Source: a virus
Taxonomy: Duplodnaviria > Heunggongvirae > Uroviricota > Caudoviricetes
Reading direction: 5' to 3' (one strand)
DNA length: 45,749 nucleotides
Virus record (IMG/VR): IMGVR_UViG_2534681762_000010
The notes beneath the pieces are model-generated. The model was not told where the DNA came from. It worked only from the letters and a program-made list of their open reading frames with translations, and made no database searches. Numbering within the stretch: position 1 is the stretch's first letter; each line of letters begins with the position of its first letter. This document shows, piece by piece, positions 1-45,749 of the stretch. The translations under genes and the position numbers were made by a program.

Positions 1-1284
1 TTACAGACTTCTGGAAGGTTGCGCAGCTCTTACAACACGCGGTTGATCTTCCGCAGCGTCTTCCAGCGCACTTAAATCACGGTCTTTCACCTCTGGCATT
101 TTCAGCGCAGAGATTAAACCAATTACTGGATATGCCATGATCATAATGGCGATCGGATACCAGGATTCCGTCATGGTGCAGAAAATACCCGCCAGGATAG
201 GACCAAAACCGGAAGCGATAAGACCACCAATTTCTTTAGAAATAGCCATCCGGGTAAAGCGGTTTTTACAGCCGAACATTTCTGCCATGGTAATGTTTTC
301 CAGAGCAAATAATCCCAGCACCGCACAGTTATGAATCACAATCAGTGCAACCATAATGGTGCTCGGGGCATAGCTTTTATCTACAATGATAGAAAGCATT
401 GGCCATGCCAGCACAATCGCGGAGGTATTCATAATAATATACGGGATCCGGCGACCAATTTTATCGGATAACCAACCAAGGAACGGAATGGTCATAAAGC
501 CGAGAATCGAACTAATCATCAATGCATCTGTTGGAATTGCTTTGTTAAACAATAACGTCTGCACTAAATAGCCTGCAAGGAAAGTCTGAATTAACCCGGA
601 GTTACCCGCCTGACCAAAACGCAGCCCTGTTGCCAGCCAGAAGGATTTGCTCTGGAACATGCTACCAGCAGGTGCAGGTTTTGCTGTGGGTTGGTTGCTG
701 TCATTAACCTTCTCAAAGACCGGGCTTTCTTTCAGATTCATACGTAACCAGATAGCAAAGACCATCACGACAACGCTCGCCAGGAACGGTATACGCCATC
801 CCCACGCCAGCAGTTCCTCTTTACTGAGAATGAAGAACATAAAGGCCCAGATTGCCGTTGCGCTCAAGGTTCCGCAGTTAGTTCCCATAGCTACAAATGA
901 GGAGATAATTCCGCGCTTACCTTTTGGTGCATATTCCGCCAGCATCGTACCGGCACCGGAAATTTCCGCACCTGCACCCAACCCCTGAATAATACGCAGC
1001 GTCACCAGCAAGATGGGGGCAAAAACACCAATCTGTGCATAGGTCGGTAACACACCAATTAAGGTGGTACAGATCCCCATCATGGTGATGGTAATAAAGA
1101 GCACTTTTTTACGCCCTATTCTGTCGCCCATTTTGCCGAAAATAAATGCTCCGACAATACGCGCCACATAACCTGCACCGTAGGTTCCCATTGCCAAAAT
1201 TAACGCCATTGCCGTTGATGATTCAGGAAAAAATATTTCATGAAACACTAACGCTGCGCCGAGCGAATATAACTGGAAATCCAT
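1..1284 (-). CDS. ydfJ: MFS (metabolite:H+ symporter family) transporter YdfJ; N-terminal part of first TM helix missing, in-frame stop directly upstream of the ATG
   Basis: 427-aa multi-TM ORF with MHS-family motifs (GRKK, WGWRIPF, SDKIGRR); begins MDFQLY where family members have about 25 more N-terminal residues; stop at 1288-1290 in frame upstream. Confidence 0.8.
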   Translation of the reverse strand: MDFQLYSLGAALVFHEIFFPESSTAMALILAMGTYGAGYVARIVGAFIFGKMGDRIGRKKVLFITITMMGICTTLIGVLPTYAQIGVFAPILLVTLRIIQGLGAGAEISGAGTMLAEYAPKGKRGIISSFVAMGTNCGTLSATAIWAFMFFILSKEELLAWGWRIPFLASVVVMVFAIWLRMNLKESPVFEKVNDSNQPTAKPAPAGSMFQSKSFWLATGLRFGQAGNSGLIQTFLAGYLVQTLLFNKAIPTDALMISSILGFMTIPFLGWLSDKIGRRIPYIIMNTSAIVLAWPMLSIIVDKSYAPSTIMVALIVIHNCAVLGLFALENITMAEMFGCKNRFTRMAISKEIGGLIASGFGPILAGIFCTMTESWYPIAIMIMAYPVIGLISALKMPEVKDRDLSALEDAAEDQPRVVRAAQPSRSL

Positions 1285-1887
1285 AATTCACAGGTGTTTT
1301 TTCCCATCCTGTGGTTTCCTTGGCGTTTTCTAGGTTTTTTCAGATAGTTGCATTTTTTAAAAAGCATCCTAAGTTCGATCTCAGTGTCTATCTGGGGCCT
1401 ATTTCTGTCCCATATATGCCCCAAAAAAACTCCCCAACAGATAAGTAGTTTCTTCATGGATTTACGCATAAAATCAATAACGGCTGGAAATCATTCAATA
1501 CTCGCACTATCGAAAAATTTACCAGCCAACCGCAGCACGTTCTTGCATAAGGCGTGTCTGCGGTTTTTCAACTATTCAGATACATCACTCCCATCACATT
1601 CATTCCTCCGCATCAAAGGCATATAGGCTATATCACCTTGATATTTTTCTTCTTCAGATAAAAACTGTTATCTATGTATACTTTTAAACCCAATCCGTGT
1701 AGAGTCTCTGCATAAGATAGTTTGCAGTTGCCACTTCAGTTTGCGCCATAAACCGCCTGATTTTTGCCGCCACCTGTTAGCATTCCTGTATACCTGAAAC
1801 GACAATGTTTATCTACGAACTTTAAGAACACCCAGGATAAAAATTGTCAACTATATCATATATAACACATTACTAATTCGAGGCTAT

Positions 1888-2001
1888 ATGAACAGCATAC
1901 TGATAATCACTTCGCTCCTTATCATATTCAGCATTTTTAGTCATGCTCTAATAAAATTAGGGATTGGCATATCCAATAACCCAGACAAAACCGATGTATA
2001 A
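1888..2001 (+). CDS. small hydrophobic ORF (37 aa, single predicted TM helix), hypothetical
   Basis: ATG at 1888 with GAGG 4 nt upstream; [37 protein letters not shown]; below ORF-track size cutoff. Confidence 0.25.
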
Positions 2002-2069
2002 GTCAACATACCCTGAATCAGACATACGATATCGCAATGAAAATCGATAATATTTTAAGGAATATCTTC

Positions 2070-2303
2070 ATGAAATCAAAAGACACCCTAAAGTGGTTCC
2101 CTGCGCAACTTCCTGAAGTAAGAATTATCCTAGGGGATGCTGTAGTGGAAGTAGCAAAACAGGGAAGACCTATCAATACCAGAACATTGCTTGATTACAT
2201 TGAAGGAAACATAAAGAAAAAGTCATGGCTGGATAACAAAGAATTATTACAAACAGCGATATCAGTTCTTAAAGACAACAAAAATTTAAATGGTAAAATG
2301 TAA
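2070..2303 (+). CDS. ydfK: YdfK/YnaE-family prophage cold-shock-associated protein
   Basis: MKSKDTLKWFPAQLPEV... recognised as YdfK-like; AAGGAA 8 nt upstream of ATG 2070 (track start 2037 lacks an SD). Confidence 0.7.
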   Translation: MKSKDTLKWFPAQLPEVRIILGDAVVEVAKQGRPINTRTLLDYIEGNIKKKSWLDNKELLQTAISVLKDNKNLNGKM

Positions 2304-2621
2304 TATAATAAACTTACTTTTTTATCATTTTTCCACTTTAACAACATTTTGCTCCACTTTTCCACGACCAAACAACTTGAAATCTGGTTAAAATAACACG
2401 CAACACTATTCTTCTTCCTTGAGTCCGCCCGGAACTCGAAAAACAAACCGAGTTAAGGCCATTTTTCACAAAATCGATTTTGGGTCTCACCAAAATTACG
2501 GGATTGCATACGCATTCGTTTATTTTTGAACGTGTACATACAAATATGTACAAAAATAATCAAAATTATTTTCTGAGATGCATTATGATATGTACACCAA
2601 TTTCGTATAGAAGTTCTCACT

Positions 2622-3212
2622 ATGTCTCGAATTTATGCTTACTGTCGGGTATCAACTCTGGAACAGACAACCAAAAATCAACGTCGGGAAATCGAAAGTG
2701 CAGGTTTTAACATCAAATCTCAGCAAATAATTGAAGAACAAATTAGCGGCTCAGCAGCAACCAGTGAGCGTCCTGGTTTTAACCAGTTGCTTGATCGACT
2801 GAAAAGAGGTGATGAATTGATTGTCACAAAACTGGATCGCCTCGGTTGTAATCCAATGGATATCAGTAAAACGGTGGAACAACTGACCAAAGCAGGTATC
2901 AAAGTGCATTGCTTAGCATTGGGGGGCGTTGACCTGACCAGTCCACCTGGAAAAATGATGATGCAAGTAATTTCAGCAGTCGCTGAATTTGAGCGAGACC
3001 TTTTACTTGAGCGTACTCATTCAGGGATATTAAAAGCACGGGGCGCAGGAAAGCGATTTGGTCGCCCACCTGTGTTAAATGATGAACAAATACAGAGGGT
3101 ACTAGAGCAAATTAAGTCAGGTATAAATATAAGTGACATTGCCCAAGAATTCAAAACCTCGCGGCAAACCATTTTAAGAGCTAAAGCAAAAAATCAGACA
3201 CCTGATATATAA
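2622..3212 (+). CDS. pin: Pin/Gin/Hin-family serine DNA invertase
   Basis: 196 aa, N-terminal YCRVSTLEQ catalytic serine motif, resolvase core, C-terminal HTH; convergent with the tail-fibre gene. Confidence 0.9.
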
Positions 3213-3483
3213 AAATAATCTCGGTGTGAGATTCCTTACGTTTTACAAGCCCCCCTTCCTAGCCTTAAATGGAAAGATACCTCTAATTATAGAATTTATA
3301 TATCTTACCCTACGGAAGGGCTGGCCATTCAATATCCGGTGCAGTTGATGTATCAACACGGTTCAGCAACACCCGATACTTTTTCCATGCGGCCAGTAAC
3401 GCTTTCTCTTCCTCCGTTGCGATCCCCAGCTCAACAACAGTCTGAACGTACCAGGAACAGCCTCCTTCAGGGCTTGAAGGATA

Positions 3484-6400
3484 TCAATGTTCGCTTCCTG
3501 TTAACTGCCGGACAAGTGCAACCAGTTCGCTTACCTGATTTTCCAGAGTGCTGATCCGGGTGCCTGCTGTTGCCAGATTTTCACGTAGCGTTGTGCTTTC
3601 CTCTTCCAGCGCGGTAACGCGAGCATCTGTTTCACGGGCGACCTGAACAAGTAAGCCAGTCACGGCGGCGTAGTCAACATTCAGATAACGTGTTTCTTCA
3701 CGTAATTCATTGCCGTCAACCGTTGGTCCCTGCAACTCTTCACCGTAATGAGTAAACGATCCCACAGCTTCTGGTATCGCCTCCATTACTTCCTGTGCAA
3801 TAACGCCAGCATAAGGCATCCCGTTTTCCTTGAGCGTGTAGGTGTATCCGTTCATTTTACGGATTGCTTTCGTCGCGTCGCTGATAACGAGAATATCGTC
3901 TTTAAGGTCGCGGTCTGATGACTGATTCAGCGTTGTGCAATTAATAGCGCCATTTACATCAAACAACTGGCCTGCTGACGTTTTTTGCGCATAAAACAGA
4001 TACGCAGCAGACGTTCCAACCTCAAAAACGTTTTGTCGATCACTTGATCCCCATACTTTTGCGGCAAATGATAGTTCTGTATTACCTAAGTTCTGTAAAA
4101 CAAAACGATTGCCAGTCCCTGTTTGTTTTGTAAGAGTTAAATCTACAGTTGAGTTAACCTCATCCTTGTTGATAGTGAGCGCCTGCGCTTTAGCCCCGTT
4201 AACAGCACCTGTTTTGAGTTGAACCGCGCCGTCATTACCATTTAACAGTATCTCAGCTCCGCTAAAGAAATTTTTTAGCGTTAGCATCTTACTTACGCCG
4301 ACTGATGAACCCAACGCCCACGCGAGAGAATTACCGGTGCTATCAAACCCACGTACAAAGCAATCCATTTTGCTATAGTCTGACGTGCTTCCAAGGACAT
4401 CAATCCGCCCTCCGCCAGATTTTACCGGGTTAGATGTGGTTAATGACCTGACAGCAAGATCGGTAGATGAATTGAGATCGTCTACTGTTAGTAATTTCTT
4501 CCATTCCTGCGTCGTTCCATTTTCAATTGTTCTTCCCCAAAAACCGGAATTGCGGCCTCCGAACTGCACAGCATAATTTTTACTAAATTGAACATGAATG
4601 CCGCCAAGAACCATAGAGCCTGCCGGGCCGTTTGTACTGCCTGCGATTGGTCTAAATTTGTCGACGTTATCAGTATGCTGAGCGTTCCAGTCATGACCTG
4701 TTAATGTTGCGATTCCTGAGTTAGCTGTAATTAACCCAGACGCTTTAAGATTTTGCACATCAATTCTGTCGTTTGCGAAATTATATGCAATTGCGTTACT
4801 AACGCTTCCGGCATCATCATAATCGCGTTTCTGAATAAACCAGTCGCCAGCATTAGCAATGAGAGTATAAGTAGGCGTGTTAGCCGGGCGATCTGTTTCA
4901 TTAAATCTTATTGCTGGGTTAGCGCTCCTTATTTGTAAAGGTTTTTCAACCGTTGATTTCAGTATCGCACTATCTACAATTAAATTACCTTCTGAGTTAA
5001 GGTTTAGATATTTTGAAGCACCAGTTGAACCATCGTATGTAAACCTTATTGTTAATTGACCTGGCTCATTTGATAAAGTTTCAACATACATATCAGCACC
5101 AAGACGCACAGTGCTGTCAGTTGCTAACAGTCTTGTATGGAGAATTCCACTAGATGTGTATGTACTGGTCGAATCACTATATCTATCAAGAAATAGACTG
5201 TTAAGTTGAGGGCTGTTGTTCCTACCTAAGCCAAGATTAGTTCTGGCACCATCAATAGTTGCCGCACCAGTACCACCATGAGAAACATCAAGCGGTATCC
5301 ATTTTTTTTGTGTGTCGCTGTAACACCCCCATGTTGATCCGGTTAAACCCAGGCGCATGGATTTATCATGGTTATATAACCATGTTTCGCTATTCCATTG
5401 GTCAAGACGGTCCACTTCATTTTTGCGAGCGTGGCGTGTCCATTGCGGGCCTATTGTCGGATTCCAGCGATAAGTATAAAGCGAGCGCGTAGCCCATCCC
5501 TGAAAAACACCTGTATACGCTGGTGTTCCATCTACCTGACTAATAAACCCCGTAAGACTGCTTTCACCGGATGCAATCGATGGAAAGCCTTTTGCATTAC
5601 TCATAATGCGCATAAATCCGATATACCCTGATGGGTTGCCGGAAATATCAGGACAATCACGCGGGGCTGAGCCAAGACCGATATTATCGCCAACAATTAC
5701 TTGCGCCTGGTTGCGATAATTAAGTGCGTCCGCCGCAGATTTCGCCGCGTTTGTTTCACTGGATTTAGCATTAGTTTCGCTGGCTTTAGCGTTTGTTTCG
5801 CTGCTCTTTGCTGCTGCCTCGCTATTTTTCGCGTTGGTTTCTGATTTTTTGGCTGCTGTCGCGGAGTTTGCCGATGCAGTTTGTGAGTCTGCTGCCGCCT
5901 GTGCGCTGTTATCCGCATTCGTCTCAGACGTTTTTGCGGCCTTCGCGGAATTTCCTGCCGCCGTTGCCGAGGAAGCGGCACTGCTGGCGCTCGAGGCAGC
6001 GCTCGTTTCTGATGATTTTGCCGCCTCTTTTGAAGCCGACGCATCCCGGGCTGAGGTGGCAGCTTCTGACGCTTTCGTGGTCGCGGTGGATGCAGAAGTG
6101 GCTGCTGATTGTTGTGATGCTGCAGCATTCGTTTCTGACGTTTTCGCCGCACCGGCACTGGTGGCTGCCGCGCTTTTTGAGGACTCTGCTGCGGCAGCAC
6201 TTTTTAATGCTTCAGTGGCCTTTGTTGATGCCGTTCCTGCGCTGGAAGACGCTGACTGAGCCGACGACGCGGCCTGTCCGGCTGACGTGTTGGCTGCGCG
6301 TGCTGAGCCTGCAGCATCAGTCGCATGGGTTGCCGCCTCACGGGCTGATGTGCTGGCATCGCTGGCTGACTTCTTCGCGGCTGCCGTGTCCTGTGCCACT

Positions 6401-6756
6401 GCGGACGCGTTACGCGCCACCTCTTCCACCATCAGTTCAAAACGGCGCAGTGCCTCCGGACGGGCATCATCCTCCGTCATGGCACCGAGAAAATCATTCA
6501 GCGTACCGGGTTGAGAATCTTCATACACGGTGATGGTCCCGGCATGTGACGGCGGGAATCCCTCCACCAACAGAATAACGCTGTACTGGCCGTGCTCAAC
6601 GTCCATGCTGTAACGCCCTGCTTCATCCGGATTTTCAGATGCCACCGTGTTCACCACCACCGTGGTGCTGTTACGTTTTGCTTTCAGCTGGATTGTGCAG
6701 TTCTGTACCGGTTTACCTGCACCGTCTTTCAGTACACCTGAAATCTTTACTGCCAT
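3484..6756 (-). CDS. stf: side tail fibre (lambda Stf-like N-terminus, Ala/Ser/Thr repeat shaft, C-terminal S74-type intramolecular chaperone domain)
   Basis: N-terminus MAVKISGVLKDGAGKPVQNCTIQLKAKRNSTTVVVNT matches lambda Stf; C-terminus ...SSDRDLKDDILVISDATKAIRKMNGYTYTLKENG... resembles autocleaving chaperone domain; ATG at 6756 (track start 6762 is GTG). Confidence 0.9.
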   Translation of the reverse strand: MAVKISGVLKDGAGKPVQNCTIQLKAKRNSTTVVVNTVASENPDEAGRYSMDVEHGQYSVILLVEGFPPSHAGTITVYEDSQPGTLNDFLGAMTEDDARPEALRRFELMVEEVARNASAVAQDTAAAKKSASDASTSAREAATHATDAAGSARAANTSAGQAASSAQSASSSAGTASTKATEALKSAAAAESSKSAAATSAGAAKTSETNAAASQQSAATSASTATTKASEAATSARDASASKEAAKSSETSAASSASSAASSATAAGNSAKAAKTSETNADNSAQAAADSQTASANSATAAKKSETNAKNSEAAAKSSETNAKASETNAKSSETNAAKSAADALNYRNQAQVIVGDNIGLGSAPRDCPDISGNPSGYIGFMRIMSNAKGFPSIASGESSLTGFISQVDGTPAYTGVFQGWATRSLYTYRWNPTIGPQWTRHARKNEVDRLDQWNSETWLYNHDKSMRLGLTGSTWGCYSDTQKKWIPLDVSHGGTGAATIDGARTNLGLGRNNSPQLNSLFLDRYSDSTSTYTSSGILHTRLLATDSTVRLGADMYVETLSNEPGQLTIRFTYDGSTGASKYLNLNSEGNLIVDSAILKSTVEKPLQIRSANPAIRFNETDRPANTPTYTLIANAGDWFIQKRDYDDAGSVSNAIAYNFANDRIDVQNLKASGLITANSGIATLTGHDWNAQHTDNVDKFRPIAGSTNGPAGSMVLGGIHVQFSKNYAVQFGGRNSGFWGRTIENGTTQEWKKLLTVDDLNSSTDLAVRSLTTSNPVKSGGGRIDVLGSTSDYSKMDCFVRGFDSTGNSLAWALGSSVGVSKMLTLKNFFSGAEILLNGNDGAVQLKTGAVNGAKAQALTINKDEVNSTVDLTLTKQTGTGNRFVLQNLGNTELSFAAKVWGSSDRQNVFEVGTSAAYLFYAQKTSAGQLFDVNGAINCTTLNQSSDRDLKDDILVISDATKAIRKMNGYTYTLKENGMPYAGVIAQEVMEAIPEAVGSFTHYGEELQGPTVDGNELREETRYLNVDYAAVTGLLVQVARETDARVTALEEESTTLRENLATAGTRISTLENQVSELVALVRQLTGSEH
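5709..6414 (-). repeat. degenerate tandem repeats encoding the Ala/Ser/Thr/Lys-rich shaft of Stf
   Basis: repeated units such as gtttcgctgg...ttagc at DNA level and AAKTSETNA / KSSETNAK repeats in the protein; produce long spurious ORFs in other frames. Confidence 0.6.
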
Positions 6757-6765
6757 ATTCACCCC

Positions 6766-6794
6766 ACAAAAAAGCCCGCCTGAACCAGCGGGCT
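6766..6794 (-). terminator. putative intrinsic terminator between lom and stf
   Basis: hairpin AGCCCGC-N8-GCGGGCT followed by T-run on minus strand. Confidence 0.45.
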
Positions 6795-6820
6795 GTCATA
6801 ACACTGTGTTACCTGGCTAA

Positions 6821-7420
6821 TCAGAACTTATAACCAACACCCACGATGAACCCGTCAGTGCGCCAGTCGCCACTGCCGGAGCCTTCATAAGCGACATCAA
6901 TGGCCACCGATTCGGTCGGGTTAAACTGCACGCCAGCTCCCCACGCCAGAGACGTGTTGCTGTGGTGACCGTCATCACTTCCGGTCAGCACATCATGCGT
7001 TTTCCCCTTGTTGTCAGTTACGCGGAGATAATCCCCGGAGAAAGTCGACACACGGCTGTAAGCCACACCCGCCATCGCATACGCGCTGAACCATTCATTC
7101 ACGCGCACAGACGGTCCCGCCATCACGCTGAACCAGCGGTTACGCACGGAATCCTCATGCCAGCGGGTATCGCTGTAATGCGTTTTTTGCTCATCTTCAG
7201 CGTTGGCATAACTGAATGACGTAATCAGCCCCAGCGTGTCCGTAAACTCATAACGGTATTTCACGTTAATCCCGTTCAGATTATCGCTGCCGGGAGCGTT
7301 CGTACGGGCATGAAGATACCCTGCGCTCAGTGTGGCCTGCTGCTCAGACGCCCATGCAGGCGCACCGGATACGGCCAGACAGATGGCTGCGGACAAAATG
7401 GCTGCATAAACTTTACGCAT
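6821..7420 (-). CDS. lom: Lom/Ail/PagC-family outer-membrane beta-barrel protein
   Basis: 199 aa, signal peptide, C-terminal ...GVGYKF typical of Ail/Lom family; position between J and stf as in lambda. Confidence 0.85.
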   Translation of the reverse strand: MRKVYAAILSAAICLAVSGAPAWASEQQATLSAGYLHARTNAPGSDNLNGINVKYRYEFTDTLGLITSFSYANAEDEQKTHYSDTRWHEDSVRNRWFSVMAGPSVRVNEWFSAYAMAGVAYSRVSTFSGDYLRVTDNKGKTHDVLTGSDDGHHSNTSLAWGAGVQFNPTESVAIDVAYEGSGSGDWRTDGFIVGVGYKF

Positions 7421-7487
7421 AATTACCTCTCGCTTTTCTGCAATAAAAAAGGCGCCATTTCTGGCGCCCGTATTGGGGTTATAAAAT

Positions 7488-10400
7488 TCAGCTGATACTG
7501 ATGCCTGCGGTGGCTTTCTTCATCACCACAACCAGCAAATCGCTGATACTTGCTGTGGGATACCAGTCATTTACCAGCCATGCTGACACCGAAAACTCCA
7601 GCGTCATGTGGCCGCGACCAGCTGGCATATCAATAACACCACTGTAAATCAGCGTATTATCCAGCGCGGTATGGTTATAAATTTCAGCACCGTTTTTCCG
7701 TACTATCAGGCGGCATGAGGAGTAGATATCAGTATGATCTTGCTCATGTTTAGCGCCACTGAATGCCACCGCCGGGATAACAATTTGCCGGTCAAACGGC
7801 TGATCGTCATAAACCCTGACGGTAATGGTCCCTGATGGCCACCGCTCCGGTGCACGGGAGTCCCGGGGGAAAGCCTTACCCACTGTTTTGACAATATCAC
7901 CTTCAATCTGGTTGGCTGACAGTTTCCCCTTAATCTGACAGTTCTCATTAATCGTGACATTGTTGAGCGTCCCGGCGTTCGCATTCACACTGCCACTGAT
8001 ATCTGCATTTTTAGCGGTCAGCTTTCCGTCCGGTGTCAGGGAAAATGCCGGAGGATTACCGCCGCTGGTAATGGTGGGAGCCGTCAGGCGTTTGAGGAAC
8101 ACGTCGTTCATGAATATCTGGTTGCCCTGCGCCACAAACATCGGCGTTTCATTCCCGTTTGCCGGGTCAATAAACGCGATACGGTTAGCGGCAACCAGAA
8201 ACTGGCTCAGTTTGCCTTCCTCTGTATCCTCCATGCTGAGGCCAAGTCCCGCGACATAATGTTTGCCGTCTTTGGTCTGCTCAATTTTGACAGCCCACAT
8301 GGCATTCCATTTATCGTTGGCATCCTTCCACTCTTTCGAAAACTCATCCAGTCTGCTGGCGTTATCCTCCGTCAGGTCGACTTTTTCCAGCAACTCCTTG
8401 CCGAGATGAGATTCGGTTATCTTGCCTTTGAAAAAATCCAGGTAACCTTCCGCATCATCGCTCGCCCGACCGACAGCCTCCACGAATGCCGATTTGCCAA
8501 CGGTGTTCACACTGCGAACGTAAAAATAATAATCATGGCCCGGCCTGATATTGATACTGGCAGCTATCCAGTACAGCGCCGTGCCAAGATAGCGGGCTGT
8601 GGTTTCAACCTGCCTGATATCAGCAATCCGTTTTTCCGAGAACCAGAACTCAAACTGTACCGTCGGGTCATAAACCGCAAGATGCGGCGTGGCGGTTATC
8701 TGAAAATAGCCCGGTGTCAGCTCAATCCGAGACGGCGCTGCCGGTGCGGCAATCCGGAACGATACCGATGCCGGATCGCCCTGCTGTCCCCACGCATTTA
8801 CCGCCCGGACTGTCAGCCTGTAGTTCCCCAGCGCCAGTTGCGTGAAGCGGTATGTGGTTTCCGTCGTCCGGGCCGTGCTGACCAGCCGCTCACTGCCGTC
8901 ATCCGCTGCCACGGTCAGGCGAAGCATAAAGCTCACCCCCTTCACCACCTTCGGCGTGTCCCAGCGGGCCAGCACCTGATATTCCCCGCTGTCTGCGGAG
9001 ACTTCGGCAGTCAGGTGCTGTACCGCTGGCGGCGTGACACCATTCACCGTGCCGCTCTGGTCGCTGTCAAAGTGCGCCCCGTTATCCACGATGGCCTCTT
9101 TTTCAGGTACATGCTGCACGGCAGTGATGGCATACGTGCCGTCGTCGTTCTCACGGATACTCACGCAGCGGAACAGGCGCTGGCGCAGCGTCGGCAGCTT
9201 CAGCCCCCACACGCTGTATTCTGCAACGCCGTCAGGAACCCGGCTCACTTTTACCTTCACGCCGTCGGTGACGGACTGAACCTCCACGCTGACCGGATTG
9301 CCATTTCCGTCAACCAGGCTTATCAGCGTGGTGCCGGAGGATGGCAGCGTGATTTCACGGTCGAGCGTCAGCGTCCGGGTCTGGCTGTTCACCGCCAGCA
9401 CGCGACCACCGGTGCTGATACCGGCATAGTCATCATCACAGATTTCAATAACATCGCCCGGCACATGGCGAAGCCCTTCCGCACCCACGCTGAAATCCAC
9501 GGTCTGCGTTTCCAGCAGTTCCGTTTTAATCAGCCACAGCCCGGCGCGGTGTGCCTGCCCCCGACTGGTACAACCAAAGGCATCCATCTTCGTGACATTA
9601 CGACCGTAACGGGCAATGGCCTGCGTATCTTCAACAAGCTCTGTCGCCGTCTCCCAGCCGTTGTTCGGGTCAATCCAGTTCACCTCAACGGCATTATGGC
9701 GGTCCTTCAGGGCGCTGAAGCTGTAGCGGAACGGCGCGCCATCATCCGGCATCACCACATTACTGCGGTTATAGGTCCACACCTTATCCGACTGTCGGTC
9801 CTGCACGAACGTCAGCGTCTGCCCGTTCCATACCGGCATACAGCGCATCGCCGAGCAGAAATCACTGAGCACATCCCACGCCTTGCGCTGTGTGGTCAGG
9901 TAAGCGTTACAGGTGATGCGCGGCTCCGTGCCGCCAAAGCCGTCCGGCACCGACTGATCGCAATTCTGGCCGATGACATACAGCGCCCATTTATCCACAT
10001 CCGCCGCACCAAGACGTTTCCCCATGCCGTAGCGCGGGTGGGTCAGCATATCCCACAGACACCAGGCCATATTGTTGCTGTATGCTGGCTTAAACGTTCC
10101 GTCCCAGATACCGCTGTATTGCCGCGTCTGCGGGTTATAGTTCGACGGCACCTGCAGAATGCGCCCGCGAAGATGATAATTACGGCTCACCTGCTGGCTG
10201 CCGAACTGCTCCGAGTCCACCTGCACACCGACCAGTGCCGTGTTCGGGTAGCACTGTTTCACATCGATGATTTCGGTGTATGATGACCAGAGCGTTTTGT
10301 TCTGCAGCTGGTCTGTGGTGCTGTCCGGCGTCATCCTGCGCATCCGGATATTAAACGGGCGCGGCGGCAGGTTATCCACCACCACCGAGGCCAGATACTG

Positions 10401-10883
10401 CGACGTGGTTTTGCCCTTAATGGTGATGTCTTTTTCCGTCACCCAGCCACCATTACGCTGTATCTGAACCAGCAGGCGGACTTCCGACGGATTCCGATCA
10501 CCCTTTGAGGTGGTTTCCACCAGTGCCTGCACGCCGAAAGTAAAACGCAGACGGTCAATGTTTGCCGACGTGATGGTCCGGGTGATCGGCGTGTCATATT
10601 TCACTTCCGTACCCAGCACCGTCTCGGAGCCGGAGGATTCAAATCCCTCCGGCGGTGTCTGCTCCTGCTCACCTGCCCGGAACACCACCGTGACGCCGGA
10701 GATATTGGTATTCCCCTCACTGTCCAGCACCGGCGTACTGTTCAGCAGCACGCTTTTTAATCCATCCACCGGACCTTCAACCGGCCCTTCGCTGATGGCA
10801 TCGATCACACTCAGCAGCTGCGTGGACTTCAGGTTGTCCTTCGCTTCGCGCGGGGTATGCCCCTTACTGCTGCCTTTACCCAT
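7488..10883 (-). CDS. J: tail tip / host specificity protein J
   Basis: 1131 aa; N-terminus [24 protein letters not shown] matches lambda J; C-terminal about 150 aa diverge from lambda J. Confidence 0.95.
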
Positions 10884-10943
10884 TCGTCACGCTCCATAAA
10901 CGACAAAACCGCCCGCAGGCGGTTTCACATAAAACATTTTGCA

Positions 10944-20714: not shown

Positions 20715-21277
20715 AACCTCAGTTGTTGTTTCAGTGCATACCCCAGCTGTTTCGGCATTTCCGCAGCAATGATGTGGTCGCGGGCATCTTCAAATGCCTG
20801 TGTCAGCGGTCCGGACAGCGGGATTTTCACCACATCAATGGGGTAACGATTTTTGCCATCAATACGCCGCATCACATGCCAGCGACCATTCGCCAGTTGC
20901 TGAATAAACGCATCCCGGAAAAGATATTTACCCACCTTCAGCACACTGCCACGGTACTGCAGTTTTCCACCACGCCGGGCCAGTCTGACCCGGGCTGTCC
21001 CCAGCTTAATGGCGGGCAGATTGCCCCGGTTAACGCGGATCCTGGCCGTCATTTTTCCTGACGGACTGGCTTTAAACACCCGGACACGCTGACGTACCAG
21101 TTTCAGGGGGATCCCTTTCACCTGGTTATCTCCCGCAACGGTATTCCCGGCAACCTGCCGGGTGGCAACCGAGACCGCTTTCTGTGCCACACGGTTTATC
21201 GCCCATGCGCTGGCCTGTGGCACCATACGGGTATCAAGGCGGTTCAGATTGCGGATGGCATTCTCAAGCCCCTTCAT
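20699..21277 (-). CDS. Z: tail completion protein Z
   Basis: 192 aa, MKGLENAIRNLN... as lambda Z; lies upstream of U. Confidence 0.85.
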   Translation of the reverse strand: MKGLENAIRNLNRLDTRMVPQASAWAINRVAQKAVSVATRQVAGNTVAGDNQVKGIPLKLVRQRVRVFKASPSGKMTARIRVNRGNLPAIKLGTARVRLARRGGKLQYRGSVLKVGKYLFRDAFIQQLANGRWHVMRRIDGKNRYPIDVVKIPLSGPLTQAFEDARDHIIAAEMPKQLGYALKQQLRLWLTR

Positions 21278-21288
21278 CCCACACCTCT

Positions 21289-21564
21289 TTACTCAATAAA
21301 GATCATTGGCTTACCGTTAAAACGTTCATGCCGTGTGACCGTCCATTGTTGTCCGTCATAAACAACGCGATCCCCGCGCCGTGGGCGGTATCCCGAAGAA
21401 AACACCACCAGAGAGACCGCAGGTCCGGACAGAGCATTCAGCTCTGCCAGTGTTTCGCCCGGGATCACAGCCATATCGACATCATTAATCGAGGCTGTCT
21501 TTCCCATCTTTCTGACCGTGATCGCATCCATACGCGCTGCCAGCCGGGAAAAAGGATCAGACAT
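21289..21564 (-). CDS. putative head-tail joining / head completion protein
   Basis: 91-aa ORF between head and tail modules; call by position only. Confidence 0.45.
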   Translation of the reverse strand: MSDPFSRLAARMDAITVRKMGKTASINDVDMAVIPGETLAELNALSGPAVSLVVFSSGYRPRRGDRVVYDGQQWTVTRHERFNGKPMIFIE

Positions 21565-21880
21565 TGAGTTTTACCGGCACTTCTTCTGCACTGGTTCCGG
21601 CATCTGCCCAGACAACCCCGACCAGCGGATCAGAGCCGCTGTTAGTCAGCTGAACTTTTCCGGACTTCAGATAAACCTTCTTACCCGTTTTCATGTCATC
21701 CGTTTTCAGTTTAGGCAGGATAAACACACCTTCGGTCATGCCGTCGCCTGTTTCACCCTGTGGAATATCGGTCAGCGCCACCGCAAAAACATCACCCACC
21801 TGCACCAGATCTCCGCTGCTGATGGCTGCACTGGCAACAATCGCCACCGTTTTTCCTTCTTCTACAAAATTCTTTGCCAT
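21557..21880 (-). CDS. small head-associated protein (DUF2190-like, possible decoration/cement protein)
   Basis: 107 aa from ATG 21880 with GGAGA SD; directly downstream of capsid gene. Confidence 0.45.
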   Translation of the reverse strand: MAKNFVEEGKTVAIVASAAISSGDLVQVGDVFAVALTDIPQGETGDGMTEGVFILPKLKTDDMKTGKKVYLKSGKVQLTNSGSDPLVGVVWADAGTSAEEVPVKLNV

Positions 21881-21966
21881 AACTGTCTCCGCACAGCCCC
21901 GTTCAGAGGCTGATTTCAGGTACAAAAAAAGCCCTTACGGGCCATCAGAGTTGTTGTCTGCGACGT

Positions 21967-23925
21967 TTACGCCGTACATTTCACCAGACCGCGGTGATCA
22001 ACTGGCGCGACACCGGCGTCAATACGCACTTTCGTTGTCACGCCATCCACACTGAAGCCCTCCATCTGATCAATATATGGCGTATCCACACCGTTGAGAT
22101 AAGCCACTTCAATCGTATCGGAGCCTTTGGACGCAGCCAGGTAGAAGGTGGTCTGGCTGTTATCATCAAGACGAGGCTCTGCAATAACGGTCGCAAAATC
22201 TTTCACCGGGTTAATAATACCGGCGTTAATGTCAGCCCCCTTGACACTTGAGGAGCGAATGACCTGGTTAGCAACAGACTCCATCGCCGTCGGTACCAGT
22301 ACGAACGCAGGACGAATATTCAGATGACGCTCCCCCTCTTTCTGAACGCGCATCAACTGGCGGGCTTTATCCAGCGATGCCACGTCCATTGCAGCGCTCT
22401 CCAGTACGTTTGCATGTTTCGCTTTATCGAACAGACTTACATTATCTGTGGAGATTTTCGGGTTAGACGTCAGAATGGCATAAACCAGATCGGCAATGGT
22501 GGATTTCGCCGCACGGCCCAGCTTCATCGGGACATCGGTCAGCATATTCAGATCATCATTGATAATGGCCTGACGGGTGATACTGAACAGCTCGCCATAG
22601 GTCGCCAGTGCAATAGTGGCCTGTTTATCTCCGGTGGTGACGTATTTATATTCCGCCCCTTCACGCACCTGACGCAGAGCACTGAAGCCCCCCATACCCA
22701 CACGATGGGCAATTTTAAAATCAGACAACTGACCTTTCCGCGTCCACTGTTCATAGGTTTCAGGAGCATCTTCCCAGCCCTGCAGAATGGCTTTGTTCGC
22801 AACATCCAGCAGAATATTACCGAAGTCAGACGTACTGTGTGTGAACGCCGCACCGACCATCTGCATCGGGTTATAACTGGAAACCCCAATACCCCGTTCA
22901 GTCAGTGACATACGGGCATATTCACGCAGGGTCATCCCGTTGTAGACATTATCACGTTCGGTTTTTTCAAATCCGGCACGCGCCATCAGCGCCTGGCGGA
23001 TCCCGTCCCCCACAAAATTACCGTTACCGGCATAAATATGAGCCGGGGTATTTTTATTGGATGGCGTGGACTCGCGCCCCATCTCGTTCAACAGCTTTTC
23101 GCGGGCCTGCTCCAGCGAACATTCAGGATCGGCAAGACACTGAGCCTGCAGAGTCTGATAACGCCCGCCAAACATGGCAAACAGATCATTAATACCGTTT
23201 ACACGCGCTTTTTGCTCTGCCAGTACCTGCGCACGGATACTGTTTTCATCCACCACGGGTGCTGCTGCCTGCACTGGCGTCCGGGGTGCTGCTGGTTCAT
23301 CATCCTGTACGCGTGGAGCACTGTTGCGTGGCGGAGTAATCATGTTTCGAATGGATTCCGGCATCTTTTTAAATTCCTCTGTACGTTTTGACTGAATACA
23401 TGCCATTGCCTTAACGGCTGGCGTTACCTGATCAGCAAATCCATGTGCCAGACATTCGGCACCGGACATCCAGGTCTCATCCGCCAGCATGGCAGCAATT
23501 TCATCGGTGGTTTTCCCGGTTTTCTGTGCATAAGCGGGTAACAGAACCGCCTCAACTTTATCGAGCAGGTCGGCATAGGTGCGCATGTCCTCCGCATCAC
23601 CGCCCGTAAAGCCAAATGGTTTATGAATCATCATGAAAGTGTTTTCCGGCATAATGACCGGGTTTCCCACCATCGCAATGACCGACGCCATTGACGCCGC
23701 CACACCGTCGACATAAACGGTAATGGACGCACCATGTGTTTTCAGCGCATTAAAAATGGCGATGCCTTCAAAGACATCGCCACCCGGTGAATTAATATGG
23801 AGATTAATGTGGGTGATATCGCCCAGTGCATTCAGATCACTGATAAACTGCTTCGCTGTAACACCCCAGAAACCAATCTCGTCATAAATATAAATATCCG
23901 CGTCACTCTGGTGACCAGCCTGCAT
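21967..23925 (-). CDS. fused ClpP-like prohead protease / scaffold / HK97-fold major capsid protein
   Basis: N-terminal ClpP motifs (INSPGGDV, Ser/His/Asp context), long linker, C-terminal HK97-like capsid domain in one frame; ATG 23925 follows the portal stop. Confidence 0.85.
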   Translation of the reverse strand: MQAGHQSDADIYIYDEIGFWGVTAKQFISDLNALGDITHINLHINSPGGDVFEGIAIFNALKTHGASITVYVDGVAASMASVIAMVGNPVIMPENTFMMIHKPFGFTGGDAEDMRTYADLLDKVEAVLLPAYAQKTGKTTDEIAAMLADETWMSGAECLAHGFADQVTPAVKAMACIQSKRTEEFKKMPESIRNMITPPRNSAPRVQDDEPAAPRTPVQAAAPVVDENSIRAQVLAEQKARVNGINDLFAMFGGRYQTLQAQCLADPECSLEQAREKLLNEMGRESTPSNKNTPAHIYAGNGNFVGDGIRQALMARAGFEKTERDNVYNGMTLREYARMSLTERGIGVSSYNPMQMVGAAFTHSTSDFGNILLDVANKAILQGWEDAPETYEQWTRKGQLSDFKIAHRVGMGGFSALRQVREGAEYKYVTTGDKQATIALATYGELFSITRQAIINDDLNMLTDVPMKLGRAAKSTIADLVYAILTSNPKISTDNVSLFDKAKHANVLESAAMDVASLDKARQLMRVQKEGERHLNIRPAFVLVPTAMESVANQVIRSSSVKGADINAGIINPVKDFATVIAEPRLDDNSQTTFYLAASKGSDTIEVAYLNGVDTPYIDQMEGFSVDGVTTKVRIDAGVAPVDHRGLVKCTA

Positions 23926-23938
23926 CCTGAACCAGGAA

Positions 23939-25447
23939 TTATTCTTCGGACTGGTCGTCGGTGTGCTGCGGCTCCTGTCGTTTCGTTGCGGCACTGCTGC
24001 CTCCTTTATCACTGGCCGGATCGGTATCAAATACCAGATCCAGCTTGCGGTTTTCATCAATTTCGGCCTTGCGCCGACGTTTGACATCATCCGGATTACG
24101 ACCACCAGCACGTACCCAGTCTGATTCTGTCGCCGCTCCACCACGAATCTGGATTTTCCAGGCCTCAGCCTCCTTAACAGGGTCAATCCACGGCATCACT
24201 GGTCCGGAATACACCGCGGTATACAGTGAAGAACGGTCAAGATCGCGGGGTAGCCTGATAACACCGGATGCCACAGCCTGTTTCAGCCAGGCACGATACA
24301 TCGGGCGGGTGACGGCACCAATAAACCAGTCCTGCAGGATCAGGTAGCCATCAGTGGACTCAACCAGTTCCTGACGCTGGGCGCTGTAAGTGCCGTTATA
24401 GTTGCGTGCCGTACTGGAAAAACTCAGACGACTGCCCGCCGCCACGGCACGCAACTGACCATTACGAAAAGTTTCAAGGTTAGGATTGGGACGATCCGAC
24501 TTCACCATTCCGATTTCTTCGCCGGGTTTCAGATCGTCGTAAATAATGCCTGGCTGAATGGTAAGCTCGCGTTCATTCTCCTTGCTGTCATTACCATCCG
24601 TTTCATAGCTCTGTCCGTCGCCTTTCCGGATGTACATCCCCAGAGCAGCGGCGATCCTTGCTGCAGTCAGCTCAGAATCTTCATACTCTTTCAGGGCGCT
24701 GAGGCGGATCAGCACACCGGACAATAAAGACGTCCCGCGCATCTGGTGCAGACGGCGAACAAATTTAAGATGCAGCATTCGCTCTGCATCCACTTCTTTG
24801 GTTTCCATCTGCCGTCCGGATACAGGACGACTTTTATACACCAGATATTTTTCGGGACGCCCCCAGTCATCAACAAACACGCCCTGATTCAGCCTGTTGC
24901 TCTCATCACTGGTCATGGGAATAAAGTCCGGCTCGAGCGCCTCCAGCCAGAAATGAACACCGGCAGAAGGCGTCAGGCTGTTTATGCGCCCGGAAACCAT
25001 CTGGGCAAACACCTCACCATCGCGCAGCCAGGTACGCAGCATCAGACGTTCCAGCATCGGACGGGTAAACTGCCCGGTGACTTCCGGACTGACAGACCAT
25101 TCACTCCATCGGGTACGTATCTCCGCTGCCAGGTCACGGGCAATGGCACCATTGCGTAATACCGGATGTGGCTCGACAATAATCCCGTTTTTCCCCACCA
25201 CCCGTTCTTCCAGCTTGTCAAATACACCAATGACCAGATCGTGGTTGTTATCAAGGTAACGGGCCTGCTCACGTAACGACACGGCCCCGTACTGGCTTAA
25301 CTGGTCGGCAGTTCGGTTCTCCCGTCGGGCTTTGTGTGTCCGCGTCGTTTTTACGGCCTCATAAGCCTGGATCACCGCTCGGGAACGCAGCCTTGCCGCT
25401 TTCCATCCTGGTGAAAAAACGCCAATCACATCATCAAGAATTGCCAT
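23939..25447 (-). CDS. portal protein (lambda-B-like family)
   Basis: 502 aa from ATG 25447; position between the W-like gene and the capsid gene. Confidence 0.85.
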   Translation of the reverse strand: MAILDDVIGVFSPGWKAARLRSRAVIQAYEAVKTTRTHKARRENRTADQLSQYGAVSLREQARYLDNNHDLVIGVFDKLEERVVGKNGIIVEPHPVLRNGAIARDLAAEIRTRWSEWSVSPEVTGQFTRPMLERLMLRTWLRDGEVFAQMVSGRINSLTPSAGVHFWLEALEPDFIPMTSDESNRLNQGVFVDDWGRPEKYLVYKSRPVSGRQMETKEVDAERMLHLKFVRRLHQMRGTSLLSGVLIRLSALKEYEDSELTAARIAAALGMYIRKGDGQSYETDGNDSKENERELTIQPGIIYDDLKPGEEIGMVKSDRPNPNLETFRNGQLRAVAAGSRLSFSSTARNYNGTYSAQRQELVESTDGYLILQDWFIGAVTRPMYRAWLKQAVASGVIRLPRDLDRSSLYTAVYSGPVMPWIDPVKEAEAWKIQIRGGAATESDWVRAGGRNPDDVKRRRKAEIDENRKLDLVFDTDPASDKGGSSAATKRQEPQHTDDQSEE

Positions 25448-25659
25448 CAGAACCTCGCCAGCCGGTACCCGGGATGCCCCCGTCGTCGTGTAATCAGAGC
25501 CGCAAGGCGGCGCTCCCACTCCTGCCGCCCCTGCCGGATCTCAGATAAGTTTTCCATGGTCATCTGCTGACCATTAAAAGTGACGGATTTTCCGTCCAGC
25601 ACCGCCATTTCAGCTTCCGTATAACGCTGAATCATGGCTTCAATATCATTCTGATTCAT
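25447..25659 (-). CDS. gpW-like head-tail joining protein
   Basis: about 70 aa ending ...RRRGHPGYRLARF, similar to lambda W C-terminus; GGAGG SD before ATG 25659. Confidence 0.6.
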   Translation of the reverse strand: MNQNDIEAMIQRYTEAEMAVLDGKSVTFNGQQMTMENLSEIRQGRQEWERRLAALITRRRGHPGYRLARF

Positions 25660-27758
25660 AACCATCCTCCGGAAGTCAGCCAGGGGTTAACATCGTCAGT
25701 TACTGTTTTCTTCCGTTTTTGTTTTTTAACAGGCGTGGATACCGGTTCCGGTGTGGGTGACGGTTCGGTACTGTCCGGGACACACTCCAGCCAGGTTTCC
25801 CGGCTCGCCCACTCCGGTGCATCCGGCCAGCGGATCTTTTCGTATCCATGCAGAATGACCAGAGCCTCGGCATACACCATCAGGTCAAAAGCTTCGTTGG
25901 CACCGCGACCCGGCTTACTCCATTTCCCGTCACTGCTCCGCTCTTCATACGTCAGTTCGTCGTAAAACCAGCTCCCCAGCCAGTCAGGGAAATGCACATA
26001 GCCGGGACCTGGCGAGTCACGCCATAACGCGTTATTCACCCGGTCTTTCAGGGCATCCGTCTGAAGAAGCCAGAGCGGTACATCACCTGCGGCCTGCGCC
26101 CGTCGGCCCGTTCGTCCGGTGTTATCAGGGAATGTACGGGTGATCAGTTTTGCGCGCCGGATGCTGTCGCCCTTAAACAGGTAAATACGTTTACCAAGGC
26201 CATCACGACGGCAACGACGCCAGAATTTATAGGCATTATCAGTGACCCCGTCTTCACCGCCGGAGTCCACCGCCATTGCCATCAGTCGCATTTGTTGAGA
26301 AGGATCGGAGGCCAGCGGCCAGCTTTTATGAAAAACATCCGTCAGCAGGACATCCCAGTCTTCCGGATAGCTGGCCGGATCAATTCGCTGGCTCTCCCCG
26401 TCGCTGTCACCGCGCAATGACTGCGTGATGTTGTAACGATCAATAATCCAGCGTTCGCCACGGCTGCCATAGCCCGTTACCTGAACCACAAAACGGCGAT
26501 GACGTCCCGCCTGCACATCCACTGTCGCCACAAGGAAATTAACGCCATCCGGCACACTGCGGGAAGGAACTGGCTCTGCCCGCTGCTCAAGCAATTCACT
26601 TTTTCGTTGCTCCATGCTGGCGCGGGGAAGATAAGGTAATCCCCAGTCGGTATTGATAACCGTCTTGAGTGTCTCTTCACTTCCGGTTGTCTCGTATTCC
26701 TGTTCTGCAGTAAGCAGTTTGTAAACGAGTTGCGAGAGTGTCTGATAAGCAGCTGCCGGCCCCTCCATCCAGAATGACGCAATACGTGAACGCCGGGGAT
26801 CACCATAACGACTGCCATCTGCATTGATGGATTCACCATCCCGTAACCAGACCCCACGTCCGTTCAGCTCGCGTTTTTGTTCAGGCAAAATCCGTCCTGA
26901 ACAGGAAGGACACTGAATATAAGCCGCCTCACTTGCCAGCACAGGATCGGCAATATCACGGAAACCAGCAACCACATCGCCGCAGGGCTGAAAATACTCA
27001 CCACAGTGTGGACAGGGCCAGTACCAGCGACGGCGATCGCCACGGTTATAGAGCGACAGGATCCCCGTGGTTGGTGGAGCCTCATGCGGTGAAGTCCGTC
27101 GCCATTTCACATCCTTCACATCCCTGCCGGGGGAACTCTCCACCAGCGTCATACCACTGGACATAAATGTGGTGGTACGTTTTGAGGCAAGAGAGAAGGC
27201 ATCCCCCTCACCATCAATATCTTCCGGAAAACGGTCATAATCCGTCAGCGCCACGCATTTATAATCTGATGAAGACATGATATTGACTGACGGCCAGCCG
27301 ATTTTCAGGTAGTTGCCAGCAAGGAATGTTCTGTCATAAACGTTGTTGTCATTTTTGTTCGGACTCAGGCGACTGACCACTTCCGGGCTGACGCGAAACG
27401 TTCTGGCGAGTCGTTTTTTGGAGTGTTCGCGGGCTTTTTCCTCCGTCATCTGAATGATCAGCATATCAGCAGGATCGCAAATCACGTTGTAAATCACCCA
27501 GCCGTCAATCAGGCCGATAGTCTTGCCGGTTCGTGCCGGGCCAACAAATATCACTGCGTCGTATTCACGCGAGGCCAGGCAGTTCATAGGCTCAATAACA
27601 TACGGTGCCACCAGCGGATCCCACGGGACTGAGTTCCCTGCCCCCATGGGCACCCGCATATACTGAGCAACGGCATCAGCAACCCGCATTCGTCTCGGTG
27701 CGCGAAGGATATAACCTGAATCGGTTCGTGCTGCCTTTGCGGTTTCCTGATTCAGCAT
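25656..27758 (-). CDS. terminase large subunit (lambda gpA-like)
   Basis: 700 aa, Walker A-like VGPARTGKT, CPHCGE zinc motif, nuclease domain. Confidence 0.9.
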   Translation of the reverse strand: MLNQETAKAARTDSGYILRAPRRMRVADAVAQYMRVPMGAGNSVPWDPLVAPYVIEPMNCLASREYDAVIFVGPARTGKTIGLIDGWVIYNVICDPADMLIIQMTEEKAREHSKKRLARTFRVSPEVVSRLSPNKNDNNVYDRTFLAGNYLKIGWPSVNIMSSSDYKCVALTDYDRFPEDIDGEGDAFSLASKRTTTFMSSGMTLVESSPGRDVKDVKWRRTSPHEAPPTTGILSLYNRGDRRRWYWPCPHCGEYFQPCGDVVAGFRDIADPVLASEAAYIQCPSCSGRILPEQKRELNGRGVWLRDGESINADGSRYGDPRRSRIASFWMEGPAAAYQTLSQLVYKLLTAEQEYETTGSEETLKTVINTDWGLPYLPRASMEQRKSELLEQRAEPVPSRSVPDGVNFLVATVDVQAGRHRRFVVQVTGYGSRGERWIIDRYNITQSLRGDSDGESQRIDPASYPEDWDVLLTDVFHKSWPLASDPSQQMRLMAMAVDSGGEDGVTDNAYKFWRRCRRDGLGKRIYLFKGDSIRRAKLITRTFPDNTGRTGRRAQAAGDVPLWLLQTDALKDRVNNALWRDSPGPGYVHFPDWLGSWFYDELTYEERSSDGKWSKPGRGANEAFDLMVYAEALVILHGYEKIRWPDAPEWASRETWLECVPDSTEPSPTPEPVSTPVKKQKRKKTVTDDVNPWLTSGGWL

Positions 27759-28252
27759 TACTCCTCCTGCTGTAATTCCTCCTCATCATCCGCACCTGCT
27801 TCAGTCACCCGCAGGGCTATCTGATCGCGCAGATCATCAATAATGGACTGAACACGGCTCACAGCGGCAGGCTGCAGACCGCAGTCACGTTCAAGAATAT
27901 CCGGTAATGTCTCCAGCACCTGCACGACCGCTTTTGCCCAGATGGCAAACTCCCGTCTGACATCACTGGCCGGAATGAGTTGTGCCGTTTCCTGTTCGAA
28001 CTTAAGACGCTCACGTTCAGACTGATACCAGGCTTTGCGCTCATGCGCGTCCATTTCGCCTTCTGCAACCGGCGGTGGTAATGCCAGAAATGCCGACACA
28101 ATATCAACCACCCGATAAAGCTTGAGGTTGCTTTCATGCCCCCCTGCAACGGGTAGATTTTGCAGCCTTGCCGCAGCAGTCTGGCGATGTACACCTGACA
28201 ATGCCGCCAGTTGACTGATATTCAGCGTCAGATTTTTTAACTCTCGATCCAT
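27758..28252 (-). CDS. terminase small subunit (Nu1-like, N-terminal HTH)
   Basis: 164 aa, HTH ISQLAALSGVHRQTAAARL, acidic C-terminus; immediately upstream of terminase large subunit. Confidence 0.7.
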   Translation of the reverse strand: MDRELKNLTLNISQLAALSGVHRQTAAARLQNLPVAGGHESNLKLYRVVDIVSAFLALPPPVAEGEMDAHERKAWYQSERERLKFEQETAQLIPASDVRREFAIWAKAVVQVLETLPDILERDCGLQPAAVSRVQSIIDDLRDQIALRVTEAGADDEEELQQEE

Positions 28253-28423
28253 ACCCGCTCCAGAATGTTTTAAACATGCATCTTGCGAACAACTTTAGGC
28301 AAACGGTGTTAGTGATGAACAAAAAACAATCAGAATCGACACCATAAAAATAAAACAACTGTAATATCAATCAATTACAGTAGTGGTGATGACGAATAAA
28401 ATTTCAAAAACTAGCCTTTTTCC

Positions 28424-28442
28424 GCGACGCTCCCGCCCCGTG
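28424..28442 (-). other. candidate cosN (cohesive end site)
   Basis: minus strand reads CACGGGGCGGGAGCGTCGCGGAAAAA versus lambda ACGGGGCGGCGACCTCGCGGGTTTT; about 180 bp upstream of Nu1-like start as in lambda. Confidence 0.45.
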
Positions 28443-28804
28443 GCAGGGACCCCCACTGGGAGGACCCGACAGCCTGACAACCGTGACGAGCATCTGAAAC
28501 AGAGCTTTACATAATGGCATGGGGATAATTCAGAAGGACATCACAGCATGCCCACACAAATTAGTGTGAGTGTCCTGTTTCTTACTACGCGCAGGACTGA
28601 CGAGCATGAGGGGAAAATACGCGAACCGAAATGCCTTATCTTCAGAAATGCAGCCGGCATCCGAACTGGACGATATTGTAAATTCACCTAAATACGAGGC
28701 ATTGCTGTAGTTGAATTGCAGTACTGTATTAGCCTTACAGTGACAGAATACGATATTGACTCTGTCACTTGTGAAATGGTCAGAATGGTTAGCAGTTATG
28801 GTGA

Positions 28805-29011
28805 TCAGTCAACCACCAGGGAATAATCCTTCGTATTCTTATCGTGCTTTACTAACGCGGCCTCAATTGCCCTGAATGCTTCCAGAGATACTTGATGTTC
28901 TATACATGCAATTACAACATCCGGGTAACCCATCGAAATGGTGCTATTAAGCATAGTTTTTACACGAACCTGCTCCTGGGAGGGGGCATCAGTGTATTGA
29001 TCTTTATGCAT
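28805..29011 (-). CDS. conserved lambdoid late-region small protein, function unknown
   Basis: 68 aa; DNA recognisably similar to the lambda region between Rz and bor. Confidence 0.5.
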
Positions 29012-29306
29012 TTTGTCGCTCCATTCGTTTGCTCTTCACTTGCGGCTAAAAATATAACGTCAAATCACTCAGCATGAAAGAGTGAAAGTTTCAGCGCGTT
29101 TCCCTTACATAATCTGTCGTTTGTATTCTCTTCAGGCATACCGGAAAGACTAGGTATTGTCACACAACCAATACCATCGACAATCGAGATTTATATCTAT
29201 TCGGTAATGTTTAAATATAACAAAACCCCGTAAAAACGAGGTTTATGGGTAATTTGTATTGTTGAATAGCATCTGATGAGAAATTGATGCTAATACTATA
29301 AACATG

Positions 29307-29480
29307 CTAGATTAAATCAATCTTGATATCATAGCTTTCAAGACCAGTCATTTTTTCCCGTGCAGTAAACTGGATACTGGTAACTTCTTTCCCGGTCTTT
29401 TTCTTAAGCTCAATGATTTTTTTTGTTATATATTCAGAAATATCTGCTTCTGTTTTTGTTTTTAACTCTTCAATGTTCAT
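29307..29480 (-). CDS. gnsB: Gns-family protein (GnsB-like)
   Basis: MNIEELKTKTEADISEYITKKIIELKKKTGKEVTSIQFTAREKMTGLESYDIKIDLI; GAGG SD. Confidence 0.65.
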   Translation of the reverse strand: MNIEELKTKTEADISEYITKKIIELKKKTGKEVTSIQFTAREKMTGLESYDIKIDLI

Positions 29481-29652
29481 CATTTCCTCTTTTAGTCTGT
29501 TATGACTGTCCTGGTACACAGTAGTGTCAATTATATGGAGCAAACGTATAAAAGATAAGATGAAACATCGCAATAATCAACATACGACGGTCTAAATTTC
29601 ACACAAACAGATAAAGATGATTATCATTTATTATCAATGCATTAGAATCAAA

Positions 29653-29883
29653 TCAATTCAAGAGTCTCATTGCTGCTTCCAGAATTTCTTCTGAAGTTAC
29701 ATGTCGATCCGCTGCTACATAAATGACTTTATGATCTCCGGTCAGAGATGGAAACCCTGCAGCCATTACAGTGAGGTGTGTTGTTTCGCCATTTGGATAT
29801 TCACGCATGATGGTGTTAACTCCGGTCATCACTGGCACTACCATTGCTGGTTCAGAGTTAAAAAAAACTATTATTTTTTTCAT
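29653..29883 (-). CDS. hypothetical small protein
   Basis: 76 aa from ATG 29883; weak SD. Confidence 0.35.
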   Translation of the reverse strand: MKKIIVFFNSEPAMVVPVMTGVNTIMREYPNGETTHLTVMAAGFPSLTGDHKVIYVAADRHVTSEEILEAAMRLLN

Positions 29884-30154
29884 AATGTTACCGTAATATG
29901 TGAGTATCCATCGACTAGACACTAAGCAAAAAAGCTCCCGAAGGAGCCTTCATTTTCACTTTCTTAAATCTAACGACAGATGGCTAACATTTAAGTATTG
30001 TGAAATATTATCAAATGTAATCATCATTGATTTACAAAAGATACATTTTGCCCCGAAAGGATTTCTGTCAGAAACATCAAAAGATGATGTTCTATACTGA
30101 GAACCATGGCAACACGGGCATCTGAAGTGAATATGGTTTGTAATATTTTCTACC

Positions 30155-30367
30155 TCAAAGTGCCACTACATGAACAGCTGCAGGGCCTTTAGGTCCGTTC
30201 TCAATACCAAATTCGACTTCCTGATTCTCAGTTAACGTTTTGAAATCGTTGCTCTGAATAGCTGAGAAATGCACAAACACATCTTTGCTACCATCTTTCG
30301 GCGTGATGAAACCAAAACCTTTTTCAGGGTTAAACCATTTCACTAAACCAGTCATTTTGTTAGACAT
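30155..30367 (-). CDS. cspI: cold-shock protein (CspI/CspB-like)
   Basis: [23 protein letters not shown]... with RNP motifs; long AT-rich 5' UTR upstream. Confidence 0.75.
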
Positions 30368-30730
30368 CATTATTACCTTTTGAAGAAGTTAGCCCTTGGG
30401 CAGAATGGTCCGAAAAAAAATATCAGAGAGAAAAACCAACAAGGAAATCTCAAGAGGTACAAATAATAAAATTATAACAATGACTGCTTCAGATAATTTT
30501 GTAACAAACCAGAACACCATTAACGCATGATTAACCAACCATAGCAAGGATTACTTTTGTAAAGAAAAACACACGAATGAAACAATAGCTTTATTTATTA
30601 ATAAAACGTGTCATTCTGTCTAATGACCTTTTATCTTACCCTTAAGATTTCAAGGATTTTGACTCATGGAAGAGTCCTTTTTATTTAAATTTCACATTCA
30701 GCGCTAAAAATAATCCGATTTAATATTAAT

Positions 30731-31754
<1,024 letters not shown>

Positions 31755-31758
<4 letters not shown>

Positions 31759-32066
31759 AGATATTTATGATGAGGACGCTCGTGCTTATTGGCAGGATTT
31801 TCAATCTTAAAGGAGTACTGATGCTGCAGATAAGACTCAACTTTTTCTGACAATTTTTCTGCTACTTCCAGGAAGACTTGCCGGACGCTCATTCTGGCTG
31901 CTGCCTCATAAAACTCCAGCGCAGCTCCTTCAACACGGTCCATGGCGACATCCAGGCCAAAAATTTCACCGTCAAAGCGTTCTTTGTCCTGTAAGGCTAC
32001 AGTTACCGTAACTTTATTCTCAAAATTACGGACTCCTTTCACAACCAGTTCATAGTCTTGAGTCAT
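31755..32066 (-). CDS. YdfR-like protein between holin and lysozyme
   Basis: 103 aa; position identical to ydfR in the Qin lysis cassette. Confidence 0.5.
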
Positions 32067-32070
32067 TGGA

Positions 32071-32286
32071 TTACTCTCCTCTCGCAGCCTTACGCCTGTC
32101 TTCTTTAATCTTGAAATAAAGATTTGTCAGGTACGTCAGCAGGCCAAATACCAGGCTACCCAGCACACCTATTGCTGCCCACTGTGAGGGCGTGACTTTA
32201 TCGAGCAGCTGTAAAAACCAGTAGCCAGCACTGCCTGCGGAGGTGCCGTAGGCAATGCCTGTTGAAATTTTGTCCATGGATTTCAT
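32071..32286 (-). CDS. class II holin / pinholin (S21 family) with dual start
   Basis: [26 protein letters not shown]... two TM helices; GGAGG SD 7 nt upstream of ATG 32286. Confidence 0.8.
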
Positions 32287-32385
32287 AGCCTCACCTCCGC
32301 ACGGAACGGATGGCATAGTTATTATGTGTAGGCTTCCAGACACATCAATCAGAGCCTTAATTGATATATATGCTGGAGACGATGC

Positions 32386-32412
32386 AATATAAAAAGCTCG
32401 CCGTAGCGAGCT
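32386..32412 (-). terminator. putative intrinsic terminator ending the lipoprotein moron
   Basis: AGCTCGC-cgta-GCGAGCT hairpin followed by TTTTTAT on minus strand. Confidence 0.5.
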
Positions 32413-32537
32413 AATAAAATGTATTTCTCTGATATTATGTTTATTTGTATTAGCTCAGACTTGACATCACAGGTTTCGTATATAGAACATCATCAAATCT
32501 GTCAGTTTGCTATGAATGAGATATAGTAATTGAAGAG

Positions 32538-32933
32538 CTAACCTCGCATGTCAAAGCCAGATTTCTGAAAATCTCTGTAGACTTCCGGATTGTTGAAGGC
32601 CGGAAATTTGGCTTTATGAGCTGCGGACTTTATCGCTTCGCAATAGGCTTTATCACCGTTACTGGTAGATATTTTTAACGCCGTGCCATCCTGAGAGAAT
32701 TCCATATGCAACCTGCATTTTTTCCCTTTCCAGTTATGCGGCTCATCAAGTTTGGCATTAATTGCAGCTCTGATTCCCCGCGCTTGCGCCCCCCATTCAT
32801 CCTGATCATCCCAGCGTCCTGAACTGCAACTACCTGTAGCAGTAGTTTTGTGGCAATCTGAAGGGTGTAAAGGTGTGCATCCCGCAACAAAACCGACCCA
32901 AAAAGTCAACATAACGATTTTCTTTAATCCCAC
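32538..32933 (-). CDS. outer-membrane lipoprotein with diverged TolA-domain-III-like C-terminus (paralog 2)
   Basis: GTG start with GAGGAG SD; signal peptide and lipobox VAGC; C-terminus KKCRLHMEFSQDGTALKIS...CEAIKSAAHKAKFPAFNNPEVYRDFQKSGFD. Confidence 0.7.
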   Translation of the reverse strand: MGLKKIVMLTFWVGFVAGCTPLHPSDCHKTTATGSCSSGRWDDQDEWGAQARGIRAAINAKLDEPHNWKGKKCRLHMEFSQDGTALKISTSNGDKAYCEAIKSAAHKAKFPAFNNPEVYRDFQKSGFDMRG

Positions 32934-33083
32934 TTCTTGCTCCTCAATCCATTAAAATCTCAGCAATAGTAGTTGTTACGTCCGCCACTGGCTCAGAGCT
33001 GACTATCCGCTAAATTTAGCTCAGTGCCGTAGTTGTGTCAGAACAAACCTAAGCCGAAACCGTTTATTACAAAACAATAAATA

Positions 33084-33512
33084 TCAGGGTTTAAAATCCA
33101 GCACCCCATTTTGAAATACTTTATATACTTCCGGCGAAGGGGGGGCAGGTATATCAGCATTCTTTATCGCATTCATCGCTTCACGACATAAATCGAGGTC
33201 TCCACTTTCTCTTTTAACCTCCAGTAGAAGGCCATTCGGGGCCATATGCATTCTCAGTGTACACTCTTTTCCTGAATACTTACTCGCATCCCCGAACTGT
33301 TTTTCGATGGCGCTCTTGATTTGATGGGCATACAGACGGATATCCTCACTAACATCAGAAGTACGTTCAGATGAACTCACATACTGTGTCTCTATTGCTT
33401 TATCGGAGTAATATGATGTACGGTCATGATAATTTGTCGATACAGCATCACTGCACCCGATAATAATCCCACTAATAATCAACGTAAGAATTGATGCGCT
33501 ACGAAAACCCAT
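33084..33512 (-). CDS. outer-membrane lipoprotein with TolA-domain-III-like C-terminus (paralog 1)
   Basis: lipobox IIGC; C-terminus QIKSAIEKQFGDASKYSGKECTLRMHMAPNGLLLEVKRESGDLDLCREAMNAIKNADIPAPPSPEVYKVFQNGVLDFKP closely parallels the E. coli TolA C-terminal domain. Confidence 0.8.
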   Translation of the reverse strand: MGFRSASILTLIISGIIIGCSDAVSTNYHDRTSYYSDKAIETQYVSSSERTSDVSEDIRLYAHQIKSAIEKQFGDASKYSGKECTLRMHMAPNGLLLEVKRESGDLDLCREAMNAIKNADIPAPPSPEVYKVFQNGVLDFKP

Positions 33513-33541
33513 TTTTCCTCACATATGTCATATAGTAAAGG

Positions 33542-33571
33542 ATTATATATACCGTTGTTTTGGACGCTCAA
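33542..33571 (-). promoter_or_regulatory. candidate sigma70 promoter for the lipoprotein pair
   Basis: minus-strand TTGAGC - 18 bp - TATAAT about 25 nt upstream of the GAGGA SD. Confidence 0.4.
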
Positions 33572-34045
33572 ACAGCGAATCAGATCAAATAAAACGCACA
33601 TTTGTTAACATTTACACAAAGTCTGCGTGGGATATTCTGAAAGAATATCCATAATGTGGAGAGAATCTATTGAAGTGCATGGTGCCGGGTGCCTCCCGGT
33701 GAATTCAGTACCAGCACCTGAATCCGCGATTATCCCATATACCTACTCGCTGATTGCCCCTCCGCACAGGGGGATTCACCATGCCAGTTTCTTTTAACAA
33801 ACTCCCCGCAAACCAGAGAACAGTCAACCGCCTGAATTGTGAAGTATTTAAAAATTTCTCCCGCTAACTGATACCCGGCTAACAGTCTGGCGTTTTCTTT
33901 TTCAGCAACGGGAAAGCAACAACCACCACACCCGCCACCAGCACACCGTCAGCCAGCACTGACATTATCCGGCTGCTGCAATGCCATTCACAAAAACAGT
34001 AAGCAATCACTTTTTACCGTAACAGGTGATAATCCAGATATGTAT

Positions 34046-34399
34046 CTACCCCAGATGAGTAATCCGAAGTTCATCCATACCACAGGTCCTGGCTATTCTG
34101 TTGTACTCCTGAACAAGAGCAAATAATTCTGAATTAGCAACCATGAACTCATCGCAAACCCTCTGTATAGCATCACTATTCAGAATAATAACGTCTCTTC
34201 CCGAAAGACGATCAGGAGCACAGAACAAAACTGTCAAACGGCTGAAGGCCTTTGCTCGTGCTGCATTGACTATATCAATACGCTGCCTAAGGATGAAACA
34301 CCCCGACGCCTCATCAATATTCACTCTACCCACACCATATGAATGATAAATATTTAATGCTGAAAAAACCATTAGACCGTATAACAAACACTCAATCAA
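34046..34399 (-). CDS. hypothetical protein (weak translation signals, possibly non-functional)
   Basis: 117-codon ORF with TTG start, first ATG at 34372 without SD. Confidence 0.3.
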   Translation of the reverse strand: MIECLLYGLMVFSALNIYHSYGVGRVNIDEASGCFILRQRIDIVNAARAKAFSRLTVLFCAPDRLSGRDVIILNSDAIQRVCDEFMVANSELFALVQEYNRIARTCGMDELRITHLG

Positions 34400-34509
34400 T
34401 ACTTAACAGAACTTTTATTTTTGACAAACATATTATGTTTTCAACAATATCCTGAGCCAGGTATATTCCAGTATAAGGCTCTGCCGGAAGGAATCTGGAA
34501 GAATGAATA

Positions 34510-34586
34510 TGGCGCGCTGTACTGGATTCGAACCAGTGACCGATTGCTTAGAAGGCAATTGCTCTGTCCGGCTGAGCTAACAACGC
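34510..34586 (-). tRNA. tRNA-Arg (anticodon UCU)
   Basis: GCGTTGTTAGCTCAGCCGGACAGAGCAATTGCCTTCTAAGCAATCGGTCACTGGTTCGAATCCAGTACAGCGCGCCA folds as cloverleaf; anticodon loop CTTCTAA; 3' CCA encoded. Confidence 0.9.
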
Positions 34587-34686
34587 TGAATACCGATAAT
34601 GGACCGCCATCGGGGACCCGCCCCCGCACCAACAACCCTGTTATCGTGTCGTCTGCTCTTCCTGATAAGCTAATGGCGGTTTGTGA

Positions 34687-34762
34687 TGGTGGCCCTTGCT
34701 GGATTTGAACCAGCGACCTGGCGATTATGAGTCGCTCGCTCTCACCACTGAGCTAAAGGGCC
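34687..34762 (-). tRNA. tRNA with anticodon CAU, most like tRNA-Ile2 (lysidine type; ileX/ileZ-like), alternatively tRNA-Met
   Basis: GGCCCTTTAGCTCAGTGGTGAGAGCGAGCGACTCATAATCGCCAGGTCGCTGGTTCAAATCCAGCAAGGGCCACCA; close to E. coli ileX. Confidence 0.9.
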
Positions 34763-34801
34763 GGGAGCAGAATAATAACGGTCCGTAATTAATTCCGCAA
34801 T

Positions 34802-34823
34802 AAAAAACCCGCTCGGCGGCGGG
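34802..34823 (-). terminator. tR'-like intrinsic terminator downstream of the late promoter
   Basis: CCCGC-N6-GCGGG hairpin followed by TTTTTTA on minus strand, about 65 nt downstream of the candidate pR'. Confidence 0.55.
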
Positions 34824-34872
34824 TTGTAGAAACTCTTCTAACGTCAGGCATAAAAAGCCCATCATTATGACG

Positions 34873-34900
34873 AATTTACCACAGATTCCGGAAAAATCAA
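34873..34900 (-). promoter_or_regulatory. candidate late promoter pR' overlapping the 3' end of Q
   Basis: minus-strand TTGATT - 16 bp - TAAATT. Confidence 0.4.
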
Positions 34901-34905
34901 CCTTG

Positions 34906-35727
34906 TTACCAAGTTACCTTTTTTAACTGCCGCTCAGCCCATGCTTCTTCAATATCAAACCGGGTCACCAGCGCATCATAGAATTTCTTAACTGTTTTTT
35001 CCCATGACGCGCGTGTTATCTGGTTTGTCACCTCGCATATAGCATTAAATGCCTCCGTTGATGGTAGTCTTTCATAGCCACGACCACCACAACGCTGGCA
35101 GTCTCTGATAACAGGCATACCACGTTTTACCGACTCTTCACGGTGAATGGCGACACCACGCCCACGGCAATCCTTACAGGCGGTGGAAACCTCACCCTTT
35201 CCGCCACACTCCGGACAGGCAACTTTTACCACCTCCCTGACTTTTTTCCATTCTTCCCAGTAAGACGGATACACACCTTTCGTACACTTTGCCCATACCG
35301 GCGGCTTACCATCCGGATACTGGACCTTGTTTGTAAAAACTACGCTTTCAATAAATTTTTCCCCATCGCAACAAGGGCACTGCTTTTTACTCGCTGCGCT
35401 GCGGGCATAATCCTCAAAAGCGTACGAAGCCATAATGCGCATCACTACCGGTTTTATTTCTGCCGGAAGTTTTCTCAACGCCGCCACACGATCGCACCGA
35501 CTGAGTGCATAATCTGCCAGTAATTCTGTTGCCCGCGCCCTGTCATTCATACTGATGCCCATTTTCCCCAGGAACGCAGAAAACCCCATCTCAGCCCGAT
35601 TCTGTGTCATGCCCTGCGCGGCCATCACATCAGTGATACTCAGCGCATCTTTTGACGTTGAAGCCGATGCATCGGTCAGGCAAGGGGATTTTGGGGAGTA
35701 GTATTTCGGTAAATCTTCCAGTTTCAT
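34906..35727 (-). CDS. late antiterminator Q (zinc-finger type with four CxxCxGxG repeats)
   Basis: 273 aa; position between rusA and pR'/late genes; CPCCDGEK, CPECGGKG, CKDCRGRG, CQRCGGRG. Confidence 0.75.
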   Translation of the reverse strand: MKLEDLPKYYSPKSPCLTDASASTSKDALSITDVMAAQGMTQNRAEMGFSAFLGKMGISMNDRARATELLADYALSRCDRVAALRKLPAEIKPVVMRIMASYAFEDYARSAASKKQCPCCDGEKFIESVVFTNKVQYPDGKPPVWAKCTKGVYPSYWEEWKKVREVVKVACPECGGKGEVSTACKDCRGRGVAIHREESVKRGMPVIRDCQRCGGRGYERLPSTEAFNAICEVTNQITRASWEKTVKKFYDALVTRFDIEEAWAERQLKKVTW

Positions 35728-36098
35728 TTTTTGACCTGCTCTTCATGCATTATGGGGTAAATCTTCACCCCCATACGTCCACCAGATACTGGCTGACCAC
35801 GAACGATATTGATTTCATCAAACTGCTCATCGTCCATTAACACTCCCGCATGCGTCAGCGCATCCAGCGGTGCTTTCAGGATATTGTCCAGGTCGCGACG
35901 ACGCTTATCCGGTGGCTCTGCAATCACCTTTATCGCCAGCCTTCCGGACAGGCTTAATTTCAGCCGCTGCTGGCGAACAATAAGCGCCACAGCCCGGTGA
36001 TAACGCTTTCCCTCCTCCGAGATAAAATATGTGCTGCCACGGCGTCGCCAGTAAGTGTTCACCGTCGGCGGGTAAGGTAAAACCAAATCTATGAGCAT
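35724..36098 (-). CDS. rusA: RusA-family Holliday junction resolvase
   Basis: 124 aa, PPDKRRRDLDNILKAPLDALTHAGVLMDD matches RusA catalytic region. Confidence 0.85.
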   Translation of the reverse strand: MLIDLVLPYPPTVNTYWRRRGSTYFISEEGKRYHRAVALIVRQQRLKLSLSGRLAIKVIAEPPDKRRRDLDNILKAPLDALTHAGVLMDDEQFDEINIVRGQPVSGGRMGVKIYPIMHEEQVKK

Positions 36099-36110
36099 CA
36101 GTCACCTCTT

Positions 36111-37160
36111 TTACCCAAGCACGCCAGTTGCAAAGGCGTGATCAAGAAAACGAAAAATTAAATCAACCTGAGAACCATGCTTTTCTTCGAACGCCAGCGG
36201 ATCCGCATGAAGCTCGTTGTGATGCTCCCGACACAGCGGTAGCGTGAAAATATCGTGAGATTTTGTCCCCATTCCGCCCTGACCATGACCAATCAGGTGA
36301 TGGGGATCGTCGGCTGGCTTACCACAACACGCACACGGCTGTGTCTTCACCCAGCGTGTGTATTTCTCGTTAACCCAGCGGCGACGTTTAGGTCGTTTCA
36401 TAAAAGATTCCGGAGACTCAGGATCAACGGCAATGCTGACCACCGTCTTTTCCTGTGGTGGGTTCTGTTGCTGGTGGGCGTGAGGCAGCGGCGCAAGATT
36501 TTTTGTGCGCTGTTTCAGTATGCTGGTGGCGGTCTGCTCTCCCGGTACGATGTCGCTTTCACGGTACATTGAGCGGATTTTTTCCGCACGCAACCCCAGC
36601 GAACGACGTAATACCGCTTCCGGTAGCGCGTCCGCCACCTGATTGCGGACCGCCCACCAGGATAATTCAGCCAGAGATAATTCACGCTCCTGCGTACCGC
36701 TTATTGCGTGACCGATGACGTCAATCATCCATGCTGACAGGTTTTGATGAGCAAGTTGCTCGAGTGATTCGGATGTCTGGTCACGCAGCTGGTTGTCGCA
36801 GTGCCAGCACAACACCATTGCGCCGGTACCATAACGGTGAATGACGGTTTCGCTGTGATGATAATCGCCGTGTGGCCACTGGCAGGATTTAATATGGCGC
36901 AACAGCCAGTCAGACAATGCACCAGCACCACCAGCAGCACGAATCACCCGTGCGTTACTGAAAAACGGCAGCAATGTTTTGTCTTCCACCAGCGGCTGGC
37001 GAGCGGCAGGAACGACCCCGGACGGCAGATTACGCATGCTTTTCGGTTCCGGCTCCACCAGTAACCGGGTATTGTGGAATACCGGCATGGATTCACGGCC
37101 CGGCTTAACGATCACCAGCCCGAGTTCCGGTACCAGAACAGGTCGAAGTAATACCCGCAC
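36111..37160 (-). CDS. DUF968-family nin-region protein (YdfU-like) with HNH-like Cys/His motif
   Basis: 349 aa; C-terminal CACCGKPADDPHHLIGHGQGG...LCREHHNELH. Confidence 0.65.
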   Translation of the reverse strand: MRVLLRPVLVPELGLVIVKPGRESMPVFHNTRLLVEPEPKSMRNLPSGVVPAARQPLVEDKTLLPFFSNARVIRAAGGAGALSDWLLRHIKSCQWPHGDYHHSETVIHRYGTGAMVLCWHCDNQLRDQTSESLEQLAHQNLSAWMIDVIGHAISGTQERELSLAELSWWAVRNQVADALPEAVLRRSLGLRAEKIRSMYRESDIVPGEQTATSILKQRTKNLAPLPHAHQQQNPPQEKTVVSIAVDPESPESFMKRPKRRRWVNEKYTRWVKTQPCACCGKPADDPHHLIGHGQGGMGTKSHDIFTLPLCREHHNELHADPLAFEEKHGSQVDLIFRFLDHAFATGVLG

Positions 37161-37161
37161 G

Positions 37162-37551
37162 TTACCTCCAGATGCGTTGCTGGAATGTGTGGGACGGACG
37201 CGGTGGGCGTTCGGAGTAAGGCAATCTGACTGAGATTATCCAGTGACGGTAGTCGAGGCTAAGGGCTTTTTTAACCTCGTATCCGCGCCTGCGGTAACAC
37301 TGAATTATCCATTCAGCCTGCTCTTCAGTGCATGGTGGATGCTGGAACCAGTCCGATTTGAATGCATGAAAACGCCGTCCGCACCTGCTGGCAAAGACGG
37401 CAGAATCATCAGAATTGTGTAATTTGGTATCGTGCGCCATCGGTTGTCTCTGCTGGCGCAGCAGGTGCCAGTTGTTCAGGCTGGCGTATAAAGTATAAAT
37501 AAACTGGTTCCAGTGTAAAGCCCCTACATTAATGGAATAAAAGTCAAACAA
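37162..37551 (-). CDS. hypothetical nin-region protein (possible start at internal Met 37440)
   Basis: 129-codon ORF abutting the DUF968 gene. Confidence 0.35.
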   Translation of the reverse strand: MFDFYSINVGALHWNQFIYTLYASLNNWHLLRQQRQPMAHDTKLHNSDDSAVFASRCGRRFHAFKSDWFQHPPCTEEQAEWIIQCYRRRGYEVKKALSLDYRHWIISVRLPYSERPPRPSHTFQQRIWR

Positions 37552-37705
37552 CAGATTGTTGGGATAAACACAACGCTTATTATTAAAAGCGATTAGATAA
37601 ATTAAATTTTAATGTTATGCAATTTTACCAGATCACCATAACATCTCTTTTGAAACCACCGAAACAACAACCATATCAATATTGATTATGTTAAAGTGAG
37701 TAAAT

Positions 37706-37792
37706 ATGGAAAACAACAAATCTGCACATTACGCTCCTTTTTTATCTGTGATACTTTTTGTTTTATGCTGTGTGTGGGCATTATTTTTATAA
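37706..37792 (+). CDS. small hydrophobic ORF (28 aa), hypothetical
   Basis: ATG 37706, MENNKSAHYAPFLSVILFVLCCVWALFL; in AT-rich island next to hokD. Confidence 0.2.
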   Translation: MENNKSAHYAPFLSVILFVLCCVWALFL

Positions 37793-37800
37793 AAATATTT

Positions 37801-37829
37801 ACAGATAAAATAAACCCGCCGAAGCGGGT
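37801..37829 (-). terminator. intrinsic terminator downstream of hokD
   Basis: ACCCGC-cgaa-GCGGGT hairpin followed by TTATTTTAT on minus strand. Confidence 0.5.
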
Positions 37830-37898
37830 TAAGTGCGGGTGCATTGAGGATGCCTGACACATCAGAGGTGGCGAGGGATTTCTCCCTCGCCAAGTCTC

Positions 37899-38054
37899 TT
37901 ACTCCTCAGGTTCGTAGACTGTGAAGACAGCGACCTCCGTCTGGCCGGTTCGGATTCGTACCTCGCAGAGGTCTTTCCTCGTTACCAGTGCCGTCACTAT
38001 GACGGTTAAACAGATGACGATCAGGGCGATTAACATCGCCTTTTGCTGCTTCAT
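37899..38054 (-). CDS. hokD: Hok-family type I toxin (HokD/RelF-like); in-frame upstream extension to 38111 is mok-like
   Basis: MKQQKAMLIALIVICLTVIVTALVTRKDLCEVRIRTGQTEVAVFTVYEPEE; AAGGAG SD. Confidence 0.85.
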   Translation of the reverse strand: MKQQKAMLIALIVICLTVIVTALVTRKDLCEVRIRTGQTEVAVFTVYEPEE

Positions 38055-38640
38055 AGCCTGCTTCTCCTTGCCTTTCGGCACGTAAGAGGCTAACCTAGAT
38101 TTGCCGTTCATAGATTGAGCCTCAGATTAATGTTAAGCGTCTTGCAGGACGCGTAATGTTAACTGGGGCTTTTCTCTATCTGCCTTTGGTGTTCATGCCT
38201 GAGACAGATAGCCTCAAGCACCCGCAGCCATTCTACTTAACTCCCGTCACCTGGCCAATATAAAATCAATCAGAAAGGCGATCCATAAGAACAACAGCAA
38301 GACAATAAATTGCCATTACAGCTGCAATAGCCAGCGCACATTTGAGAACCAGCACGACAACCTCCTGTATTGGACGTACACCAGTCCTGATAAATATGAG
38401 GCTCTCTCATCATTGATGAGATACAACTATTGGGTATAGTTTCTGTGATTTTGTTCTGTAGAAATGGAACACAACAACCAGTAACCACCAGCGATTCTTT
38501 AAATACGCCAAATCCGACGCAAGCTAACCTTCTAGTCCGCTTTGGGCGAAGACCGGACGTTCGATAGGTGTGAACTAGTAACTTTAAAAACATTTAATTA
38601 CCAGTAAAAAAACAAGAATATACTATCACTTTTCCAATTT

Positions 38641-39666
38641 TTAATTACCCTTATCAATTTTAAGAAATACATTTCCAATCTCATCAGAATAATCCTGTAT
38701 TATTTTTGAAATGACGGCATGATCAATGGTTGGTTTTAAGAATAAAAGTGTCACAGTAATCTGCATCAAACTAATAGCAGTAGCATGGGCTGGATCAGCC
38801 ATTCCTGAATCACTTTGCCCGATCAATAATATATCATCACCAGTTTCACAGAGACCAAGCCTATTTCTCATTGCCTTGGAACCGGTGTGTACATTCTGAC
38901 TCGCCCACTTATAATAAGGGCGCATGTGTTCTAACTGAACATCTTTCTCAATAGCTCCAAACCCCACTTTATTATGGTTAGGGAAAATATAAGATGCCCA
39001 CCCATAATTATCTGCATATTTTTTGCCGTATTTTTTTATTAATAGATCAAATTGAACTTTACACTCAGCTATTTCTTCAATAGTTGGACCTTTTGCTTCT
39101 AACCGGTGCTCGTACTTTTTGTGTTCCAACATTCCAGTATATGAATCAACCACTTCATGGTAGTAAAAGCGCTCAGCACACTCTTTTCCATGCTTTGCTA
39201 TAAACATAGCTGTGGCTGCTACCTCATGAAGTGCTCGCCATCTCGCTTGGGCAGCATCTGCAAATCCATTCTTTAAGAGACACAAAATTTCGTTGGCGAT
39301 GTGGCAAGCTCTTGCGTGATGCCGAACGACTAAATCAAAAACCACATCCTCTTCAGAGGCAGCTTGTGGTCTATAAGAACGATTGAACTCTTCACCGGAC
39401 TCCGTGCATATCACTATAAGTGTTTCGAGCAAATCAAAAGCCTCTGCCCATCTTGAAATATTTCTCTCAACAAATTCATCACAAAGAGAACGATGTTCTC
39501 TAAGCATTGCATTGGCCGAGCCAATAAGAGATTTTTTAACGACAATGGCTATTTTGGGAATTAGGTTATTAATTTCTTTTTCGATATCAGCGTCACCAGA
39601 TAAATCAAGTCTCTCTTTTAAAAGGCTGTCTATGTGCTCAAGCAAAATATTATGAAAAGTATCCAT
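38641..39666 (-). CDS. orphan 341-aa protein of unknown function in low-GC island (candidate accessory/defence gene)
   Basis: single long ORF, AT-rich codon usage unlike flanking phage genes; first ATG 39666 (track start 39678 is TTG); no recognisable catalytic motif beyond two R-x4-6-H spacings. Confidence 0.6.
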   Translation of the reverse strand: MDTFHNILLEHIDSLLKERLDLSGDADIEKEINNLIPKIAIVVKKSLIGSANAMLREHRSLCDEFVERNISRWAEAFDLLETLIVICTESGEEFNRSYRPQAASEEDVVFDLVVRHHARACHIANEILCLLKNGFADAAQARWRALHEVAATAMFIAKHGKECAERFYYHEVVDSYTGMLEHKKYEHRLEAKGPTIEEIAECKVQFDLLIKKYGKKYADNYGWASYIFPNHNKVGFGAIEKDVQLEHMRPYYKWASQNVHTGSKAMRNRLGLCETGDDILLIGQSDSGMADPAHATAISLMQITVTLLFLKPTIDHAVISKIIQDYSDEIGNVFLKIDKGN

Positions 39667-39893
39667 GTCATATCTCAATAAGTTTTAAATCCATGTGGCA
39701 CACCCATAATATAAAAATAAACAGCATGCCAGTCTAAGTCTGGCTATTTGTATATCATATCACCTGAAACATTGACAGATGTAACCCACCAAAATATTAT
39801 CAATGACCACTCTTGGCACAAAGCGAACAACCACGCTAGCTCTACCTTGTGCCATGAAAATGTCAATGCATATCTGAACTAATGCCCTTTAAT

Positions 39894-40319
39894 CTAGTAA
39901 CGTCTAAAATACCTAACATTTCCCTGATAAAATGCCATAATGCGCTGCATAACTTCGCTCTTCCGGCACTCGCGACAGATTATGTTTAGACAACTATCGT
40001 AGCGACGTATTTCTCCGTCAGGTAATGACCAGATAAGGTCCGGATCAACCGCAGATGGTTTCTTCAGCTTTGCCCTTGAGAGCTTTTTACGGGCATTTTG
40101 CCAGTCCTTACGCGCCTGTTCAGACGGGAATAACCCGTAACCAGAGTTGTATACATCGCCACTGGCAACCAGCTCTCTGGCCAGAACGCTCATCAGATAT
40201 CTTGTTGCCCCAGTTTTAGTTTCCAGTTGTCGTAACGTCTCGCGCCCACTCTGGCGTACGAGTTCAACAACCTGCCCTTTAATTTTTTCCCGCTCTTCTT
40301 GTGTAAAAACTTTTGCCAC
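39894..40319 (-). CDS. hypothetical replication-region protein with C-terminal Cys cluster
   Basis: 141 aa downstream of O-like gene where P/DnaC-like loaders usually sit; not an AAA+ protein. Confidence 0.45.
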   Translation of the reverse strand: MAKVFTQEEREKIKGQVVELVRQSGRETLRQLETKTGATRYLMSVLARELVASGDVYNSGYGLFPSEQARKDWQNARKKLSRAKLKKPSAVDPDLIWSLPDGEIRRYDSCLNIICRECRKSEVMQRIMAFYQGNVRYFRRY

Positions 40320-40359
40320 AAGCCCTCCTGAAAATTACCTCATGACCAGAAATTAACAC

Positions 40360-41337
40360 TTACCCCCTGAAGCCCGGCGGAATTTCAGTGTCCGGTTCAG
40401 AAATGTGATTCACGCAACGCTGCGCAGGCGAACGCCCCAGGCGGATAACCAGTTCATCCCATTTTTCCCGGAGTTTTGCCGGACTCATGATGTTTTTTAC
40501 CCAGAACGAATCCCGCTGGAGACGCCCAAACATTTCACAAATTTGTCTGTGAGTTCTGCCATCCAGCATCCGCATTGTGCGAACGTCATTGGCCCATGCT
40601 GTCCAGTTGGGTTCTTTCGGTCTAGTGATCTCGCCATCATCGCTGGCCGCCTGCTCGTAAAGACTCACGATTCGTCCCCAGATCCACTGTGCGCACACCA
40701 AATCTTCCTGACTTCCCCACTGGCGTTTTTTCGCACTGAACACAACCGCGTCAGGGTGTCGGGTTAAAAAATCCTGTTCAGCCGTCTGCGGGTCCGGTTG
40801 CGAAGCGTCCGGACAAGAAGATCTTTTATCTGACGGATCAGGTTTTAATACTGACGGATCGGGGTCAATCATCGCCCCCCTAATCGGCAGTTTTTTATCA
40901 ACAGTTGATCCATCAAAATTTGACGGGTCAACCGTTGAGGGGTCAATATTTGACGGGTCAACTGTTAACGGGTCATTTTTTGCCGGGCTAATTTTTCTTT
41001 TCGGTTTATATGACTCACGCGCCGCCGCCGCAGCTGCTTCGAGTTTTTCCACATTAAGCCGATAGATATTGCTTACATTACGCCCACCGACCTTACGCTC
41101 TTCCTTCGTCAGCCAGCCCTCTTTCGCCAGTTCTGCAATAGCCGATTTCACTGTGGATTCACTTCTTGCACCGATCTGACGCCGGATAGTTTCAATGGCA
41201 GGCCATGACACGCCCTCGTCATTGCTGTAGTCTGCAAGACGGGCCATAACCGCCACCCTGGATAAGATCATGCCGGTGAAGGCGCACCCTTCCCAGACAA
41301 GACCATGAAGCTTGCTGCTCATAAAACCCCCGAACAC
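40360..41337 (-). CDS. replication initiator (lambda O-like) with iteron-encoded linker
   Basis: N-terminal winged-helix-like domain, repeated DPSTVDPSN linker encoded by DNA iterons, C-terminal domain. Confidence 0.7.
   Translation of the reverse strand: MFGGFMSSKLHGLVWEGCAFTGMILSRVAVMARLADYSNDEGVSWPAIETIRRQIGARSESTVKSAIAELAKEGWLTKEERKVGGRNVSNIYRLNVEKLEAAAAAARESYKPKRKISPAKNDPLTVDPSNIDPSTVDPSNFDGSTVDKKLPIRGAMIDPDPSVLKPDPSDKRSSCPDASQPDPQTAEQDFLTRHPDAVVFSAKKRQWGSQEDLVCAQWIWGRIVSLYEQAASDDGEITRPKEPNWTAWANDVRTMRMLDGRTHRQICEMFGRLQRDSFWVKNIMSPAKLREKWDELVIRLGRSPAQRCVNHISEPDTEIPPGFRG
40921..40995 (-). repeat. origin iterons: four to five tandem 15-bp repeats TGACGGGTCAAYYGT inside the initiator gene
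   Basis: tgacgggtcaaccgt / tgaggggtcaatatt / tgacgggtcaactgt / taacgggtcattttt / tgccgggctaatttt; further copies at 40831 and 40852. Confidence 0.6.
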
Positions 41338-41344
41338 CGTGCTT

Positions 41345-41770
41345 TTAGTGCATCACCACAGCATTCCCTGCCGGGCCGCCGCGATTCATCTGGTCATACA
41401 AAACAACCGCTGACGCAACAAAATCATCGACATCCTTCACCAGCCGATCCCTCCGTTCGACGATCTCACGGTAATATTCAGAACTGTGGCTGCGCATACG
41501 GGCCACCAGCAAAGGCGGCATCGCCTTTTCGATCGCCGGTAACAGAGCCTGCATTTTTTCAACAGCATCAGGGGTGTCTTTATCCAGCCAACGGAAAATT
41601 TTCTGGGTATTACGGGCCAGGGCTTCCGGATGGCTGTCGTCGTACAGTTCAGGGAACGTCATCCCCAGTTCGAAATAAGTCCGGGCTATTTCAGCTGCAG
41701 GAACTTTCTCACCATCAGGGTATGCCCAGGCATTCATCGCCATGCGGATGTGCTCATGTTTGATTTTCAT
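41345..41770 (-). CDS. YdaT-like protein (Rac-type early-right gene)
   Basis: 141 aa, MKIKHEHIRMAMNAW...; occupies the cII position after the Cro-like gene. Confidence 0.55.
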   Translation of the reverse strand: MKIKHEHIRMAMNAWAYPDGEKVPAAEIARTYFELGMTFPELYDDSHPEALARNTQKIFRWLDKDTPDAVEKMQALLPAIEKAMPPLLVARMRSHSSEYYREIVERRDRLVKDVDDFVASAVVLYDQMNRGGPAGNAVVMH

Positions 41771-42077
41771 GAATCATTTGCCTCTTGATGCTTCGGGTAT
41801 GATCGTTTTCGTCATTTGGTTGCTTCATCGACATATTCTGCGAATAACATGACGAGCGTCGTAAGTATGTCCAATCAACATCAGGACGAAGTTCTTCACA
41901 CAGGACACCACCTTTTGTTGCTCGTTCAATCGCAGGACATCTCTCAGCAGGTAACTGACGTACACCTTTGATCCATTGATTTACGCTTGGAGGAGATACA
42001 CCTAAAAGCCTAGCCATTGCTGATTGCCCACCGACAACAGCACAAGCTCGTTTGAATGAATAGTTATCTTTTTTCAT
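41754..42077 (-). CDS. Cro-like HTH regulator (YdaS-like)
   Basis: HTH AMARLLGVSPPSVNQW; ATG 42077 with GGAG SD; divergent from repressor gene. Confidence 0.65.
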   Translation of the reverse strand: MKKDNYSFKRACAVVGGQSAMARLLGVSPPSVNQWIKGVRQLPAERCPAIERATKGGVLCEELRPDVDWTYLRRSSCYSQNMSMKQPNDENDHTRSIKRQMIHENQT

Positions 42078-42104
42078 CGAATGAACTCCAAAAAACACGC
42101 AACA

Positions 42105-42173
42105 ATATTAGGCTTAGCCTAATGAAATTGTCAATAGGCTATGCCTAATACATCGAGAGTAGGGATTGCCTAA
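42105..42173 (+). promoter_or_regulatory. right operator/promoter region: three dyad operators plus pR
   Basis: TTAGGCTTAGCCTAA (42108-42122), ATAGGCTATGCCTAA (42134-42148), GTAGGGATTGCCTAA (42159-42173), centres about 25 bp apart; minus-strand TTGACA (42129-42134) - 18 bp - TAATAT (42105-42110). Confidence 0.6.
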
Positions 42174-42201
42174 CGCGATGCGCATAGGAGACTATTAAGC
42201 A

Positions 42202-42678
42202 ATGCTTAGTGGTAAAGACTTAGGCCGAGCGATAGAGCAGGCCATTAACAAAAAAATTGCATCAGGAGCCGTCAAATCAAAGGCGGAAATCGCACGTCAT
42301 TTCAAAGTCCAACCACCATCAATCCATGACTGGATTAAGAAAGGTTCGATAAGTAAAGACAAACTTCCAGAACTATGGCGTTTCTTTTCTGATGTGGTTG
42401 GTCCAGAGCATTGGGGGCTTAACGAATACCCCATACCAACCCCATCCACTTCAGATACAAAAAGTGAACTTTTAGACATAAACAGCCTTTATCAAGCCGC
42501 CTCTGATGAAAAAAGAGCAATTGTGGCTTTCATCTTATCTGGAAATGCTACGGAGCCTAGTTGGGTTGATCATGACGTTCGCGCCTACATTGCCGCAATG
42601 GAAATGAAGGTAGCTAACTATCTGAAAAATCAAGAATCAAAACGGAAAAGCCAGAACATCACCAAGACAGGAACTTAA
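42202..42678 (+). CDS. prophage repressor (XRE-family HTH, RacR-like)
   Basis: 158 aa, HTH KAEIARHFKVQPPSIHDWIKKG; flanked by operator clusters on both sides; AGGAG SD. Confidence 0.75.
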   Translation: MLSGKDLGRAIEQAINKKIASGAVKSKAEIARHFKVQPPSIHDWIKKGSISKDKLPELWRFFSDVVGPEHWGLNEYPIPTPSTSDTKSELLDINSLYQAASDEKRAIVAFILSGNATEPSWVDHDVRAYIAAMEMKVANYLKNQESKRKSQNITKTGT

Positions 42679-42771
42679 ACTTATATGGCCCGACGGGAAA
42701 TTCCTAGTTCCCGTTAGTTAACTCCTACTACCTCTCCCACAAACCATCACCTATTAGGTTGCGCCCAAATT

Positions 42772-42815
42772 ATTAGGAATAGCCTATTGACAAGTAATTA
42801 GGCATTTCCTATAGT
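42772..42815 (+). promoter_or_regulatory. pL-like early-left promoter with overlapping operators
   Basis: TTGACA (42787-42792) - 17 bp - TATAGT (42810-42815); operator-like TTAGGAATAGCCTA and TTAGGCATTTCCTA overlap it. Confidence 0.6.
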
Positions 42816-42996
42816 TTTCCCATACCAACCCATCCCGTCCCACACAATACAGGGCAATACCTCGAGTTACCAGGCAGTGGTCAGGGGTTAAGTAGCCAGC
42901 CCGAGGCGTAAGAACATGACGGCAGGGTTCAACTTTAATAACTATGCAGCAGGTTTTTGTTCCGCTACCCCGGCGTTAAGGGGAAATGAGGTCAGC

Positions 42997-43149
42997 ATGG
43001 ATACTATCGAGCTTGGCAACAACGAATCTCTGGTATGCGGCGTGTTTCCCAACCAGGACGGCACGTTTACCGCGATGACATATACCAGAAGCAAAACGTT
43101 TAAAACTGAAGCTGGCGCGCGTCGCTGGTTAACCAGAAACACTGACTGA
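42997..43149 (+). CDS. YdfA/YdaG-family small protein
   Basis: MDTIELGNNESLVCGVFPNQDGTFTAMTYTRSKTFKTEAGARRWLTRNTD; GAGG SD; first gene of early-left operon. Confidence 0.5.
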   Translation: MDTIELGNNESLVCGVFPNQDGTFTAMTYTRSKTFKTEAGARRWLTRNTD

Positions 43150-43160
43150 TGAGGTTGACG

Positions 43161-43481
43161 ATGGAATTTAAAGATTTACCAGTACCATTCCAGGAAATGG
43201 CATCGAATGTGGTTCGCTCTCAACTGGCGACTCTTGACCTGAGTACCGTAGAAAAAGAAACCATCGACAATATATCCGGTAACGTACGCCGAGCCTTTAT
43301 CGGGCTGTACGAAGAGAAGCAGCTCTCTGATAACCAGGATTTACATGAAAAATACTTCCTGGATCTAATGGACATCATTGATAAGGGGTTTGGCTTGTTA
43401 ATGAAAAAGAAAGGGATTCGAATAGAACCCCTTGAAAATTACTTTGCAACAAAAAGCATTAATTCTTTTGATTCAAAATAA
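43161..43481 (+). CDS. hypothetical acidic protein (AT-rich gene)
   Basis: 106 aa from ATG 43161 with GAGG SD. Confidence 0.4.
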   Translation: MEFKDLPVPFQEMASNVVRSQLATLDLSTVEKETIDNISGNVRRAFIGLYEEKQLSDNQDLHEKYFLDLMDIIDKGFGLLMKKKGIRIEPLENYFATKSINSFDSK

Positions 43482-43734
43482 GAGAATTAATTACAGACTT
43501 AACATGCTCTTTCTCATGATTGAAGCTCTCATGATTGAAAGTGCCGGGTTGAAGCGAGTCGATATAATCAACAAGACTCTGTCGTACGACTTCATTTTTA
43601 TCCATAACAGATGCAAGAAATGAAATTGCTAAAAGAGTTATATCACTACGCGCCGCAGCATGTTGCAATGCTTTATCAAAATTATTAATCTGGCGTATCA
43701 GGGAGTTAATGATTTCATCATTTTCAGTCGACAT
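43459..43734 (-). CDS. hypothetical protein, convergent with and overlapping the preceding gene
   Basis: 91 aa from ATG 43734 with strong AGGAGGG SD; AT-rich. Confidence 0.45.
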   Translation of the reverse strand: MSTENDEIINSLIRQINNFDKALQHAAARSDITLLAISFLASVMDKNEVVRQSLVDYIDSLQPGTFNHESFNHEKEHVKSVINSLILNQKN

Positions 43735-44069
43735 TTCACCCTCCTGAGGGTTGGTGATTAAGGAGTTCTCCACGGGTGAGGTGGAGTGCGTGCGCCGGAC
43801 ACGGGTGAGCATCCGGCACTGACAGTTTACTGAAAGGATATTTCCCTGAAAAGTCAGACCATAACGCGAAAGCGCACGGCGAGGTAGCTGGTTCATAGAT
43901 AGCCTGTCGTTAAATTTTCGTCGACCGTGCGCTTCCGGTTGTGGCAATCCGCGAAATGGCGCGGCGGTAAGTATGGCGGGGTTATTCCTTCCCCCGTTGA
44001 GGACACCGGGTTGTCAGGTTGACCATACGCTTAAGTGACAACCCCGCTGCAACGCCCTCTGTTATCAAT

Positions 44070-44122
44070 TTTCTGGTGACGTTTGGCGGTATCAGTTTTA
44101 CTCCGTGACTGCTCTGCCGCCC
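44070..44122 (+). ncRNA. dicF: DicF small RNA (ftsZ translation inhibitor)
   Basis: TTTCTGGTGACGTTTGGCGGTATCAGTTTTACTCCGTGACTGCTCTGCCGCCC followed by TTTTT, matching the 53-nt DicF sequence as I recall it; located just upstream of dicB as in Qin. Confidence 0.7.
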
Positions 44123-44296
44123 TTTTTAAAGTGAATTTTGTGATGTGGTGAATGCGGCTGAGCGCACACGGAACAGTTAAAACCAAAAACAGTGTTATGG
44201 GTGGATTCTCTGTATCCGGCGTTAATTGTTAACTGGTTAACGTCACCTGGAGGCACCAGGCACCGCATCACAAAATTCATTGTTGAGGACGCGATA

Positions 44297-44485
44297 ATGG
44301 AAACGTTATTACCAAACGTTAATACGTCTGAAGGTTGTTTTGAAATTGGTGTCAATATCAGTAACCCTGTATTTACTGAAGATGCCATTAACAAGAGAAA
44401 ACACGAACGGGAGCTATTAAATAAAATATGCATTCTTTCAATGCTGGCCCGTTTACGTCCGATACAAAAAGGATGCTGGCAATGA
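44297..44485 (+). CDS. dicB: DicB-like cell-division inhibitor
   Basis: 62 aa METLLPNVNTSEGCFEIGVNISNPVFTEDAINKRKHERELLNKICILSMLARLRPIQKGCWQ; GAGGA SD. Confidence 0.7.
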   Translation: METLLPNVNTSEGCFEIGVNISNPVFTEDAINKRKHERELLNKICILSMLARLRPIQKGCWQ

Positions 44486-44673
44486 ATACAGCATTTGCAC
44501 TTGTTCTGACAGTTTTTCTTGTTTCCGGAGAGCCAGTTGATATTGCAGTCAGTGTTCACAGGACAATGCAGGAGTGTGTGACTGCAGCAACCGAACAGAA
44601 AATTCCCGGTAACTGTTACCCGGTCGATAAAGTTATTCACCAGGATAATAACGAAATCCCGGCAGGTCTTTAA
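44482..44673 (+). CDS. ydfD: YdfD-like small secreted/membrane lysis protein
   Basis: 63 aa MNTAFALVLTVFLVSGEPVD...; AAGGA SD; directly follows dicB as in Qin. Confidence 0.6.
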   Translation: MNTAFALVLTVFLVSGEPVDIAVSVHRTMQECVTAATEQKIPGNCYPVDKVIHQDNNEIPAGL

Positions 44674-44765
44674 AACAGTTCCGTAATAAATATCCGGTTT
44701 CATTCTTATATGCCAGCAATGGCAGGGATTTGCTCACCCTTAAATCTGTAATGAGGTAAAACAAA

Positions 44766-45749
44766 ATGAGTAAAGTCTTTATTTGCGCCGCCATTCCGGA
44801 CGAACAGGCAATAAAGGAAGAAGGTGCCGTCGCTGTAGCCACTGCCATTGAAGCCGGTGATGAACGTCGCGCCCGCGCAAAATTTCACTGGCAATTCCTG
44901 GAGCATTATCCGGCTGCTCAGGACTGCGCTTATAAATTTCTTGTCTGCGAGGATAAACCCGGTATACCCCGCCCTGCCCTCGATTCCTGGGATGCTGAAT
45001 ATATGCAGGAAAATCGCTGGGATGAGGAGTCTGCTTCCTTTGTCCCGGTTGAGACTGAATCCGATCCGATGAACGTCACTTTTGACAAGCTGGCCCCTGA
45101 AGTACAGAACGCTGTCATGGTTAAGTTCGACACATGTGAAAACATCACCGTTGATATGGTTATTAGCGCACAGGAATTGTTGCAGGAAGACATGGCAACA
45201 TTCGACGGACATATCGTTGAAGCGTTGATGAAAATGCCAGAAGTTAACGCCATGTATCCGGAGCTTAAGCTGCATGCCATCGGGTGGGTTAAGCATAAAT
45301 GTAAGCCTGGTGCCAAATGGCCCGAAATTCAGGCAGAGATGCGCATCTGGAAAAAACGTCGCGAAGGTGAACGCAAGGAAACCGGAAAATACACGTCTGT
45401 TGTTGATCTCGCCCGCGCCAGAACCAATCAACAGCACAGTGAAAATTCAACAGGAAAAATCAGCCCGGTCATTGCTGCCATTCATCGCGAATACAAGCAG
45501 ACATGGAAAACACTGGATGACGAACTGGCCTACGCTCTCTGGCCTGGTGATGTGGATGCCGGAAACATTGACGGCAGCATCCATCGCTGGGCAAAAAATG
45601 AAGTTATCGACAACGACCGCGAAGACTGGAAGCGTATCTCGGCATCAATGCGCAAACAGCCTGATGCCCTTCGCTACGACCGCCAGACTATTTTTGGCCT
45701 TGTCCGTGAACGTCCGATCGACATTCACAAAGACCCTGTGGCACTGAAC
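44766..45749 (+). CDS. large early-left-operon protein, 5' part only (runs off window end); YdfE-like by position
   Basis: ATG 44766 with GAGG SD 9 nt upstream; 328 codons without stop to the window end; absent from the supplied ORF track but verified codon by codon. Confidence 0.6.
   Translation, partial: MSKVFICAAIPDEQAIKEEGAVAVATAIEAGDERRARAKFHWQFLEHYPAAQDCAYKFLVCEDKPGIPRPALDSWDAEYMQENRWDEESASFVPVETESDPMNVTFDKLAPEVQNAVMVKFDTCENITVDMVISAQELLQEDMATFDGHIVEALMKMPEVNAMYPELKLHAIGWVKHKCKPGAKWPEIQAEMRIWKKRREGERKETGKYTSVVDLARARTNQQHSENSTGKISPVIAAIHREYKQTWKTLDDELAYALWPGDVDAGNIDGSIHRWAKNEVIDNDREDWKRISASMRKQPDALRYDRQTIFGLVRERPIDIHKDPVALN

Follow-up and report, generated by a model that had tools for sequence, protein, structure and literature searches.

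A small serine recombinase gene beside a phage tail fibre gene raises the question of whether the recombinase switches the fibre. In the window, by which we mean the whole 45,749-nucleotide stretch of Caudoviricetes DNA analysed here (IMG/VR record IMGVR_UViG_2534681762_000010), the initial annotation recognized such a pair, a Pin-type invertase next to a fibre with a self-cleaving chaperone tip, and suggested that replacement of the fibre module had left the invertase without a substrate, or that a cryptic substrate lies elsewhere. Our analysis confirms part of that observation and supports part of its interpretation. We consider it probable that two unrelated mosaic pieces lie side by side here: pin, the stranded right end of a Tn3-family transposon, and a fibre rebuilt by recombination. 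The main features of the locus are the following.

2037-2303, plus strand: ydfK-like cold-shock gene, left neighbour of the recombinase block
2622-3212, plus strand: small serine recombinase gene (pin), 196 aa, Pfam Resolvase and HTH_7
2847-2849, plus strand: TGT codon for Cys76, replacing the catalytic Arg (CGT) of relatives
3310-3444, minus strand: tfa 3′ remnant, 44 codons and a stop, no start codon
3447-5914, minus strand: replacement cassette, a gap in homology to phage 2H10
3484-6762, minus strand: side tail fibre gene (stf), 1092 aa from a GTG, or 1090 aa from the lambda-Stf-like ATG at 6756, the probable true start
3487-3918, minus strand: S74-type C-terminal intramolecular chaperone domain, fibre residues 949-1092

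The recombinase and fibre genes are separated by 271 bp (3213-3483), in agreement with the roughly 270 bp noted earlier, and the recombinase open reading frame is intact at the coordinates first given. The pin block occupies the Qin site, marked by a truncated ydfJ. Its ydfK-like gene is ∼98-99% identical to K-12 Qin ydfK and bears the PGAP name ydfK in related genomes. As with PinQ and PinR of K-12, the module ynfT-ydfK-pin is convergent with the fibre genes at the prophage end; the window differs from K-12 Qin in having an S74-tipped fibre and a tfa scar in place of intact tfaQ-stfQ.

The recombinase contains Resolvase (129 bits, E=1.6e-37) and HTH_7 (44.5 bits) domains, with Ser11 (codon 2652-2654) in a YCRVSTLEQ motif. 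Since a Resolvase domain, an HTH and a serine nucleophile are common to all resolvases, these features do not discriminate for the Din family. Din invertases are highly similar to one another and interchangeable, and the window protein shows no such closeness: it is only 37% identical to PinE, as against 80% amino acid and 82% nucleotide identity to a transposon tnpR of equal length. Its score against Gin (98.8 bits) is only slightly above that against gamma-delta resolvase (84 bits), pointing to a separate TnpR lineage, and it belongs to PHROG 125, labelled "DNA invertase". Judged by these sequence relationships, and by the res and terminal-repeat homology described below, the gene at 2622-3212 is an allele of the PinQ/PinR family with its origin in a Tn3-family tnpR, and as a statement of descent the designation as a Pin-type invertase does not hold. 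PinQ (Qin) and PinR (Rac) of K-12, 84-85% identical to the window protein, likewise have 196 aa, Cys76 and the same predicted recognition helix. The window allele is distinct from K-12 PinQ (dS ∼0.21) and occurs at ≥99% identity in 89 E. coli records; when contigs were scanned with this one protein, the matches were close copies in Escherichia and a lone distant homologue (30% identical).

The transposon resolvase in question (P0013) lies within a 3.8-kb unit in five of the six places shown, and at 80% amino acid identity the window gene is orthologous to the TnpR of a complete Tn3-family transposon. In this unit a 994-aa transposase (DUF4158 and DDE_Tnp_Tn3) is divergent across 160 bp from the 196-aa resolvase, as in Tn3 and gamma-delta, where res lies between divergent tnpA and tnpR. 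Inverted repeats of 38 bp (GGGG...TAAG; 95-96% complementary) flank the unit in L018, L020 and L022, the loci scanned for repeats, and the L022 copy has a 5-bp TAATA target duplication. Complete copies are present in 186 plasmids and are common on Escherichia plasmids (examples: NZ_CP012500.1 28579-32393; locus L018 2823-6637). In Shewanella, Vibrio and Providencia, too, more distant homologues adjoin Tn3-family transposase genes. By BLASTN, positions 3097-3808 of the 3815-nt transposon align to window 2540-3250 (82% over 712 nt); the transposon-homologous stretch becomes 2540-3257 when the remainder of the repeat, up to its outer end, is added by eye. It contains or overlaps the following elements.

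2533-2560: promoter-like site from a promoter scan, overlapping the res remnant
2534-2551: dyad GTACATA-N4-TATGTAC, overlapping the res remnant, unique in the window
2540-2621, plus strand: remnant of the tnpR-proximal res region (BLASTN start at 2540; MAFFT alignment)
2547-2555: degenerate res half-site TGTACAAAA, two mismatches to transposon TGTCCGAAA
2570-2578: degenerate res half-site TTTCTGAGA, two mismatches to transposon TTTCGGATA
2601-2609: degenerate res half-site TTTCGTATA, two mismatches to transposon TTTCGTACA
3220-3257, plus strand: degenerate right terminal inverted repeat, 24/38 match to CTTAGCGTGGGATATTTTCCGTTTTCCAAGCGGACCCC (manual count)

The alignment covers res subsites, gene and terminal repeat, and homology stops at about the outer end of the repeat. 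In L018-L022 the 38-bp repeat CTTAGCGTGGGATATTTTCCGTTTTCCAAGCGGACCCC directly follows tnpR, and all sequences diverge past its outer CCCC. The 24/38 match, weak taken alone, gains support as a candidate terminal-repeat remnant from its position and from the one continuous alignment with the gene. Upstream of the gene, homology is limited to the tnpR-proximal 82-100 nt of res, with three of the five transposon half-sites, which we take to resemble the CGTCCGAAA type of Tn3/gamma-delta res; the tnpA-proximal dyad, TGACCGAAA-N8-TTTCGGACA, has no counterpart in the window. The GTACATA dyad, considered as a crossover site, has no second copy in the window and is explained as part of a degenerate res subsite. 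No tnpA remnant was found in the window (best tblastn E=0.4), and the left terminal repeat is absent, since BLASTN gave a single alignment only. Compared with the 3.8-kb transposon, the window thus shares a tnpR of the same length with homologous res subsites upstream and a homologous 38-bp repeat downstream, but the retained half-sites and repeat are degenerate, and complete res, linked transposase gene and second terminal repeat are missing.

A further difference from the transposon lies in the active site. The window protein keeps Y7, R9, S11 and R73, and the catalytic set (Y6, R8, S10, D36, R68 and R71 in Tn3 numbering) is incomplete in it: in the alignment, Cys76 falls at R71 of gamma-delta resolvase, a position that is Arg in Gin as well. 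Among the 120 best homologue clusters, Arg occupies this position in 113 and Cys in all four prophage-type clusters; the 21 that were aligned share 70-98% identity with the window protein. Arg is also found in PinE and in the Erwinia phage homologue, and the change from R71 to Cys76 is limited to the prophage clade. The D36 position is Glu in the aligned prophage and transposon-type homologues, whereas PinE has Asp. In Tn3 resolvase, R71A and R71K abolish recombination and reduce cleavage ∼1000-fold (PMC2794168). From genomic context and the distribution of Arg and Cys, transfer would have run from transposon to phage. Values of dN/dS are 0.37-0.38 within the prophage clade versus 0.15-0.19 to the transposon copy, and a ratio below 1 together with an open reading frame intact in thousands of genomes suggests that some selection still acts on the protein.

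Searches for an invertible segment gave a consistent picture. Apart from one 23-nt pair, the inverted repeats detected near the locus and in the window as a whole were chance-level pairs, in keeping with the earlier statement that no convincing inverted pair exists. The 23-nt pair (42128/42771) was rejected as a crossover pair, as it is an operator-promoter pair flanking a racR-type repressor and is collinear in sampled genomes. In a search of the whole window for gix/pix-like sites, with half-sites scored against Markov simulations, the best full gix site reached 17/22, where the simulated mean is 16.7 and 55% of simulations reach 17. The three gix-like half-sites cited by the initial annotation score 8-9/11 on one half and 1-6 on the other, no better than chance. 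Pattern AAACCNNGGTTT matches the window once (1.6 expected), and the e14 crossover sequence has no match in the window with up to three mismatches; as a positive control, the e14 sites were recovered at L017 1791-1806 and 3604-3619. The e14 PinE/P segment likewise combines a small serine recombinase (Resolvase and HTH_7) with nearby phage fibre genes. Its perfect 16-nt inverted crossover sequences are 1797 bp apart, and the right one is located 67 nt upstream of pinE, so that the 5′ end of the invertase gene abuts the segment. The window, in contrast, has no crossover sites and no second fibre tip or tfa, and its recombinase gene is oppositely oriented to the fibre, with its 3′ end facing it and convergent with the fibre operon. 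No neighbouring segment was found in both orientations: with ynfT-ydfK-pin-tfa3′ as query (≥80% coverage), 2680 of 2810 E. coli records were collinear, a sample of records being inspected, and the best matches with S74 context were single collinear pieces. Kirigo et al. found inversions only in e14 (PMC12529663). A homologue in Erwinia phage LS-2018a (57% identical by protein alignment, 59% by tblastn) was considered as a local invertase and set aside; its context differs, and no inverted repeats convincingly flank it.

The fibre has a separate history. A Peptidase_S74 match at residues 949-1000 (E=3e-13, 50.3 bits against a cut-off of 22) bears out the description of a single 1090-aa fibre with an S74-type C-terminus. 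Ser949 and Lys954 are presumably a Ser/Lys autocleavage dyad, with putative roles inferred from the endosialidase family. They bound a motif, S949-D-R-D-L-K954, that aligns to SSDRRIKKDI of a long tail fibre distal subunit (PDB 6f45). At the N-terminus, a phage_tail_N domain spans residues 3-136 (Pfam E=2.4e-71), with a match to the tail fibre protein of PDB 9e7m (E=4e-51), and the protein falls in PHROG 6578. By its domain matches, the fibre is a lambda-Stf-like N-terminal domain fused to a distal part ending in an S74 chaperone. Downstream of stf no full-length tfa (∼190 aa) is present, and to that extent the earlier claim that tfa is absent stands; it has to be amended by the 44-codon 3′ scar, which matches positions 87-130 of the 131 in Pfam Caudo_TAP (E=6e-21, 75 bits) and is 78% identical to residues 147-191 of 2H10 Tfa (tblastn). 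This remnant belongs to PHROG tail fibre assembly families and is a PGAP tfa pseudogene in the near-identical genome NZ_CP151050.1; nothing else tfa-like was found in the window.

Homology to the phage 2H10 stf-tfa region covers window 1444-3446 and 5915-8000, and the gap between them marks 3447-5914 as a foreign cassette, comprising the distal ∼810 fibre residues with the S74 domain and 37 nt downstream of the stop. The proposed replacement of the fibre module is, on this comparison, real, and the swap replaced distal stf and most of tfa. Phage mEp460 (NC_019716), an isolate, resembles the window in carrying an S74 fibre without intact tfa: its side tail fibre is 94% identical over 79% of its length and is followed by the same tfa 3′ scar. 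Unlike in the window, dinI and int come next after the scar, and the ydfK-pin block is missing. Experiments have demonstrated that lambdoid phages exchange stf-tfa with Rac/Qin by homologous recombination (PMC3945230).

The pin module occurs in 2808 of 5426 E. coli genomes, and its distribution indicates that it is independent of fibre type. In K-12 Qin and in phage 2H10, ydfK-pin faces one intact tfa-stf pair in convergent orientation, and there is no invertible segment. Strain 2011C-4251 has the same arrangement, again with intact single tfa-stf, and a pin allele 99% identical to that of the window. In phage Tritos the block adjoins a third kind of fibre tip, once more with a tfa 3′ scar, so that one ydfK-pin block is found beside three different tips, while mEp460 has the S74 cassette and scar but no pin. 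Because ydfK-pin adjoins single non-invertible fibre sets in Qin, 2H10 and Tritos, the fibre swap did not orphan the recombinase, contrary to the proposal that the replacement deprived it of a substrate.

We propose that pin represents the right-hand end of a Tn3-family transposon (partial res, tnpR and right terminal repeat) that became stranded ∼50 bp beyond the end of tfa in a lambda-like ancestor, and that now travels with Rac/Qin-type prophages, in whose b region ynfT-ydfK-pin forms a fixed block. The stranded end would no longer include a transposase gene, a left repeat or the tnpA-proximal res dyad, which by its position and by analogy with Tn3 and gamma-delta is the putative crossover place (site I), and one catalytic arginine would have been replaced by Cys. 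With these losses the recombinase would have no substrate in cis and would never have controlled fibre switching. Most likely Pin still binds the retained subsites overlapping its own promoter, in an autorepression like that of TnpR, and performs little or no strand exchange. Independently, recombination would have put an S74-tipped distal cassette in place of distal stf and the initial three quarters of tfa, with the conserved tfa 3′ end surviving as the joint. After folding the trimer, the S74 chaperone should cleave itself off at the putative Ser949/Lys954 dyad, which would make a separate Tfa chaperone unnecessary; the presence of this cassette in mEp460, where tfa is likewise not intact, lends the predicted release indirect support.

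A counterpoint comes from a 2025 study in which overproduced K-12 PinQ raised inversion of the e14 P segment from ∼30% to 88% and protected against phage T2 (PMC12529663), implying catalytic activity on an invertase-type site. This bears on the possibility that the window protein is an invertase acting in trans, with no local substrate, on segments elsewhere such as the e14 P segment (stfP/stfE), with consequences for surface or fibre change and phage defence. The protein closely resembles PinQ, down to the predicted recognition helix, overproduced PinQ changes the orientation of the P segment, and that segment is required for protection. However, deletion of pinE locks the P segment despite intact pinQ and pinR (PMC12529663), so that PinQ is no more than a putative catalyst in its own right. 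The low identity to PinE, the Cys at the R71-equivalent position, a resolvase descent with TGTCCGAAA-type half-sites that differ from pix and gix, and the lack of any pix- or gix-like site in the window also argue against it, as does the presence of the pin block in about half of the genomes when only 379 records match e14 P-pinE (≥95% identity, a rough count in which inverted copies are split into separate pieces). We consider such an invertase unlikely. Of the cryptic substrate suggested by the initial annotation, what survives is this published claim of action in trans; no such site is present in the window. Equally doubtful, though it accommodates both PinQ observations, is a co-opted Cys76 resolvase that no longer recombines its own res and is kept as a DNA-binding partner or regulator, either of Din invertases such as PinE or of incoming Tn3-family res sites; modulation of PinE by such a protein would reconcile the effect of PinQ on the P segment with the lock imposed by deleting pinE.

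TnpR proteins of Tn3 and gamma-delta are repressors of tnpA and tnpR, and this favours a role for the window protein in binding res of the 3.8-kb transposon copies on plasmids, where it could repress the transposase or help cointegrate resolution. Its HTH is near-identical to that of the transposon TnpR (TSRQTILRA vs TTRQTILRV), the transposon is common on Escherichia plasmids, and dN/dS is below 1; Cys76 argues against efficient resolution, and we regard this role as improbable. Least credible of all is a fibre-switching invertase of the Gin/Pin type that lost its invertible tfa/fibre-tip segment on entry of the S74 cassette. The fibre-gene neighbourhood, the small serine recombinase fold, the PHROG label and a genuine cassette replacement with its tfa scar would fit, yet the intact stf-tfa contexts have neither a second tfa or fibre tip nor inverted crossover sites, the gene is convergent with the fibre operon whereas the 5′ end of e14 pinE abuts its segment, and homology to a Tn3-family transposon extends over the gene and its flanks. 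These data already contradict such an origin.

The pin gene is widespread and already annotated, and its origin as the tail end of a Tn3-family transposon is a modestly new point. Annotation pipelines and recent papers class PinQ and PinR with the DNA invertases and take them to mark invertible fibre or defence loci. The transposon origin, the missing catalytic Arg and an unchanged block beside at least three fibre tips would account for the failure so far to find an invertible segment next to either, and "pin beside fibre" is unsafe as evidence of host-range switching. On the fibre side, the conserved tfa 3′ end would serve as a recombination joint in the exchange of receptor-binding modules, a case of ordinary lambdoid mosaicism. 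If the co-opted resolvase were real, it would represent a form of cross-talk not previously described, in which a transposon fossil carried by one prophage, and kept in half of E. coli genomes, affects a recombination system elsewhere.

Homology that spans res subsites, a tnpR gene and a terminal repeat identifies the pin block of this window as one end of a Tn3-family transposon, comprising part of res, tnpR and the right repeat and situated ∼50 bp beyond a tfa stop codon. The initial annotation correctly described an intact recombinase beside a fibre with an S74 end; the recombinase carries Resolvase and HTH_7 domains, and the layout of the region and the hits of an Rfam/ARAGORN scan are as follows.

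Features of the window
1-1284, minus strand: truncated ydfJ, the Qin attachment site, at the left window end
Between ydfJ and the recombinase reading frame: ynfT and ydfK
2622-3212, plus strand: recombinase reading frame, separated by a gap of 271 bp from the fibre reading frame
3484-6762, minus strand: side tail fibre reading frame
6821-7420, beyond the fibre reading frame: lom, then the J tail-tip gene
30094-30525, minus strand: cspA-type thermoregulator leader (scan)
33623-33813, minus strand: STnc100 (scan)
34510-34762, minus strand: tRNA-Arg(tct) and tRNA-Met (scan)
38049-38223, minus strand: sok antisense RNA (scan)
44071-44122, plus strand: DicF (scan)

Of 5426 complete E. coli genomes, 80 share the entire 1300-7500 arrangement at ∼95% identity, and PGAP names the recombinase pinQ there. 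The remaining sequence belongs to a lambda-like prophage; its immunity region is of Rac type, and it carries DicF, the sok antisense RNA of a hok/sok-type locus and the cspA-type leader.

The anatomy of the block is shown by a BLASTN alignment of positions 3097-3808 of a 3815-nt transposon from Escherichia plasmids, unnamed in annotations, with window 2540-3250 (82% identity over 712 nt). Upstream of the gene, three degenerate half-sites, TGTACAAAA, TTTCTGAGA and TTTCGTATA, correspond to TGTCCGAAA, TTTCGGATA and TTTCGTACA of the transposon and overlap a promoter-like element; the window has no equivalent of the tnpA-proximal dyad, TGACCGAAA-N8-TTTCGGACA, and no transposase remnant. Downstream, the alignment takes in the right terminal repeat, with matches at 24 of its 38 positions by our own count, and similarity stops at approximately its outer end, the point at which independent transposon copies diverge. 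A 16-nt inverted repeat (2564-2579 / 2717-2732, 15/16) encloses the start codon of pin together with its ribosome-binding site, and the two arms could base-pair in the transcript; the repeat may be due to chance, the K-12 version being weaker (∼13/16, our own reading).

The relatives of the recombinase lead to the same family of elements. It is 84-85% identical to PinQ and PinR and 37% to PinE, and in comparisons with solved structures it scores about equally for Gin and gamma-delta resolvase. Among its best 120 homologue clusters, four are large and of prophage type, and the others, of a different type, come from Escherichia, Salmonella, Providencia, Morganella, Vibrio, Shewanella and other genera; many of 21 aligned homologues, 70-98% identical to the window protein, are from plasmid records. 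At five of the six loci shown, the resolvase of the 3.8-kb transposon (P0013, 80% identical) belongs to a compact unit in which a 994-aa Tn3-family transposase and the 196-aa resolvase diverge across 160 bp. Repeats of 38 bp, GGGGTCCGCTTGGAAAACGGAAAATATCCCACGCTAAG, bracket this unit in all three loci scanned, one copy is flanked by a 5-bp TAATA duplication, and complete transposon copies are present on 186 plasmids. Tn3-family transposase genes likewise neighbour the homologues in Vibrio, Providencia and Shewanella, where one genome has three copies.

On a colicin/microcin plasmid-like ENA metagenome scaffold (L021, 5900-6637) we observed another truncated copy of this transposon end, consisting of res, tnpR and the right repeat, without tnpA or the left repeat and with Arg still at the catalytic position. 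This copy shows that stranded resolvase ends of the 3.8-kb transposon arise repeatedly.

A substrate for an invertase was sought across the window. The best invertase-type site scored 17/22, against a simulated mean of 16.7, and the three "gix-like half-sites" reported initially matched on one half only, so they do not stand as sites; the e14 crossover sequence is absent. When the proposed comparison with Qin and e14 was run, e14 had perfect inverted sequences of 16 nt, 1797 bp apart, the right copy 67 nt upstream of pinE, whereas no such segment accompanies the window pin. In K-12 Qin, in phage 2H10 and in strain 2011C-4251 (pin 99% identical to the window allele), ydfK-pin is convergent with a single intact tfa-stf pair, and there is neither a second tip or tfa nor a set of inverted crossover sites. 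The idea that a fibre swap left the invertase without a substrate is contradicted by these arrangements: since ydfK-pin adjoins single non-invertible fibre sets elsewhere, independently of fibre type, the recombinase was not orphaned by the swap. Of 5426 genomes, 2808 carry the ydfK-pin block, which is collinear in all but 130 of 2810 records (2680), and Kirigo et al. (PMC12529663) likewise describe PinQ as lacking a local segment and database inversions as found in e14 only.

Elsewhere in the window, a 23-nt inverted repeat (42128-42150 / 42771-42793, 22/23 complementary) flanks a 158-aa racR-type repressor reading frame (42202-42678). The outward-facing TTGACA in each arm suggests an operator-promoter pair of OL/OR type, belonging to a Rac-type immunity region (racR, ydaS, ydaT), and not an invertible switch; the 42128-42793 region is collinear among sampled E. 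coli genomes.

That the fibre module was replaced is borne out. Compared with 2H10, which has a conventional stf-tfa-pin order, window 3447-5914 lacks the homology seen in the flanks (1444-3446 and 5915-8000), which defines it as a replacement cassette. The fibre retains a lambda-Stf N-terminal domain, and Peptidase_S74 begins at residue 949 with an S949-DRDL-K954 motif. In phage mEp460, the side tail fibre shares 94% identity with the cassette over 79% of its length; the same tfa scar comes next, then dinI and int, without pin. The absence of a tfa gene, as first stated, was wrong in part: translation of the minus strand from 3483 leads into a 3′ remnant. The final 44 residues (3310-3444) correspond to the end of the Pfam Caudo_TAP profile (C-terminal side, E=6e-21) and to the C-terminus of 2H10 Tfa, and PGAP calls this piece a tfa pseudogene in strain 20KM2222. 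Phage Tritos (L004, 6592-6830) bears a fibre tip of yet another, third kind and also retains the 3′ end of tfa as a scar next to pin, with its junction ∼25 nt from that of the window (∼3421). This second replacement arose independently at the same joint, and together these scars identify the conserved tfa end as a recurrent recombination joint, which fits experiments in which lambdoid phages and Rac/Qin exchanged stf-tfa by homologous recombination (PMC3945230). By inference from its family, an S74 intramolecular chaperone would make a separate Tfa dispensable, and the mEp460 isolate, with the cassette and no intact tfa, supports this. Antisense and out-of-frame reading frames of up to 246 aa on both strands at 5700-6540 overlie Ala/Ser-rich repeats of the fibre (∼residues 130-350, e.g. 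KSSETNAKASETNAKSSETNA) and are almost certainly artefacts of repetitive GC-rich sequence.

The pin allele has its own history. Whereas ydfK and the ydfK-pin spacer (2037-2621) are ∼98-99% identical to K-12 Qin, the coding sequence (2622-3212) is 90% identical (dS ∼0.21), a contrast that suggests a mosaic breakpoint close to the start of pin. The window allele is a separate lineage and also occurs at the DLP12/ompT site of strain 2011C-4251. The DRLGR motif in Gin and gamma-delta resolvase alignments is DRLGC here (Cys76, codon TGT versus CGT in the transposon). Cys occupies this position in all four prophage-type clusters, and Arg in 113 of the 120 best clusters as well as in PinE and an Erwinia phage homologue. 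The R71A and R71K substitutions leave binding by Tn3 resolvase intact, but recombination is lost and cleavage falls ∼1000-fold (PMC2794168). Comparison of the two prophage alleles gives a dN/dS of 0.37-0.38, and the path to the transposon copy gives 0.15-0.19, which fits relaxed, not absent, constraint.

We propose, as the most likely reading, that Pin would still bind the subsites that remain over its promoter, would have no substrate in cis, and would have weak or no strand-exchange activity. The main counter-evidence is the published inversion of the e14 P segment in trans by overproduced PinQ, which is 38% identical to PinE (PMC12529663). The same source reports that the segment is locked by deletion of pinE with pinQ and pinR intact, and also in pinE pinQ mutants, so catalysis by PinQ alone is not demonstrated. 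Several sections of that paper make no mention of Tn3-type relatives or Cys at the R71 position, and within incomplete literature coverage we found no paper on a Tn3-family origin of PinQ/PinR or on the Arg-to-Cys change. The gene, the missing local segment and S74-tipped lambdoid fibres are already annotated or published. The window pin is best regarded as one more allele of a known family, in mosaic surroundings that are themselves ordinary; the stranded transposon end offers a modestly new explanation of a long-standing oddity.

Follow-up and report, generated by a model that had tools for sequence, protein, structure and literature searches.

Why does a lambdoid prophage carry, between antiterminator gene Q and the holin gene, two adjacent genes whose products end in a domain of the host protein TolA? 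The window, i.e. the whole 45,749-nucleotide stretch of IMG/VR record IMGVR_UViG_2534681762_000010, comes from a Qin/mEp460-like lambdoid prophage of E. coli, and the lipoprotein cassette (genes A and B) occupies its Q-to-holin interval (Table 1). The location between the Q-tRNA block and the holin, given in the initial annotation of this DNA, was confirmed by the ORFs, by ARAGORN and by RefSeq annotation. In RefSeq, gene B starts at an ATG 7 codons downstream of the GTG used here. After the essD-type holin gene the ORFs and the RefSeq annotation show the order DUF1327, lysozyme, Rz/Rz1. The STnc100-family sRNA scored 114 bits in Rfam, the gathering score of RF02076 being 47.

Table 1. Features of the Q-to-holin interval and of the two lipoprotein precursors (nucleotide positions refer to the window; aa, amino acid positions)
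Feature	Position	Strand	Basis and remarks
Antiterminator Q	34906..35727	-	ORF; RefSeq annotation of identical DNA
PR′-like site TTGATT-16-TGgTAAATT	34900-34873	-	read by eye; 5′ of the tR′-like terminator
tR′-like terminator	34806..34825	-	terminator scan; ~80 nt past Q
tRNA-Met/Ile2(CAT) and tRNA-Arg(TCT)	34510..34762	-	ARAGORN; Rfam tRNA; between Q and the cassette
STnc100-family prophage sRNA	33623..33813	-	Rfam RF02076; directly 5′ of the promoter-like site of gene A
Sigma-70 promoter-like site TTGAGC-18-TATAAT	33542..33571	-	consensus scan, 10/12; 5′ of gene A
Shine-Dalgarno of gene A, GAGGA	33520-33516	-	
Gene A	33084..33512	-	ORF, ATG start; 142 aa lipoprotein precursor
Shine-Dalgarno of gene B, GAGGAG	32945-32940	-	
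Gene B	32538..32933	-	ORF, GTG start; 131 aa lipoprotein precursor
Terminator-like hairpin AGCTCGC-TACG-GCGAGCT, then TTTTTAT	32395..32412	-	consensus scan; between gene B and the holin gene
essD-type holin	32071..32286	-	ORF; RefSeq annotation; first gene of the lysis cassette
Protein A, signal peptide	aa 1-19		
Protein A, lipid-bearing Cys (predicted)	aa 20		
Protein A, disordered linker	aa 21-54		
Protein A, TolA domain III	aa 55-142		
Protein B, signal peptide	aa 1-18		
Protein B, lipid-bearing Cys (predicted)	aa 19		
Protein B, conserved N-terminal motif with Cys	aa 20-45		
Protein B, TolA domain III	aa 46-131		

The two genes are extra genes at this position. The homology of K-12 DLP12 to this prophage starts only at the holin RBS, and in DLP12 the slot between Q and essD is taken by nmpC; in other prophages the A allele is a different one, and so are its neighbours. 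DLP12 also has borD, and Bor adjoins the lysis cassette in lambdoid phages. The divergent A allele lies directly upstream of nanS-p/DUF1378/DUF826/holin in those other prophages, which is the layout of the Stx-phage late region and agrees with the earlier statement that the cassette sits where Stx phages carry stxAB. The difference in GC content between the cassette (0.36-0.48) and its flanks (0.45-0.52) is modest.

Both products have signal peptides with a basic n-region, a hydrophobic h-region and a lipobox (MGFRSASILTLIISGIIIGC and MGLKKIVMLTFWVGFVAGC). With the pattern [LVI][ASTVI][GAS]C we found the lipoboxes IIGC (followed by SD) in A and VAGC (followed by TP) in B, each after a short basic and hydrophobic N-region, and a lipobox was present in nearly all full-length relatives and in most family members overall. 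The description of the pair as lipoproteins with these two lipoboxes and Ser or Thr at +2 was borne out by the ORFs and the signal peptides. Residue +2 is Ser in A (mostly Thr in its relatives) and Thr in B (mostly Ala in its relatives). In E. coli lipoproteins an Asp at +2 serves as the Lol avoidance signal, which is absent from A and B; since their +2 residue is not Asp, sorting to the outer membrane is predicted. Judged from their sequences, both proteins are probably lipidated and located in the outer membrane.

The homology of A and B to domain III of E. coli TolA is far above chance. The Pfam family PF06519 (TolA_C, cutoff 25 bits) matched A with 82.6 bits (2.4e-23) and B with 54.6 bits (1.3e-14), and a phmmer comparison with the PDB gave E. 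coli TolA III at 5e-28 and 5e-9, respectively. Relative to TolA 334-421, 52/88 residues are identical in A (59%) and 27/88 in B (31%); the disulfide cysteine pair (C363-C388 in TolA) is kept in both. In the AlphaFold (AF2) models the TolA III domains of A and B have pLDDT values >90, and the best Foldseek matches of the models were the TolA III structures 2x9a_B for A (rmsd 0.6 Å, TM 0.94) and 3qdp for B (rmsd 1.1 Å, TM 0.92). On these models the TolA domain III fold is genuine in both proteins. The initial annotation had read the C-terminal domain as a parallel of that of TolA and had named superposition of predicted structures and a TolA_C profile search as checks; both came out in its favour for A as well as for B, and Pfam, phmmer and Foldseek agree. 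To call the genes a paralogous pair was an overstatement: both encode TolA-III lipoproteins, but these share only 28% identity and fall into two subfamilies that differ in distribution.

The rest of TolA has no counterpart in the two proteins. Matches to the NCBIfam TolA profiles cover only positions 293-386 and 304-382 of 387, and the scores with the full-length TolA equivalog NF007065 (107.9 bits for A, 53.7 bits for B) are both under the cutoff of 213. With TIGR02794 B scored 47.2 bits, below the cutoff of 59.45, whereas A exceeded it (75.6 bits) by a match to the C-terminal part only, and this is why PGAP names gene A 'tolA'. The N-terminal transmembrane anchor (TolA domain I, which couples to TolQ-TolR) is absent from A and B, both having lipoprotein signal peptides instead, and so is the long Ala/Lys/Glu-rich helical domain II, only 26-34 residues lying between the lipid-bearing Cys and domain III. 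Lacking anchor and domain II, the proteins would neither couple to the TolQR motor nor transmit force. The surroundings of the genes, phage Q and tRNAs on one side and the holin on the other, are not those of the ybgC-tolQRA-tolB-pal-cpoB operon.

The homology as such is not a new recognition: it is already contained in the PGAP/RefSeq names ('cell envelope integrity TolA C-terminal domain-containing protein' or 'tolA') and in the PHROGs entry phrog_5772. In one genome with identical cassette DNA, gene A is entered by PGAP as a partial tolA pseudogene, and truncated and frameshifted A copies are present in the protein collection. Such entries would be expected if the genes were non-functional debris, tolA fragments taken up by illegitimate recombination and passively carried. 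This explanation is highly improbable, as both ORFs are intact and have their own Shine-Dalgarno sequences and lipoprotein signal peptides, the latter absent from tolA, conservation is strong across genera, the C7 tract of gene A is intact in 79/80 related loci, and the pair occurs at an identity of at least 99% in 775 of 5,426 complete E. coli genomes (~14%). The constancy of the C7 tract also led us to reject phase variation at this site; the frameshifts probably reflect errors in sequencing or rare mutants. The TolA III domain hardly varies between A alleles with an overall identity of 65%, column conservation in the B family averages 0.92-0.95 (121 sequences), and by these measures the A and B domains are under purifying selection. 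The RefSeq annotation of gene A as 'tolA' or as a tolA pseudogene needs fixing.

That the cassette is specifically a prophage invention did not hold. B-type genes were found as stand-alone single-gene inserts at different sites in Enterobacter, Citrobacter and Serratia chromosomes (78-89% identity), the Serratia gene adjoining GmrSD_N and HEPN genes, and on ~600 plasmids, pO157 included. Some plasmid copies lie within a transfer region, either behind nikB or close to the leading region, and in an IncK2/Z plasmid the gene is located between nikB and trbC. The nikB-trbC interval of the classic IncI1 plasmid R64 has no B-type gene, so that the gene is variable cargo and does not belong to the IncI transfer core. 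There are also more distantly related short lipoproteins with TolA III, and of 70 short representatives 54 have a lipobox; the contig of one distant lipoprotein relative (P0215) is 1.2 kb long and its context uninformative. The scatter of B-type genes over chromosomes and plasmids argues against a function in lysis only, and scatter of this kind across mobile elements is typical of immunity or exclusion genes. A 'TolA' gene listed as 32-fold ciprofloxacin-induced in EDL933 (PMC11125564) was set aside because the supplement annotates it as a tail-fibre protein. In PADLOC-DB 2.0 neither A nor B matched a defence family at E ≤ 1, and among open-access full texts we found no paper characterising these proteins, an absence that is not proof; the earlier remark that no prophage TolA-III decoy has been characterised is consistent with both searches.

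TolA domain III is the hub hijacked by group A colicins and by Ff, If1 and CTXφ-type phages, and it is also the place where the Tol motor grips TolB, thereby stabilising the outer membrane. The best overall explanation of the cassette, to which we assign a probability of about 0.45, is that its products are outer-membrane TolA-III decoys against colicins and filamentous phages. Each protein would combine a lipoprotein signal peptide, the short tether described above and a stand-alone TolA domain III, and attachment to the outer membrane would hang this module just beneath the porins. Its most likely role would be co-receptor mimicry: it would capture ligands that depend on reaching the genuine TolA III, namely the N1 domain of g3p from filamentous phages and the TolA boxes carried by group A colicins and related bacteriocins. 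With these ligands trapped at the outer membrane the carrier cell would be tolerant. We infer decoy function, ligand binding and a protective phenotype, and consider the idea plausible from the sequences.

The strands that mediate binding in TolA are informative for A. Strand β3 of TolA is bound by g3p-N1, ColN and the TolB N-terminus via β-addition, and D418P or K420P in this strand abolishes binding (PMC4339652). The C-terminal β3 strand of A, LDFKP, is identical to TolA 417-421; the ColA-binding strand of TolA, LLDIKP (PMC3365938), reads LLEVKR in A. Protein B is changed at both known interaction strands, to ALKIST and to FDMRG, the latter (β3) retaining the Asp and having Arg for Lys. The affinity of ColN and g3p-N1 for TolA III is ~1 µM, that of TolB ~40 µM, so a modest dose of decoy could trap the invaders with little titration of TolB. 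In the work of Levengood-Freyermuth, Click and Webster in 1993, cells with soluble periplasmic TolA III reportedly tolerated colicins, were infected more slowly by f1 and became leaky. Against decoys speak the divergence of B at both strands, its additional and highly conserved N-terminal motif, for which decoys give no explanation, the lack of a matching PADLOC family, and the possible cost to the host, through a tol phenotype, of a TolA-III module that binds TolB.

The N-terminal segment of B (residues 20-45) is conserved like the domain itself (column conservation 0.95 vs 0.92 in 121 sequences), implying a second functional element. It contains a conserved Cys-x8-Cys...RWDDQDEW motif, and the part SSGRWDDQDEWG may resemble the TolB boxes of colicins (DGSGW...W); a PDB sequence search with the segment gave no significant match and a relation to TolB boxes was left as an idea. 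This segment, together with the low identity of B to TolA III and its changed strands, would fit re-use of the domain for another partner, such as an outer-membrane protein, a peptidoglycan enzyme or a pilus or conjugation component. The outcome would then be entry exclusion, envelope stabilisation or a virulence trait, and the Cys-x8-Cys...RWDDQDEW motif would be part of the new interface. The plasmid copies in transfer regions point the same way, as does the Foldseek comparison, according to which the fold is a promiscuous module common to TolA III and TonB, known for β-addition (PMC8928145). We nevertheless regard re-use as unlikely: A has departed little from E. coli TolA III, and not at all at β3, which is hard to explain unless TolA partners matter, no search suggested an alternative partner, and the motif of B had no significant counterpart in the PDB.

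The initial annotation had also given the pair its own sigma70 promoter and terminator. Both sequence signals were found (a 10/12 site and a hairpin), but they are consensus matches only. The promoter-like site is exact in 74/80 related IMG/VR loci, and the hairpin in 73 of the 80, these loci being near-identical overall. The region is AT-rich, and its 11 promoter-like sites are unremarkable against 7.1±2.5 in shuffles. Upstream of the divergent A allele the DNA shows no homology, and a similar promoter-like site is missing there, which made promoter conservation across divergent A alleles uninformative as a test; terminators follow directly downstream of that allele as well. The promoter-like and terminator-like signals around the pair suggest independent expression, and we infer that promoter and terminator of the cassette are probably its own and would serve expression in the lysogen. 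By analogy with lambdoid architecture the PR′-like site would be the late promoter. Late transcription from just past Q would traverse the cassette into the lysis genes, so that the Q-modified polymerase would additionally read through this accessory cargo during lytic growth.

The position 5′ of the holin, in the Q-dependent transcript, equally well fits a late or lytic role, and here modulation of Tol-Pal has to be weighed. Tethered TolA III would bind the TolB N-terminus, CpoB or Pal in competition with TolA; with TolB-Pal left undissociated the outer membrane would loosen, bleb and shed vesicles. As bulk products of the Q-dependent late transcript, encoded shortly before holin, endolysin and spanin, A and B would aid envelope breakdown or the release of virions and cargo. 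Periplasmic TolA III has served to induce vesiculation. Tol-pal mutants hypervesiculate (PMC7391070), A retains the TolB-binding strand, and loss of the TolA-TolB contact causes the full tol phenotype with leakage (PMC4339652). However, without A and B the phage has a full set of lysis genes, Rz/Rz1 among them, the TolA-TolB affinity is weak, and the terminator before the holin and the promoter-like site suggest independent expression. Moreover, B-type genes in chromosomes and plasmids lack a lysis context and must be tolerated, presumably useful, in growing cells. We give modulation of Tol-Pal little credence; if it did apply, it would matter for how lysogens release vesicles and toxin.

The decoy reading can be widened, tentatively, to a class: tethered TolA-III copies may be a widespread, unrecognised form of envelope immunity on prophages, conjugative and virulence plasmids (pO157 included) and chromosomal islets, which would protect enterobacteria by mimicry of the periplasmic co-receptor needed by Tol-dependent bacteriocins and filamentous phages, and in which A and B together would broaden the range of ligands trapped. 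Within such a class A may be the close mimic of host TolA and B the diverged version with an extra conserved motif. If the decoys are real, tolerance to bacteriocins and exclusion of phages would here be achieved in a new way, by mimicry of a co-receptor instead of receptor blocking. In wild strains, M13-based tools and antimicrobials based on colicins or phages would feel their effect, and the decoys would offer a ready-made probe for TolA-TolB force transduction.

Among known systems the closest is E. coli TolA domain III itself (~314-421; 1TOL, 1S62, 2X9A, 3QDP/3QDR), with which A and B share the fold, the disulfide pair and the order of secondary structure elements. TolA has a transmembrane helix, domain II and a tol-pal operon, all of which A and B lack; they would be anchored as lipoproteins, presumably in the outer and not in the inner membrane, and reside on prophages, plasmids and chromosomal islets. 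Laboratory constructs that export soluble TolA III or g3p-N1 to the periplasm (for g3p-N1, PMC10424213) reportedly make cells tolerant to colicins and less open to Ff infection, and their outer membrane leaky or prone to vesiculation. The parallel to A and B is a free TolA-III module in the periplasm, which in A and B would likewise compete with native TolA. Such constructs are overexpressed, soluble and artificial, whereas A and B occur naturally as two divergent versions, with a predicted lipid tether and candidate regulatory signals of their own. Llp (T5), Cor (φ80/N15) and TraT protect the carrier cell at the envelope, and Bor/Iss is a lambdoid lipoprotein moron. Like A and B these are small lipoproteins encoded by accessory genes of mobile elements, but they have no sequence or fold relation to them; Llp and Cor block the outer-membrane receptor FhuA, whereas A and B would mimic a periplasmic co-receptor. 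The stxAB genes, nmpC/lc porin, nanS-p and the PasD/STnc100 sRNAs occupy the same Q-to-S slot with unrelated products, and share with the cassette a dual logic of late read-through and possible independent expression.

Both genes of the minus-strand pair (A and B; the cassette when taken with their flanking signals) encode a domain homologous to the C-terminal domain of E. coli TolA (TolA III). Pfam TolA_C (PF06519; cutoff 25 bits) scored 82.6 bits with protein A and 54.6 bits with protein B, and the positions matched in the NCBIfam TolA models were only the last ~95 (A) and ~80 (B), at the C-terminal end. E. coli TolA III was found by phmmer among PDB sequences at 5e-28 (A) and 5e-9 (B). Identity to TolA residues 334-421, ungapped, is 52/88 for A and 27/88 for B, and the cysteine pair C363-C388 is kept in both. 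The AlphaFold2 models exceed pLDDT 90 over residues 55-142 (A) and 46-131 (B), whose N-terminal segments are of low confidence. In Foldseek searches of the PDB the A model superimposed on 2x9a_B (rmsd 0.6 Å, TM 0.94) and the B model on 3qdp (rmsd 1.1 Å, TM 0.92); TolA III structures ranked on top, TonB-type domains far behind. The initial annotation had described two lipoproteins with a TolA III-like domain and had proposed a profile search and superposition as checks; both bear it out. Its term "paralogous" overstates the relationship: A and B share only 28% identity and are members of two subfamilies rather than products of a recent duplication.

Both N-termini are typical lipoprotein signals (MGFRSASILTLIISGIIIGC followed by SD in A, MGLKKIVMLTFWVGFVAGC followed by TP in B), and almost all full-length relatives have a lipobox. 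E. coli lipoproteins with Ser or Thr rather than Asp at +2 are sorted to the outer membrane, and A and B are therefore predicted to localise there. The RefSeq start of B, an internal ATG seven codons further in, removes the basic Lys-Lys n-region of the signal peptide. RefSeq names are already homology-based but inconsistent for gene A: it is 'tolA' in strain 55989, and in strain 1EC213, which has exactly the cassette DNA of the window, a partial pseudogene 'missing N-terminus'. The PHROGs entry is phrog_5772, function unknown. Gene A contains a C7 homopolymer (33141-33147, codons for PAPPSP), and database proteins include frameshifted A variants in which the last ~18 residues, including the C-terminal strand β3, are replaced. 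Phase variation at this tract is not evident, C7 being kept in 79 of 80 related loci.

Features of the cassette and its surroundings, in minus-strand order, followed by other RNA elements of the window
Feature	Position	Strand	Remarks
Antiterminator Q	34906-35727	-	first in order
PR'-like TTGATT-16-TGgTAAATT	after Q	-	identified by eye
tR'-like terminator	34825-34806	-	terminator scan
tRNA-Met/Ile(CAT), tRNA-Arg(TCT)	after tR'-like terminator	-	
117-aa ORF	34046-34399	-	TTG start, unannotated; between tRNAs and STnc100 element
43-aa DUF3927 membrane peptide ORF	33879-34010	-	between tRNAs and STnc100 element
STnc100-family prophage sRNA	33623-33813	-	Rfam, strong, 114 bits (gathering score 47)
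Promoter-like TTGAGC-18-TATAAT	33571-33542	-	10/12, consensus scan, pattern match only; upstream of A
Gene A	33084-33512	-	142 aa, ATG start, GAGGA Shine-Dalgarno
Gene B	32538-32933	-	131 aa, GTG start six bases after GAGGAG
Terminator-like GC-rich hairpin + T-run	32412-32395	-	consensus scan, pattern match only; between B and holin
essD-type holin, DUF1327, lysozyme, Rz/Rz1	after cassette	-	lysis genes
cspA-type thermoregulator 5' UTR	30094-30525	-	Rfam; prophage cold-shock gene downstream of lysis cassette
sok antitoxin RNA	38049-38223	-	Rfam; hokD locus
DicF sRNA	44071-44122	+	Rfam; immunity and dicB region

The surroundings are those of a Qin/mEp460-like lambdoid prophage adjoining rspB/ynfA. 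The promoter and terminator suggested earlier for the pair were both located, as pattern matches only, and the 11 promoter-like sites of the region are no enrichment over shuffles (7.1±2.5). Given the order of Q, the PR'-like and tR'-like elements, cassette and lysis genes, the cassette should be transcribed by Q-modified polymerase reading through it during lytic growth. A 'TolA' induced by ciprofloxacin, at first sight a lead, proved to be a tail-fibre gene. The GC content of the cassette is slightly below that of its flanks. Around the 117-aa ORF, RefSeq has only a partial pseudogene on the opposite strand. The STnc100 match ends about 50 nt upstream of the promoter-like site of gene A; this family has been linked to PasD sRNAs of Stx-phage late regions (2026 preprint). 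An STnc100-similar block (…ggaggcacccgg…) lies downstream of a divergent A allele in one other prophage (L008).

The interval from Q to the holin is a cargo site. In K-12 DLP12 it is occupied by nmpC, and homology to the window starts only at the holin RBS. Other prophages have the divergent A allele (65% identical) without B; their gene order, Q-TfpB-AraC-A-terminators-nanS-p-DUF1378-DUF826-holin, is the Stx-phage late-region layout. The Stx-type slot between the Q-tRNA block and the holin, named in the initial annotation, is thus borne out. The TfpB-family gene and AraC/HTH_18 regulator in the Q-to-A interval of these prophages (L006-L010, about 3636-5539) are further accessory cargo.

Of 5,426 complete E. 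coli genomes, 775 have the 1,235-bp cassette at ≥99% identity. It also occurs in 154 viral contigs of IMG/VR (A and B together in all 80 fetched); among 50,697 GenBank phage records only mEp460_ev081 has it. The 46 clusters of the A subfamily come from E. coli and Shigella only. Subfamily B, with 370 clusters, extends over Citrobacter, Enterobacter, Serratia, Klebsiella and Raoultella and is not phage-bound. B-type genes are flanked by glutathione peroxidase and ridA/tetR-like genes in Enterobacter, and adjoin arsRBC in Citrobacter. In Serratia nrdDG lies on one side and a GmrSD_N (DUF262)-family and HEPN-domain gene pair on the other; the S. marcescens locus (L020/L021, 5001-7736) resembles a small defence islet, with nrdDG at one end and the gene of an arsenic permease at the other. 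A copy ~87% identical to B in DNA, the match spanning exactly the ORF, is present on about 600 plasmids. On the EHEC virulence plasmid pO157 (L003, 7003-7434) it lies between toxB and a hok/psiA/psiB/ssb leading-region remnant; we found no discussion of this gene in the literature. On the IncK2/Z plasmid pSH287-2 (L004, 7004-7435) it comes right after the relaxase gene nikB, in the same orientation, within a ~1.3-kb nikB-trbC insert absent from R64, and may share a transcript with the oriT operon. The TolA-dependent phage If1 uses IncI-type pili as receptors. When 1.84 billion representative proteins were searched exhaustively with HMMER, 130 relatives emerged. Of the 70 short ones (100-170 aa), 54 contain a lipobox, and many have the TolA-like ending LDF[KR][PL], so that stand-alone TolA-III lipoproteins form a sizeable family.

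Without TolA domains I and II, A and B cannot be force transducers; the interaction hub remains. The g3p-N1 domain, ColN and the TolB N-terminus all add a strand to TolA β3, and D418P or K420P abolishes binding (PMC4339652); ColA binds at strand 375-380, on the opposite face (PMC3365938). In protein A, β3 is unchanged (LDFKP) and the ColA strand largely so (LLEVKR); protein B has FDMRG, with the Asp and a basic residue kept, and differs elsewhere. Re-purposing of the domain for a different partner is an unlikely alternative. TolA III binds ColN and g3p-N1 with about 1 µM affinity and TolB with about 40 µM (PMC4339652), so a decoy tethered to the outer membrane could, in modest amounts, catch invaders as they come in by way of porin or pilus and still leave TolB largely untitrated. 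Modulation of Tol-Pal, or loosening of the envelope upon late expression, appears doubtful; the maintenance of B-type genes in chromosomes and plasmids points to a function during cell growth rather than in lysis only, and so favours co-receptor mimicry. Such mimicry, which would make the cell tolerant of Tol-dependent bacteriocins and of filamentous phages, is our tentative reading (confidence about 0.45).

The 'linker' of B (residues 20-45, window 32796-32876; PLHPSDCHKTTATGSCSSGRWDDQDEWG) is probably a second functional element. Among 121 sequences its pattern, PLHPSxCHKTTATGSCSSGRWDDQDEWG, is conserved at 0.95 (0.92 for the TolA domain), and it is retained in relatives of only 50-59% identity. 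Besides a Cys-x8-Cys pair it contains an acidic stretch rich in Trp, which we take to be loosely reminiscent of colicin TolB boxes. A PDB sequence search found no significant match to the segment, and its AlphaFold confidence is low. The segment fits none of the models cleanly, be it mimicry, modulation, a re-purposed domain or inert debris, the last of which we regard as very improbable.

Full-text searches of open-access literature found no functional study of such proteins and no PADLOC family matches A or B, in agreement with the initial annotation, which knew of no characterised prophage TolA-III decoy. Term searches in the text of a recent survey of the evolution of TolA/TonB transducers and of the main Tol-Pal review returned no phage-, prophage- or plasmid-borne TolA-domain protein. 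The initial interpretation is partly supported: architecture and position stand, but the B type is not bound to phages and the homology was already in RefSeq names. TolA and the two lipoproteins have domain III in common, domains I and II being present in TolA only; the combination of a lipoprotein anchor with TolA III, mobile and with two types in tandem, is a new variation on a known domain family, annotated so far by homology.

Follow-up and report, generated by a model that had tools for sequence, protein, structure and literature searches.

Genes and features of the locus

The window was the whole 45,749-nt stretch of DNA analysed. Its region 37560-39900 contained a complete hok/mok/sok locus and one 341-aa ORF (Table 1). 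The sequence-only reading had described this region as a low-GC island, and the calculation bore this out. The G+C content was 0.398, versus 0.496 for the whole window. Windows of the same size had a mean of 0.497 (sd 0.063), and only 4.7% of them were as low. The block specific to the 341-aa gene (38598-39893) had a G+C content of 0.377, and GC3 was 0.31 in the ORF versus 0.46-0.55 in the genes on either side. The low G+C was uneven across the island. The AT-rich stretches were 37552-37898 (0.35) and 38224-39893 (0.37-0.40), whereas hok/mok/sok (37899-38223) had a G+C content of 0.50.

Table 1. Positions of the features discussed in the text (window coordinates).
Feature	Position	Strand	Evidence
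hok mRNA 3'-end, terminator-like hairpin	37813..37830	-	scan: stem of 7 bp, 5 of them G-C, then a T run
hok toxin CDS (HokD, 51 aa)	37899..38054	-	50/51 identical to K-12 HokD; Pfam HOK_GEF, E 6.4e-22
mok frame overlapping hok, 70-aa ORF	37899..38111	-	phrog_251 'MokW-like'
hok mRNA leader/sok region	38049..38223	-	Rfam RF01794, 110 bits (gathering score 59)
Backbone block from cassette to sok, with a 29-aa hydrophobic ORF (38266-38355)	38224..38562	-	
Mobile cassette: promoter-like region, gene, 3' hairpin	38534..39828	-	blastn
Cassette 3'-end hairpin, GTCCGGT, 10-nt loop, AGCGGAC	38535..38558	-	read from sequence
DUF5677-family gene, 341 aa, WP_000379313.1	38641..39666	-	ORF list, Pfam, phrog_27456, RefSeq, dN/dS
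Putative sigma-70-like promoter, TAGACT, 17 nt, TATATT	39708..39736	-	consensus scan
Stem-loop just after the DUF977 stop codon; backbone, bounds the slot	39814..39854	-	RNA fold
CGCTTTGTGC motif at the cassette 5' edge	39816..39825	-	inverted relative to the copy at 38538-38547
DUF977/Ren-like gene, upstream slot boundary	39894..40319	-	Pfam DUF977, E 4.8e-29; phrog_142 'Ren-like exclusion protein'

All elements of a hok/sok type I locus were found, namely a Hok/Gef ORF, an overlapping mok, the sok/leader region and a 3' terminator. The HokD toxin with a mok-like leader and terminator, proposed from the letters, was thus recovered by HOK_GEF, the mok ORF, Rfam sok and the hairpin. HokD is 98% identical to the K-12 protein of Qin, whose hokD lacks the mok/sok part present here. 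Because hok/mok/sok was found beside many different cargoes, it is not functionally tied to the 341-aa gene. The module is a type I toxin-antitoxin system in its own right, belongs to the prophage backbone and is no partner of that gene.

The 341-aa ORF encodes a DUF5677 protein

The 341-aa ORF had been taken for an orphan with no assignable family. That was wrong. Residues 112-274 matched Pfam DUF5677 (PF18928) with 118 bits (gathering cut-off 27.1; E 5.7e-34), and the phrog_27456 match spanned the full length of the protein. RefSeq already names WP_000379313.1 'DUF5677 domain-containing protein'. DUF5677 was also matched by all 121 relatives scanned with Pfam. The protein clearly belongs to DUF5677, a very large family for which clustering at 50% identity gave at least 3,555 clusters. 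Pfam models only 166 central positions, whereas conservation in this clade extends over all 341 residues. The ATG at 39666 is the same start as in homologues.

Relatives were found in at least 442 species genomes, ranging from Proteobacteria to Chloroflexota, Bacillota, CPR bacteria and archaea. The distribution across phyla was sparse and patchy. Full-length relatives with 60% identity occurred in Vibrio, Colwellia, Sulfurovum and Nitrospirota. The identical protein is encoded by E. coli 55989 and APEC O78, and 1.3% of E. coli genomes carry the gene. Among phages, a homologue was present in only 1 of 50,697 genomes, and none of the sequenced lambdoid phages had the gene. Most family members lie in non-phage chromosomal, plasmid or satellite contexts, and many distant homologues are set among housekeeping genes.

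Pfam holds DUF5677 as a family without assigned function. Among 121 diverse members, no second Pfam family, HEPN included, appeared at E<=10. Neither the N-terminal extensions of about 90 aa (420-aa variants) nor the rare long fusions contained a Pfam domain. For the 341-aa protein, PADLOC-DB v2.0.0 returned 0 families at E<=1 and NCBIfam gave no match. Comparison of all PDB chains with the protein and with a 39-sequence profile returned noise. A literature search for DUF5677, PF18928 and WP_000379313 gave two incidental mentions and no functional study. In the one published test, a distant homologue (a Bacillota DUF5677 ORF) was assayed in E. faecalis with six phages and is not listed with the five genes that gave defence.

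The gene is under purifying selection. Its dN/dS was 0.19-0.29 against orthologues from three other genera. By region, omega was 0.02-0.11 at residues 106-160 and 0.4-0.8 at residues 1-60.

The gene travels as a 1.3-kb cassette

A cassette of about 1.3 kb was delimited by blastn and is shared by four genera, each with a different kind of element. Besides this E. coli lambda-like prophage, it was present on a plasmid-like contig of Salmonella, in an islet of Pectobacterium and in an integrase island of Providencia. DNA identity was 89.8% with Salmonella, 88.5% with Pectobacterium (over 39805-38546) and 89.0% with Providencia (over 39803-38533). The backbone homology with phage Tritos ended at 38549 and picked up again at 39793. 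Between genera, dS of the cassette copies was only 0.19-0.33; the transfer is recent. A Klebsiella copy occupied the same slot in a lambdoid prophage, and a copy in Enterobacter took up the cargo end of a satellite-like island with int, AlpA and primase genes. The gene was also found on plasmids.

Conserved non-coding DNA reached roughly 165 nt beyond the gene on the upstream side and roughly 105 nt on the downstream side, no further. The promoter-like block was kept in the E. coli, Salmonella, Pectobacterium, Providencia and Klebsiella copies. The 3' hairpin was kept at the cassette end in four genera, and the same hairpin adjoins a different cargo in phage Tritos. The CGCTTTGTGC pattern occurred 4 times in the window versus 0.57 expected, and the Salmonella homology starts at the copy on the 5' edge. 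A 22-nt inverted repeat at the cassette ends (77% matched) was at about chance level in 3.3 kb; therefore only the position and the count of the core motif are suggestive. A 23-nt direct repeat (38575-38597 and 39894-39916; 74% identical) was rejected as the island boundary, because all four genera have its downstream copy within the cassette. It is probably chance or a remnant. The cassette flanks had no tandem repeats. No Rfam family besides sok was found, even at E<=1, and the upstream leader RNA folded no better than shuffled sequences (z -1.7).

The slot between DUF977 and hok is a defence hot spot

The position of the cassette had been proposed to be a cargo hot spot, with relB-relE directly upstream of hokD in K-12 Qin. 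Both statements held. Ten other prophages or phages carried ten different cargoes between DUF977 and hok. These included RmrTA (E 5.7e-107), an OLD/HEC-04-like nuclease with the methylase Dcm, PDC-S15, an Sll1717 ATPase and the relBE of Qin. RmrTA, the OLD/HEC-04-like nuclease and PDC-S15 are defence systems recognised by PADLOC. The interval from the Ren-like DUF977 gene to hok is therefore a real defence hot spot.

The backbone on both sides was resolved by comparison with two phages. The stem-loop after DUF977 was kept in Tritos and THO-006, both of which have other cargo. On the hok side, the block 38224..38562 was 96% identical in Tritos and missing from THO-006, which places it outside the DUF5677 cassette.

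Defence hot spots are known in P2/P4 (Rousset et al. 2022, PMC9122126) and in prophages (Vassallo et al. 2022, PMC9519451). The slot shares with them a fixed backbone position and a fast turnover of cargo, in good part defence systems. The present slot differs from those of P2/P4 in running from DUF977/Ren-like to hok in Qin-type lambdoid prophages, a position for which no description as a hot spot was found in the literature searched. As this slot holds known anti-phage systems in other phages, the DUF5677 gene is a good candidate for a new single-gene phage-defence or conflict enzyme.

DUF5677 is a solo gene

In 80 loci, 554 ORFs lay within 4 genes of the DUF5677 gene, and the largest homologous group of neighbours covered only 4 loci. 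No protein partner was conserved, and the small upstream ORFs were mutually unrelated. A conserved adjacent antitoxin, which marks a type II toxin-antitoxin system, was not found across the 80 loci. DUF5677 is a solo gene.

The neighbours differed from copy to copy. In Providencia, the gene had an integrase on one side and a dCTP-deaminase defence gene (E 1.3e-168) on the other. The Salmonella copy abutted a VapBC module and the Pectobacterium copy a ParE module, and a Kushneria homologue had YoeB alongside. In distant genomes, the neighbours included PD-Lambda-1, a CBASS cyclase, a viperin, PsyrA, SoFic and transposases.

Conserved residues and predicted fold

The sequence-only reading had pointed to two R-x4-6-H spacings as weak hints of a HEPN-like RNase. 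One of them, R142-x4-H147, was conserved: among 147 representatives (33-55% identity), R was kept in 146 and H in 143. The other, RHHARACH, was not conserved as R-x6-H, since H122 varies. W143, directly after R142, was invariant. Further invariant residues were W223, E240 and H260, which lie outside the motif helix of the bundle. H117 and C121 were about 90% conserved and one helical turn apart. No Ex3[KR] motif was found in the protein.

The AlphaFold model predicted a helical bundle with the motif 6-11 residues into helix 136-159. A conserved loop (258-282) had low model confidence. HEPN was the best structural match; when PDB and BFVD were searched by Foldseek with the 341-aa model, no hit had an E value below 0.04. 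The PADLOC Abi and HEPN models did not match the protein at E<=1.

HEPN families usually have a polar N, D or H after the motif Arg, and their motif lies at the end of helix 3 or the start of the loop to helix 4 (PMC3710099). The superfamily includes HepT toxins, Csm6/Csx1 and the Abi proteins AbiD/F, AbiV and AbiU2 (Anantharaman et al. 2013, PMC3710099). In the DUF5677 protein, a Trp follows the Arg and the motif is near the helix start, a position taken from the predicted model only. It thus differs from HEPN in both features and is at most a candidate HEPN member.

Proposed function

The genomic context makes the gene a candidate for a role in defence by abortive infection. The explanation that fits best, which we hold tentatively and at slightly below an even chance, is a stand-alone RNase-like effector of abortive infection, self-controlled and comparable to HepS. 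The gene would be an accessory ('moron') cassette in a Qin-type lambdoid prophage, where it follows the replication and Ren-like genes, and its putative promoter would drive it in the lysogen. The product is predicted to be a soluble, all-helical enzyme that would be inactive by default. Infection by another phage may switch it on, with RNA damage as the outcome. The most likely chemistry would be metal-independent cleavage at a site around R142, R144, H147 and E148, with E126, E240 and H260. The infected cell would be stopped from producing phage, an abortive infection carried out by a single sensor-effector protein.

HepS (STM14_3211) of the Salmonella prophage Gifsy-1 is a solo HEPN abortive-infection anticodon nuclease (PMC13043305). 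Its expression is constitutive, it becomes toxic only when triggered, and it works without a partner gene (PMC13043305). The two proteins differ in size and motif context. HepS homologues have at most 250 aa, whereas the DUF5677 protein has 341 aa with a large extra C-terminal region (160-341), and its motif reads RWRxLHE. When all PDB sequences were searched with the profile at E<=10, no HepS entry appeared. HepS was absent from its expected place in LT2 Gifsy-1 (NC_010392), and a 200-aa candidate had no R-x4-H at position 100.

The protein may also be a defence or conflict effector that is not a HEPN RNase, its bundle resembling HEPN only generically. The conserved Arg/His/Glu/Trp patch would then perform other chemistry; it might, for instance, carry out a metal-dependent hydrolysis or act on nucleotides, DNA or protein. 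The missing HEPN profile match argues for this, as do the atypical motif position and the Trp after R142, the invariant W223, E240 and H260 beyond the motif helix, the low-confidence loop and the H117/C121 pair. We consider it unlikely, and still the strongest competitor of the HepS-like effector. Toxin-antitoxin modules alongside the gene (hok/sok here, VapBC, ParE and YoeB elsewhere), its occurrence on plasmids and promoter-like sites on the antisense strand, among them one at 39772-39800, suggest instead an addiction or stabilisation toxin that keeps a prophage, plasmid or island, like hok/sok or the relBE of Qin. An RNA encoded in cis or a very small protein, so far unrecognised, would have to restrain such a toxin. 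Yet the 80 loci had no conserved neighbour or small ORF, the flanks had neither tandem repeats nor a known RNA family, and conserved non-coding DNA is confined to short stretches around the gene, which makes an addiction toxin quite unlikely.

The remaining explanations place the gene outside defence. It lies downstream of the Ren-like gene in the orientation of the replication and nin genes, where N-antiterminated transcripts from pR would run through it. This is consistent with a gene of the early-right operon that benefits the phage in lytic growth (a nin-type accessory, host-takeover or counter-defence function) and is not a lysogen-expressed defence. Its near absence from phage genomes, its rarity in E. 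coli, the mostly non-phage contexts of its relatives and its own conserved promoter-like block render that role improbable. An ordinary regulatory or metabolic protein of the cell, hitch-hiking on mobile DNA, would account for the distant homologues among housekeeping genes and for the one homologue without a reported defence phenotype. It accords poorly with the sparse distribution at 60% identity between classes, the recent transfer of the cassette, its repeated placement in defence hot spots and the lack of a conserved operon partner, and we regard it as the least probable explanation of all.

A broader reading of the HepS-like effector, which we offer as doubtful, is that DUF5677 may be a new, widespread family of single-protein sensor-effector immunity enzymes. 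Its RNase-type site (RWRxLHE with H260, E240 and W223) would be either no more than a remote relative of HEPN or a product of convergence. The self-contained 1.3-kb cassette would spread via prophages, satellites, plasmids and islands, and the terminal hairpin and inverted CGCTTTGNGC motifs might serve a dedicated exchange mechanism at hot-spot boundaries. If the gene defends, a large and phylogenetically very broad family joins the single-gene immune effectors, and the Ren-like-to-hok position of Qin-type lambdoid prophages becomes a defence hot spot that can be mined like those of P2/P4. The system is tractable: the unit measures 1.3 kb and has its own putative promoter, the host strains are well studied, and the invariant residues are few. 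With near-identical copies in four genera and on four kinds of replicon, the cassette offers a concrete case of how a single gene moves between mobile elements.

The cargo gene belongs to the DUF5677 family

The 341-aa ORF (WP_000379313.1) had been called an orphan in the sequence-only reading of this DNA. Database searches placed it in a family. It matched Pfam DUF5677 (PF18928) with 118 bits (cut-off, 27.1), phrog_27456 matched its full length, and RefSeq already named it "DUF5677 domain-containing protein." A word-indexed search returned 538 relatives. The best 120 of them were all ~340 aa and 59–89% identical, and came from Salmonella, Pectobacterium, Providencia, Klebsiella, Vibrio, Colwellia, Sulfurovum, Nitrospirota, and Desulfuromonas. 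Among 1.84 billion cluster representatives, at least 3,555 were family members by profile search, and 1,616 of these scored at E < 1e-30. When one genome per species was scanned, a relative was present in at least 442 species. Chloroflexota contributed many of these species, and Bacillota, Planctomycetota, Thermotogota, a CPR bacterium, and a methanogen were represented too. DUF5677 genes also occurred on plasmids, haloarchaeal ones among them.

About half of the distant members (P0138–P0270 of the profile search), mostly from Chloroflexota, were ~420 aa long with an additional N-terminal ~90 aa that had no Pfam match. Three representatives (P0161, P0179, and P0256) were fusions of 512–840 aa, and their N-terminal parts had no family.

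In E. coli, the gene was rare and clonal. Of 5,426 complete genomes, 73 carried it, always at ≥99% identity; strains 55989 and APEC O78 were among the carriers. All 73 carriers held at least 80% of the 2.6-kb stretch from the DUF977 gene to hok, indicating that the gene occupied the same slot in each.

No PADLOC or NCBIfam model matched the protein, and sequence searches of solved structures detected no relative. The literature search found two mentions of DUF5677 and no function described for the family. In a preprint, a Bacillota DUF5677 ORF and eight other candidates were cloned into E. faecalis; five of these nine were reported to give defense, and the DUF5677 ORF was one of the other four.

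The gene moves as a compact low-GC cassette

The low-GC island proposed earlier was confirmed by computation: the G+C content was 39.8% in 37560–39900 versus 49.6% across the window. It was 37.7% in the ORF-specific 1.3-kb block, and so low a value occurred in only 4.7% of windows of the same size. The GC3 of the ORF was 0.31, versus 0.46–0.55 in neighboring genes. The island was not uniform, because hok/mok/sok alone had 50% G+C. Two other patches of the window were equally deviant (table).

The transfer unit of close orthologues was delimited by blastn against the window. Matches from three genera covered nearly the same interval, and the backbone homology with phage Tritos, which carries other cargo, ended at 38549 and restarted at 39793. 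These boundaries defined a cassette made of a conserved upstream stretch of ~140–165 nt that contains sigma-70-like hexamers, the DUF5677 gene itself, and ~105 nt of downstream DNA terminating exactly at a hairpin. The same hairpin also bordered the unrelated cargo of Tritos. Its core, CGCTTTGNGC, reappeared inverted at the opposite cassette edge, and this pattern had four copies in the window versus 0.57 expected. The Providencia cassette was flanked by a direct repeat of 15 nt, CATTAGCTGACGTTG (5853–5867 and 7162–7176 of island L116). The inverted repeats at the cassette ends, taken alone, were no better than chance. The conserved terminal hairpin, the inverted CGCTTTGNGC, and the direct repeat may be the footprint of an exchange mechanism at hot-spot boundaries.

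Table. Features of the window and cassette matches
Feature	Position	Strand	Remarks
Cro/YdaS-like regulator and YdaT-like protein		−	First in early-right operon
Replication protein	40360–41430	−	After YdaT-like protein
DUF977 protein	39894–40319	−	Named Ren-like in PHROGs
Stem-loop	39814–39854	−	Stable 10-bp stem, directly after DUF977 stop codon
Inverted CGCTTTGNGC	39816–39825		Cassette edge
Predicted sigma-70 promoter	39772–39800	+	TTGACA, 17 nt, TATTAT; 11/12 matches
Sigma-70-like hexamers of cassette	39736–39708		TAGACT, 17 nt, TATATT
341-aa ORF (DUF5677)	38641–39666	−	After DUF977 gene, before hok/mok/sok
Hairpin	38535–38558		7-bp stem, cassette end
340-bp block	38224–38562		Just upstream of sok
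29-aa hydrophobic ORF, MLVLKCALAIAAVMAIYCLAVVLMDRLSD	38266–38355	−	GTG start 5 nt after AGGAGG site
hok/mok/sok	37899–38223	−	After 341-aa ORF
AT-rich interval	37441–37898		458 bp, 35% G+C, no annotated gene; between hok and 92-aa ORF
92-aa ORF, then DUF968, RusA, Q antiterminator		−	After hok/mok/sok
tRNA-Arg and tRNA-Ile genes	34510–34762		Downstream of Q
STnc100 sRNA	33623–33813
DicF	44071–44122
ISEc23 (IS66 family; tnpA, tnpB, transposase)	29554–31970		Inside lysis module
Low-GC patch	~28000–30000		Around cspI, rzpQ, rrrQ
Low-GC patch	~500–2000		ydfJ/ynfT/ydfK prophage end
Match, Salmonella plasmid-like contig (ParA, Rep3)	39828 to 38534		89.8% DNA identity; adjoins VapBC
Match, Pectobacterium chromosomal islet	39805 to 38546		88.5% DNA identity; adjoins ParE
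Match, Providencia island	39803 to 38533		89.0% DNA identity; integrase on one side, 545-aa deaminase on other

Among the four genera, dS was only 0.19–0.33, indicating recent horizontal spread. The omega values were 0.19–0.29 overall, 0.02–0.11 at residues 106–160, and 0.4–0.8 at the first 60 residues, indicating that the gene is functional. The tightest constraint fell on the two helices bearing the conserved motif, and the N-terminus evolved fast.

The DUF5677 gene was a solo gene. The contexts of nine different homologues had no recurring partner, and when 554 ORFs lying no more than four genes from the focal gene at 80 genome loci were grouped by homology, no group occurred in more than four loci.

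The predicted plus-strand promoter straddles the cassette/backbone junction. It faces away from the promoter-like site of the cassette and is antisense to the DUF977 gene, pointing into its 3' end. The stem-loop after the DUF977 stop codon was kept in Tritos and strain THO-006, both with different cargo. It may act as a terminator of the tR2 kind and shield the slot from pR transcription.

The slot between the DUF977 gene and hok is a defense hot spot

The suspected cargo hot spot was borne out by other E. coli prophages and phages, in which the DNA between the DUF977 gene and hok differed. The cargoes were QueH; a Sll1717-family P-loop ATPase; an ATP-dependent nuclease (HEC-04/OLD-like by PADLOC) with a cytosine methylase; an HTH protein with a 216-aa protein (RmrA/RmrT by PADLOC, E = 5.7e-107 and 1.4e-18); five small ORFs; a hypothetical protein of 314 aa; in Tritos, a 444-aa protein encoded on the opposite strand (PDC-S15 by PADLOC); a methylase with a 228-aa protein in phage HannyBb; and relBE with ydfV and flxA in K-12. 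With several PADLOC-recognized systems among them, this position is a defense hot spot.

Elsewhere, the deaminase beside the Providencia cassette was a dCTP-deaminase defense gene by PADLOC (E = 1.3e-168). In a Klebsiella lambdoid prophage, the DUF5677 gene again occupied this post-replication slot, and in Enterobacter it lay at the cargo end of a satellite-like integrase–AlpA–D5 primase island. Among 148 immediate neighbors in 55 distant genomes, strong PADLOC matches included PD-Lambda-1, a CBASS cyclase, viperin, PsyrA, SoFic, PDC-S31, and PDC-S35; six transposases, two FRG proteins, and one LA2681-type HEPN protein were also present. These raw counts are at most suggestive of an enrichment.

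In Enterobacter hormaechei (L005–L010, 9200–11533), a 777–779-aa protein was always encoded 165–170 nt downstream of the DUF5677 gene on the same strand. A C-terminal SEC-C motif was its only recognizable feature, and it was split in one genome. Its gene may be additional cargo, or the protein may act as a local partner.

Predicted fold and conserved residues

The AlphaFold2 model, built from a 39-sequence alignment, was all-helical (pLDDT 81.5, pTM 0.76). Residues 258–282 were conserved and yet modeled with low confidence. Conservation was counted over 147 representatives at 33–55% identity. R144, E148, W223, and H260 were invariant (147/147), followed by R142 and W143 (146 each), E240 (144), H147 (143, with Tyr in the remaining four), E126 (141), H117 (132), and C121 (131). 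Two R-x4-6-H spacings had been noted as weak HEPN hints. RWRALH is a real, family-wide R-x4-H, as the counts for R142 and H147 indicate; RHHARACH was not conserved as such among homologues.

HEPN appeared to be the nearest match to the predicted fold, and the RWRxLHE motif was nearly invariant. By simple hairpin geometry applied to the predicted secondary structure, E126 and C121 (helix 108–132) should face R142 and H147 (helix 136–159). In HEPN proteins, the residue after the motif Arg is mostly N, D, or H, and the acidic residue of helix 2 often belongs to an Ex3[KR] motif (PMC3710099). In contrast, an invariant Trp follows the Arg in the DUF5677 protein, its motif lies 6–11 residues into the modeled helix 136–159, and no Ex3[KR] motif was seen.

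Proposed function

In all statements on the function of this gene, we infer. The Arg/His/Glu site, the predicted HEPN-like bundle, and the conflict context together make HEPN-type, metal-independent RNase action the leading hypothesis for a protein that may or may not belong to the superfamily. Of the systems already worked out, HepS of Gifsy-1 comes closest. HepS is made constitutively and is harmless until bound to tail-tip protein J of an infecting siphovirus; it then acts as an anticodon nuclease and aborts infection. HepS lacks a partner gene, and scattered bacteria encode homologues (PMC13043305). Like HepS, the DUF5677 gene is a solo gene in the same kind of slot, with its own promoter-like region, a patchy spread, and an R-x4-H motif. 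Unlike HepS, its product is larger and sequence-unrelated, and the motif context differs. On this shared genomic logic, we tentatively propose, at somewhat less than an even chance, a self-inhibited sensor-effector RNase. It would stay inhibited until a trigger is sensed and would then act as an RNase in abortive infection or inter-phage competition. Speculatively, trigger recognition could lie in the fast-evolving N-terminus and in segment 258–282, which is conserved and flexible.

Rival readings were considered. The protein might have the same biological role with other chemistry; HEPN profiles gave no match to 121 family members even at E ≤ 10. It might be an addiction toxin with an unseen antidote; against this, the small ORFs that preceded the gene at some loci were unrelated to one another. 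A lytic-cycle phage gene is a further reading; against it, a homologue was found in only 1 of 50,697 phage genomes, the SPbeta-like Bacillus phage SPR, at 29% identity. A hitch-hiking cellular protein is another; the 148 neighbors also included plain housekeeping genes.

Because the family had been catalogued and the protein annotated, no novelty attaches to the gene as such. New here are a self-contained 1.3-kb cassette that has lately passed between prophage, plasmid, satellite-like, and island contexts, the recognition of the Ren-like-to-hok position as a defense hot spot, and the predicted HEPN-closest fold with its RWRxLHE motif. If a defense role is confirmed, DUF5677 would join the single-gene abortive-infection effectors. 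The gene is a strong candidate, cheap to test in tractable strains.

The prophage backbone

The window sequence was identical to part of E. coli strain 33F4 and covered an almost complete Qin-type lambdoid prophage between ydfJ and rspB, with the early-right operon on the minus strand. The hokD gene with a mok-like leader and terminator, as first described, proved to be a complete locus: HokD was identical to K-12 HokD at 50 of 51 residues, the mok frame overlapped hok, the Rfam sok model matched the hok leader region with 110 bits, and a terminator-like hairpin lay 3' of hok. The relBE of the earlier reading was also confirmed in K-12 Qin, with relB-relE directly upstream of hokD. Alignment of window 38049–38223 with the Qin locus (L101, 5276–5360) showed that K-12 hokD retained only ~15 nt upstream of the hok ATG. 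In K-12, the 3' end of relE thus takes the place of the mok start and the sok region, both of which the window has. The hok/mok/sok locus is prophage backbone found beside many cargoes and is no functional partner of the DUF5677 gene.

The 340-bp block containing the 29-aa ORF was 96% identical in Tritos and absent from THO-006. This ORF could encode a small membrane peptide or a toxin; its 28-aa form had no match in NCBIfam. The interval of E. coli 55989 that corresponds to 37441–37898 contained rem. ISEc23 split a DUF1327 gene between holin and lysozyme. The prophage may be partly defective. The phage-borne tRNAs would be relevant if the cargo gene were an anticodon nuclease like HepS, which has tRNA-Ile among its targets.

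What the first reader, a model, noticed from the sequence alone, without database searches (positions are those of the whole stretch)
40825..41000. Replication origin embedded in the initiator gene: tandem 15-bp iterons that also encode a repetitive protein linker
Four to five head-to-tail 15-bp repeats (TGACGGGTCAAYYGT), with further copies about 70-90 bp upstream, lie inside the O-like gene and translate on the coding strand to the repeated DPSTVDPSNIDPSTVDPSNFDGSTVD linker. This mirrors ori-lambda but with 15-bp rather than about 19-bp units. No P- or DnaC-like loader gene follows; instead there is a 141-aa Cys-cluster protein.
Basis: seen in the sequence. Interest (0 to 1): 0.45.

Follow-up and report, generated by a model that had tools for sequence, protein, structure and literature searches.

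The report
Prophage replication origin inside initiator gene
The 15-bp repeats are real and are most likely the binding sites of a lambda-type replication origin that lies inside the prophage's own initiator gene; this is a known design seen here in a common but unstudied E. coli prophage family.

Summary
Six in-phase 15-bp units lie at 40905-40991. Each is a 12-bp near-palindrome, TTGACGGGTCAA on the + strand (core TGA-N4-TCA), plus a 3-bp spacer. Two related GATC-containing boxes lie at 40830-40862. All sit inside a 320-aa initiator gene (40360-41322, minus strand).

The repeats encode a predicted disordered linker between an N-terminal winged-helix domain and a C-terminal domain that is 39% identical to the lambda O C-terminal domain.

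Homologues from about 65 of 75 Enterobacterales species carry a period-15 array at the same place. In its D-x-S codons, serine is TCA 91% of the time, against 20% elsewhere in the same genes (73 of 73 loci). The sequence is therefore constrained as DNA, not only as protein.

Position and order (repeats, then a short A/T-rich stretch, then AAAAGATCTTC) match the annotated origins of lambda and phi80. I read it as an ori-lambda-type origin with a new iteron type. No experiment exists for this family.

Two corrections:
- The 141-aa downstream protein is DUF977 ("Ren-like"), with no conserved Cys cluster.
- The same initiator is followed by a DnaC-like gene in 1243 E. coli genomes.

The initiator ends in the C-terminal tail of host DnaT. 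Across species, that tail never co-occurs with a P-like loader.

Novelty: new member of a known kind.

The parts
40360..41322 (-). Initiator gene (320 aa). It has an N-terminal winged-helix domain (HTH_36, aa 1-105), a disordered linker (aa 107-175), a lambda-O-type C-terminal domain (aa 181-297) and a DnaT-like tail (aa 300-320).
   Evidence: phrog_391 'replication initiation O-like', E 2.3e-115. Pfam HTH_36. AlphaFold2 domain layout. 39% identity to the lambda O C-terminal domain and 36% to phi80 gp15.
40905..40991 (.). Iteron array: six in-phase 15-bp units. Each is a 12-bp near-palindrome TTGACGGGTCAA (core TGA-N4-TCA) plus a 3-bp spacer. Units start at 40905, 40920, 40935, 40950, 40965 and 40980.
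   Evidence: TRF, pattern search and the repeat finder. Period-15 arrays occur at the same CDS position in about 65 of 75 homologues. Ser codon TCA is used 365/400 times in the array against 445/2212 elsewhere.
40863..40904 (.). Spacer between the array and the GATC boxes. It contains a half-iteron (GGGGTCAA, 40861-40868), a G/C-rich stretch and a DnaA-box-like 9-mer TTATCAACA (40895-40903, one mismatch).
   Evidence: Sequence and 9-mer scan. The DnaA-like box is not conserved in homologues, so no weight is placed on it.
40851..40862 (.). GATC box 1 (CTGACGGATCGG; coding strand CCGATCCGTCAG), an iteron variant that carries a Dam site.
   Evidence: The nucleotide sequence GGGGATCCGTCAGTAAA is at least 80% conserved across 41 aligned loci, third codon positions included.
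40830..40841 (.). GATC box 2 (CTGACGGATCAG; coding strand CTGATCCGTCAG), 21 bp from box 1.
   Evidence: 64 of 72 loci keep two or more GATC in this 87-nt segment.
40815..40850 (.). Probable unwinding region: short A/T-rich stretches (GTTTTAATA between the boxes, AGATCTTTTAT after box 2). It corresponds in position to the A/T-rich region of ori-lambda and ori-phi80.
   Evidence: 60-65% A+T in 20-bp windows. The motif AAAAGATCTTC(T/G)T is shared with phi80 (GTATTAAAAGATCTTCGTCC) and lambda (GAAAAGATTATTCGTC). This is the only 100-bp stretch of the window with four GATC.
40360..40422 (-). Codons for the C-terminal tail RCVNHISEPDTEIPPGFRG, which matches the last 21 residues of E. coli DnaT.
   Evidence: PDB 2ru8, 6aep and 9zbt. 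NCBIfam DnaT positions 159-179. Link between tail type and partner gene.
39894..40319 (-). Downstream gene for a DUF977 / LygF / 'Ren-like' protein (141 aa). It sits where lambda has ren. It is not a helicase loader and not a Cys-cluster protein.
   Evidence: Pfam DUF977, E 4.8e-29. phrog_142. Cys residues are not conserved.
41345..42098 (-). Upstream early genes: a YdaT-like (CII-like) gene at 41345-41770 and a YdaS/Cro-like gene at 41754-42098. They are transcribed toward the origin.
   Evidence: Pfam and PHROG matches.
42105..42134 (-). pR-like promoter (TTGACA-18-TAATAT) that would drive transcription through cro, ydaT, the initiator gene and the origin.
   Evidence: Consensus scan, 10 of 12 positions matched. 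This is a consensus match only.

Best explanation
This is the vegetative replication origin of a lambdoid prophage, built like ori-lambda and lying inside the initiator gene.

Shown:
- Early transcription from a pR-like promoter would produce a 320-aa initiator.
- Its N-terminal domain is a winged helix of the kind that binds palindromes as a dimer.
- The repeats that encode its disordered inter-domain linker are near-palindromes (TGA-N4-TCA) at an exact 15-bp pitch, and they are constrained at the DNA level.
- Next to them lie two GATC-containing iteron variants that flank short A/T-rich stretches. These occupy the same position as the A/T-rich region of lambda and phi80.
- The C-terminal domain is homologous to that of lambda O.

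Inferred:
- Initiator dimers fill the six iterons and the two GATC boxes and form an O-some-like complex.
- This complex melts the A/T-rich stretch at about 40815-40850.
- The C-terminal domain then brings in the DnaB helicase.
- Because no P gene is present, delivery probably goes through the DnaT-like tail to a host factor: DnaC-DnaB or PriA. In other prophages the partner could be the prophage's own DnaC paralogue.
- The conserved GATC sites may tie firing to Dam methylation and SeqA.
For: 1. The repeats are real and unique in the window.
2. Across one locus per species, about 65 of 75 full-length homologues have a period-15 array at CDS nt ~295-400 with the same TGA-N4-TCA core.
3. The constraint is on DNA. 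In linker D-x-S motifs Ser is TCA in 365/400 cases, against 445/2212 elsewhere (Fisher p 2e-170), and the linker fraction is higher in 73 of 73 loci. The middle codon varies freely (P/A/T/G). The conserved block crosses codon boundaries and is dyad-symmetric.
4. The 87-nt segment after the array is at least 80% conserved at many third codon positions, even where the C-terminal domain differs.
5. The N-terminal domain matches dimeric MarR/PadR/ArsR winged helices. Its two subfamilies go with TTGA-type or CTGA-type repeats, with two exceptions.
6. The C-terminal domain is homologous to lambda O and phi80 gp15. Their records annotate initiator-binding repeats at the same inter-domain place, followed by an A/T-rich stretch and a shared AAAAGAT(C/T)T motif.
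7. The repeat-coded segment is predicted disordered (pLDDT below 50 for residues 107-175), as expected for a linker whose sequence is set by DNA needs.
8. E. coli alleles differ in length in steps of 5 aa, which is one unit.
9. The mosaic joint with other phages falls at about 40827, the edge of the origin core. N-domain plus repeats therefore travel as one specificity module.
10. Viable phages (mEp460, Tritos, Evi, HannyBb) use the same C-terminal half plus DUF977 without a loader gene.
Against: - There is no experimental evidence of binding, unwinding or origin activity for this family. A paper that covers replication regions encoding YdaT-like and HTH_36 proteins in Stx phages states that replication of the non-lambdoid (Eru) types is unstudied (PMC8951638).
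- The A/T-rich stretches are short (9-16 nt, 60-75% A+T), against about 40 bp in lambda.
- A 15-bp pitch puts neighbouring sites on nearly opposite faces of the helix, unlike the 20-24 bp pitch of lambda and phi80. The complex cannot be a simple copy of the O-some.
- Tandem repeats homogenise by slippage, so repeat units are not independent data points for the codon test.
- The covariation between N-domain subfamily and repeat type has two exceptions (L023, L028).
- Whether this prophage is inducible is unknown.
Confidence: 0.8

Rival explanations
1. The repeats matter only as protein. They encode a flexible D-P-S-rich linker that expands and contracts by slippage, and the DNA similarity is a by-product of recent duplication and gene conversion. 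The origin lies elsewhere.
For: The segment is predicted disordered. Copy number varies between alleles in 5-aa steps. Repeat units within a locus resemble each other more than units in other loci, as concerted evolution would produce.
Against: - Ser is encoded by TCA in 91% of array D-x-S motifs against 20% elsewhere, in all 73 loci, while the middle amino acid is free.
- The conserved block (T/C)TGA-N4-TCA-A crosses codon boundaries and is palindromic.
- The single-copy segment after the array is also conserved at third codon positions.
- No other repeat cluster exists in the early region.
- Lambda and phi80 have proven or annotated sites at the same place.
Confidence: 0.06
2. The repeats are real DNA-binding sites but do not serve initiation. 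They might serve autoregulation or copy control by titrating or handcuffing the initiator. They might bind another early protein (DUF977, the YdaT-like protein or the repressor). They might be a roadblock that modulates read-through.
For: DNA-level constraint shows binding of something, not initiation. Iterons in plasmids also serve control. DUF977 has an N-terminal DNA-binding-like region (phrog_2391, E 1.1e-5) and is linked to this gene in 1853 E. coli genomes.
Against: - The array travels with the N-terminal domain and not with DUF977. The SfIV-type relatives and all 74 cross-species loci classified lack a DUF977 match among the two ORFs after the gene yet keep the array.
- Repeat subtype tracks N-domain subtype.
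- Order and position match lambda and phi80 origins, including the A/T-rich stretch.
- Control and initiation roles do not exclude each other.
Confidence: 0.1
3. The element is a decayed relic in a defective prophage. The sites once formed an origin but no longer fire because the loader gene was deleted.
For: In 1243 E. coli genomes the same initiator is followed by a DnaC-like gene that is missing here. Two of the six units are degenerate (2-3 mismatches).
Against: - The loader-less junction is the commoner form (1853 genomes).
- It occurs in isolated, plaque-forming phages.
- 0 of 42 cross-species loci with this tail type carry a P-like or DnaC-like gene within 3 kb.
- The initiator ORF is intact, and its iteron/N-terminal region (40700-41400) is identical or nearly so in about 1370 genomes.
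Confidence: 0.04

Closest known systems
ori-lambda and the lambda O protein
   Same: The origin lies inside the initiator gene, in the part that encodes the inter-domain linker. Dyad-symmetric direct repeats are followed, in the reading direction, by an A/T-rich stretch and then the motif AAAAGAT(C/T)T. The C-terminal domain is homologous (39% identity over 119 aa, E 5e-26). The gene lies downstream of cro and cII analogues.
   Different: - The N-terminal domain shows no pairwise similarity to lambda O.
- There are six 12-bp sites at a 15-bp pitch, against four 18-bp sites at 20-24 bp.
- The A/T-rich part is much shorter and is interrupted by two GATC boxes.
- No P gene follows.
- The C-terminal tail is DnaT-like instead of ...NTDWIYGVDL.
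ori of phage phi80 and gp15
   Same: The C-terminal domain is 36% identical (E 5e-26). Four annotated gp15-binding palindromes lie inside gene 15 at the same relative position. They are followed by GTATTAAAAGATCTTCGTCC, close to the window's GTATTAAAACC...ATAAAAGATCTTCTTGTCC.
   Different: phi80 sites are 15-16 bp at a 21-bp pitch with an unrelated sequence (TTCCCGAAAACGGGAA). phi80 has a P-like gp14 (Pfam Phage_lambda_P) and a P-type tail.
Replication proteins of Shigella phages SfIV and SfII and relatives (Kati, SKA5, PhiR49; the K-12 CPS-53 YfdO type is from memory)
   Same: Same protein family end to end: about 62% identity (SfIV), and 66% over the N-terminal 95 aa for all of them. In SfIV and vB_EcoM-689R6, where it was checked, there is a period-15 array TCTGACCCGTCAAAA x4.3 at the same place, the same two GATC boxes and a GFRG tail, with no loader gene.
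   Different: The repeat flank is CTGA/TCAAAA instead of TTGA/TCAA, which goes with the other N-domain subfamily. The downstream gene is PerC/YfdN-like, not DUF977. I found no description of an origin for these phages in the searchable literature.
Stx-phage 'Eru' replication units that encode YdaT-like and HTH_36 proteins (Eru8, Eru11, Eru13; PMC8951638)
   Same: The gene order is the same as described there: a YdaT-like protein next to an HTH_36 protein in the replication region beside cI.
   Different: Identity with those contigs could not be checked, because the WGS records are not in the collections. That paper defines types by gene content only, does not mention iterons, and says that replication of the Eru types is unstudied.
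E. coli DnaT (primosomal protein I) and DopC
   Same: The last 21 residues are 15/21 identical to the C-terminal end of DnaT. DopC, a domesticated O-like protein, was reported to combine HTH_36 with a DnaT C-terminal motif (PMC5509034).
Bacillus phage SPP1 oriL / G38P and DnaD-like replisome organisers

Membership tests
Lambdoid (ori-lambda-type) origin inside the initiator gene | Three or more direct repeats with internal dyad symmetry, located inside the initiator ORF between its two domains | tested here: met
   Six in-phase palindromic units at 40905-40991, inside 40360-41322. They encode predicted-disordered residues between the two folded domains.
Lambdoid (ori-lambda-type) origin inside the initiator gene | An A/T-rich unwinding region directly after the repeats on the C-terminal side | tested here: inconclusive
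   Only short A/T-rich stretches are present (60-75% A+T over 9-16 nt) at 40815-40850 and 40889-40904. They match the position of the lambda and phi80 regions and share AAAAGATCTTC.
Lambdoid (ori-lambda-type) origin inside the initiator gene | The initiator is homologous to lambda O | tested here: met
   C-terminal domain 39% identical over 119 aa, E 5e-26. The N-terminal domain shows no pairwise match; HTH_36 is reported by HHpred to be shared with lambda O (PMC5509034).
Lambdoid (ori-lambda-type) origin inside the initiator gene | A cognate helicase-loader gene (P) lies immediately downstream and binds the initiator's C-terminal domain | tested here: not met
   No P-like or DnaC-like gene follows in the window. 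0 of 42 relatives with the same tail type have one within 3 kb, while 7 of 7 with a lambda-type tail have P.
Lambdoid (ori-lambda-type) origin inside the initiator gene | The initiator binds the repeats, and the fragment supports initiator-dependent replication | not testable with these tools
   The evidence is indirect only: synonymous-site constraint and N-domain/repeat covariation.
Iteron-plasmid Rep origins (RepA / pi / TrfA type) | A Rep protein with tandem WH1-WH2 domains, iterons of about 17-22 bp at a pitch of about 22 bp outside the rep ORF, and DnaA boxes | tested here: not met
   A single winged helix plus a lambda-O-type C-terminal domain. The pitch is 15 bp and the sites are inside the ORF. 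Only two DnaA-like 9-mers occur, and they are not conserved.
DnaT (primosomal protein I) | DnaT N-terminal oligomerisation domain | tested here: not met
   The NCBIfam DnaT model matches positions 159-179 only, at 16.8 bits against a cutoff of 201.
DnaT (primosomal protein I) | Three-helix ssDNA-binding C-terminal domain | tested here: not met
   [not shown]
DnaT (primosomal protein I) | Conserved C-terminal tail ...SEPDxxIPPGFRG | tested here: met
   RCVNHISEPDTEIPPGFRG against [20 protein letters not shown], 15/21 identical.

The most novel reading that the evidence does not exclude
The DnaT-type tail (...SEPDxxIPPGFRG) may be a portable peptide that lets a lambda-O-type initiator load the host helicase without any phage loader. 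It would do so by docking on the same host partner that DnaT's own tail uses: DnaC-DnaB or PriA.

It would stand in place of the ...NTDW(I/A)YGV tail, which always travels with P. The phage system would then give a simple genetic handle on an open question: how DnaT hands the primosome over to DnaB/DnaC. A 2026 structural paper still calls this step unknown (PMC13377028).

The conserved GATC-bearing iterons, and the Dam-type methylase genes found within 3 kb downstream in half of the relatives, might add methylation control of firing.
Probability: 0.35. Interest if true: 0.65.

Novelty: new member of a known kind. Interest (0 to 1): 0.4.

Why it matters
This initiator allele is in about a quarter of complete E. 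coli genomes (1371 of 5426 at 99% identity or more), including O157:H7, O103 and ST131. Related modules encoding YdaT-like and HTH_36 proteins occur in Shiga-toxin phages, where replication drives toxin output and is described as unstudied.

Knowing the origin and its binding sites has practical uses:
- prophage induction can be mapped by read depth;
- minimal replicons can be built;
- replication specificity classes can be predicted.

The perfect link between tail type and the presence of a P gene gives a testable rule for how lambdoid initiators choose their route to the helicase. The design principle itself, an origin inside the initiator gene, has been known since lambda and phi80.

Tried and rejected
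- **Cys-cluster or zinc-finger reading of the 141-aa protein.** Rejected. It is DUF977, and two of its three Cys vary among close relatives.
- **DnaA boxes as part of the origin.** Two 9-mers (41045 TTTTCCACA, 40895 TTATCAACA) flank the array. The first lies in conserved codons that relatives encode differently, and the enrichment is small. No weight placed on them.
- **IHF sites.** None found.
- **Compensatory change within units (Asp third base against middle-codon third base).** No association, p = 0.31.
- **Alternative iteron clusters or terminators in the early region.** None found.
- **Rfam scan.** Found no RNA element in or next to the origin.
- **Literature searches for a described origin of this family.** Nothing found. 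Weigel and Seitz 2006, which I recall classifies such modules, is not in the library.
- **Partner of the DnaT tail.** The 2026 preprimosome paper does not say which DnaT residues contact PriA, so the tail's partner stays open.

Full report
**1. What is in the sequence**

Tandem Repeats Finder reports period-15 and period-30 arrays at 40898-40996. A pattern search shows that the unit is a 12-bp near-palindrome, TTGACGGGTCAA on the + strand, followed by 3 variable bases. Copies start at 40905, 40920, 40935, 40950, 40965 and 40980, with 2, 0, 1, 0, 2 and 3 mismatches.

Only two other sites in the 45.7-kb window match with 2 or fewer mismatches. This is also the only direct-repeat family with three or more copies in the early region.

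Two related boxes lie 21 bp apart at 40830 (CTGACGGATCAG) and 40851 (CTGACGGATCGG). With two further sites they make 40820-40907 the only 100-bp stretch of the window that holds four GATC.

**2. The gene around the repeats**

All of this lies in an ORF on the minus strand. RefSeq and all homologues start it at the ATG at 41322, which gives 320 aa.

- It is the best match to PHROG 'replication initiation O-like' (E 2.3e-115) and has a Pfam HTH_36 domain.
- Upstream lie YdaS/Cro-like and YdaT/CII-like genes, a divergent repressor-like gene (42202-42678) that matched no family, and a pR-like promoter.
- Downstream lies a DUF977 / LygF / 'Ren-like' gene. Its Cys residues are not conserved, so the 'Cys-cluster' label does not hold.

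**3. Protein anatomy**

AlphaFold2 on a 59-sequence alignment gives four parts:

| Residues | Prediction |
|---|---|
| 1-105 | winged helix |
| 107-175 | disordered (pLDDT below 50) |
| 181-297 | helical domain |
| 298-320 | disordered tail |

The disordered segment is exactly the part encoded by the repeats and the GATC boxes.

The N-terminal domain matches dimeric MarR/PadR/ArsR-type winged helices (Foldseek probability 1.0, E about 1e-2).

**4. Comparison with proven or annotated origins**

The lambda record annotates four 18-bp iterons inside O at a 20-24 bp pitch. They are followed by an A/T-rich stretch that ends in GAAAAGATTATTCGTCAG.

The phi80 record annotates four gp15-binding palindromes inside gene 15. 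They are followed by GTATTAAAAGATCTTCGTCC.

On its coding strand the window has the six repeats, a spacer, and then GATCCGTCAGTATTAAAACCTGATCCGTCAGATAAAAGATCTTCTTGTCC. The order and position of the parts are the same in all three, and the right-hand motif is shared.

**5. Family-wide evidence**

A scan of one genome per species returned 80 loci from Enterobacterales.

- About 65 of the 75 full-length genes carry a period-15 array at CDS nt ~295-400. The consensus is TCTGACGCGTCAAAA or TTGACCCGTCAA, with 2 to 8.5 copies.
- The invariant part is TGA-N4-TCA.
- In linker D-x-S motifs, Ser is encoded by TCA in 365 of 400 cases, against 445 of 2212 Ser codons elsewhere in the same genes. The linker fraction is higher in 73 of 73 loci.
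- The middle codon varies freely (Pro, Ala, Thr, Gly).
- The conserved block runs across codon boundaries and is dyad-symmetric.

This pattern fits selection on a DNA site for a dimeric protein, not selection on a peptide. One caveat applies: repeat units homogenise by slippage, so they are not independent observations.

The single-copy 87 nt after the array are also at least 80% conserved at many third codon positions: CAGAATCTGG.GG.GATCCGT.AGTAA.TTCAA.A...GATCCATCA. This holds even where the C-terminal domain belongs to another family, and 64 of 72 loci keep two or more GATC there.

The two N-domain subfamilies go with TTGA-type and CTGA-type repeats, with two exceptions.

E. coli alleles differ in length by multiples of 5 aa, that is, one repeat unit.

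**6. Modularity**

Phages mEp460, Tritos, Evi and HannyBb share the DNA from DUF977 up to about 40827, the edge of the origin core. Beyond that point the two examined, mEp460 and Tritos, have unrelated N-terminal domains and unrelated repeats at the same linker position. N-domain plus repeats therefore behave as one exchangeable specificity unit, as in the classical lambdoid phages.

**7. The loader question**

However, the same protein (318/320 aa identical) is followed by a DnaC paralogue in an O157:H7 prophage (NCBIfam DnaC E 3.5e-89).

| Junction in complete E. coli genomes | Genomes |
|---|---|
| Initiator joined to DnaC-like gene | 1243 |
| Initiator joined directly to DUF977 | 1853 |

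The last 21 residues, RCVNHISEPDTEIPPGFRG, match the C-terminal end of E. coli DnaT at 15 of 21 positions.

Tail type and partner gene are linked across the 74 cross-species loci that could be classified:

| Tail type | Loci | P-like gene within 3 kb | DnaC-like gene within 3 kb |
|---|---|---|---|
| ...DW..G..L (as lambda O ...NTDWIYGVDL and phi80 ...NTDWAYGVIR) | 7 | 7 | 0 |
| GFRG type (DnaT-like) | 42 | 0 | 0 |

I infer that the tail selects the route to the helicase, and that the DnaT-type tail uses a host factor. Which factor is unknown. The 2026 preprimosome paper says that the way DnaT recruits DnaB/DnaC remains unknown, and it does not say which DnaT residues touch PriA (PMC13377028).

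An HTH_36 plus DnaT C-terminal motif architecture was already noted for the domesticated protein DopC (PMC5509034).

**8. What is known and what is new**

An origin inside the initiator gene, with iterons that encode a linker, is textbook knowledge for lambda, phi80 and the Stx phages (PMC7466680).

For this family I found no description of an origin. A survey of Stx-phage replication regions lists types that encode YdaT-like and HTH_36 proteins (Eru8, Eru11, Eru13). It says nothing is known about how the non-lambdoid Eru types replicate and does not mention iterons (PMC8951638).

The finding is therefore a new member of a known kind, with three distinctive details:
- a 15-bp pitch of 12-bp palindromes;
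- two conserved Dam-site-bearing iteron variants around the probable unwinding site;
- a P-less, DnaT-tailed initiator.

**9. Limits**

Nothing here shows binding, unwinding or origin firing. The A/T-rich part is short. The 15-bp pitch implies a complex geometry different from that of lambda. These points keep my confidence at about 0.8 and define the experiments listed under next steps.

Noticed in passing
window 40360-40422 (-); loci L008-L087: The initiator ends in the C-terminal tail of host DnaT (15/21 identical). Across species the tail type predicts the partner gene. Lambda-like ...DW..G..L tails always have a P-like gene (7/7). GFRG tails never have a P-like or DnaC-like gene within 3 kb (0/42).
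   Followed up: yes
[not shown]
   Followed up: partly
window 40820, 40836, 40857, 40907; L008-L087 downstream flanks: A cluster of four GATC sites lies in the origin core; two of them are conserved family-wide. 37 of 74 related loci have a Dam-type (PF05869) or MT-A70 adenine methylase gene within 3 kb downstream of the initiator. Firing might be under methylation control.
   Followed up: partly
window about 40827: A mosaic joint. Several phages (mEp460, Tritos, Evi, HannyBb) share the DNA from DUF977 up to this point. Beyond it, mEp460 and Tritos (the two examined) carry unrelated N-terminal domains with their own repeats. The 3' 68 bp that encode the tail also occur attached to otherwise different initiators ('phage replisome organizer').
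   Followed up: partly
window 44071-44122 (+): DicF antisense RNA (Rfam, 76.7 bits). This places the window in a Qin/Rac-like dicB-dicF immunity region.
   Followed up: no
window 38049-38223 (-): sok antitoxin RNA (Rfam, 110 bits), so a hok/sok-type toxin-antitoxin locus lies just beyond the replication module.
   Followed up: no
window 30094-30525 (-), 33623-33813 (-), 34513-34586 (-), 34690-34762 (-): A cspA-type thermoregulator leader, the sRNA STnc100 and two tRNA genes lie in the late-regulatory region near the Q antiterminator gene (34906-35727).
   Followed up: no
window 38641-39678 (-): A 345-aa DUF5677 protein (phrog_27456, function unknown) lies between DUF977 and hok/sok. It may be a moron or a defence gene.
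   Followed up: no
window 43512-43539: A perfect 13-bp direct repeat, TCTCATGATTGAA x2, with starts 15 bp apart, in the region between the repressor-like gene and dicF. Its function is unknown.
   Followed up: no
window 41045-41053 and 40895-40903: Two DnaA-box-like 9-mers (TTTTCCACA and TTATCAACA) flank the iteron array. They are not conserved in relatives, so they are probably fortuitous.
   Followed up: partly

Follow-up and report, generated by a model that had tools for sequence, protein, structure and literature searches.

A Rac-type prophage immunity region with candidate RacR operators on both sides of the repressor gene

Two clusters of the same inverted repeat lie at positions 42105–42815 of a viral sequence, one on each side of a single repressor gene, and raise the question of which protein acts on them and what each cluster controls. 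The sequence analyzed, here called the window, is the whole stretch of 45,749 nucleotides of the record IMGVR_UViG_2534681762_000010. We conclude that the region very probably serves as the immunity cassette of a lambdoid prophage of the Rac family, with the repressor RacR acting on the dyads of a right operator (OR) and a left operator (OL).

The gene between the clusters (racR, 42202–42678, + strand) encodes a prophage repressor of 158 residues. The protein scores 246.3 bits against the NCBIfam equivalog NF049929 (cut-off 200), and all 158 residues align with K-12 RacR at 91% identity, identifying it as a RacR orthologue. No Pfam domain at E ≤ 0.01, no PHROG match, and no PDB relative by sequence is found for it, so an S24 peptidase domain, as in the lambda CI and LexA-type family, is not detectable. 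In the absence of this domain, RacR is predicted to work like CI at its operators without being a member of the CI family, and its induction presumably does not take the route of RecA-stimulated autocleavage. RacR belongs to the small set of transcription factors that K-12 cannot do without, a requirement that has been ascribed to ydaS and ydaT alone. The racR region occurs in 1085 of 5426 complete E. coli genomes (about a fifth), and RacR in 1 of 50,697 deposited phage genome records. The protein is thus frequent in E. coli (~20%) yet belongs to no Pfam or PHROG family and has no PDB relative.

Divergent from racR is an operon of Rac type that encodes a Cro-like and a CII-like protein, bearing out the RacR/YdaS/YdaT-type regulator set named in an earlier note on this DNA. 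The Cro-like helix-turn-helix gene (ydaS, 41754–42077, − strand) matches PF15943 (3.8e-30), P22_Cro (1e-8), and phrog_35, and its product is 85% identical to K-12 YdaS. The CII-like activator gene (ydaT, 41345–41770, − strand) matches PF06254 (2.8e-10) and phrog_163 (CII-like, 2e-47), but its product is merely 31% identical to K-12 YdaT. The YdaT-box (TTGATTTTCATGAATCAT, 41760–41777) holds the ydaT ATG within its spacer. As expected of a Rac-type region, the box on the opposite strand reads ATGATTCATGAAAATCAA, exactly as in the footprinted K-12 box (PMC11879457). Since the box is identical and the proteins share 31% identity, the two strongly diverged YdaT proteins appear to use one box, in agreement with the reported cross-reactivity of YdaT (PMC11879457). 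The left junction of the mosaic with K-12 Rac is located at the ydaT start, within 41747–41777.

To describe the repeats quantitatively, we scan the whole 45.7-kb window for TTAGGNNNNNCCTAA (TTAGG-N5-CCTAA) with at most one mismatch and compare the counts with those of 100 dinucleotide-preserving shuffles. Six dyads are found in the window against 0.76 expected, and none of the 100 shuffles reaches six; the core TAGG-N5-CCTA is found five times against 0.23 expected. All six dyads flank racR, three at 42108–42173 and three at 42754–42812. The upstream dyads are centered at 42115, 42141, and 42166, giving steps of 26 and 25 bp, and the downstream dyads at 42761, 42780, and 42805, giving steps of 19 and 25 bp. 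The half-site TTAGGC is additionally present at 42220, in the region of the upstream cluster. The earlier note had described three evenly spaced upstream dyads about 25 bp apart and two dyads downstream. The spacing is as it claimed and its five sites stand, but its total does not: OL3 and a weak fourth upstream site (OR4) were overlooked, and the count is four plus three.

We also examine 46 distinct dyad sites for bias at positions that are not used in site selection. A is present at position 0 in 41 of the 46, C at position 6 in 33, and G at position 10 in 39, whereas the three central bases are free to vary. The bias reproduces the published monomer motif ATTAGGC.

A consensus promoter scan of 41700–43200 returns exactly two sites, PydaS and PL, and each is covered by one of the clusters. 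PydaS, the equivalent of PR, reads TTGACA-18-TAATAT (10/12; 42134–42105, − strand). The perfect dyad OR1 (TTAGGCTTAGCCTAA, 42108–42122), whose half-sites are those of K-12 Rac, overlaps the −10 element (TAATAT), and the left arm of OR2 (ATAGGCTATGCCTAA, 42134–42148) abuts and overlaps the −35 element (TTGACA). OR3 (GTAGGGATTGCCTAA, 42159–42173) is recognized both by the motif scan and by the K-12 alignment, and every distant RacR locus that retains the motif has an equivalent site (ATAGGAATTGCCTAA). OR4 (TTAAGCAATGCTTAG, 42195–42209) is a weak dyad with three mismatches, centered on the racR ATG. It corresponds to the published K-12 Rac operator 'O3', over the leaderless racR promoter, and its counterpart in distant homologues matches better (TTAGGCAATGCTTAA). 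The racR–ydaS region thus carries the inverted repeats (A/T)TAGGC-N3-GCCTA(A/T) on PydaS and on the racR start, as in Rac.

The upstream arrangement has been studied in K-12. The 123-bp racR–ydaS spacer of K-12 contains three variant GCCTAA/TTAGGC repeats, and K-12 RacR yields three RacR–DNA complexes in EMSA, ChIP enrichment, and repression of a GFP reporter (Krishnamurthi et al. 2017, PMC5700373). The Mruk laboratory mapped and mutated PydaS (TTGACA/TAATAT), reported three racR promoters, one of them leaderless, and obtained DNase I footprints of RacR with the monomer motif ATTAGGC (PMC9638921). In the same work, the operators O1–O3 are given as (T/A)TAGGC-N3-GCCTA(T/A), with O3 over the racR ATG, and the OR1 region is protected at the lowest protein concentration (PMC9638921). 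Later work from this laboratory describes four inverted repeats and, by size-exclusion chromatography, RacR octamers (PMC11014345). The intergenic region is bound by YdaS too, and by YdaT also according to PMC11879457, so operator occupancy is not RacR's alone.

The racR–ydaS spacer of the window aligns with that of K-12 Rac at 94% identity. In the three strong OR dyads, 36 of 36 half-site bases agree with K-12 Rac, compared with 5 of 9 central and 31 of 42 inter-site bases; an alignment with Rac was among the checks proposed in the earlier note. The PydaS hexamers are the same as those of the primer-extension-mapped and mutagenized K-12 promoter. The upstream cluster is an operator type already characterized experimentally in K-12 Rac and is not new. 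Binding of RacR at OR and repression of ydaS, both demonstrated for the K-12 protein, would apply here by orthology.

The downstream dyads lie ~75–135 bp 3′ of the racR stop codon, at a promoter directed away from racR. This PL-equivalent promoter (TTGACA-17-TATAGT, 11/12; 42787–42815, + strand) had been proposed earlier with dyads on top of it, and the promoter scan and the dyad coordinates agree with the proposal. OL1 (TTAGGCATTTCCTAT, 42798–42812) occupies the promoter spacer and extends into the −10 element (TATAGT). The last base of OL2 (TTAGGAATAGCCTAT, 42773–42787) is the first T of the −35 element (TTGACA); this dyad has A at position 6, where most alleles carry C. OL3 (TTAGGTTGCGCCCAA, 42754–42768) is a degenerate dyad upstream of the −35 element and is present at no more than one mismatch in 65 of 79 viral contigs. 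The sequence block said to be common to both promoters is confirmed: the 13-mer AGCCTATTGACAA occurs in the window exactly twice (0 expected), at 42128–42140 on the − strand and at 42781–42793 on the + strand, which are the positions of the two promoters.

Read in the direction of transcription, both promoters follow the template ATTAGGC-N3-GCCTAT-TGACA-N4-6-ATTAGGC-N3-GCCTAA-TAT, in which one dyad abuts the −35 element and its neighbor takes up the spacer and provides the initial bases of the −10 element. The template holds in the window, in K-12 Rac, in Proteus mirabilis, Achromobacter, and Mixta, and in one Pseudomonadota MAG. In these non-Escherichia relatives, the identity of RacR falls to 57–64% or the match is limited to the N-terminal domain, and the promoter–operator geometry persists from genus to genus within diverging flanks. 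The second dyad pair of Achromobacter is 1.9–2.6 kb away, indicating that the position is variable and the design constant. No second pair is found within the 3 kb examined for Klebsiella, a Nitrosomonas MAG, and an Aeromonas MAG.

The same OL1/OL2–PL block, CCTATTAGGTTACGCTCAAAACATTAGGCATAGCCTATTGACAATCAATTAGGCATTACCTATAGT, is present 3′ of racR in K-12 Rac (NC_000913.3, 1419626–1419668). Immediately 3′ of the racR stop codon, the window and K-12 agree at 65% of positions; from OL3 to the −10 element the figure is 89%, and 33 of 36 OL half-site bases are identical. In a sample of 80 IMG/VR viral contigs with a RacR 91–100% identical, the three OR dyads are present in all 80, and two or three OL dyads are present in all 79 that have enough flank. 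Allelic variation in these RacR-bearing contigs is almost confined to the central bases of the dyads.

Because the downstream cluster is conserved in K-12, in the viral contigs, and across genera, and because it shares its template with the ydaS promoter, it is best read as the putative OL/PL of the RacR switch, to which RacR would bind and from which ydfA–dicF–dicB–ydfD would be driven. A second cluster of the same dyad on an outward promoter, at the far side of the repressor gene, is the lambda-type arrangement. In agreement with the OR/OL layout suggested earlier, both clusters share the operator-on-promoter design; the switch has an ordinary lambda-style layout and involves no new principle. 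No description of downstream RacR sites is found in the Rac literature searched (e.g. PMC6765115, PMC5917428, PMC12482147), some older work being outside the reach of the search, nor in PMC5700373, PMC9638921, PMC11014345, PMC11879457, and bioRxiv 2026.09.06.749655. The downstream cluster is thus apparently undescribed, yet it is expected from the precedents of lambda, Qin, and CP-933P.

Downstream of PL, a conserved untranslated leader with a C-rich 5′ part (42823–42996, + strand) begins where the homology with prophages carrying other repressors begins. The first gene of the operon is a ydfA-like gene (DUF1391; 42997–43149, + strand), recognized by its domain match and annotated in a 99.9%-identical record. 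A 106-residue ORF on the + strand lies between this gene and the DicF sRNA (44071–44122, + strand; RF00039, 76.7 bits; gathering score 48). The cell-division inhibitor gene dicB (44297–44485, + strand; domain and family matches) and a ydfD-like gene (DUF1482; 44482–44673, + strand; domain match) follow, both also supported by the 99.9%-identical record. The order ydfA…dicF–dicB–ydfD on the + strand downstream of the repressor is that of the dicBp-type operon of Qin. Past the end of the window, the 99.9%-identical genome has exonuclease, xis, and int genes adjoining ompW. Between PL and the end of ydfD, the scan reveals no other promoter-like site and no intrinsic terminator on the + strand, so that dicF and dicB are probably transcribed from PL here. 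Rho could be loaded on the C-rich leader, in which case transcripts from PL may miss dicF–dicB without antitermination. An ORF of 145 residues on the opposite strand (43459–43896, − strand), between the ydfA region and dicF, occupies the position of sieB in K-12 Rac; it has no Pfam, NCBIfam, or PHROG match.

The homology with K-12 Rac sets in at the ydaT start (41747) and ends at about 42984; over 41747–42984 the DNA is 86.6% identical. The homology with prophages carrying other repressors starts at ~42821–42823, after the −10 element, and runs through the leader, ydfA, dicF, dicB, and ydfD. In those prophages, the same leader and operon are preceded by an unrelated 139-residue protein or by a LexA-family CI. 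A third such prophage, K-12 Qin with its repressor DicA, shares them from ~42959 only, as is seen in the second alignment that the earlier note had called for. In place of the DicA-type repressor and DicC of Qin, the window has RacR and a YdaS-type Cro-like gene. Judging from the homology limits at ydaT and at the PL start, ydaS–OR–racR–OL/PL is an exchangeable immunity module, bounded by these two points.

To place the cargo, we consider the 51 viral contigs in which racR is followed by at least 2.2 kb of sequence. In at least 42 of them, ydfA is accompanied by dicF and/or dicB, and kilR is found in only 4. The cargo arrangement of K-12 Rac is therefore the minority one among RacR-bearing viral contigs, and the combination that the earlier note had called mosaic is truly so but ordinary: at least 42 of the 51 share it, and mosaicism is the normal condition of lambdoid phages. 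Of the 5426 complete E. coli genomes, 74 contain the exact stretch from racR to ydfD at ≥80% coverage.

We propose that RacR dimers would recognize a dyad of 15–17 bp, (A)TTAGGC-N3-GCCTAA(T). Dimers on OR1 and OR2, over the −10 and −35 elements, would occlude the strong promoter PydaS, and RacR on OR4, over the racR start and the leaderless promoter, would lead to autoregulation of racR. On the left side, RacR is predicted to bind OL1 and OL2 and to occlude the strong leftward promoter PL, which would drive the leader, ydfA, dicF, dicB, and ydfD, and then the exonuclease, xis, and int genes. RacR may bind cooperatively, possibly with an OL–OR loop of about 0.69 kb around racR; both are plausible in view of the spacing of 25–26 bp and of the octamer reported for RacR.

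A more specific form of the proposal is that the downstream cluster is a working half of the switch, in which RacR represses PL directly and octamers bridge OL and OR in a ~0.69-kb loop round racR. This full version is put forward tentatively, with somewhat less than even confidence. Support for RacR acting at PL comes from published transcriptomes, in which depletion or antagonism of RacR derepresses the leftward Rac genes (ydaG, ydaF, kilR, ydaE, racC, recE/T, and xis/int) together with ydaS/T, some of them 40–70-fold. The classical zygotic induction of the rac recombination functions is likewise counted in support of RacR at PL. If this version is true, RacR at PL would restrain cell-division inhibitors (dicF/dicB here, kilR in K-12) together with recET/xis/int. 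Bridging of OL and OR would explain both the octamerization of RacR and the derepression of the whole Rac left arm upon its loss, and the loop would be a case of lambda-style long-range cooperativity and autoregulation by a repressor unrelated to CI. A second, equally conserved promoter under RacR control would give a direct, testable account of why kilR, recET, and the excision genes are derepressed on RacR depletion, and RacR is predicted to hold DicF and DicB in check in many strains. The significance is that of a modest extension of a well-understood kind of switch.

Three other explanations of the repeats are considered. One is that only the upstream cluster operates and the downstream cluster is an inert relic of duplication, or a looping anchor, that controls no promoter. 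The downstream sites are known from sequence alone in every allele, OL3 is degenerate, and three distant relatives have no detectable downstream pair within 3 kb, all of which would suit such a relic. However, the pair sits on a near-consensus promoter in the same geometry as at PydaS, and this geometry is kept across genera in diverging flanks. In addition, the pair is intact in 79 of 79 viral contigs with the changes confined to central bases, and the genes downstream are derepressed when K-12 loses RacR. We therefore consider an inert or merely anchoring cluster unlikely.

Still less likely is that the dyads serve mainly YdaS or another helix-turn-helix protein, such as the controller (C) protein of a restriction–modification system, rather than RacR. 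YdaS represses its own expression and reportedly competes with RacR for the operators, and the C.Csp231I box, CTAAG-N5-CTTAG, resembles the dyad, with weak C protein binding in the racR region. However, K-12 RacR gives footprints and EMSA complexes on these repeats at ≤50 nM, compared with ≥1.3 µM for the C protein, whose binding is a weak off-target effect, and no restriction–modification system is seen adjoining the region. Sharing of sites by a repressor and a Cro protein is the norm in lambda, so a role of YdaS complements the main explanation. That the repeats are a chance or compositional feature is hardly credible. The half-site is short, and nothing else favors this explanation; the sixfold occurrence, reached in no shuffle against 0.76 expected, and the placement of the six sites in two clusters around one gene, kept across genera, contradict it.

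Compared with K-12 Rac, the window has in effect the same cassette, including the downstream OL1/OL2–PL block. RacR and YdaS are 91% and 85% identical, and the OR half-sites, PydaS hexamers, and YdaT-box are identical; the YdaT protein, at 31%, differs. The cargo differs as well, being ydaG–ydaF–sieB–kilR–ydaE–racC in K-12 Rac and ydfA–(ORFs)–dicF–dicB–ydfD in the window. Published work on K-12 Rac concerns the operators of the racR–ydaS intergenic region only.

As in lambda, the repressor gene lies between two multipartite operators of the same dyad, each on an outward early promoter, and the counterparts of cro and cII diverge from the repressor gene. A leaderless repressor mRNA and repressor octamers are further common features, both known from the K-12 RacR orthologue. 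Adjacent operators are spaced by 23–24 bp in lambda and by 25–26 bp in the window. Unlike the lambda repressor, RacR has no S24/LexA-type autocleavage domain and is unrelated to CI in sequence. In addition, there are four OR sites here, the distance between OL and OR is ~0.69 kb compared with ~2.4 kb in lambda, and the leftward operon of the window has no N gene at its head.

The PaaR2/YdaS/YdaT region of CP-933P from E. coli O157:H7 has the same gene order and YdaS/YdaT-type partners (PMC8630535). It contains OR1–3 and OL1–3/PL933P, with identical −35 and −10 elements in PL and PR, similar operators, and an octameric repressor (PMC8630535). It differs in the repressor, PaaR2, in operator repeats of the GTTTAGTAA type, and in a toxin–antitoxin pair that is co-transcribed with PaaR2. 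Qin (dicA–dicC/dicBp–ydfABC–dicF–dicB–ydfDE) has homologous cargo, namely ydfA, DicF, DicB, and YdfD, and a homologous part of the leader. Qin also has a repressor-controlled PL-like promoter directly 3′ of the repressor gene and three operators on each side. However, its repressor is DicA, a P22 C2-like XRE protein with its own operators, and ydfB/ydfC of Qin are replaced in the window by the 106-residue ORF and the opposite-strand ORF.

The leader itself (42823–42996, ~175 nt) is unannotated and widespread. Of 5426 complete E. coli genomes, 3691 contain it at ≥80% coverage, as do 11 phage records, and an Actinobacillus phage carries it at 77% identity. Prophages whose repressors belong to three or four unrelated types have this leader in common, and their homology sets in where transcription is predicted to start. 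Its C-rich 5′ part is G-poor and thus rut-like. The leader has no Rfam match even at E ≤ 1, and its predicted fold is not more stable than those of shuffles (z = +1.19). Its CACA-rich 5′ end led us to consider the EHEC anti-sRNA AgvB, but such sRNAs map 3′ of PR′ in the late region; the Pas-sRNA preprint makes no mention of the leader locus. Identity with 'trac', the Rho-dependent terminator of Rac, is also rejected, as trac lies inside racR on the PRM transcript. Immediately 5′ of the ydfA Shine–Dalgarno sequence is a hairpin, CCCC-GGCGTTAA-GGGG (42968–42983), which is conserved with its flanks in five of five aligned leaders, K-12 Qin included. The upstream ATG-initiated frames differ among the five leaders, indicating that the hairpin is conserved at the nucleotide level.

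One further match to the cassette is a 5.2-kb contig binned as 'Candidatus Nanosynbacter' (JARKOR010000130.1), which holds an E. coli Rac immunity region resembling that of K-12, with all five strong dyads; the assignment is probably binning contamination. Elsewhere in the window, Rfam matches are obtained for a sok antitoxin RNA (38049–38223, − strand) adjoining a hok-like ORF, for STnc100 (33623–33813, − strand), and for a cspA-type thermoregulator (30094–30525, − strand). Two tRNAs are located at 34513–34586 and 34690–34762, both on the − strand.

Follow-up and report, generated by a model that had tools for sequence, protein, structure and literature searches.

Positions 44070-44673 of the window, the stretch of 45,749 nucleotides analysed here, carry the small RNA gene dicF and the protein genes dicB and ydfD on the plus strand. 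They are preceded by a racR-type repressor gene and followed by an exonuclease gene. The coordinates given for this segment in the original prediction were all correct, as judged by reading of the sequence and the ORF listing over 43000-45749. Identity, coordinates and intactness of the following parts, as well as their conservation, were established in the present analysis:

42108-42173, no strand: OR-like cluster of three RacR-type operators (42108-42122, 42134-42148, 42159-42173) between a ydaS-like gene and racR
42202-42678, plus strand: racR-type repressor gene, 158 aa (NCBIfam equivalog NF049929, 246.3 bits, cutoff 200)
42754-42815, plus strand: OL-like cluster of three RacR-type operators (42754-42768, 42773-42787, 42798-42812) together with a pL-like promoter
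42997-43149, plus strand: ydfA/ydaF-like DUF1391 gene, 50 aa, first in the operon (PF07151, 97.8 bits; 88% identical to YdfA of K-12)
43161-43481, plus strand: gene for a 106-aa hypothetical protein, in place of ydfB and ydfC (phrog_6937, 6e-67; hypothetical protein in RefSeq)
43459-43734, minus strand: 91-aa gene, antiparallel to the operon, equipped with an AGGAGG site of its own and a terminator-like hairpin (43433-43411, minus strand)
43765-44069, plus strand: non-coding leader that precedes DicF in its precursor (98-99% identity with the K-12 DNA between ydfC and dicF, also non-coding)
44070-44122, plus strand: DicF small RNA (RF00039; identical to dicF of K-12)
44123-44296, plus strand: T5 run and highly structured dicF-dicB spacer, up to the dicB Shine-Dalgarno sequence (MFE -64.7 kcal/mol, z-score -5.6)
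44297-44485, plus strand: dicB, cell-division inhibitor, 62 aa (PF05358, 124.9 bits, cutoff 27; NF049927, 130 bits, cutoff 100)
44482-44673, plus strand: ydfD, DUF1482 gene for a putative lysis protein, 63 aa (PF07358, 88 bits, cutoff 25)
44098-44703, minus strand: spurious 201-aa ORF, not a gene (no family match, stops in homologues, exact sequence absent from a large protein collection)
44766-45749, plus strand: 5′ part of a RecE-like exonuclease gene (phrog_2082, exonuclease, 1.1e-257); the operon continues and the gene runs off the window

The dicF-dicB-ydfD cassette and the frame that masks it

When the whole window was scanned with cmscan, RF00039 was hit on the plus strand at 44071-44122; the score of 76.7 bits (E = 2.6e-15) lies above the gathering score of 48, and the match spans the full model (positions 1-52 of 52). 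Alignment to the Qin prophage of K-12 gave identity in 53 of 53 bases between 44070-44122 and annotated dicF (b1574; L002 3883-3935). Folding revealed a 3′ hairpin in which 44085-44091 pairs with 44115-44121 outside an inner helix of 5 bp (-15.9 kcal/mol); this hairpin is followed in the sequence by CCC and then by TTTTT at 44123-44127. The original prediction had placed DicF with a U-tract terminator at exactly this site and had named an Rfam scan and a comparison with K-12 dicF as checks; both were run, and each returned a significant match to DicF. The DicF terminator is absent from the output of a simple terminator scan, likely because the outer 7-bp helix exceeds the permitted loop of 3-8 nt. 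dicB starts 175 nt downstream of DicF, and the order of the genes is that of K-12. In the genome that is 99.9% identical to the window (L001 9171-9222, NZ_CP101257.1), RefSeq lists dicB and the DUF1482 gene, with no DicF ncRNA feature.

DicF of K-12 represses ftsZ, xylR and pykA via base pairing, and for ftsZ the antisense pairing was proven experimentally for the RNA identical to the one described here (PMC5069750). For the RNA of the window, a duplex with the K-12 ftsZ mRNA from -29 to +5, around the Shine-Dalgarno sequence, was predicted with -27.9 kcal/mol; this prediction, made on a target from -30 to +6, is still only suggestive, with 25 of 1000 mononucleotide shuffles reaching the same energy. 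A duplex computed on a target of 120 nt was dropped because of its unrealistic structure with large loops and its weak significance.

The DicB models match over the full length of the protein (residues 1-62 of 62), which is 87% identical to DicB of K-12, with 8 of 62 residues different; a Shine-Dalgarno sequence, GAGGA at 44285-44289, lies 7 nt before the ATG at 44297. YdfD is 94% identical to its K-12 counterpart, has a hydrophobic N terminus (MNTAFALVLTVFLVSG) and is preceded by AAGGA at 44469-44473, 8 nt before the ATG at 44482. Stop codon of dicB and start codon of ydfD share the sequence ATGA. Pfam and NCBIfam models, the alignment to K-12 and the Shine-Dalgarno sites therefore bear out the earlier assignment of the 62-aa and 63-aa genes, with good ribosome-binding sites, to DicB and YdfD. 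That these genes are invisible to the ORF track was correct in one respect: they are masked by longer ORFs. They are not absent, since the mechanical list includes both frames, within ORFs extended to the first upstream start (44192-44485, 97 aa; 44428-44673, 81 aa). DicB of K-12 inhibits cell division in a MinC-dependent manner and also blocks ManYZ-dependent phage entry (PMC6832061), and the present allele, 87% identical, may act likewise. Lysis activity of K-12 YdfD was reported by Masuda et al. 2016 (cited in PMC11879457); by analogy, the YdfD described here may have the same function.

The minus-strand ORF of 201 aa was found exactly where the original prediction had it, at 44098-44703, and its designation there as spurious is borne out. 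No other ORF over this DNA is as long, and a weak promoter-like site (9 of 12 matches) is present on the minus strand at 44674-44645, but inside the ORF itself. The view that it is a real gene, with the plus-strand genes being artefacts or sharing the DNA with it, nevertheless has next to no chance of being correct and is already effectively refuted. The ORF has zero matches in Pfam, PHROG, NCBIfam and PADLOC, no Shine-Dalgarno motif can be read ahead of its ATG, and it crosses the DicF terminator in antisense. In four of five homologous loci (K-12, L004, L006 and L007) the frame contains one or two stop codons, and in K-12 it is divided into pieces of 111 and 71 aa; only in the 99.9% identical copy is it unbroken. 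dicB and ydfD, on the other hand, are free of stops and indels and constant in length in all five, and both are backed by experiments in K-12. Among about 15 billion predicted proteins the exact 201-aa sequence was not found, even though DNA of this kind is common: DicB and YdfD occur there in exactly the present form on at least 1000 contigs each. Gene callers that see this DNA hence skip the antisense ORF. Counts in the style of dN/dS are not low (in the most divergent pair, 27 non-synonymous versus 9 synonymous differences in dicB and 21 versus 10 in ydfD), so purifying selection on DicB and YdfD is not argued here; the case for coding is built instead on the integrity of the two ORFs versus the stop codons in antisense. 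Another objection is that the cassette may be a decaying remnant that has lost its activity. Many of the prophages that carry it are cryptic, and DicB has the 8 substitutions mentioned above. Against this, DicF is identical to the functional RNA of K-12, dicB and ydfD are full length with start, Shine-Dalgarno sequence and stop all intact, and the very same proteins recur on the many contigs just cited. We regard decay as very improbable and take the plus-strand genes as real and intact.

Leader, spacer and the variable genes

The two genes behind the DUF1391 gene stand where the Qin prophage of K-12 has ydfB and ydfC. PADLOC returned nothing for either. The 91-aa ORF overlaps the 3′ end of the 106-aa gene by 23 nt and has no family match in Pfam, PHROG, NCBIfam or PADLOC. 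The version in RefSeq/PGAP is longer (145 aa, 43459-43896, minus strand), and both the 91-aa and the 145-aa versions are deposited in public databases as hypothetical proteins. Judged from the sequence, the 145-aa version is probably over-extended into the conserved DicF leader, because the extra 54 codons cross the AGGAGG site into a leader that is non-coding in K-12. Other prophages with dicF (L004, L005 and L007) have different small genes in opposite orientation in the same slot upstream of the leader.

In K-12 a single promoter upstream of ydfA, under the control of a repressor, drives the operon; transcripts of about 1.1 kb stop at dicF, and others of about 1.6 kb reach through ydfD (PMC10448788). 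DicF is not an autonomous gene in K-12: RNase III produces a precursor of 190 nt from the long operon transcript and RNase E excises the 53-nt DicF (PMC10448788). The last ~137 nt of the leader described here, together with DicF, correspond to this 190-nt RNase III species (PMC10448788), and for the segment 43765-44130, which comprises leader and DicF, folding gave a z-score of -2.9. Given the high identity of the leader to that of K-12, the same processing pathway would be expected. Part of the leader (43938-44061, plus strand) also occurs alone: Stx2c phages, phage Ayreon and phage 2H10 have it with ~90% identity, and phage P1 with ~77%; in P1 it lies beside and overlaps a feature named "dicF-like region" after the C1-controlled ban promoter. 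When the P1 and Stx2c loci were scanned, zero DicF matches were obtained at E ≤ 0.01.

The spacer between dicF and dicB (44123-44296) folds with a closing helix of ~28 bp that ends at the ribosome-binding site of dicB. It gave a sub-threshold match to STnc100 (RF02076; 36.1 bits versus 47), and its architecture, with compensatory changes, is shared by the spacer between kilS and kilR of Rac and by a bona fide STnc100 elsewhere in the window (33623-33813). This STnc100 copy is a full match (114 bits, minus strand) downstream of a Q-like antiterminator and two tRNA genes; it lies just upstream of an ORF of 142 aa (33084-33512) whose N terminus looks lipoprotein-like by eye. In the divergent copies L004 and L007, identity to the window is as follows:

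3′ leader: 98% and 90%
dicF: 96%
dicF-dicB spacer: 97%
dicB: 71%
ydfD: 77%

The non-coding DNA 43933-44296 is thus 90-98% identical where dicB and ydfD are down to 71-77%, which is consistent with conserved signals for RNA processing and structure. It is tempting to speculate that the spacer is a functional STnc100-like RNA element and forms, together with the leader, a portable scaffold that lambdoid phages reuse and in which both the small RNA (DicF or KilS) and the division inhibitor (DicB or KilR) can be exchanged; at present we consider this doubtful, though worth stating. If true, the ~28-bp helix could be an entry site for RNase III or a translation gate for the toxic protein.

RacR-type operators and the left promoter

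The original prediction had noted a repressor nearby that is not of the Qin type. Indeed, the product of the repressor gene is an orthologue of RacR: it exceeds the cutoff of the NCBIfam equivalog, is 91% identical to RacR of K-12 and is annotated as racR in the 99.9% identical genome. No Pfam match was obtained for RacR of the window and, hence, no autocleavage domain was detected.

Repeat analysis uncovered a family of palindromes of the form TTAGGC-N3-GCCTAA. With at most one mismatch, TTAGGNNNNNCCTAA has six matches in the 45.7 kb versus 0.76 expected, and none of 100 shuffles reached six. Within the window these operators are confined to two clusters, one on the racR/ydaS side, where the ydaS-like gene is divergent from racR, and one downstream of racR. 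They match the RacR consensus derived from footprints, (T/A)TAGGC-n3-GCCTA(T/A) (PMC9638921); the footprinting covers the racR/ydaS side (PMC9638921). The three sites of the OL-like cluster have one mismatch each to the simple palindrome, and they sit on the -35 region, the spacer and the -10 region of the left promoter. This promoter (TTGACA at 42787-42792, a spacer of 17 nt, TATAGT at 42810-42815) has 11 of 12 matches to the sigma-70 consensus in a promoter scan; it is the only promoter-like site on the plus strand in 41700-45000 and points into the DicF operon. The layout of operators and promoter observed here is that of K-12 Rac: both clusters are conserved there, and the block of OR, racR, OL and promoter is colinear. 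In a comparison of 42679-42996 with the K-12 Rac locus (L003), the window is devoid of ydaG, with a clean gap of ~135 bp, and promoter, operators and transcript leader are conserved.

In K-12, interference with the expression of racR raises the early-left genes ydaG, ydaF, kilR, ydaE and racC 40- to 70-fold (PMC11014345). From the three operator matches on the left promoter, together with this transcriptome, we infer that RacR controls dicF-dicB-ydfD via the putative left operators; this inference is well supported.

Two other arrangements have to be weighed. DicF could come from a small-RNA gene that is transcribed autonomously, from a promoter of its own within the leader, rather than be a product processed from the operon transcript. 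Leader, dicF and spacer do move between prophages as one conserved block, and an older report, as referred to in PMC10448788, suggested an internal promoter. The promoter scan, however, found no promoter-like site on the plus strand between 42816 and 44070, and in K-12 primer extension and RNase mutants identified the 5′ ends as cuts made by RNase III and by RNase E and revealed no internal promoter (PMC10448788); with the leader being nearly the same as in K-12, autonomy is improbable, and processing from the operon transcript is the preferred explanation. Alternatively, the cassette could be outside the control of RacR: it might be silent, show constitutive leaky expression, or depend on another regulator or on transcripts reading through from racR. 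racR is directly upstream on the same strand and no terminator was detected after it, so that some transcripts from the racR promoters could conceivably read through; in addition, dicBp of K-12 also responds to antirepressor, stress and stochastic switching (PMC10448788), and binding of RacR at the left-hand sites is a prediction. On the other side, the three matches coincide exactly with the left promoter, the only others in the 45.7 kb being those of the OR cluster, and the same layout is kept in K-12 Rac, where the early-left genes respond so strongly to a fall in RacR (PMC11014345). We therefore consider a cassette independent of RacR unlikely, if slightly less so than an autonomous dicF, and proceed with RacR as the regulator.

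A dicBF operon behind a Rac-type immunity region

Altogether, the cassette very likely belongs to a lambdoid prophage's early-left ("pL") operon, in which the classic dicBF set is joined to a Rac-type immunity region. With the same high confidence, the DicA/DicC region of Qin appears to be replaced by one of the RacR type, with RacR as the presumed repressor at the left promoter.

The dicBF operon of Qin in K-12 (ydfABC-dicF-dicB-ydfDE) is the closest match on the side of the cassette. Order and orientation are equal, the leader of ~300 nt is shared, dicF is 100% and the spacer 99% identical, and at the amino acid level dicB is 87%, ydfD 94% and the homologue of ydfA 88% identical. The two operons differ in the repressor, which is DicA/DicC in Qin whereas repressor and operators are Rac-type here, and in ydfB and ydfC, which are replaced by the 106-aa gene and the oppositely oriented 91-aa gene. 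Furthermore, ydfE of Qin is a pseudogene with an IS2 insertion, whereas the exonuclease gene of the window is intact over at least its first 328 codons.

On the side of the immunity region, the match is the early-left operon of K-12 Rac (racR / ydaG-ydaF-[sieB]-kilS-kilR-ydaE-racC-recE). The repressor is 91% identical, and colinearity extends over OR and OL clusters, left promoter with its leader, and DUF1391 gene. The design further downstream is also alike, with an oppositely oriented gene followed by a small RNA and then a division inhibitor; downstream of the small RNA, the spacers share 79% identity over 170 nt. Rac has, however, KilS and KilR where the window carries DicF and DicB-YdfD. 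KilS of Rac (L003 1906-2003, minus strand), compared with 44020-44135, has the same position in the operon and the scaffold of the DicF terminator hairpin with a different 5′ part; on RF00039 it scored 39.1 bits, which is below the threshold. DicF/DicB and KilS/KilR have the look of exchangeable cassettes built on one shared scaffold. No paper on KilS turned up in a literature search.

The arrangement also resembles cI, OL-pL and kil of phage lambda. In both cases the repressor gene is co-directional with the downstream early-left operon, three operators over the left promoter have their counterpart in three others at the right-hand switch, and the early-left operon encodes an inhibitor of host division along with recombination functions. 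RacR differs from cI in having no sequence relationship to it, and an N-like antiterminator, as in lambda, was not identified here. An Rfam scan revealed other lambdoid cargo in the window, all on the minus strand: a hok/sok-type toxin with antisense RNA (37899-38223; sok, 110 bits), a thermoregulator 5′ UTR of the cspA family (30094-30525; 112 bits) and two tRNA genes (34513-34762).

The sequence of events in the operon can be sketched as a model; the processing pathway, the molecular targets and the repression of the left promoter by RacR are adopted in it by analogy to work in K-12. In the lysogen, RacR bound to the three operators that overlap the promoter (42787-42815) would keep the operon off. 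Upon loss or inactivation of RacR, transcription would start at ~42822 and proceed across the genes for the DUF1391 protein and the 106-aa protein and the structured leader of ~300 nt. RNase III and then RNase E would release the 53-nt DicF, as in K-12, with its 3′ end fixed by the hairpin and the T5 terminator. Read-through of the terminator would give the mRNA of dicB and ydfD, and onward that of exonuclease, xis and int; the two small genes would be linked translationally by the ATGA overlap. Since the DicF terminator lies between promoter and dicB, the amount of DicB and YdfD should depend on read-through, and the convergent 91-aa gene (43459-43734) between promoter and dicF could interfere with it. 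DicF would then pair with the ribosome-binding region of ftsZ and with the mRNAs of xylR and pykA and block their translation. DicB would bind MinC and direct it to the septum, where the Z ring is dismantled, and would also prevent the ManYZ-dependent entry of phage DNA. YdfD may act as a small, membrane-anchored lysis protein.

The set of dicF, dicB and ydfD is well known and very widespread in prophages. With leader-dicF-dicB-ydfD queries of 850-940 bp and a coverage of at least 80%, the cassette was found in 3,820-3,830 of 5,426 complete E. coli genomes, some of which have up to 10 copies; a distribution over many copies and many prophages was already described (PMC5069750). The order of DUF1391 gene, variable genes, leader, dicF, dicB, DUF1482 gene and exonuclease recurs behind different repressors in K-12 and four other loci. 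The full arrangement from racR to ydfD is a minority mosaic, present in 74 of the 5,426 genomes at the same coverage. In the closest genome (99.9% identical), a lambdoid prophage inserted next to ompW has it as its left arm, in the order racR, DUF1391 gene, two hypothetical genes, dicB, DUF1482 gene, exonuclease, xis and int, the last two following the exonuclease according to the annotation of that genome. Colinearity of that genome with the window breaks down in the left part of the latter, where different features are annotated upstream of its antiterminator; it was therefore unsuitable as a source of annotation for the window as a whole. Four EC21Z isolates match at 99.9%, and 55989 and an O104:H4 strain at 99.5-99.6%.

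The single unusual point is, therefore, the Rac-type rather than Qin-type repressor ahead of the dicBF cassette. Such wiring is routine, predictable mosaicism of lambdoid phages and no new principle. The main importance of the finding is in the quality of annotation, since a track of longest ORFs masks three real and potent products under a false gene of 201 aa. For the host, a drop in RacR is already lethal in K-12. The prophage described here would carry a division-blocking, lysis-prone cassette that is tied to RacR and not to DicA, so that lowered RacR should also release DicF, DicB and YdfD.

Follow-up and report, generated by a model that had tools for sequence, protein, structure and literature searches.

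Besides the annotated 823-aa prophage exonuclease that it matches, three described systems stand closest to the gene considered here. The first is RecE (exonuclease VIII) of the Rac prophage (NF007259; nuclease domain in PDB 3H4R), a large prophage nuclease encoded in the early-left operon upstream of xis-int, whose catalytic domain is of the PD-(D/E)XK type with 5'-3' polarity and whose gene in K-12 Rac adjoins recT. The N-terminal region of RecE is of unknown function, and full-length RecE improves linear-linear recombination (PMC11611040). The second comprises T4 DexA and Rv2179c of M. tuberculosis (PF16473), which are small single-domain enzymes of about 170-230 aa; the structure of T4 DexA has been described, and EcD, an E. 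coli homologue of DexA, is reported to confer protection from T4 through digestion of 5hmC DNA (PMC12153337). The third is ydfE (b1577) of the Qin cryptic prophage of E. coli K-12, which lies directly past dicF-dicB-ydfD and is annotated as a pseudogene; IS2E interrupts it at about codon 256, past which the frame reads into IS sequence. We propose that the end of the DNA analysed here, a window of 45,749 nt, very probably carries the 5' part (about 40%) of an intact-looking exonuclease gene of about 823 codons belonging to the early-left operon of a lambdoid prophage. K-12 ydfE is an IS2-truncated remnant of this same gene. The gene is already annotated, widespread and ordinary; searches of the literature on ydfE, the Qin exonuclease and Rv2179c in phages found no functional study of the protein.

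Translation from the ATG at 44766 on the plus strand gave 328 sense codons up to the window edge, as the first-pass annotation had read it; an independent translation, re-checked by script, found no in-frame stop between 44766 and 45749, and the GAGG that had been placed 9 nt ahead of the ATG is indeed there (Table 1). An in-frame TAA (44757-44759) lies directly upstream and, since the ATG at 44766 is the first and sole ATG, GTG or TTG past it by script, the start codon is unambiguous. It had also been remarked that the ORF track showed only alternative-frame ORFs over this DNA. This is correct for the ORF list over 42000-45749, from which the 328-codon frame is missing, and the explanation is that the lister, by its stated rule, omits ORFs running off either end; the absence is therefore not a property of the sequence. 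The long alternative-frame ORFs had further been taken as typical of a genuine coding region. The coding call itself was right, but such ORFs are weak evidence for it and are not needed. As a point of quality control, ORF tracks that omit edge-open frames hide real genes, and here a codon-by-codon check caught one.

The last 1750 nt of the window (from 44000), which hold the dicB-ydfD-ORF stretch, have matches in 4759 of 5426 complete E. coli genomes (4883 records); the median genome has two such places, and the maximum is nine. The best matches are 99.9% identical and include E. coli EC21Z-078, in which a RefSeq CDS (L001 9767-12238) begins at the same ATG (9767 corresponds to window 44766) and runs for 2472 nt to encode an 823-aa 'exonuclease', WP_074522321.1. 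Over the 984 nt of the fragment the two copies differ by one synonymous and zero non-synonymous changes. The fragment is colinear from residue 1 with phrog_2082 (positions 1-328 of 823, E 1.1e-257) and is 98% identical to an 823-aa cluster representative, P0121; the stop of the gene is expected near window-equivalent position 47237. The phages Evi, mEp460_ev081, Tritos and HannyBb have records with a copy at 97-98% amino-acid identity, and the PPompW prophages of EHEC carry one at 91%; start codon and gene order are conserved among the copies. Comparison with three diverged copies gave dN/dS values of 0.07 (phage Tritos), 0.18 (a PPompW prophage) and 0.09 (K-12 Qin), which indicate that the 328-codon frame is under purifying selection. 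The first-pass annotation had named the ORF, by position, as the gene after ydfD and YdfE-like. Both points hold: it follows directly on dicB and the DUF1482 (ydfD) gene, and its product shares 96% amino-acid identity with K-12 YdfE over residues 1-257. Unlike K-12 ydfE, the window copy stays in frame to at least codon 328 and matches intact 823-aa genes. The names given in related records are 'exonuclease', 'exonuclease VIII' and 'exodeoxyribonuclease encoded by cryptic prophage CP-933P'. Of the 120 best database homologues, the majority come from short contigs and are annotated as 'partial', a pattern that a multi-copy prophage repeat would produce by breaking short-read assemblies.

Table 1. 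Features of the window, with positions counted from its first letter and the basis of each call.
Feature	Position	Strand	Basis or remark
DNA invertase	2622-3212		
Tail fibre	3484-6762		
J	7488-10883		
Tape measure	13275-16370		
Protease/capsid fusion	21967-24186		
Large terminase	25656-27758		
O-like replication protein	40360-41337		
YdaS-like	41754-42098	-	Immunity region
RacR	42202-42678		Immunity region
162-aa ORF between ydfA-like genes and dicF	43459-43947	-	No Pfam or PHROG match
DicF sRNA	44071-44122	+	Rfam RF00039 over its whole length (1-52); 76.7 bits, gathering score 48
dicB, cell division inhibitor	44297-44485	+	PF05358 4e-36, NF049927 7e-38; coordinates from RefSeq CDS L001 9298-9486 shifted by +34999
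ydfD-like DUF1482 gene	44482-44673	+	PF07358 7.8e-25; equals RefSeq CDS L001 9483-9674
Alternative-frame ORF, 243 aa	44706-45437	-	ORF list
Shine-Dalgarno-like GAGG	44753-44756	+	Sequence reading; 9 nt ahead of ATG 44766
Exonuclease gene (very probable), 5' part, codons 1-328 of about 823	44766-45749	+	984 nt, cut by the window edge
YdfE-type N-terminal module, aa 1-205	44766-45380	+	phrog_5943 'unknown function' positions 1-257, E 6e-178
Alternative-frame ORF, 157 aa	45274-45747	+	ORF list
Predicted disordered linker, aa 206-237	45381-45476	+	AF2 pLDDT 40-53 (blocks 201-240)
Start of central helical domain, aa 245-328 (84 residues)	45498-45749	+	Shared with RecE/exonuclease VIII

The part of the protein encoded in the window falls into an N-terminal module, a linker and the start of a central domain (Table 1). 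An AlphaFold2 model of the fragment, built on 48 homologues, averaged 82.5 in pLDDT; its pTM was low (0.39), as the arrangement of the domains is undefined. It comprises an alpha/beta subdomain (about aa 1-100) and a helical subdomain (about aa 105-205), both mostly at pLDDT 84-94, then the linker, of which segments 206-211 and 220-237 fall below 50, and a helical domain from aa 245 on at 80-91. No catalytic motif was recognised in aa 1-205; the model gave no fold match for the N-terminal region in PDB or BFVD, and the profile of the 48 homologues found no match for it among PDB sequences. The 328-aa fragment had no Pfam match in the local copy; its homologues carry the precomputed families PF27430 and PF27432, both newer than that copy, and a literature search for the two families found nothing. 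The start of the central domain is related to RecE, as aa 246-325 match NF007259 (exodeoxyribonuclease VIII) at positions 271-351 (E 4.2e-9, 35.1 bits) and aa 242-327 are 43-46% identical to proteins labelled 'RecE' in phages HK225 and mEp237 and in Klebsiella prophages.

The remaining domain content was read from the 99.9%-identical 823-aa homologue in EC21Z-078 (L001), the window copy ending at codon 328. In this homologue the RecE-related region extends over aa 246-626 (NF007259 positions 271-603, 282.7 bits), is 39% identical by BLASTP to K-12 RecE (aa 262-626 against RecE 278-592) and includes a CxxC...CxxC zinc ribbon at 551-566, so that the central non-nuclease region and zinc ribbon are shared with RecE of Rac. 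The nuclease domain is of another kind. Residues 642-813 match PF16473 (Rv2179c-like DEDDh 3'-5' exonuclease, 3.1e-63), with the DEDDh residues D646, E648, D746, H796 and D801 present, whereas RecE carries a PD-(D/E)XK nuclease of 5'-3' polarity. The match to PF16473 runs from end to end of the domain, but about 630 aa precede it, in contrast to the single-domain architecture of T4 DexA and Rv2179c. The sole match of the full-length homologue among PDB sequences is the C-terminal domain with 8kel (E 6e-4), a 227-aa exodeoxyribonuclease which, from its length and the S87/D90 numbering, we infer to be T4 DexA. Judged by homology, the stretch of the protein encoded in the window is all non-catalytic, and all predicted catalytic sequence lies past codon 328.

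A HMMER scan of 1.84 billion cluster representatives returned just 160 clusters at E <= 1e-3, and the family is therefore a narrow one. Domains were mapped by phmmer on representatives clustered at 50% identity. The central domain (aa 246-345 of the window protein) is present in most of the full-length representatives mapped, and the N-terminal modules are of two types, that of YdfE and that of RecE. At the C-terminus there may be a DEDDh domain (for example P0121, P0139 and P0245) or the PD-(D/E)XK nuclease of RecE, the latter with a YdfE-type N-terminus (for example P0129, P0213 and P0218) or with a RecE-type N-terminus (for example P0256 and P0261); all four combinations of the two N-termini with the two nucleases were found. 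Further C-termini are without a Pfam match and fall in phrog_2489 or phrog_7838 ('exonuclease') or in phrog_26058 ('unknown function'). Among relatives of 700-790 aa, P0125, P0133, P0137, P0144 and P0152 have a YdfE-type N-terminus and a C-terminal half without a Pfam match, and the same holds for P0160, P0175, P0221 and P0246. On sequence, these halves point to at least one further uncharacterised type of C-terminal domain.

As relatives carry the N-terminal and central parts joined to three or more other C-terminal domains, the RecE nuclease among them, and by analogy with RecE, we propose that the part encoded in the window may serve as a non-catalytic scaffold or targeting region. A more specific reading, which is possible but to which we attach clearly less than even credence, is that the YdfE-type module and the central domain together make up a self-contained adaptor or targeting unit that is portable, has a fold absent from solved structures and has been joined interchangeably to nucleases acting in opposite directions (3'-5' for DEDDh, 5'-3' for the RecE PD-(D/E)XK domain), as well as to two or more other C-terminal types. 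If this were true, identifying what the unit binds, whether DNA ends, a phage partner or some host factor, could help to account for the N-terminal region of RecE. In either case the gene bears on the role of the extensive N-terminal regions, themselves non-catalytic, of prophage nucleases like RecE.

The order dicF-dicB-ydfD-exonuclease is common to phage Tritos and K-12 Qin, and the order dicB-ydfD-exonuclease is also found in PPompW. In the window the ORF occupies the distal end of the early-left operon, in which DicF, dicB and ydfD are the upstream members. In Tritos the exonuclease gene is followed by xis and int; in EC21Z-078 it is followed by the excisionase and integrase genes and then by ompW, which marks the prophage end. 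The 823-aa homologue thus shares with RecE the position of a large nuclease of an early-left operon upstream of xis-int, but the loci differ in that no annealase gene (recT or bet) is annotated adjoining the exonuclease in L001, Tritos or PPompW. The 92-nt gap between ydfD and the ATG contains no plus-strand terminator or promoter consensus, which makes co-transcription with ydfD probable. We suggest that the exonuclease gene would be transcribed together with dicB and ydfD from a repressor-controlled early-left promoter, on loss of the repressor, and that, while the prophage is being induced or in the course of lytic growth, the enzyme would trim 3' ends of DNA. The lack of an adjacent annealase and the 3'-5' polarity argue against a classical role of the RecET or Red type. 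The dicF-dicB-ydfD block is joined here to immunity of the RacR/YdaS type, as against the DicA/DicC pair in K-12 Qin. The minus-strand ORF between the ydfA-like genes and dicF is present in the matching genome as a shorter RefSeq version of 438 nt (about 145 aa; hypothetical protein WP_001351093.1), and its position and orientation resemble those of sieB in Rac.

Exclusion genes are frequent in the early-left regions of lambdoid prophages. One alternative is that the complete protein acts in superinfection exclusion, as an anti-phage nuclease of the HREX kind in which the DexA-like domain would degrade modified phage DNA and the N-terminal region would regulate or target it. The distant similarity of the C-terminal domain to 8kel is in keeping with this, and EcD, through its digestion of 5hmC DNA, offers a precedent (PMC12153337). 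However, EcD is a different, stand-alone protein. Equating the two was considered and rejected, as the EcD primers encode a protein that starts MIDTET... and ends ...TIPETYD before the stop, whereas the 823-aa protein has ...LMIDLET... and ends ...IPNQADF; the EcD results are therefore not transferable. Moreover, PADLOC-DB 2.0 returned 0 families for the fragment and just a generic DEDDh match (1.5e-5) for the full-length homologue, and the gene is also found in the four phage genome records listed above. We consider an anti-phage function unlikely, and retain an exonuclease of the prophage's own early-left operon as the preferred reading.

It is less probable still that the window copy is a decaying pseudogene fragment without a functional product. 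K-12 ydfE would be the model for this, as an IS2E-truncated pseudogene of the same gene, and many database entries are partial, some copies are frameshifted (PPompW_132418 is annotated as such) and the 3' 60% of the window copy lies outside the window. Against this, the 328 codons contain no stop or frameshift, the single difference from the intact 823-aa copy is synonymous, the dN/dS values are low (0.07-0.18), and the structural, lysis, replication and immunity genes of the prophage in the window are all retained. Another possibility, which we regard as very improbable, is that the gene encodes a true RecE orthologue, a 5'-3' dsDNA exonuclease acting with RecT in single-strand-annealing recombination. 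The central region is homologous to RecE (about 271-603) and some close relatives are labelled 'exonuclease VIII', but on NF007259 the fragment scores 35.1 bits and the full-length homologue 282.7 bits, as against a cutoff of 1269. In addition, phmmer with RecE 600-866, the PD-(D/E)XK nuclease, misses the 823-aa P0121, which has the DEDDh domain instead, RecE 1-270 has no significant similarity to aa 1-245, and no recT or other annealase gene is annotated beside the gene in the three loci examined. A chance open frame, which has nothing in its favour besides its absence from the ORF track, can be dismissed given the probability of 328 consecutive open codons (about 1e-7 at the local base composition of 50.4% G+C), the 0 of 20,000 shuffles of the 984 nt that remained open, hundreds of homologues, the signature of purifying selection, and the existing RefSeq and GenBank annotation.

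The window as a whole (1-45749) represents a near-complete lambdoid prophage that runs from the tail-fibre end to the early-left end (Table 1). None of the complete E. coli genomes is colinear with its right-hand 25 kb, the best match reaching 89% coverage at 98.9% identity, and the prophage is therefore a mosaic of known modules. Rfam and ARAGORN located five RNA features on its minus strand (30094-30525, 33623-33813, 38049-38223, 34510-34586 and 34687-34762), the five kinds being a cspA-type thermoregulator leader, the sRNA STnc100, a sok antitoxin RNA (hok/sok), tRNA-Arg(tct) and a tRNA with anticodon cat.
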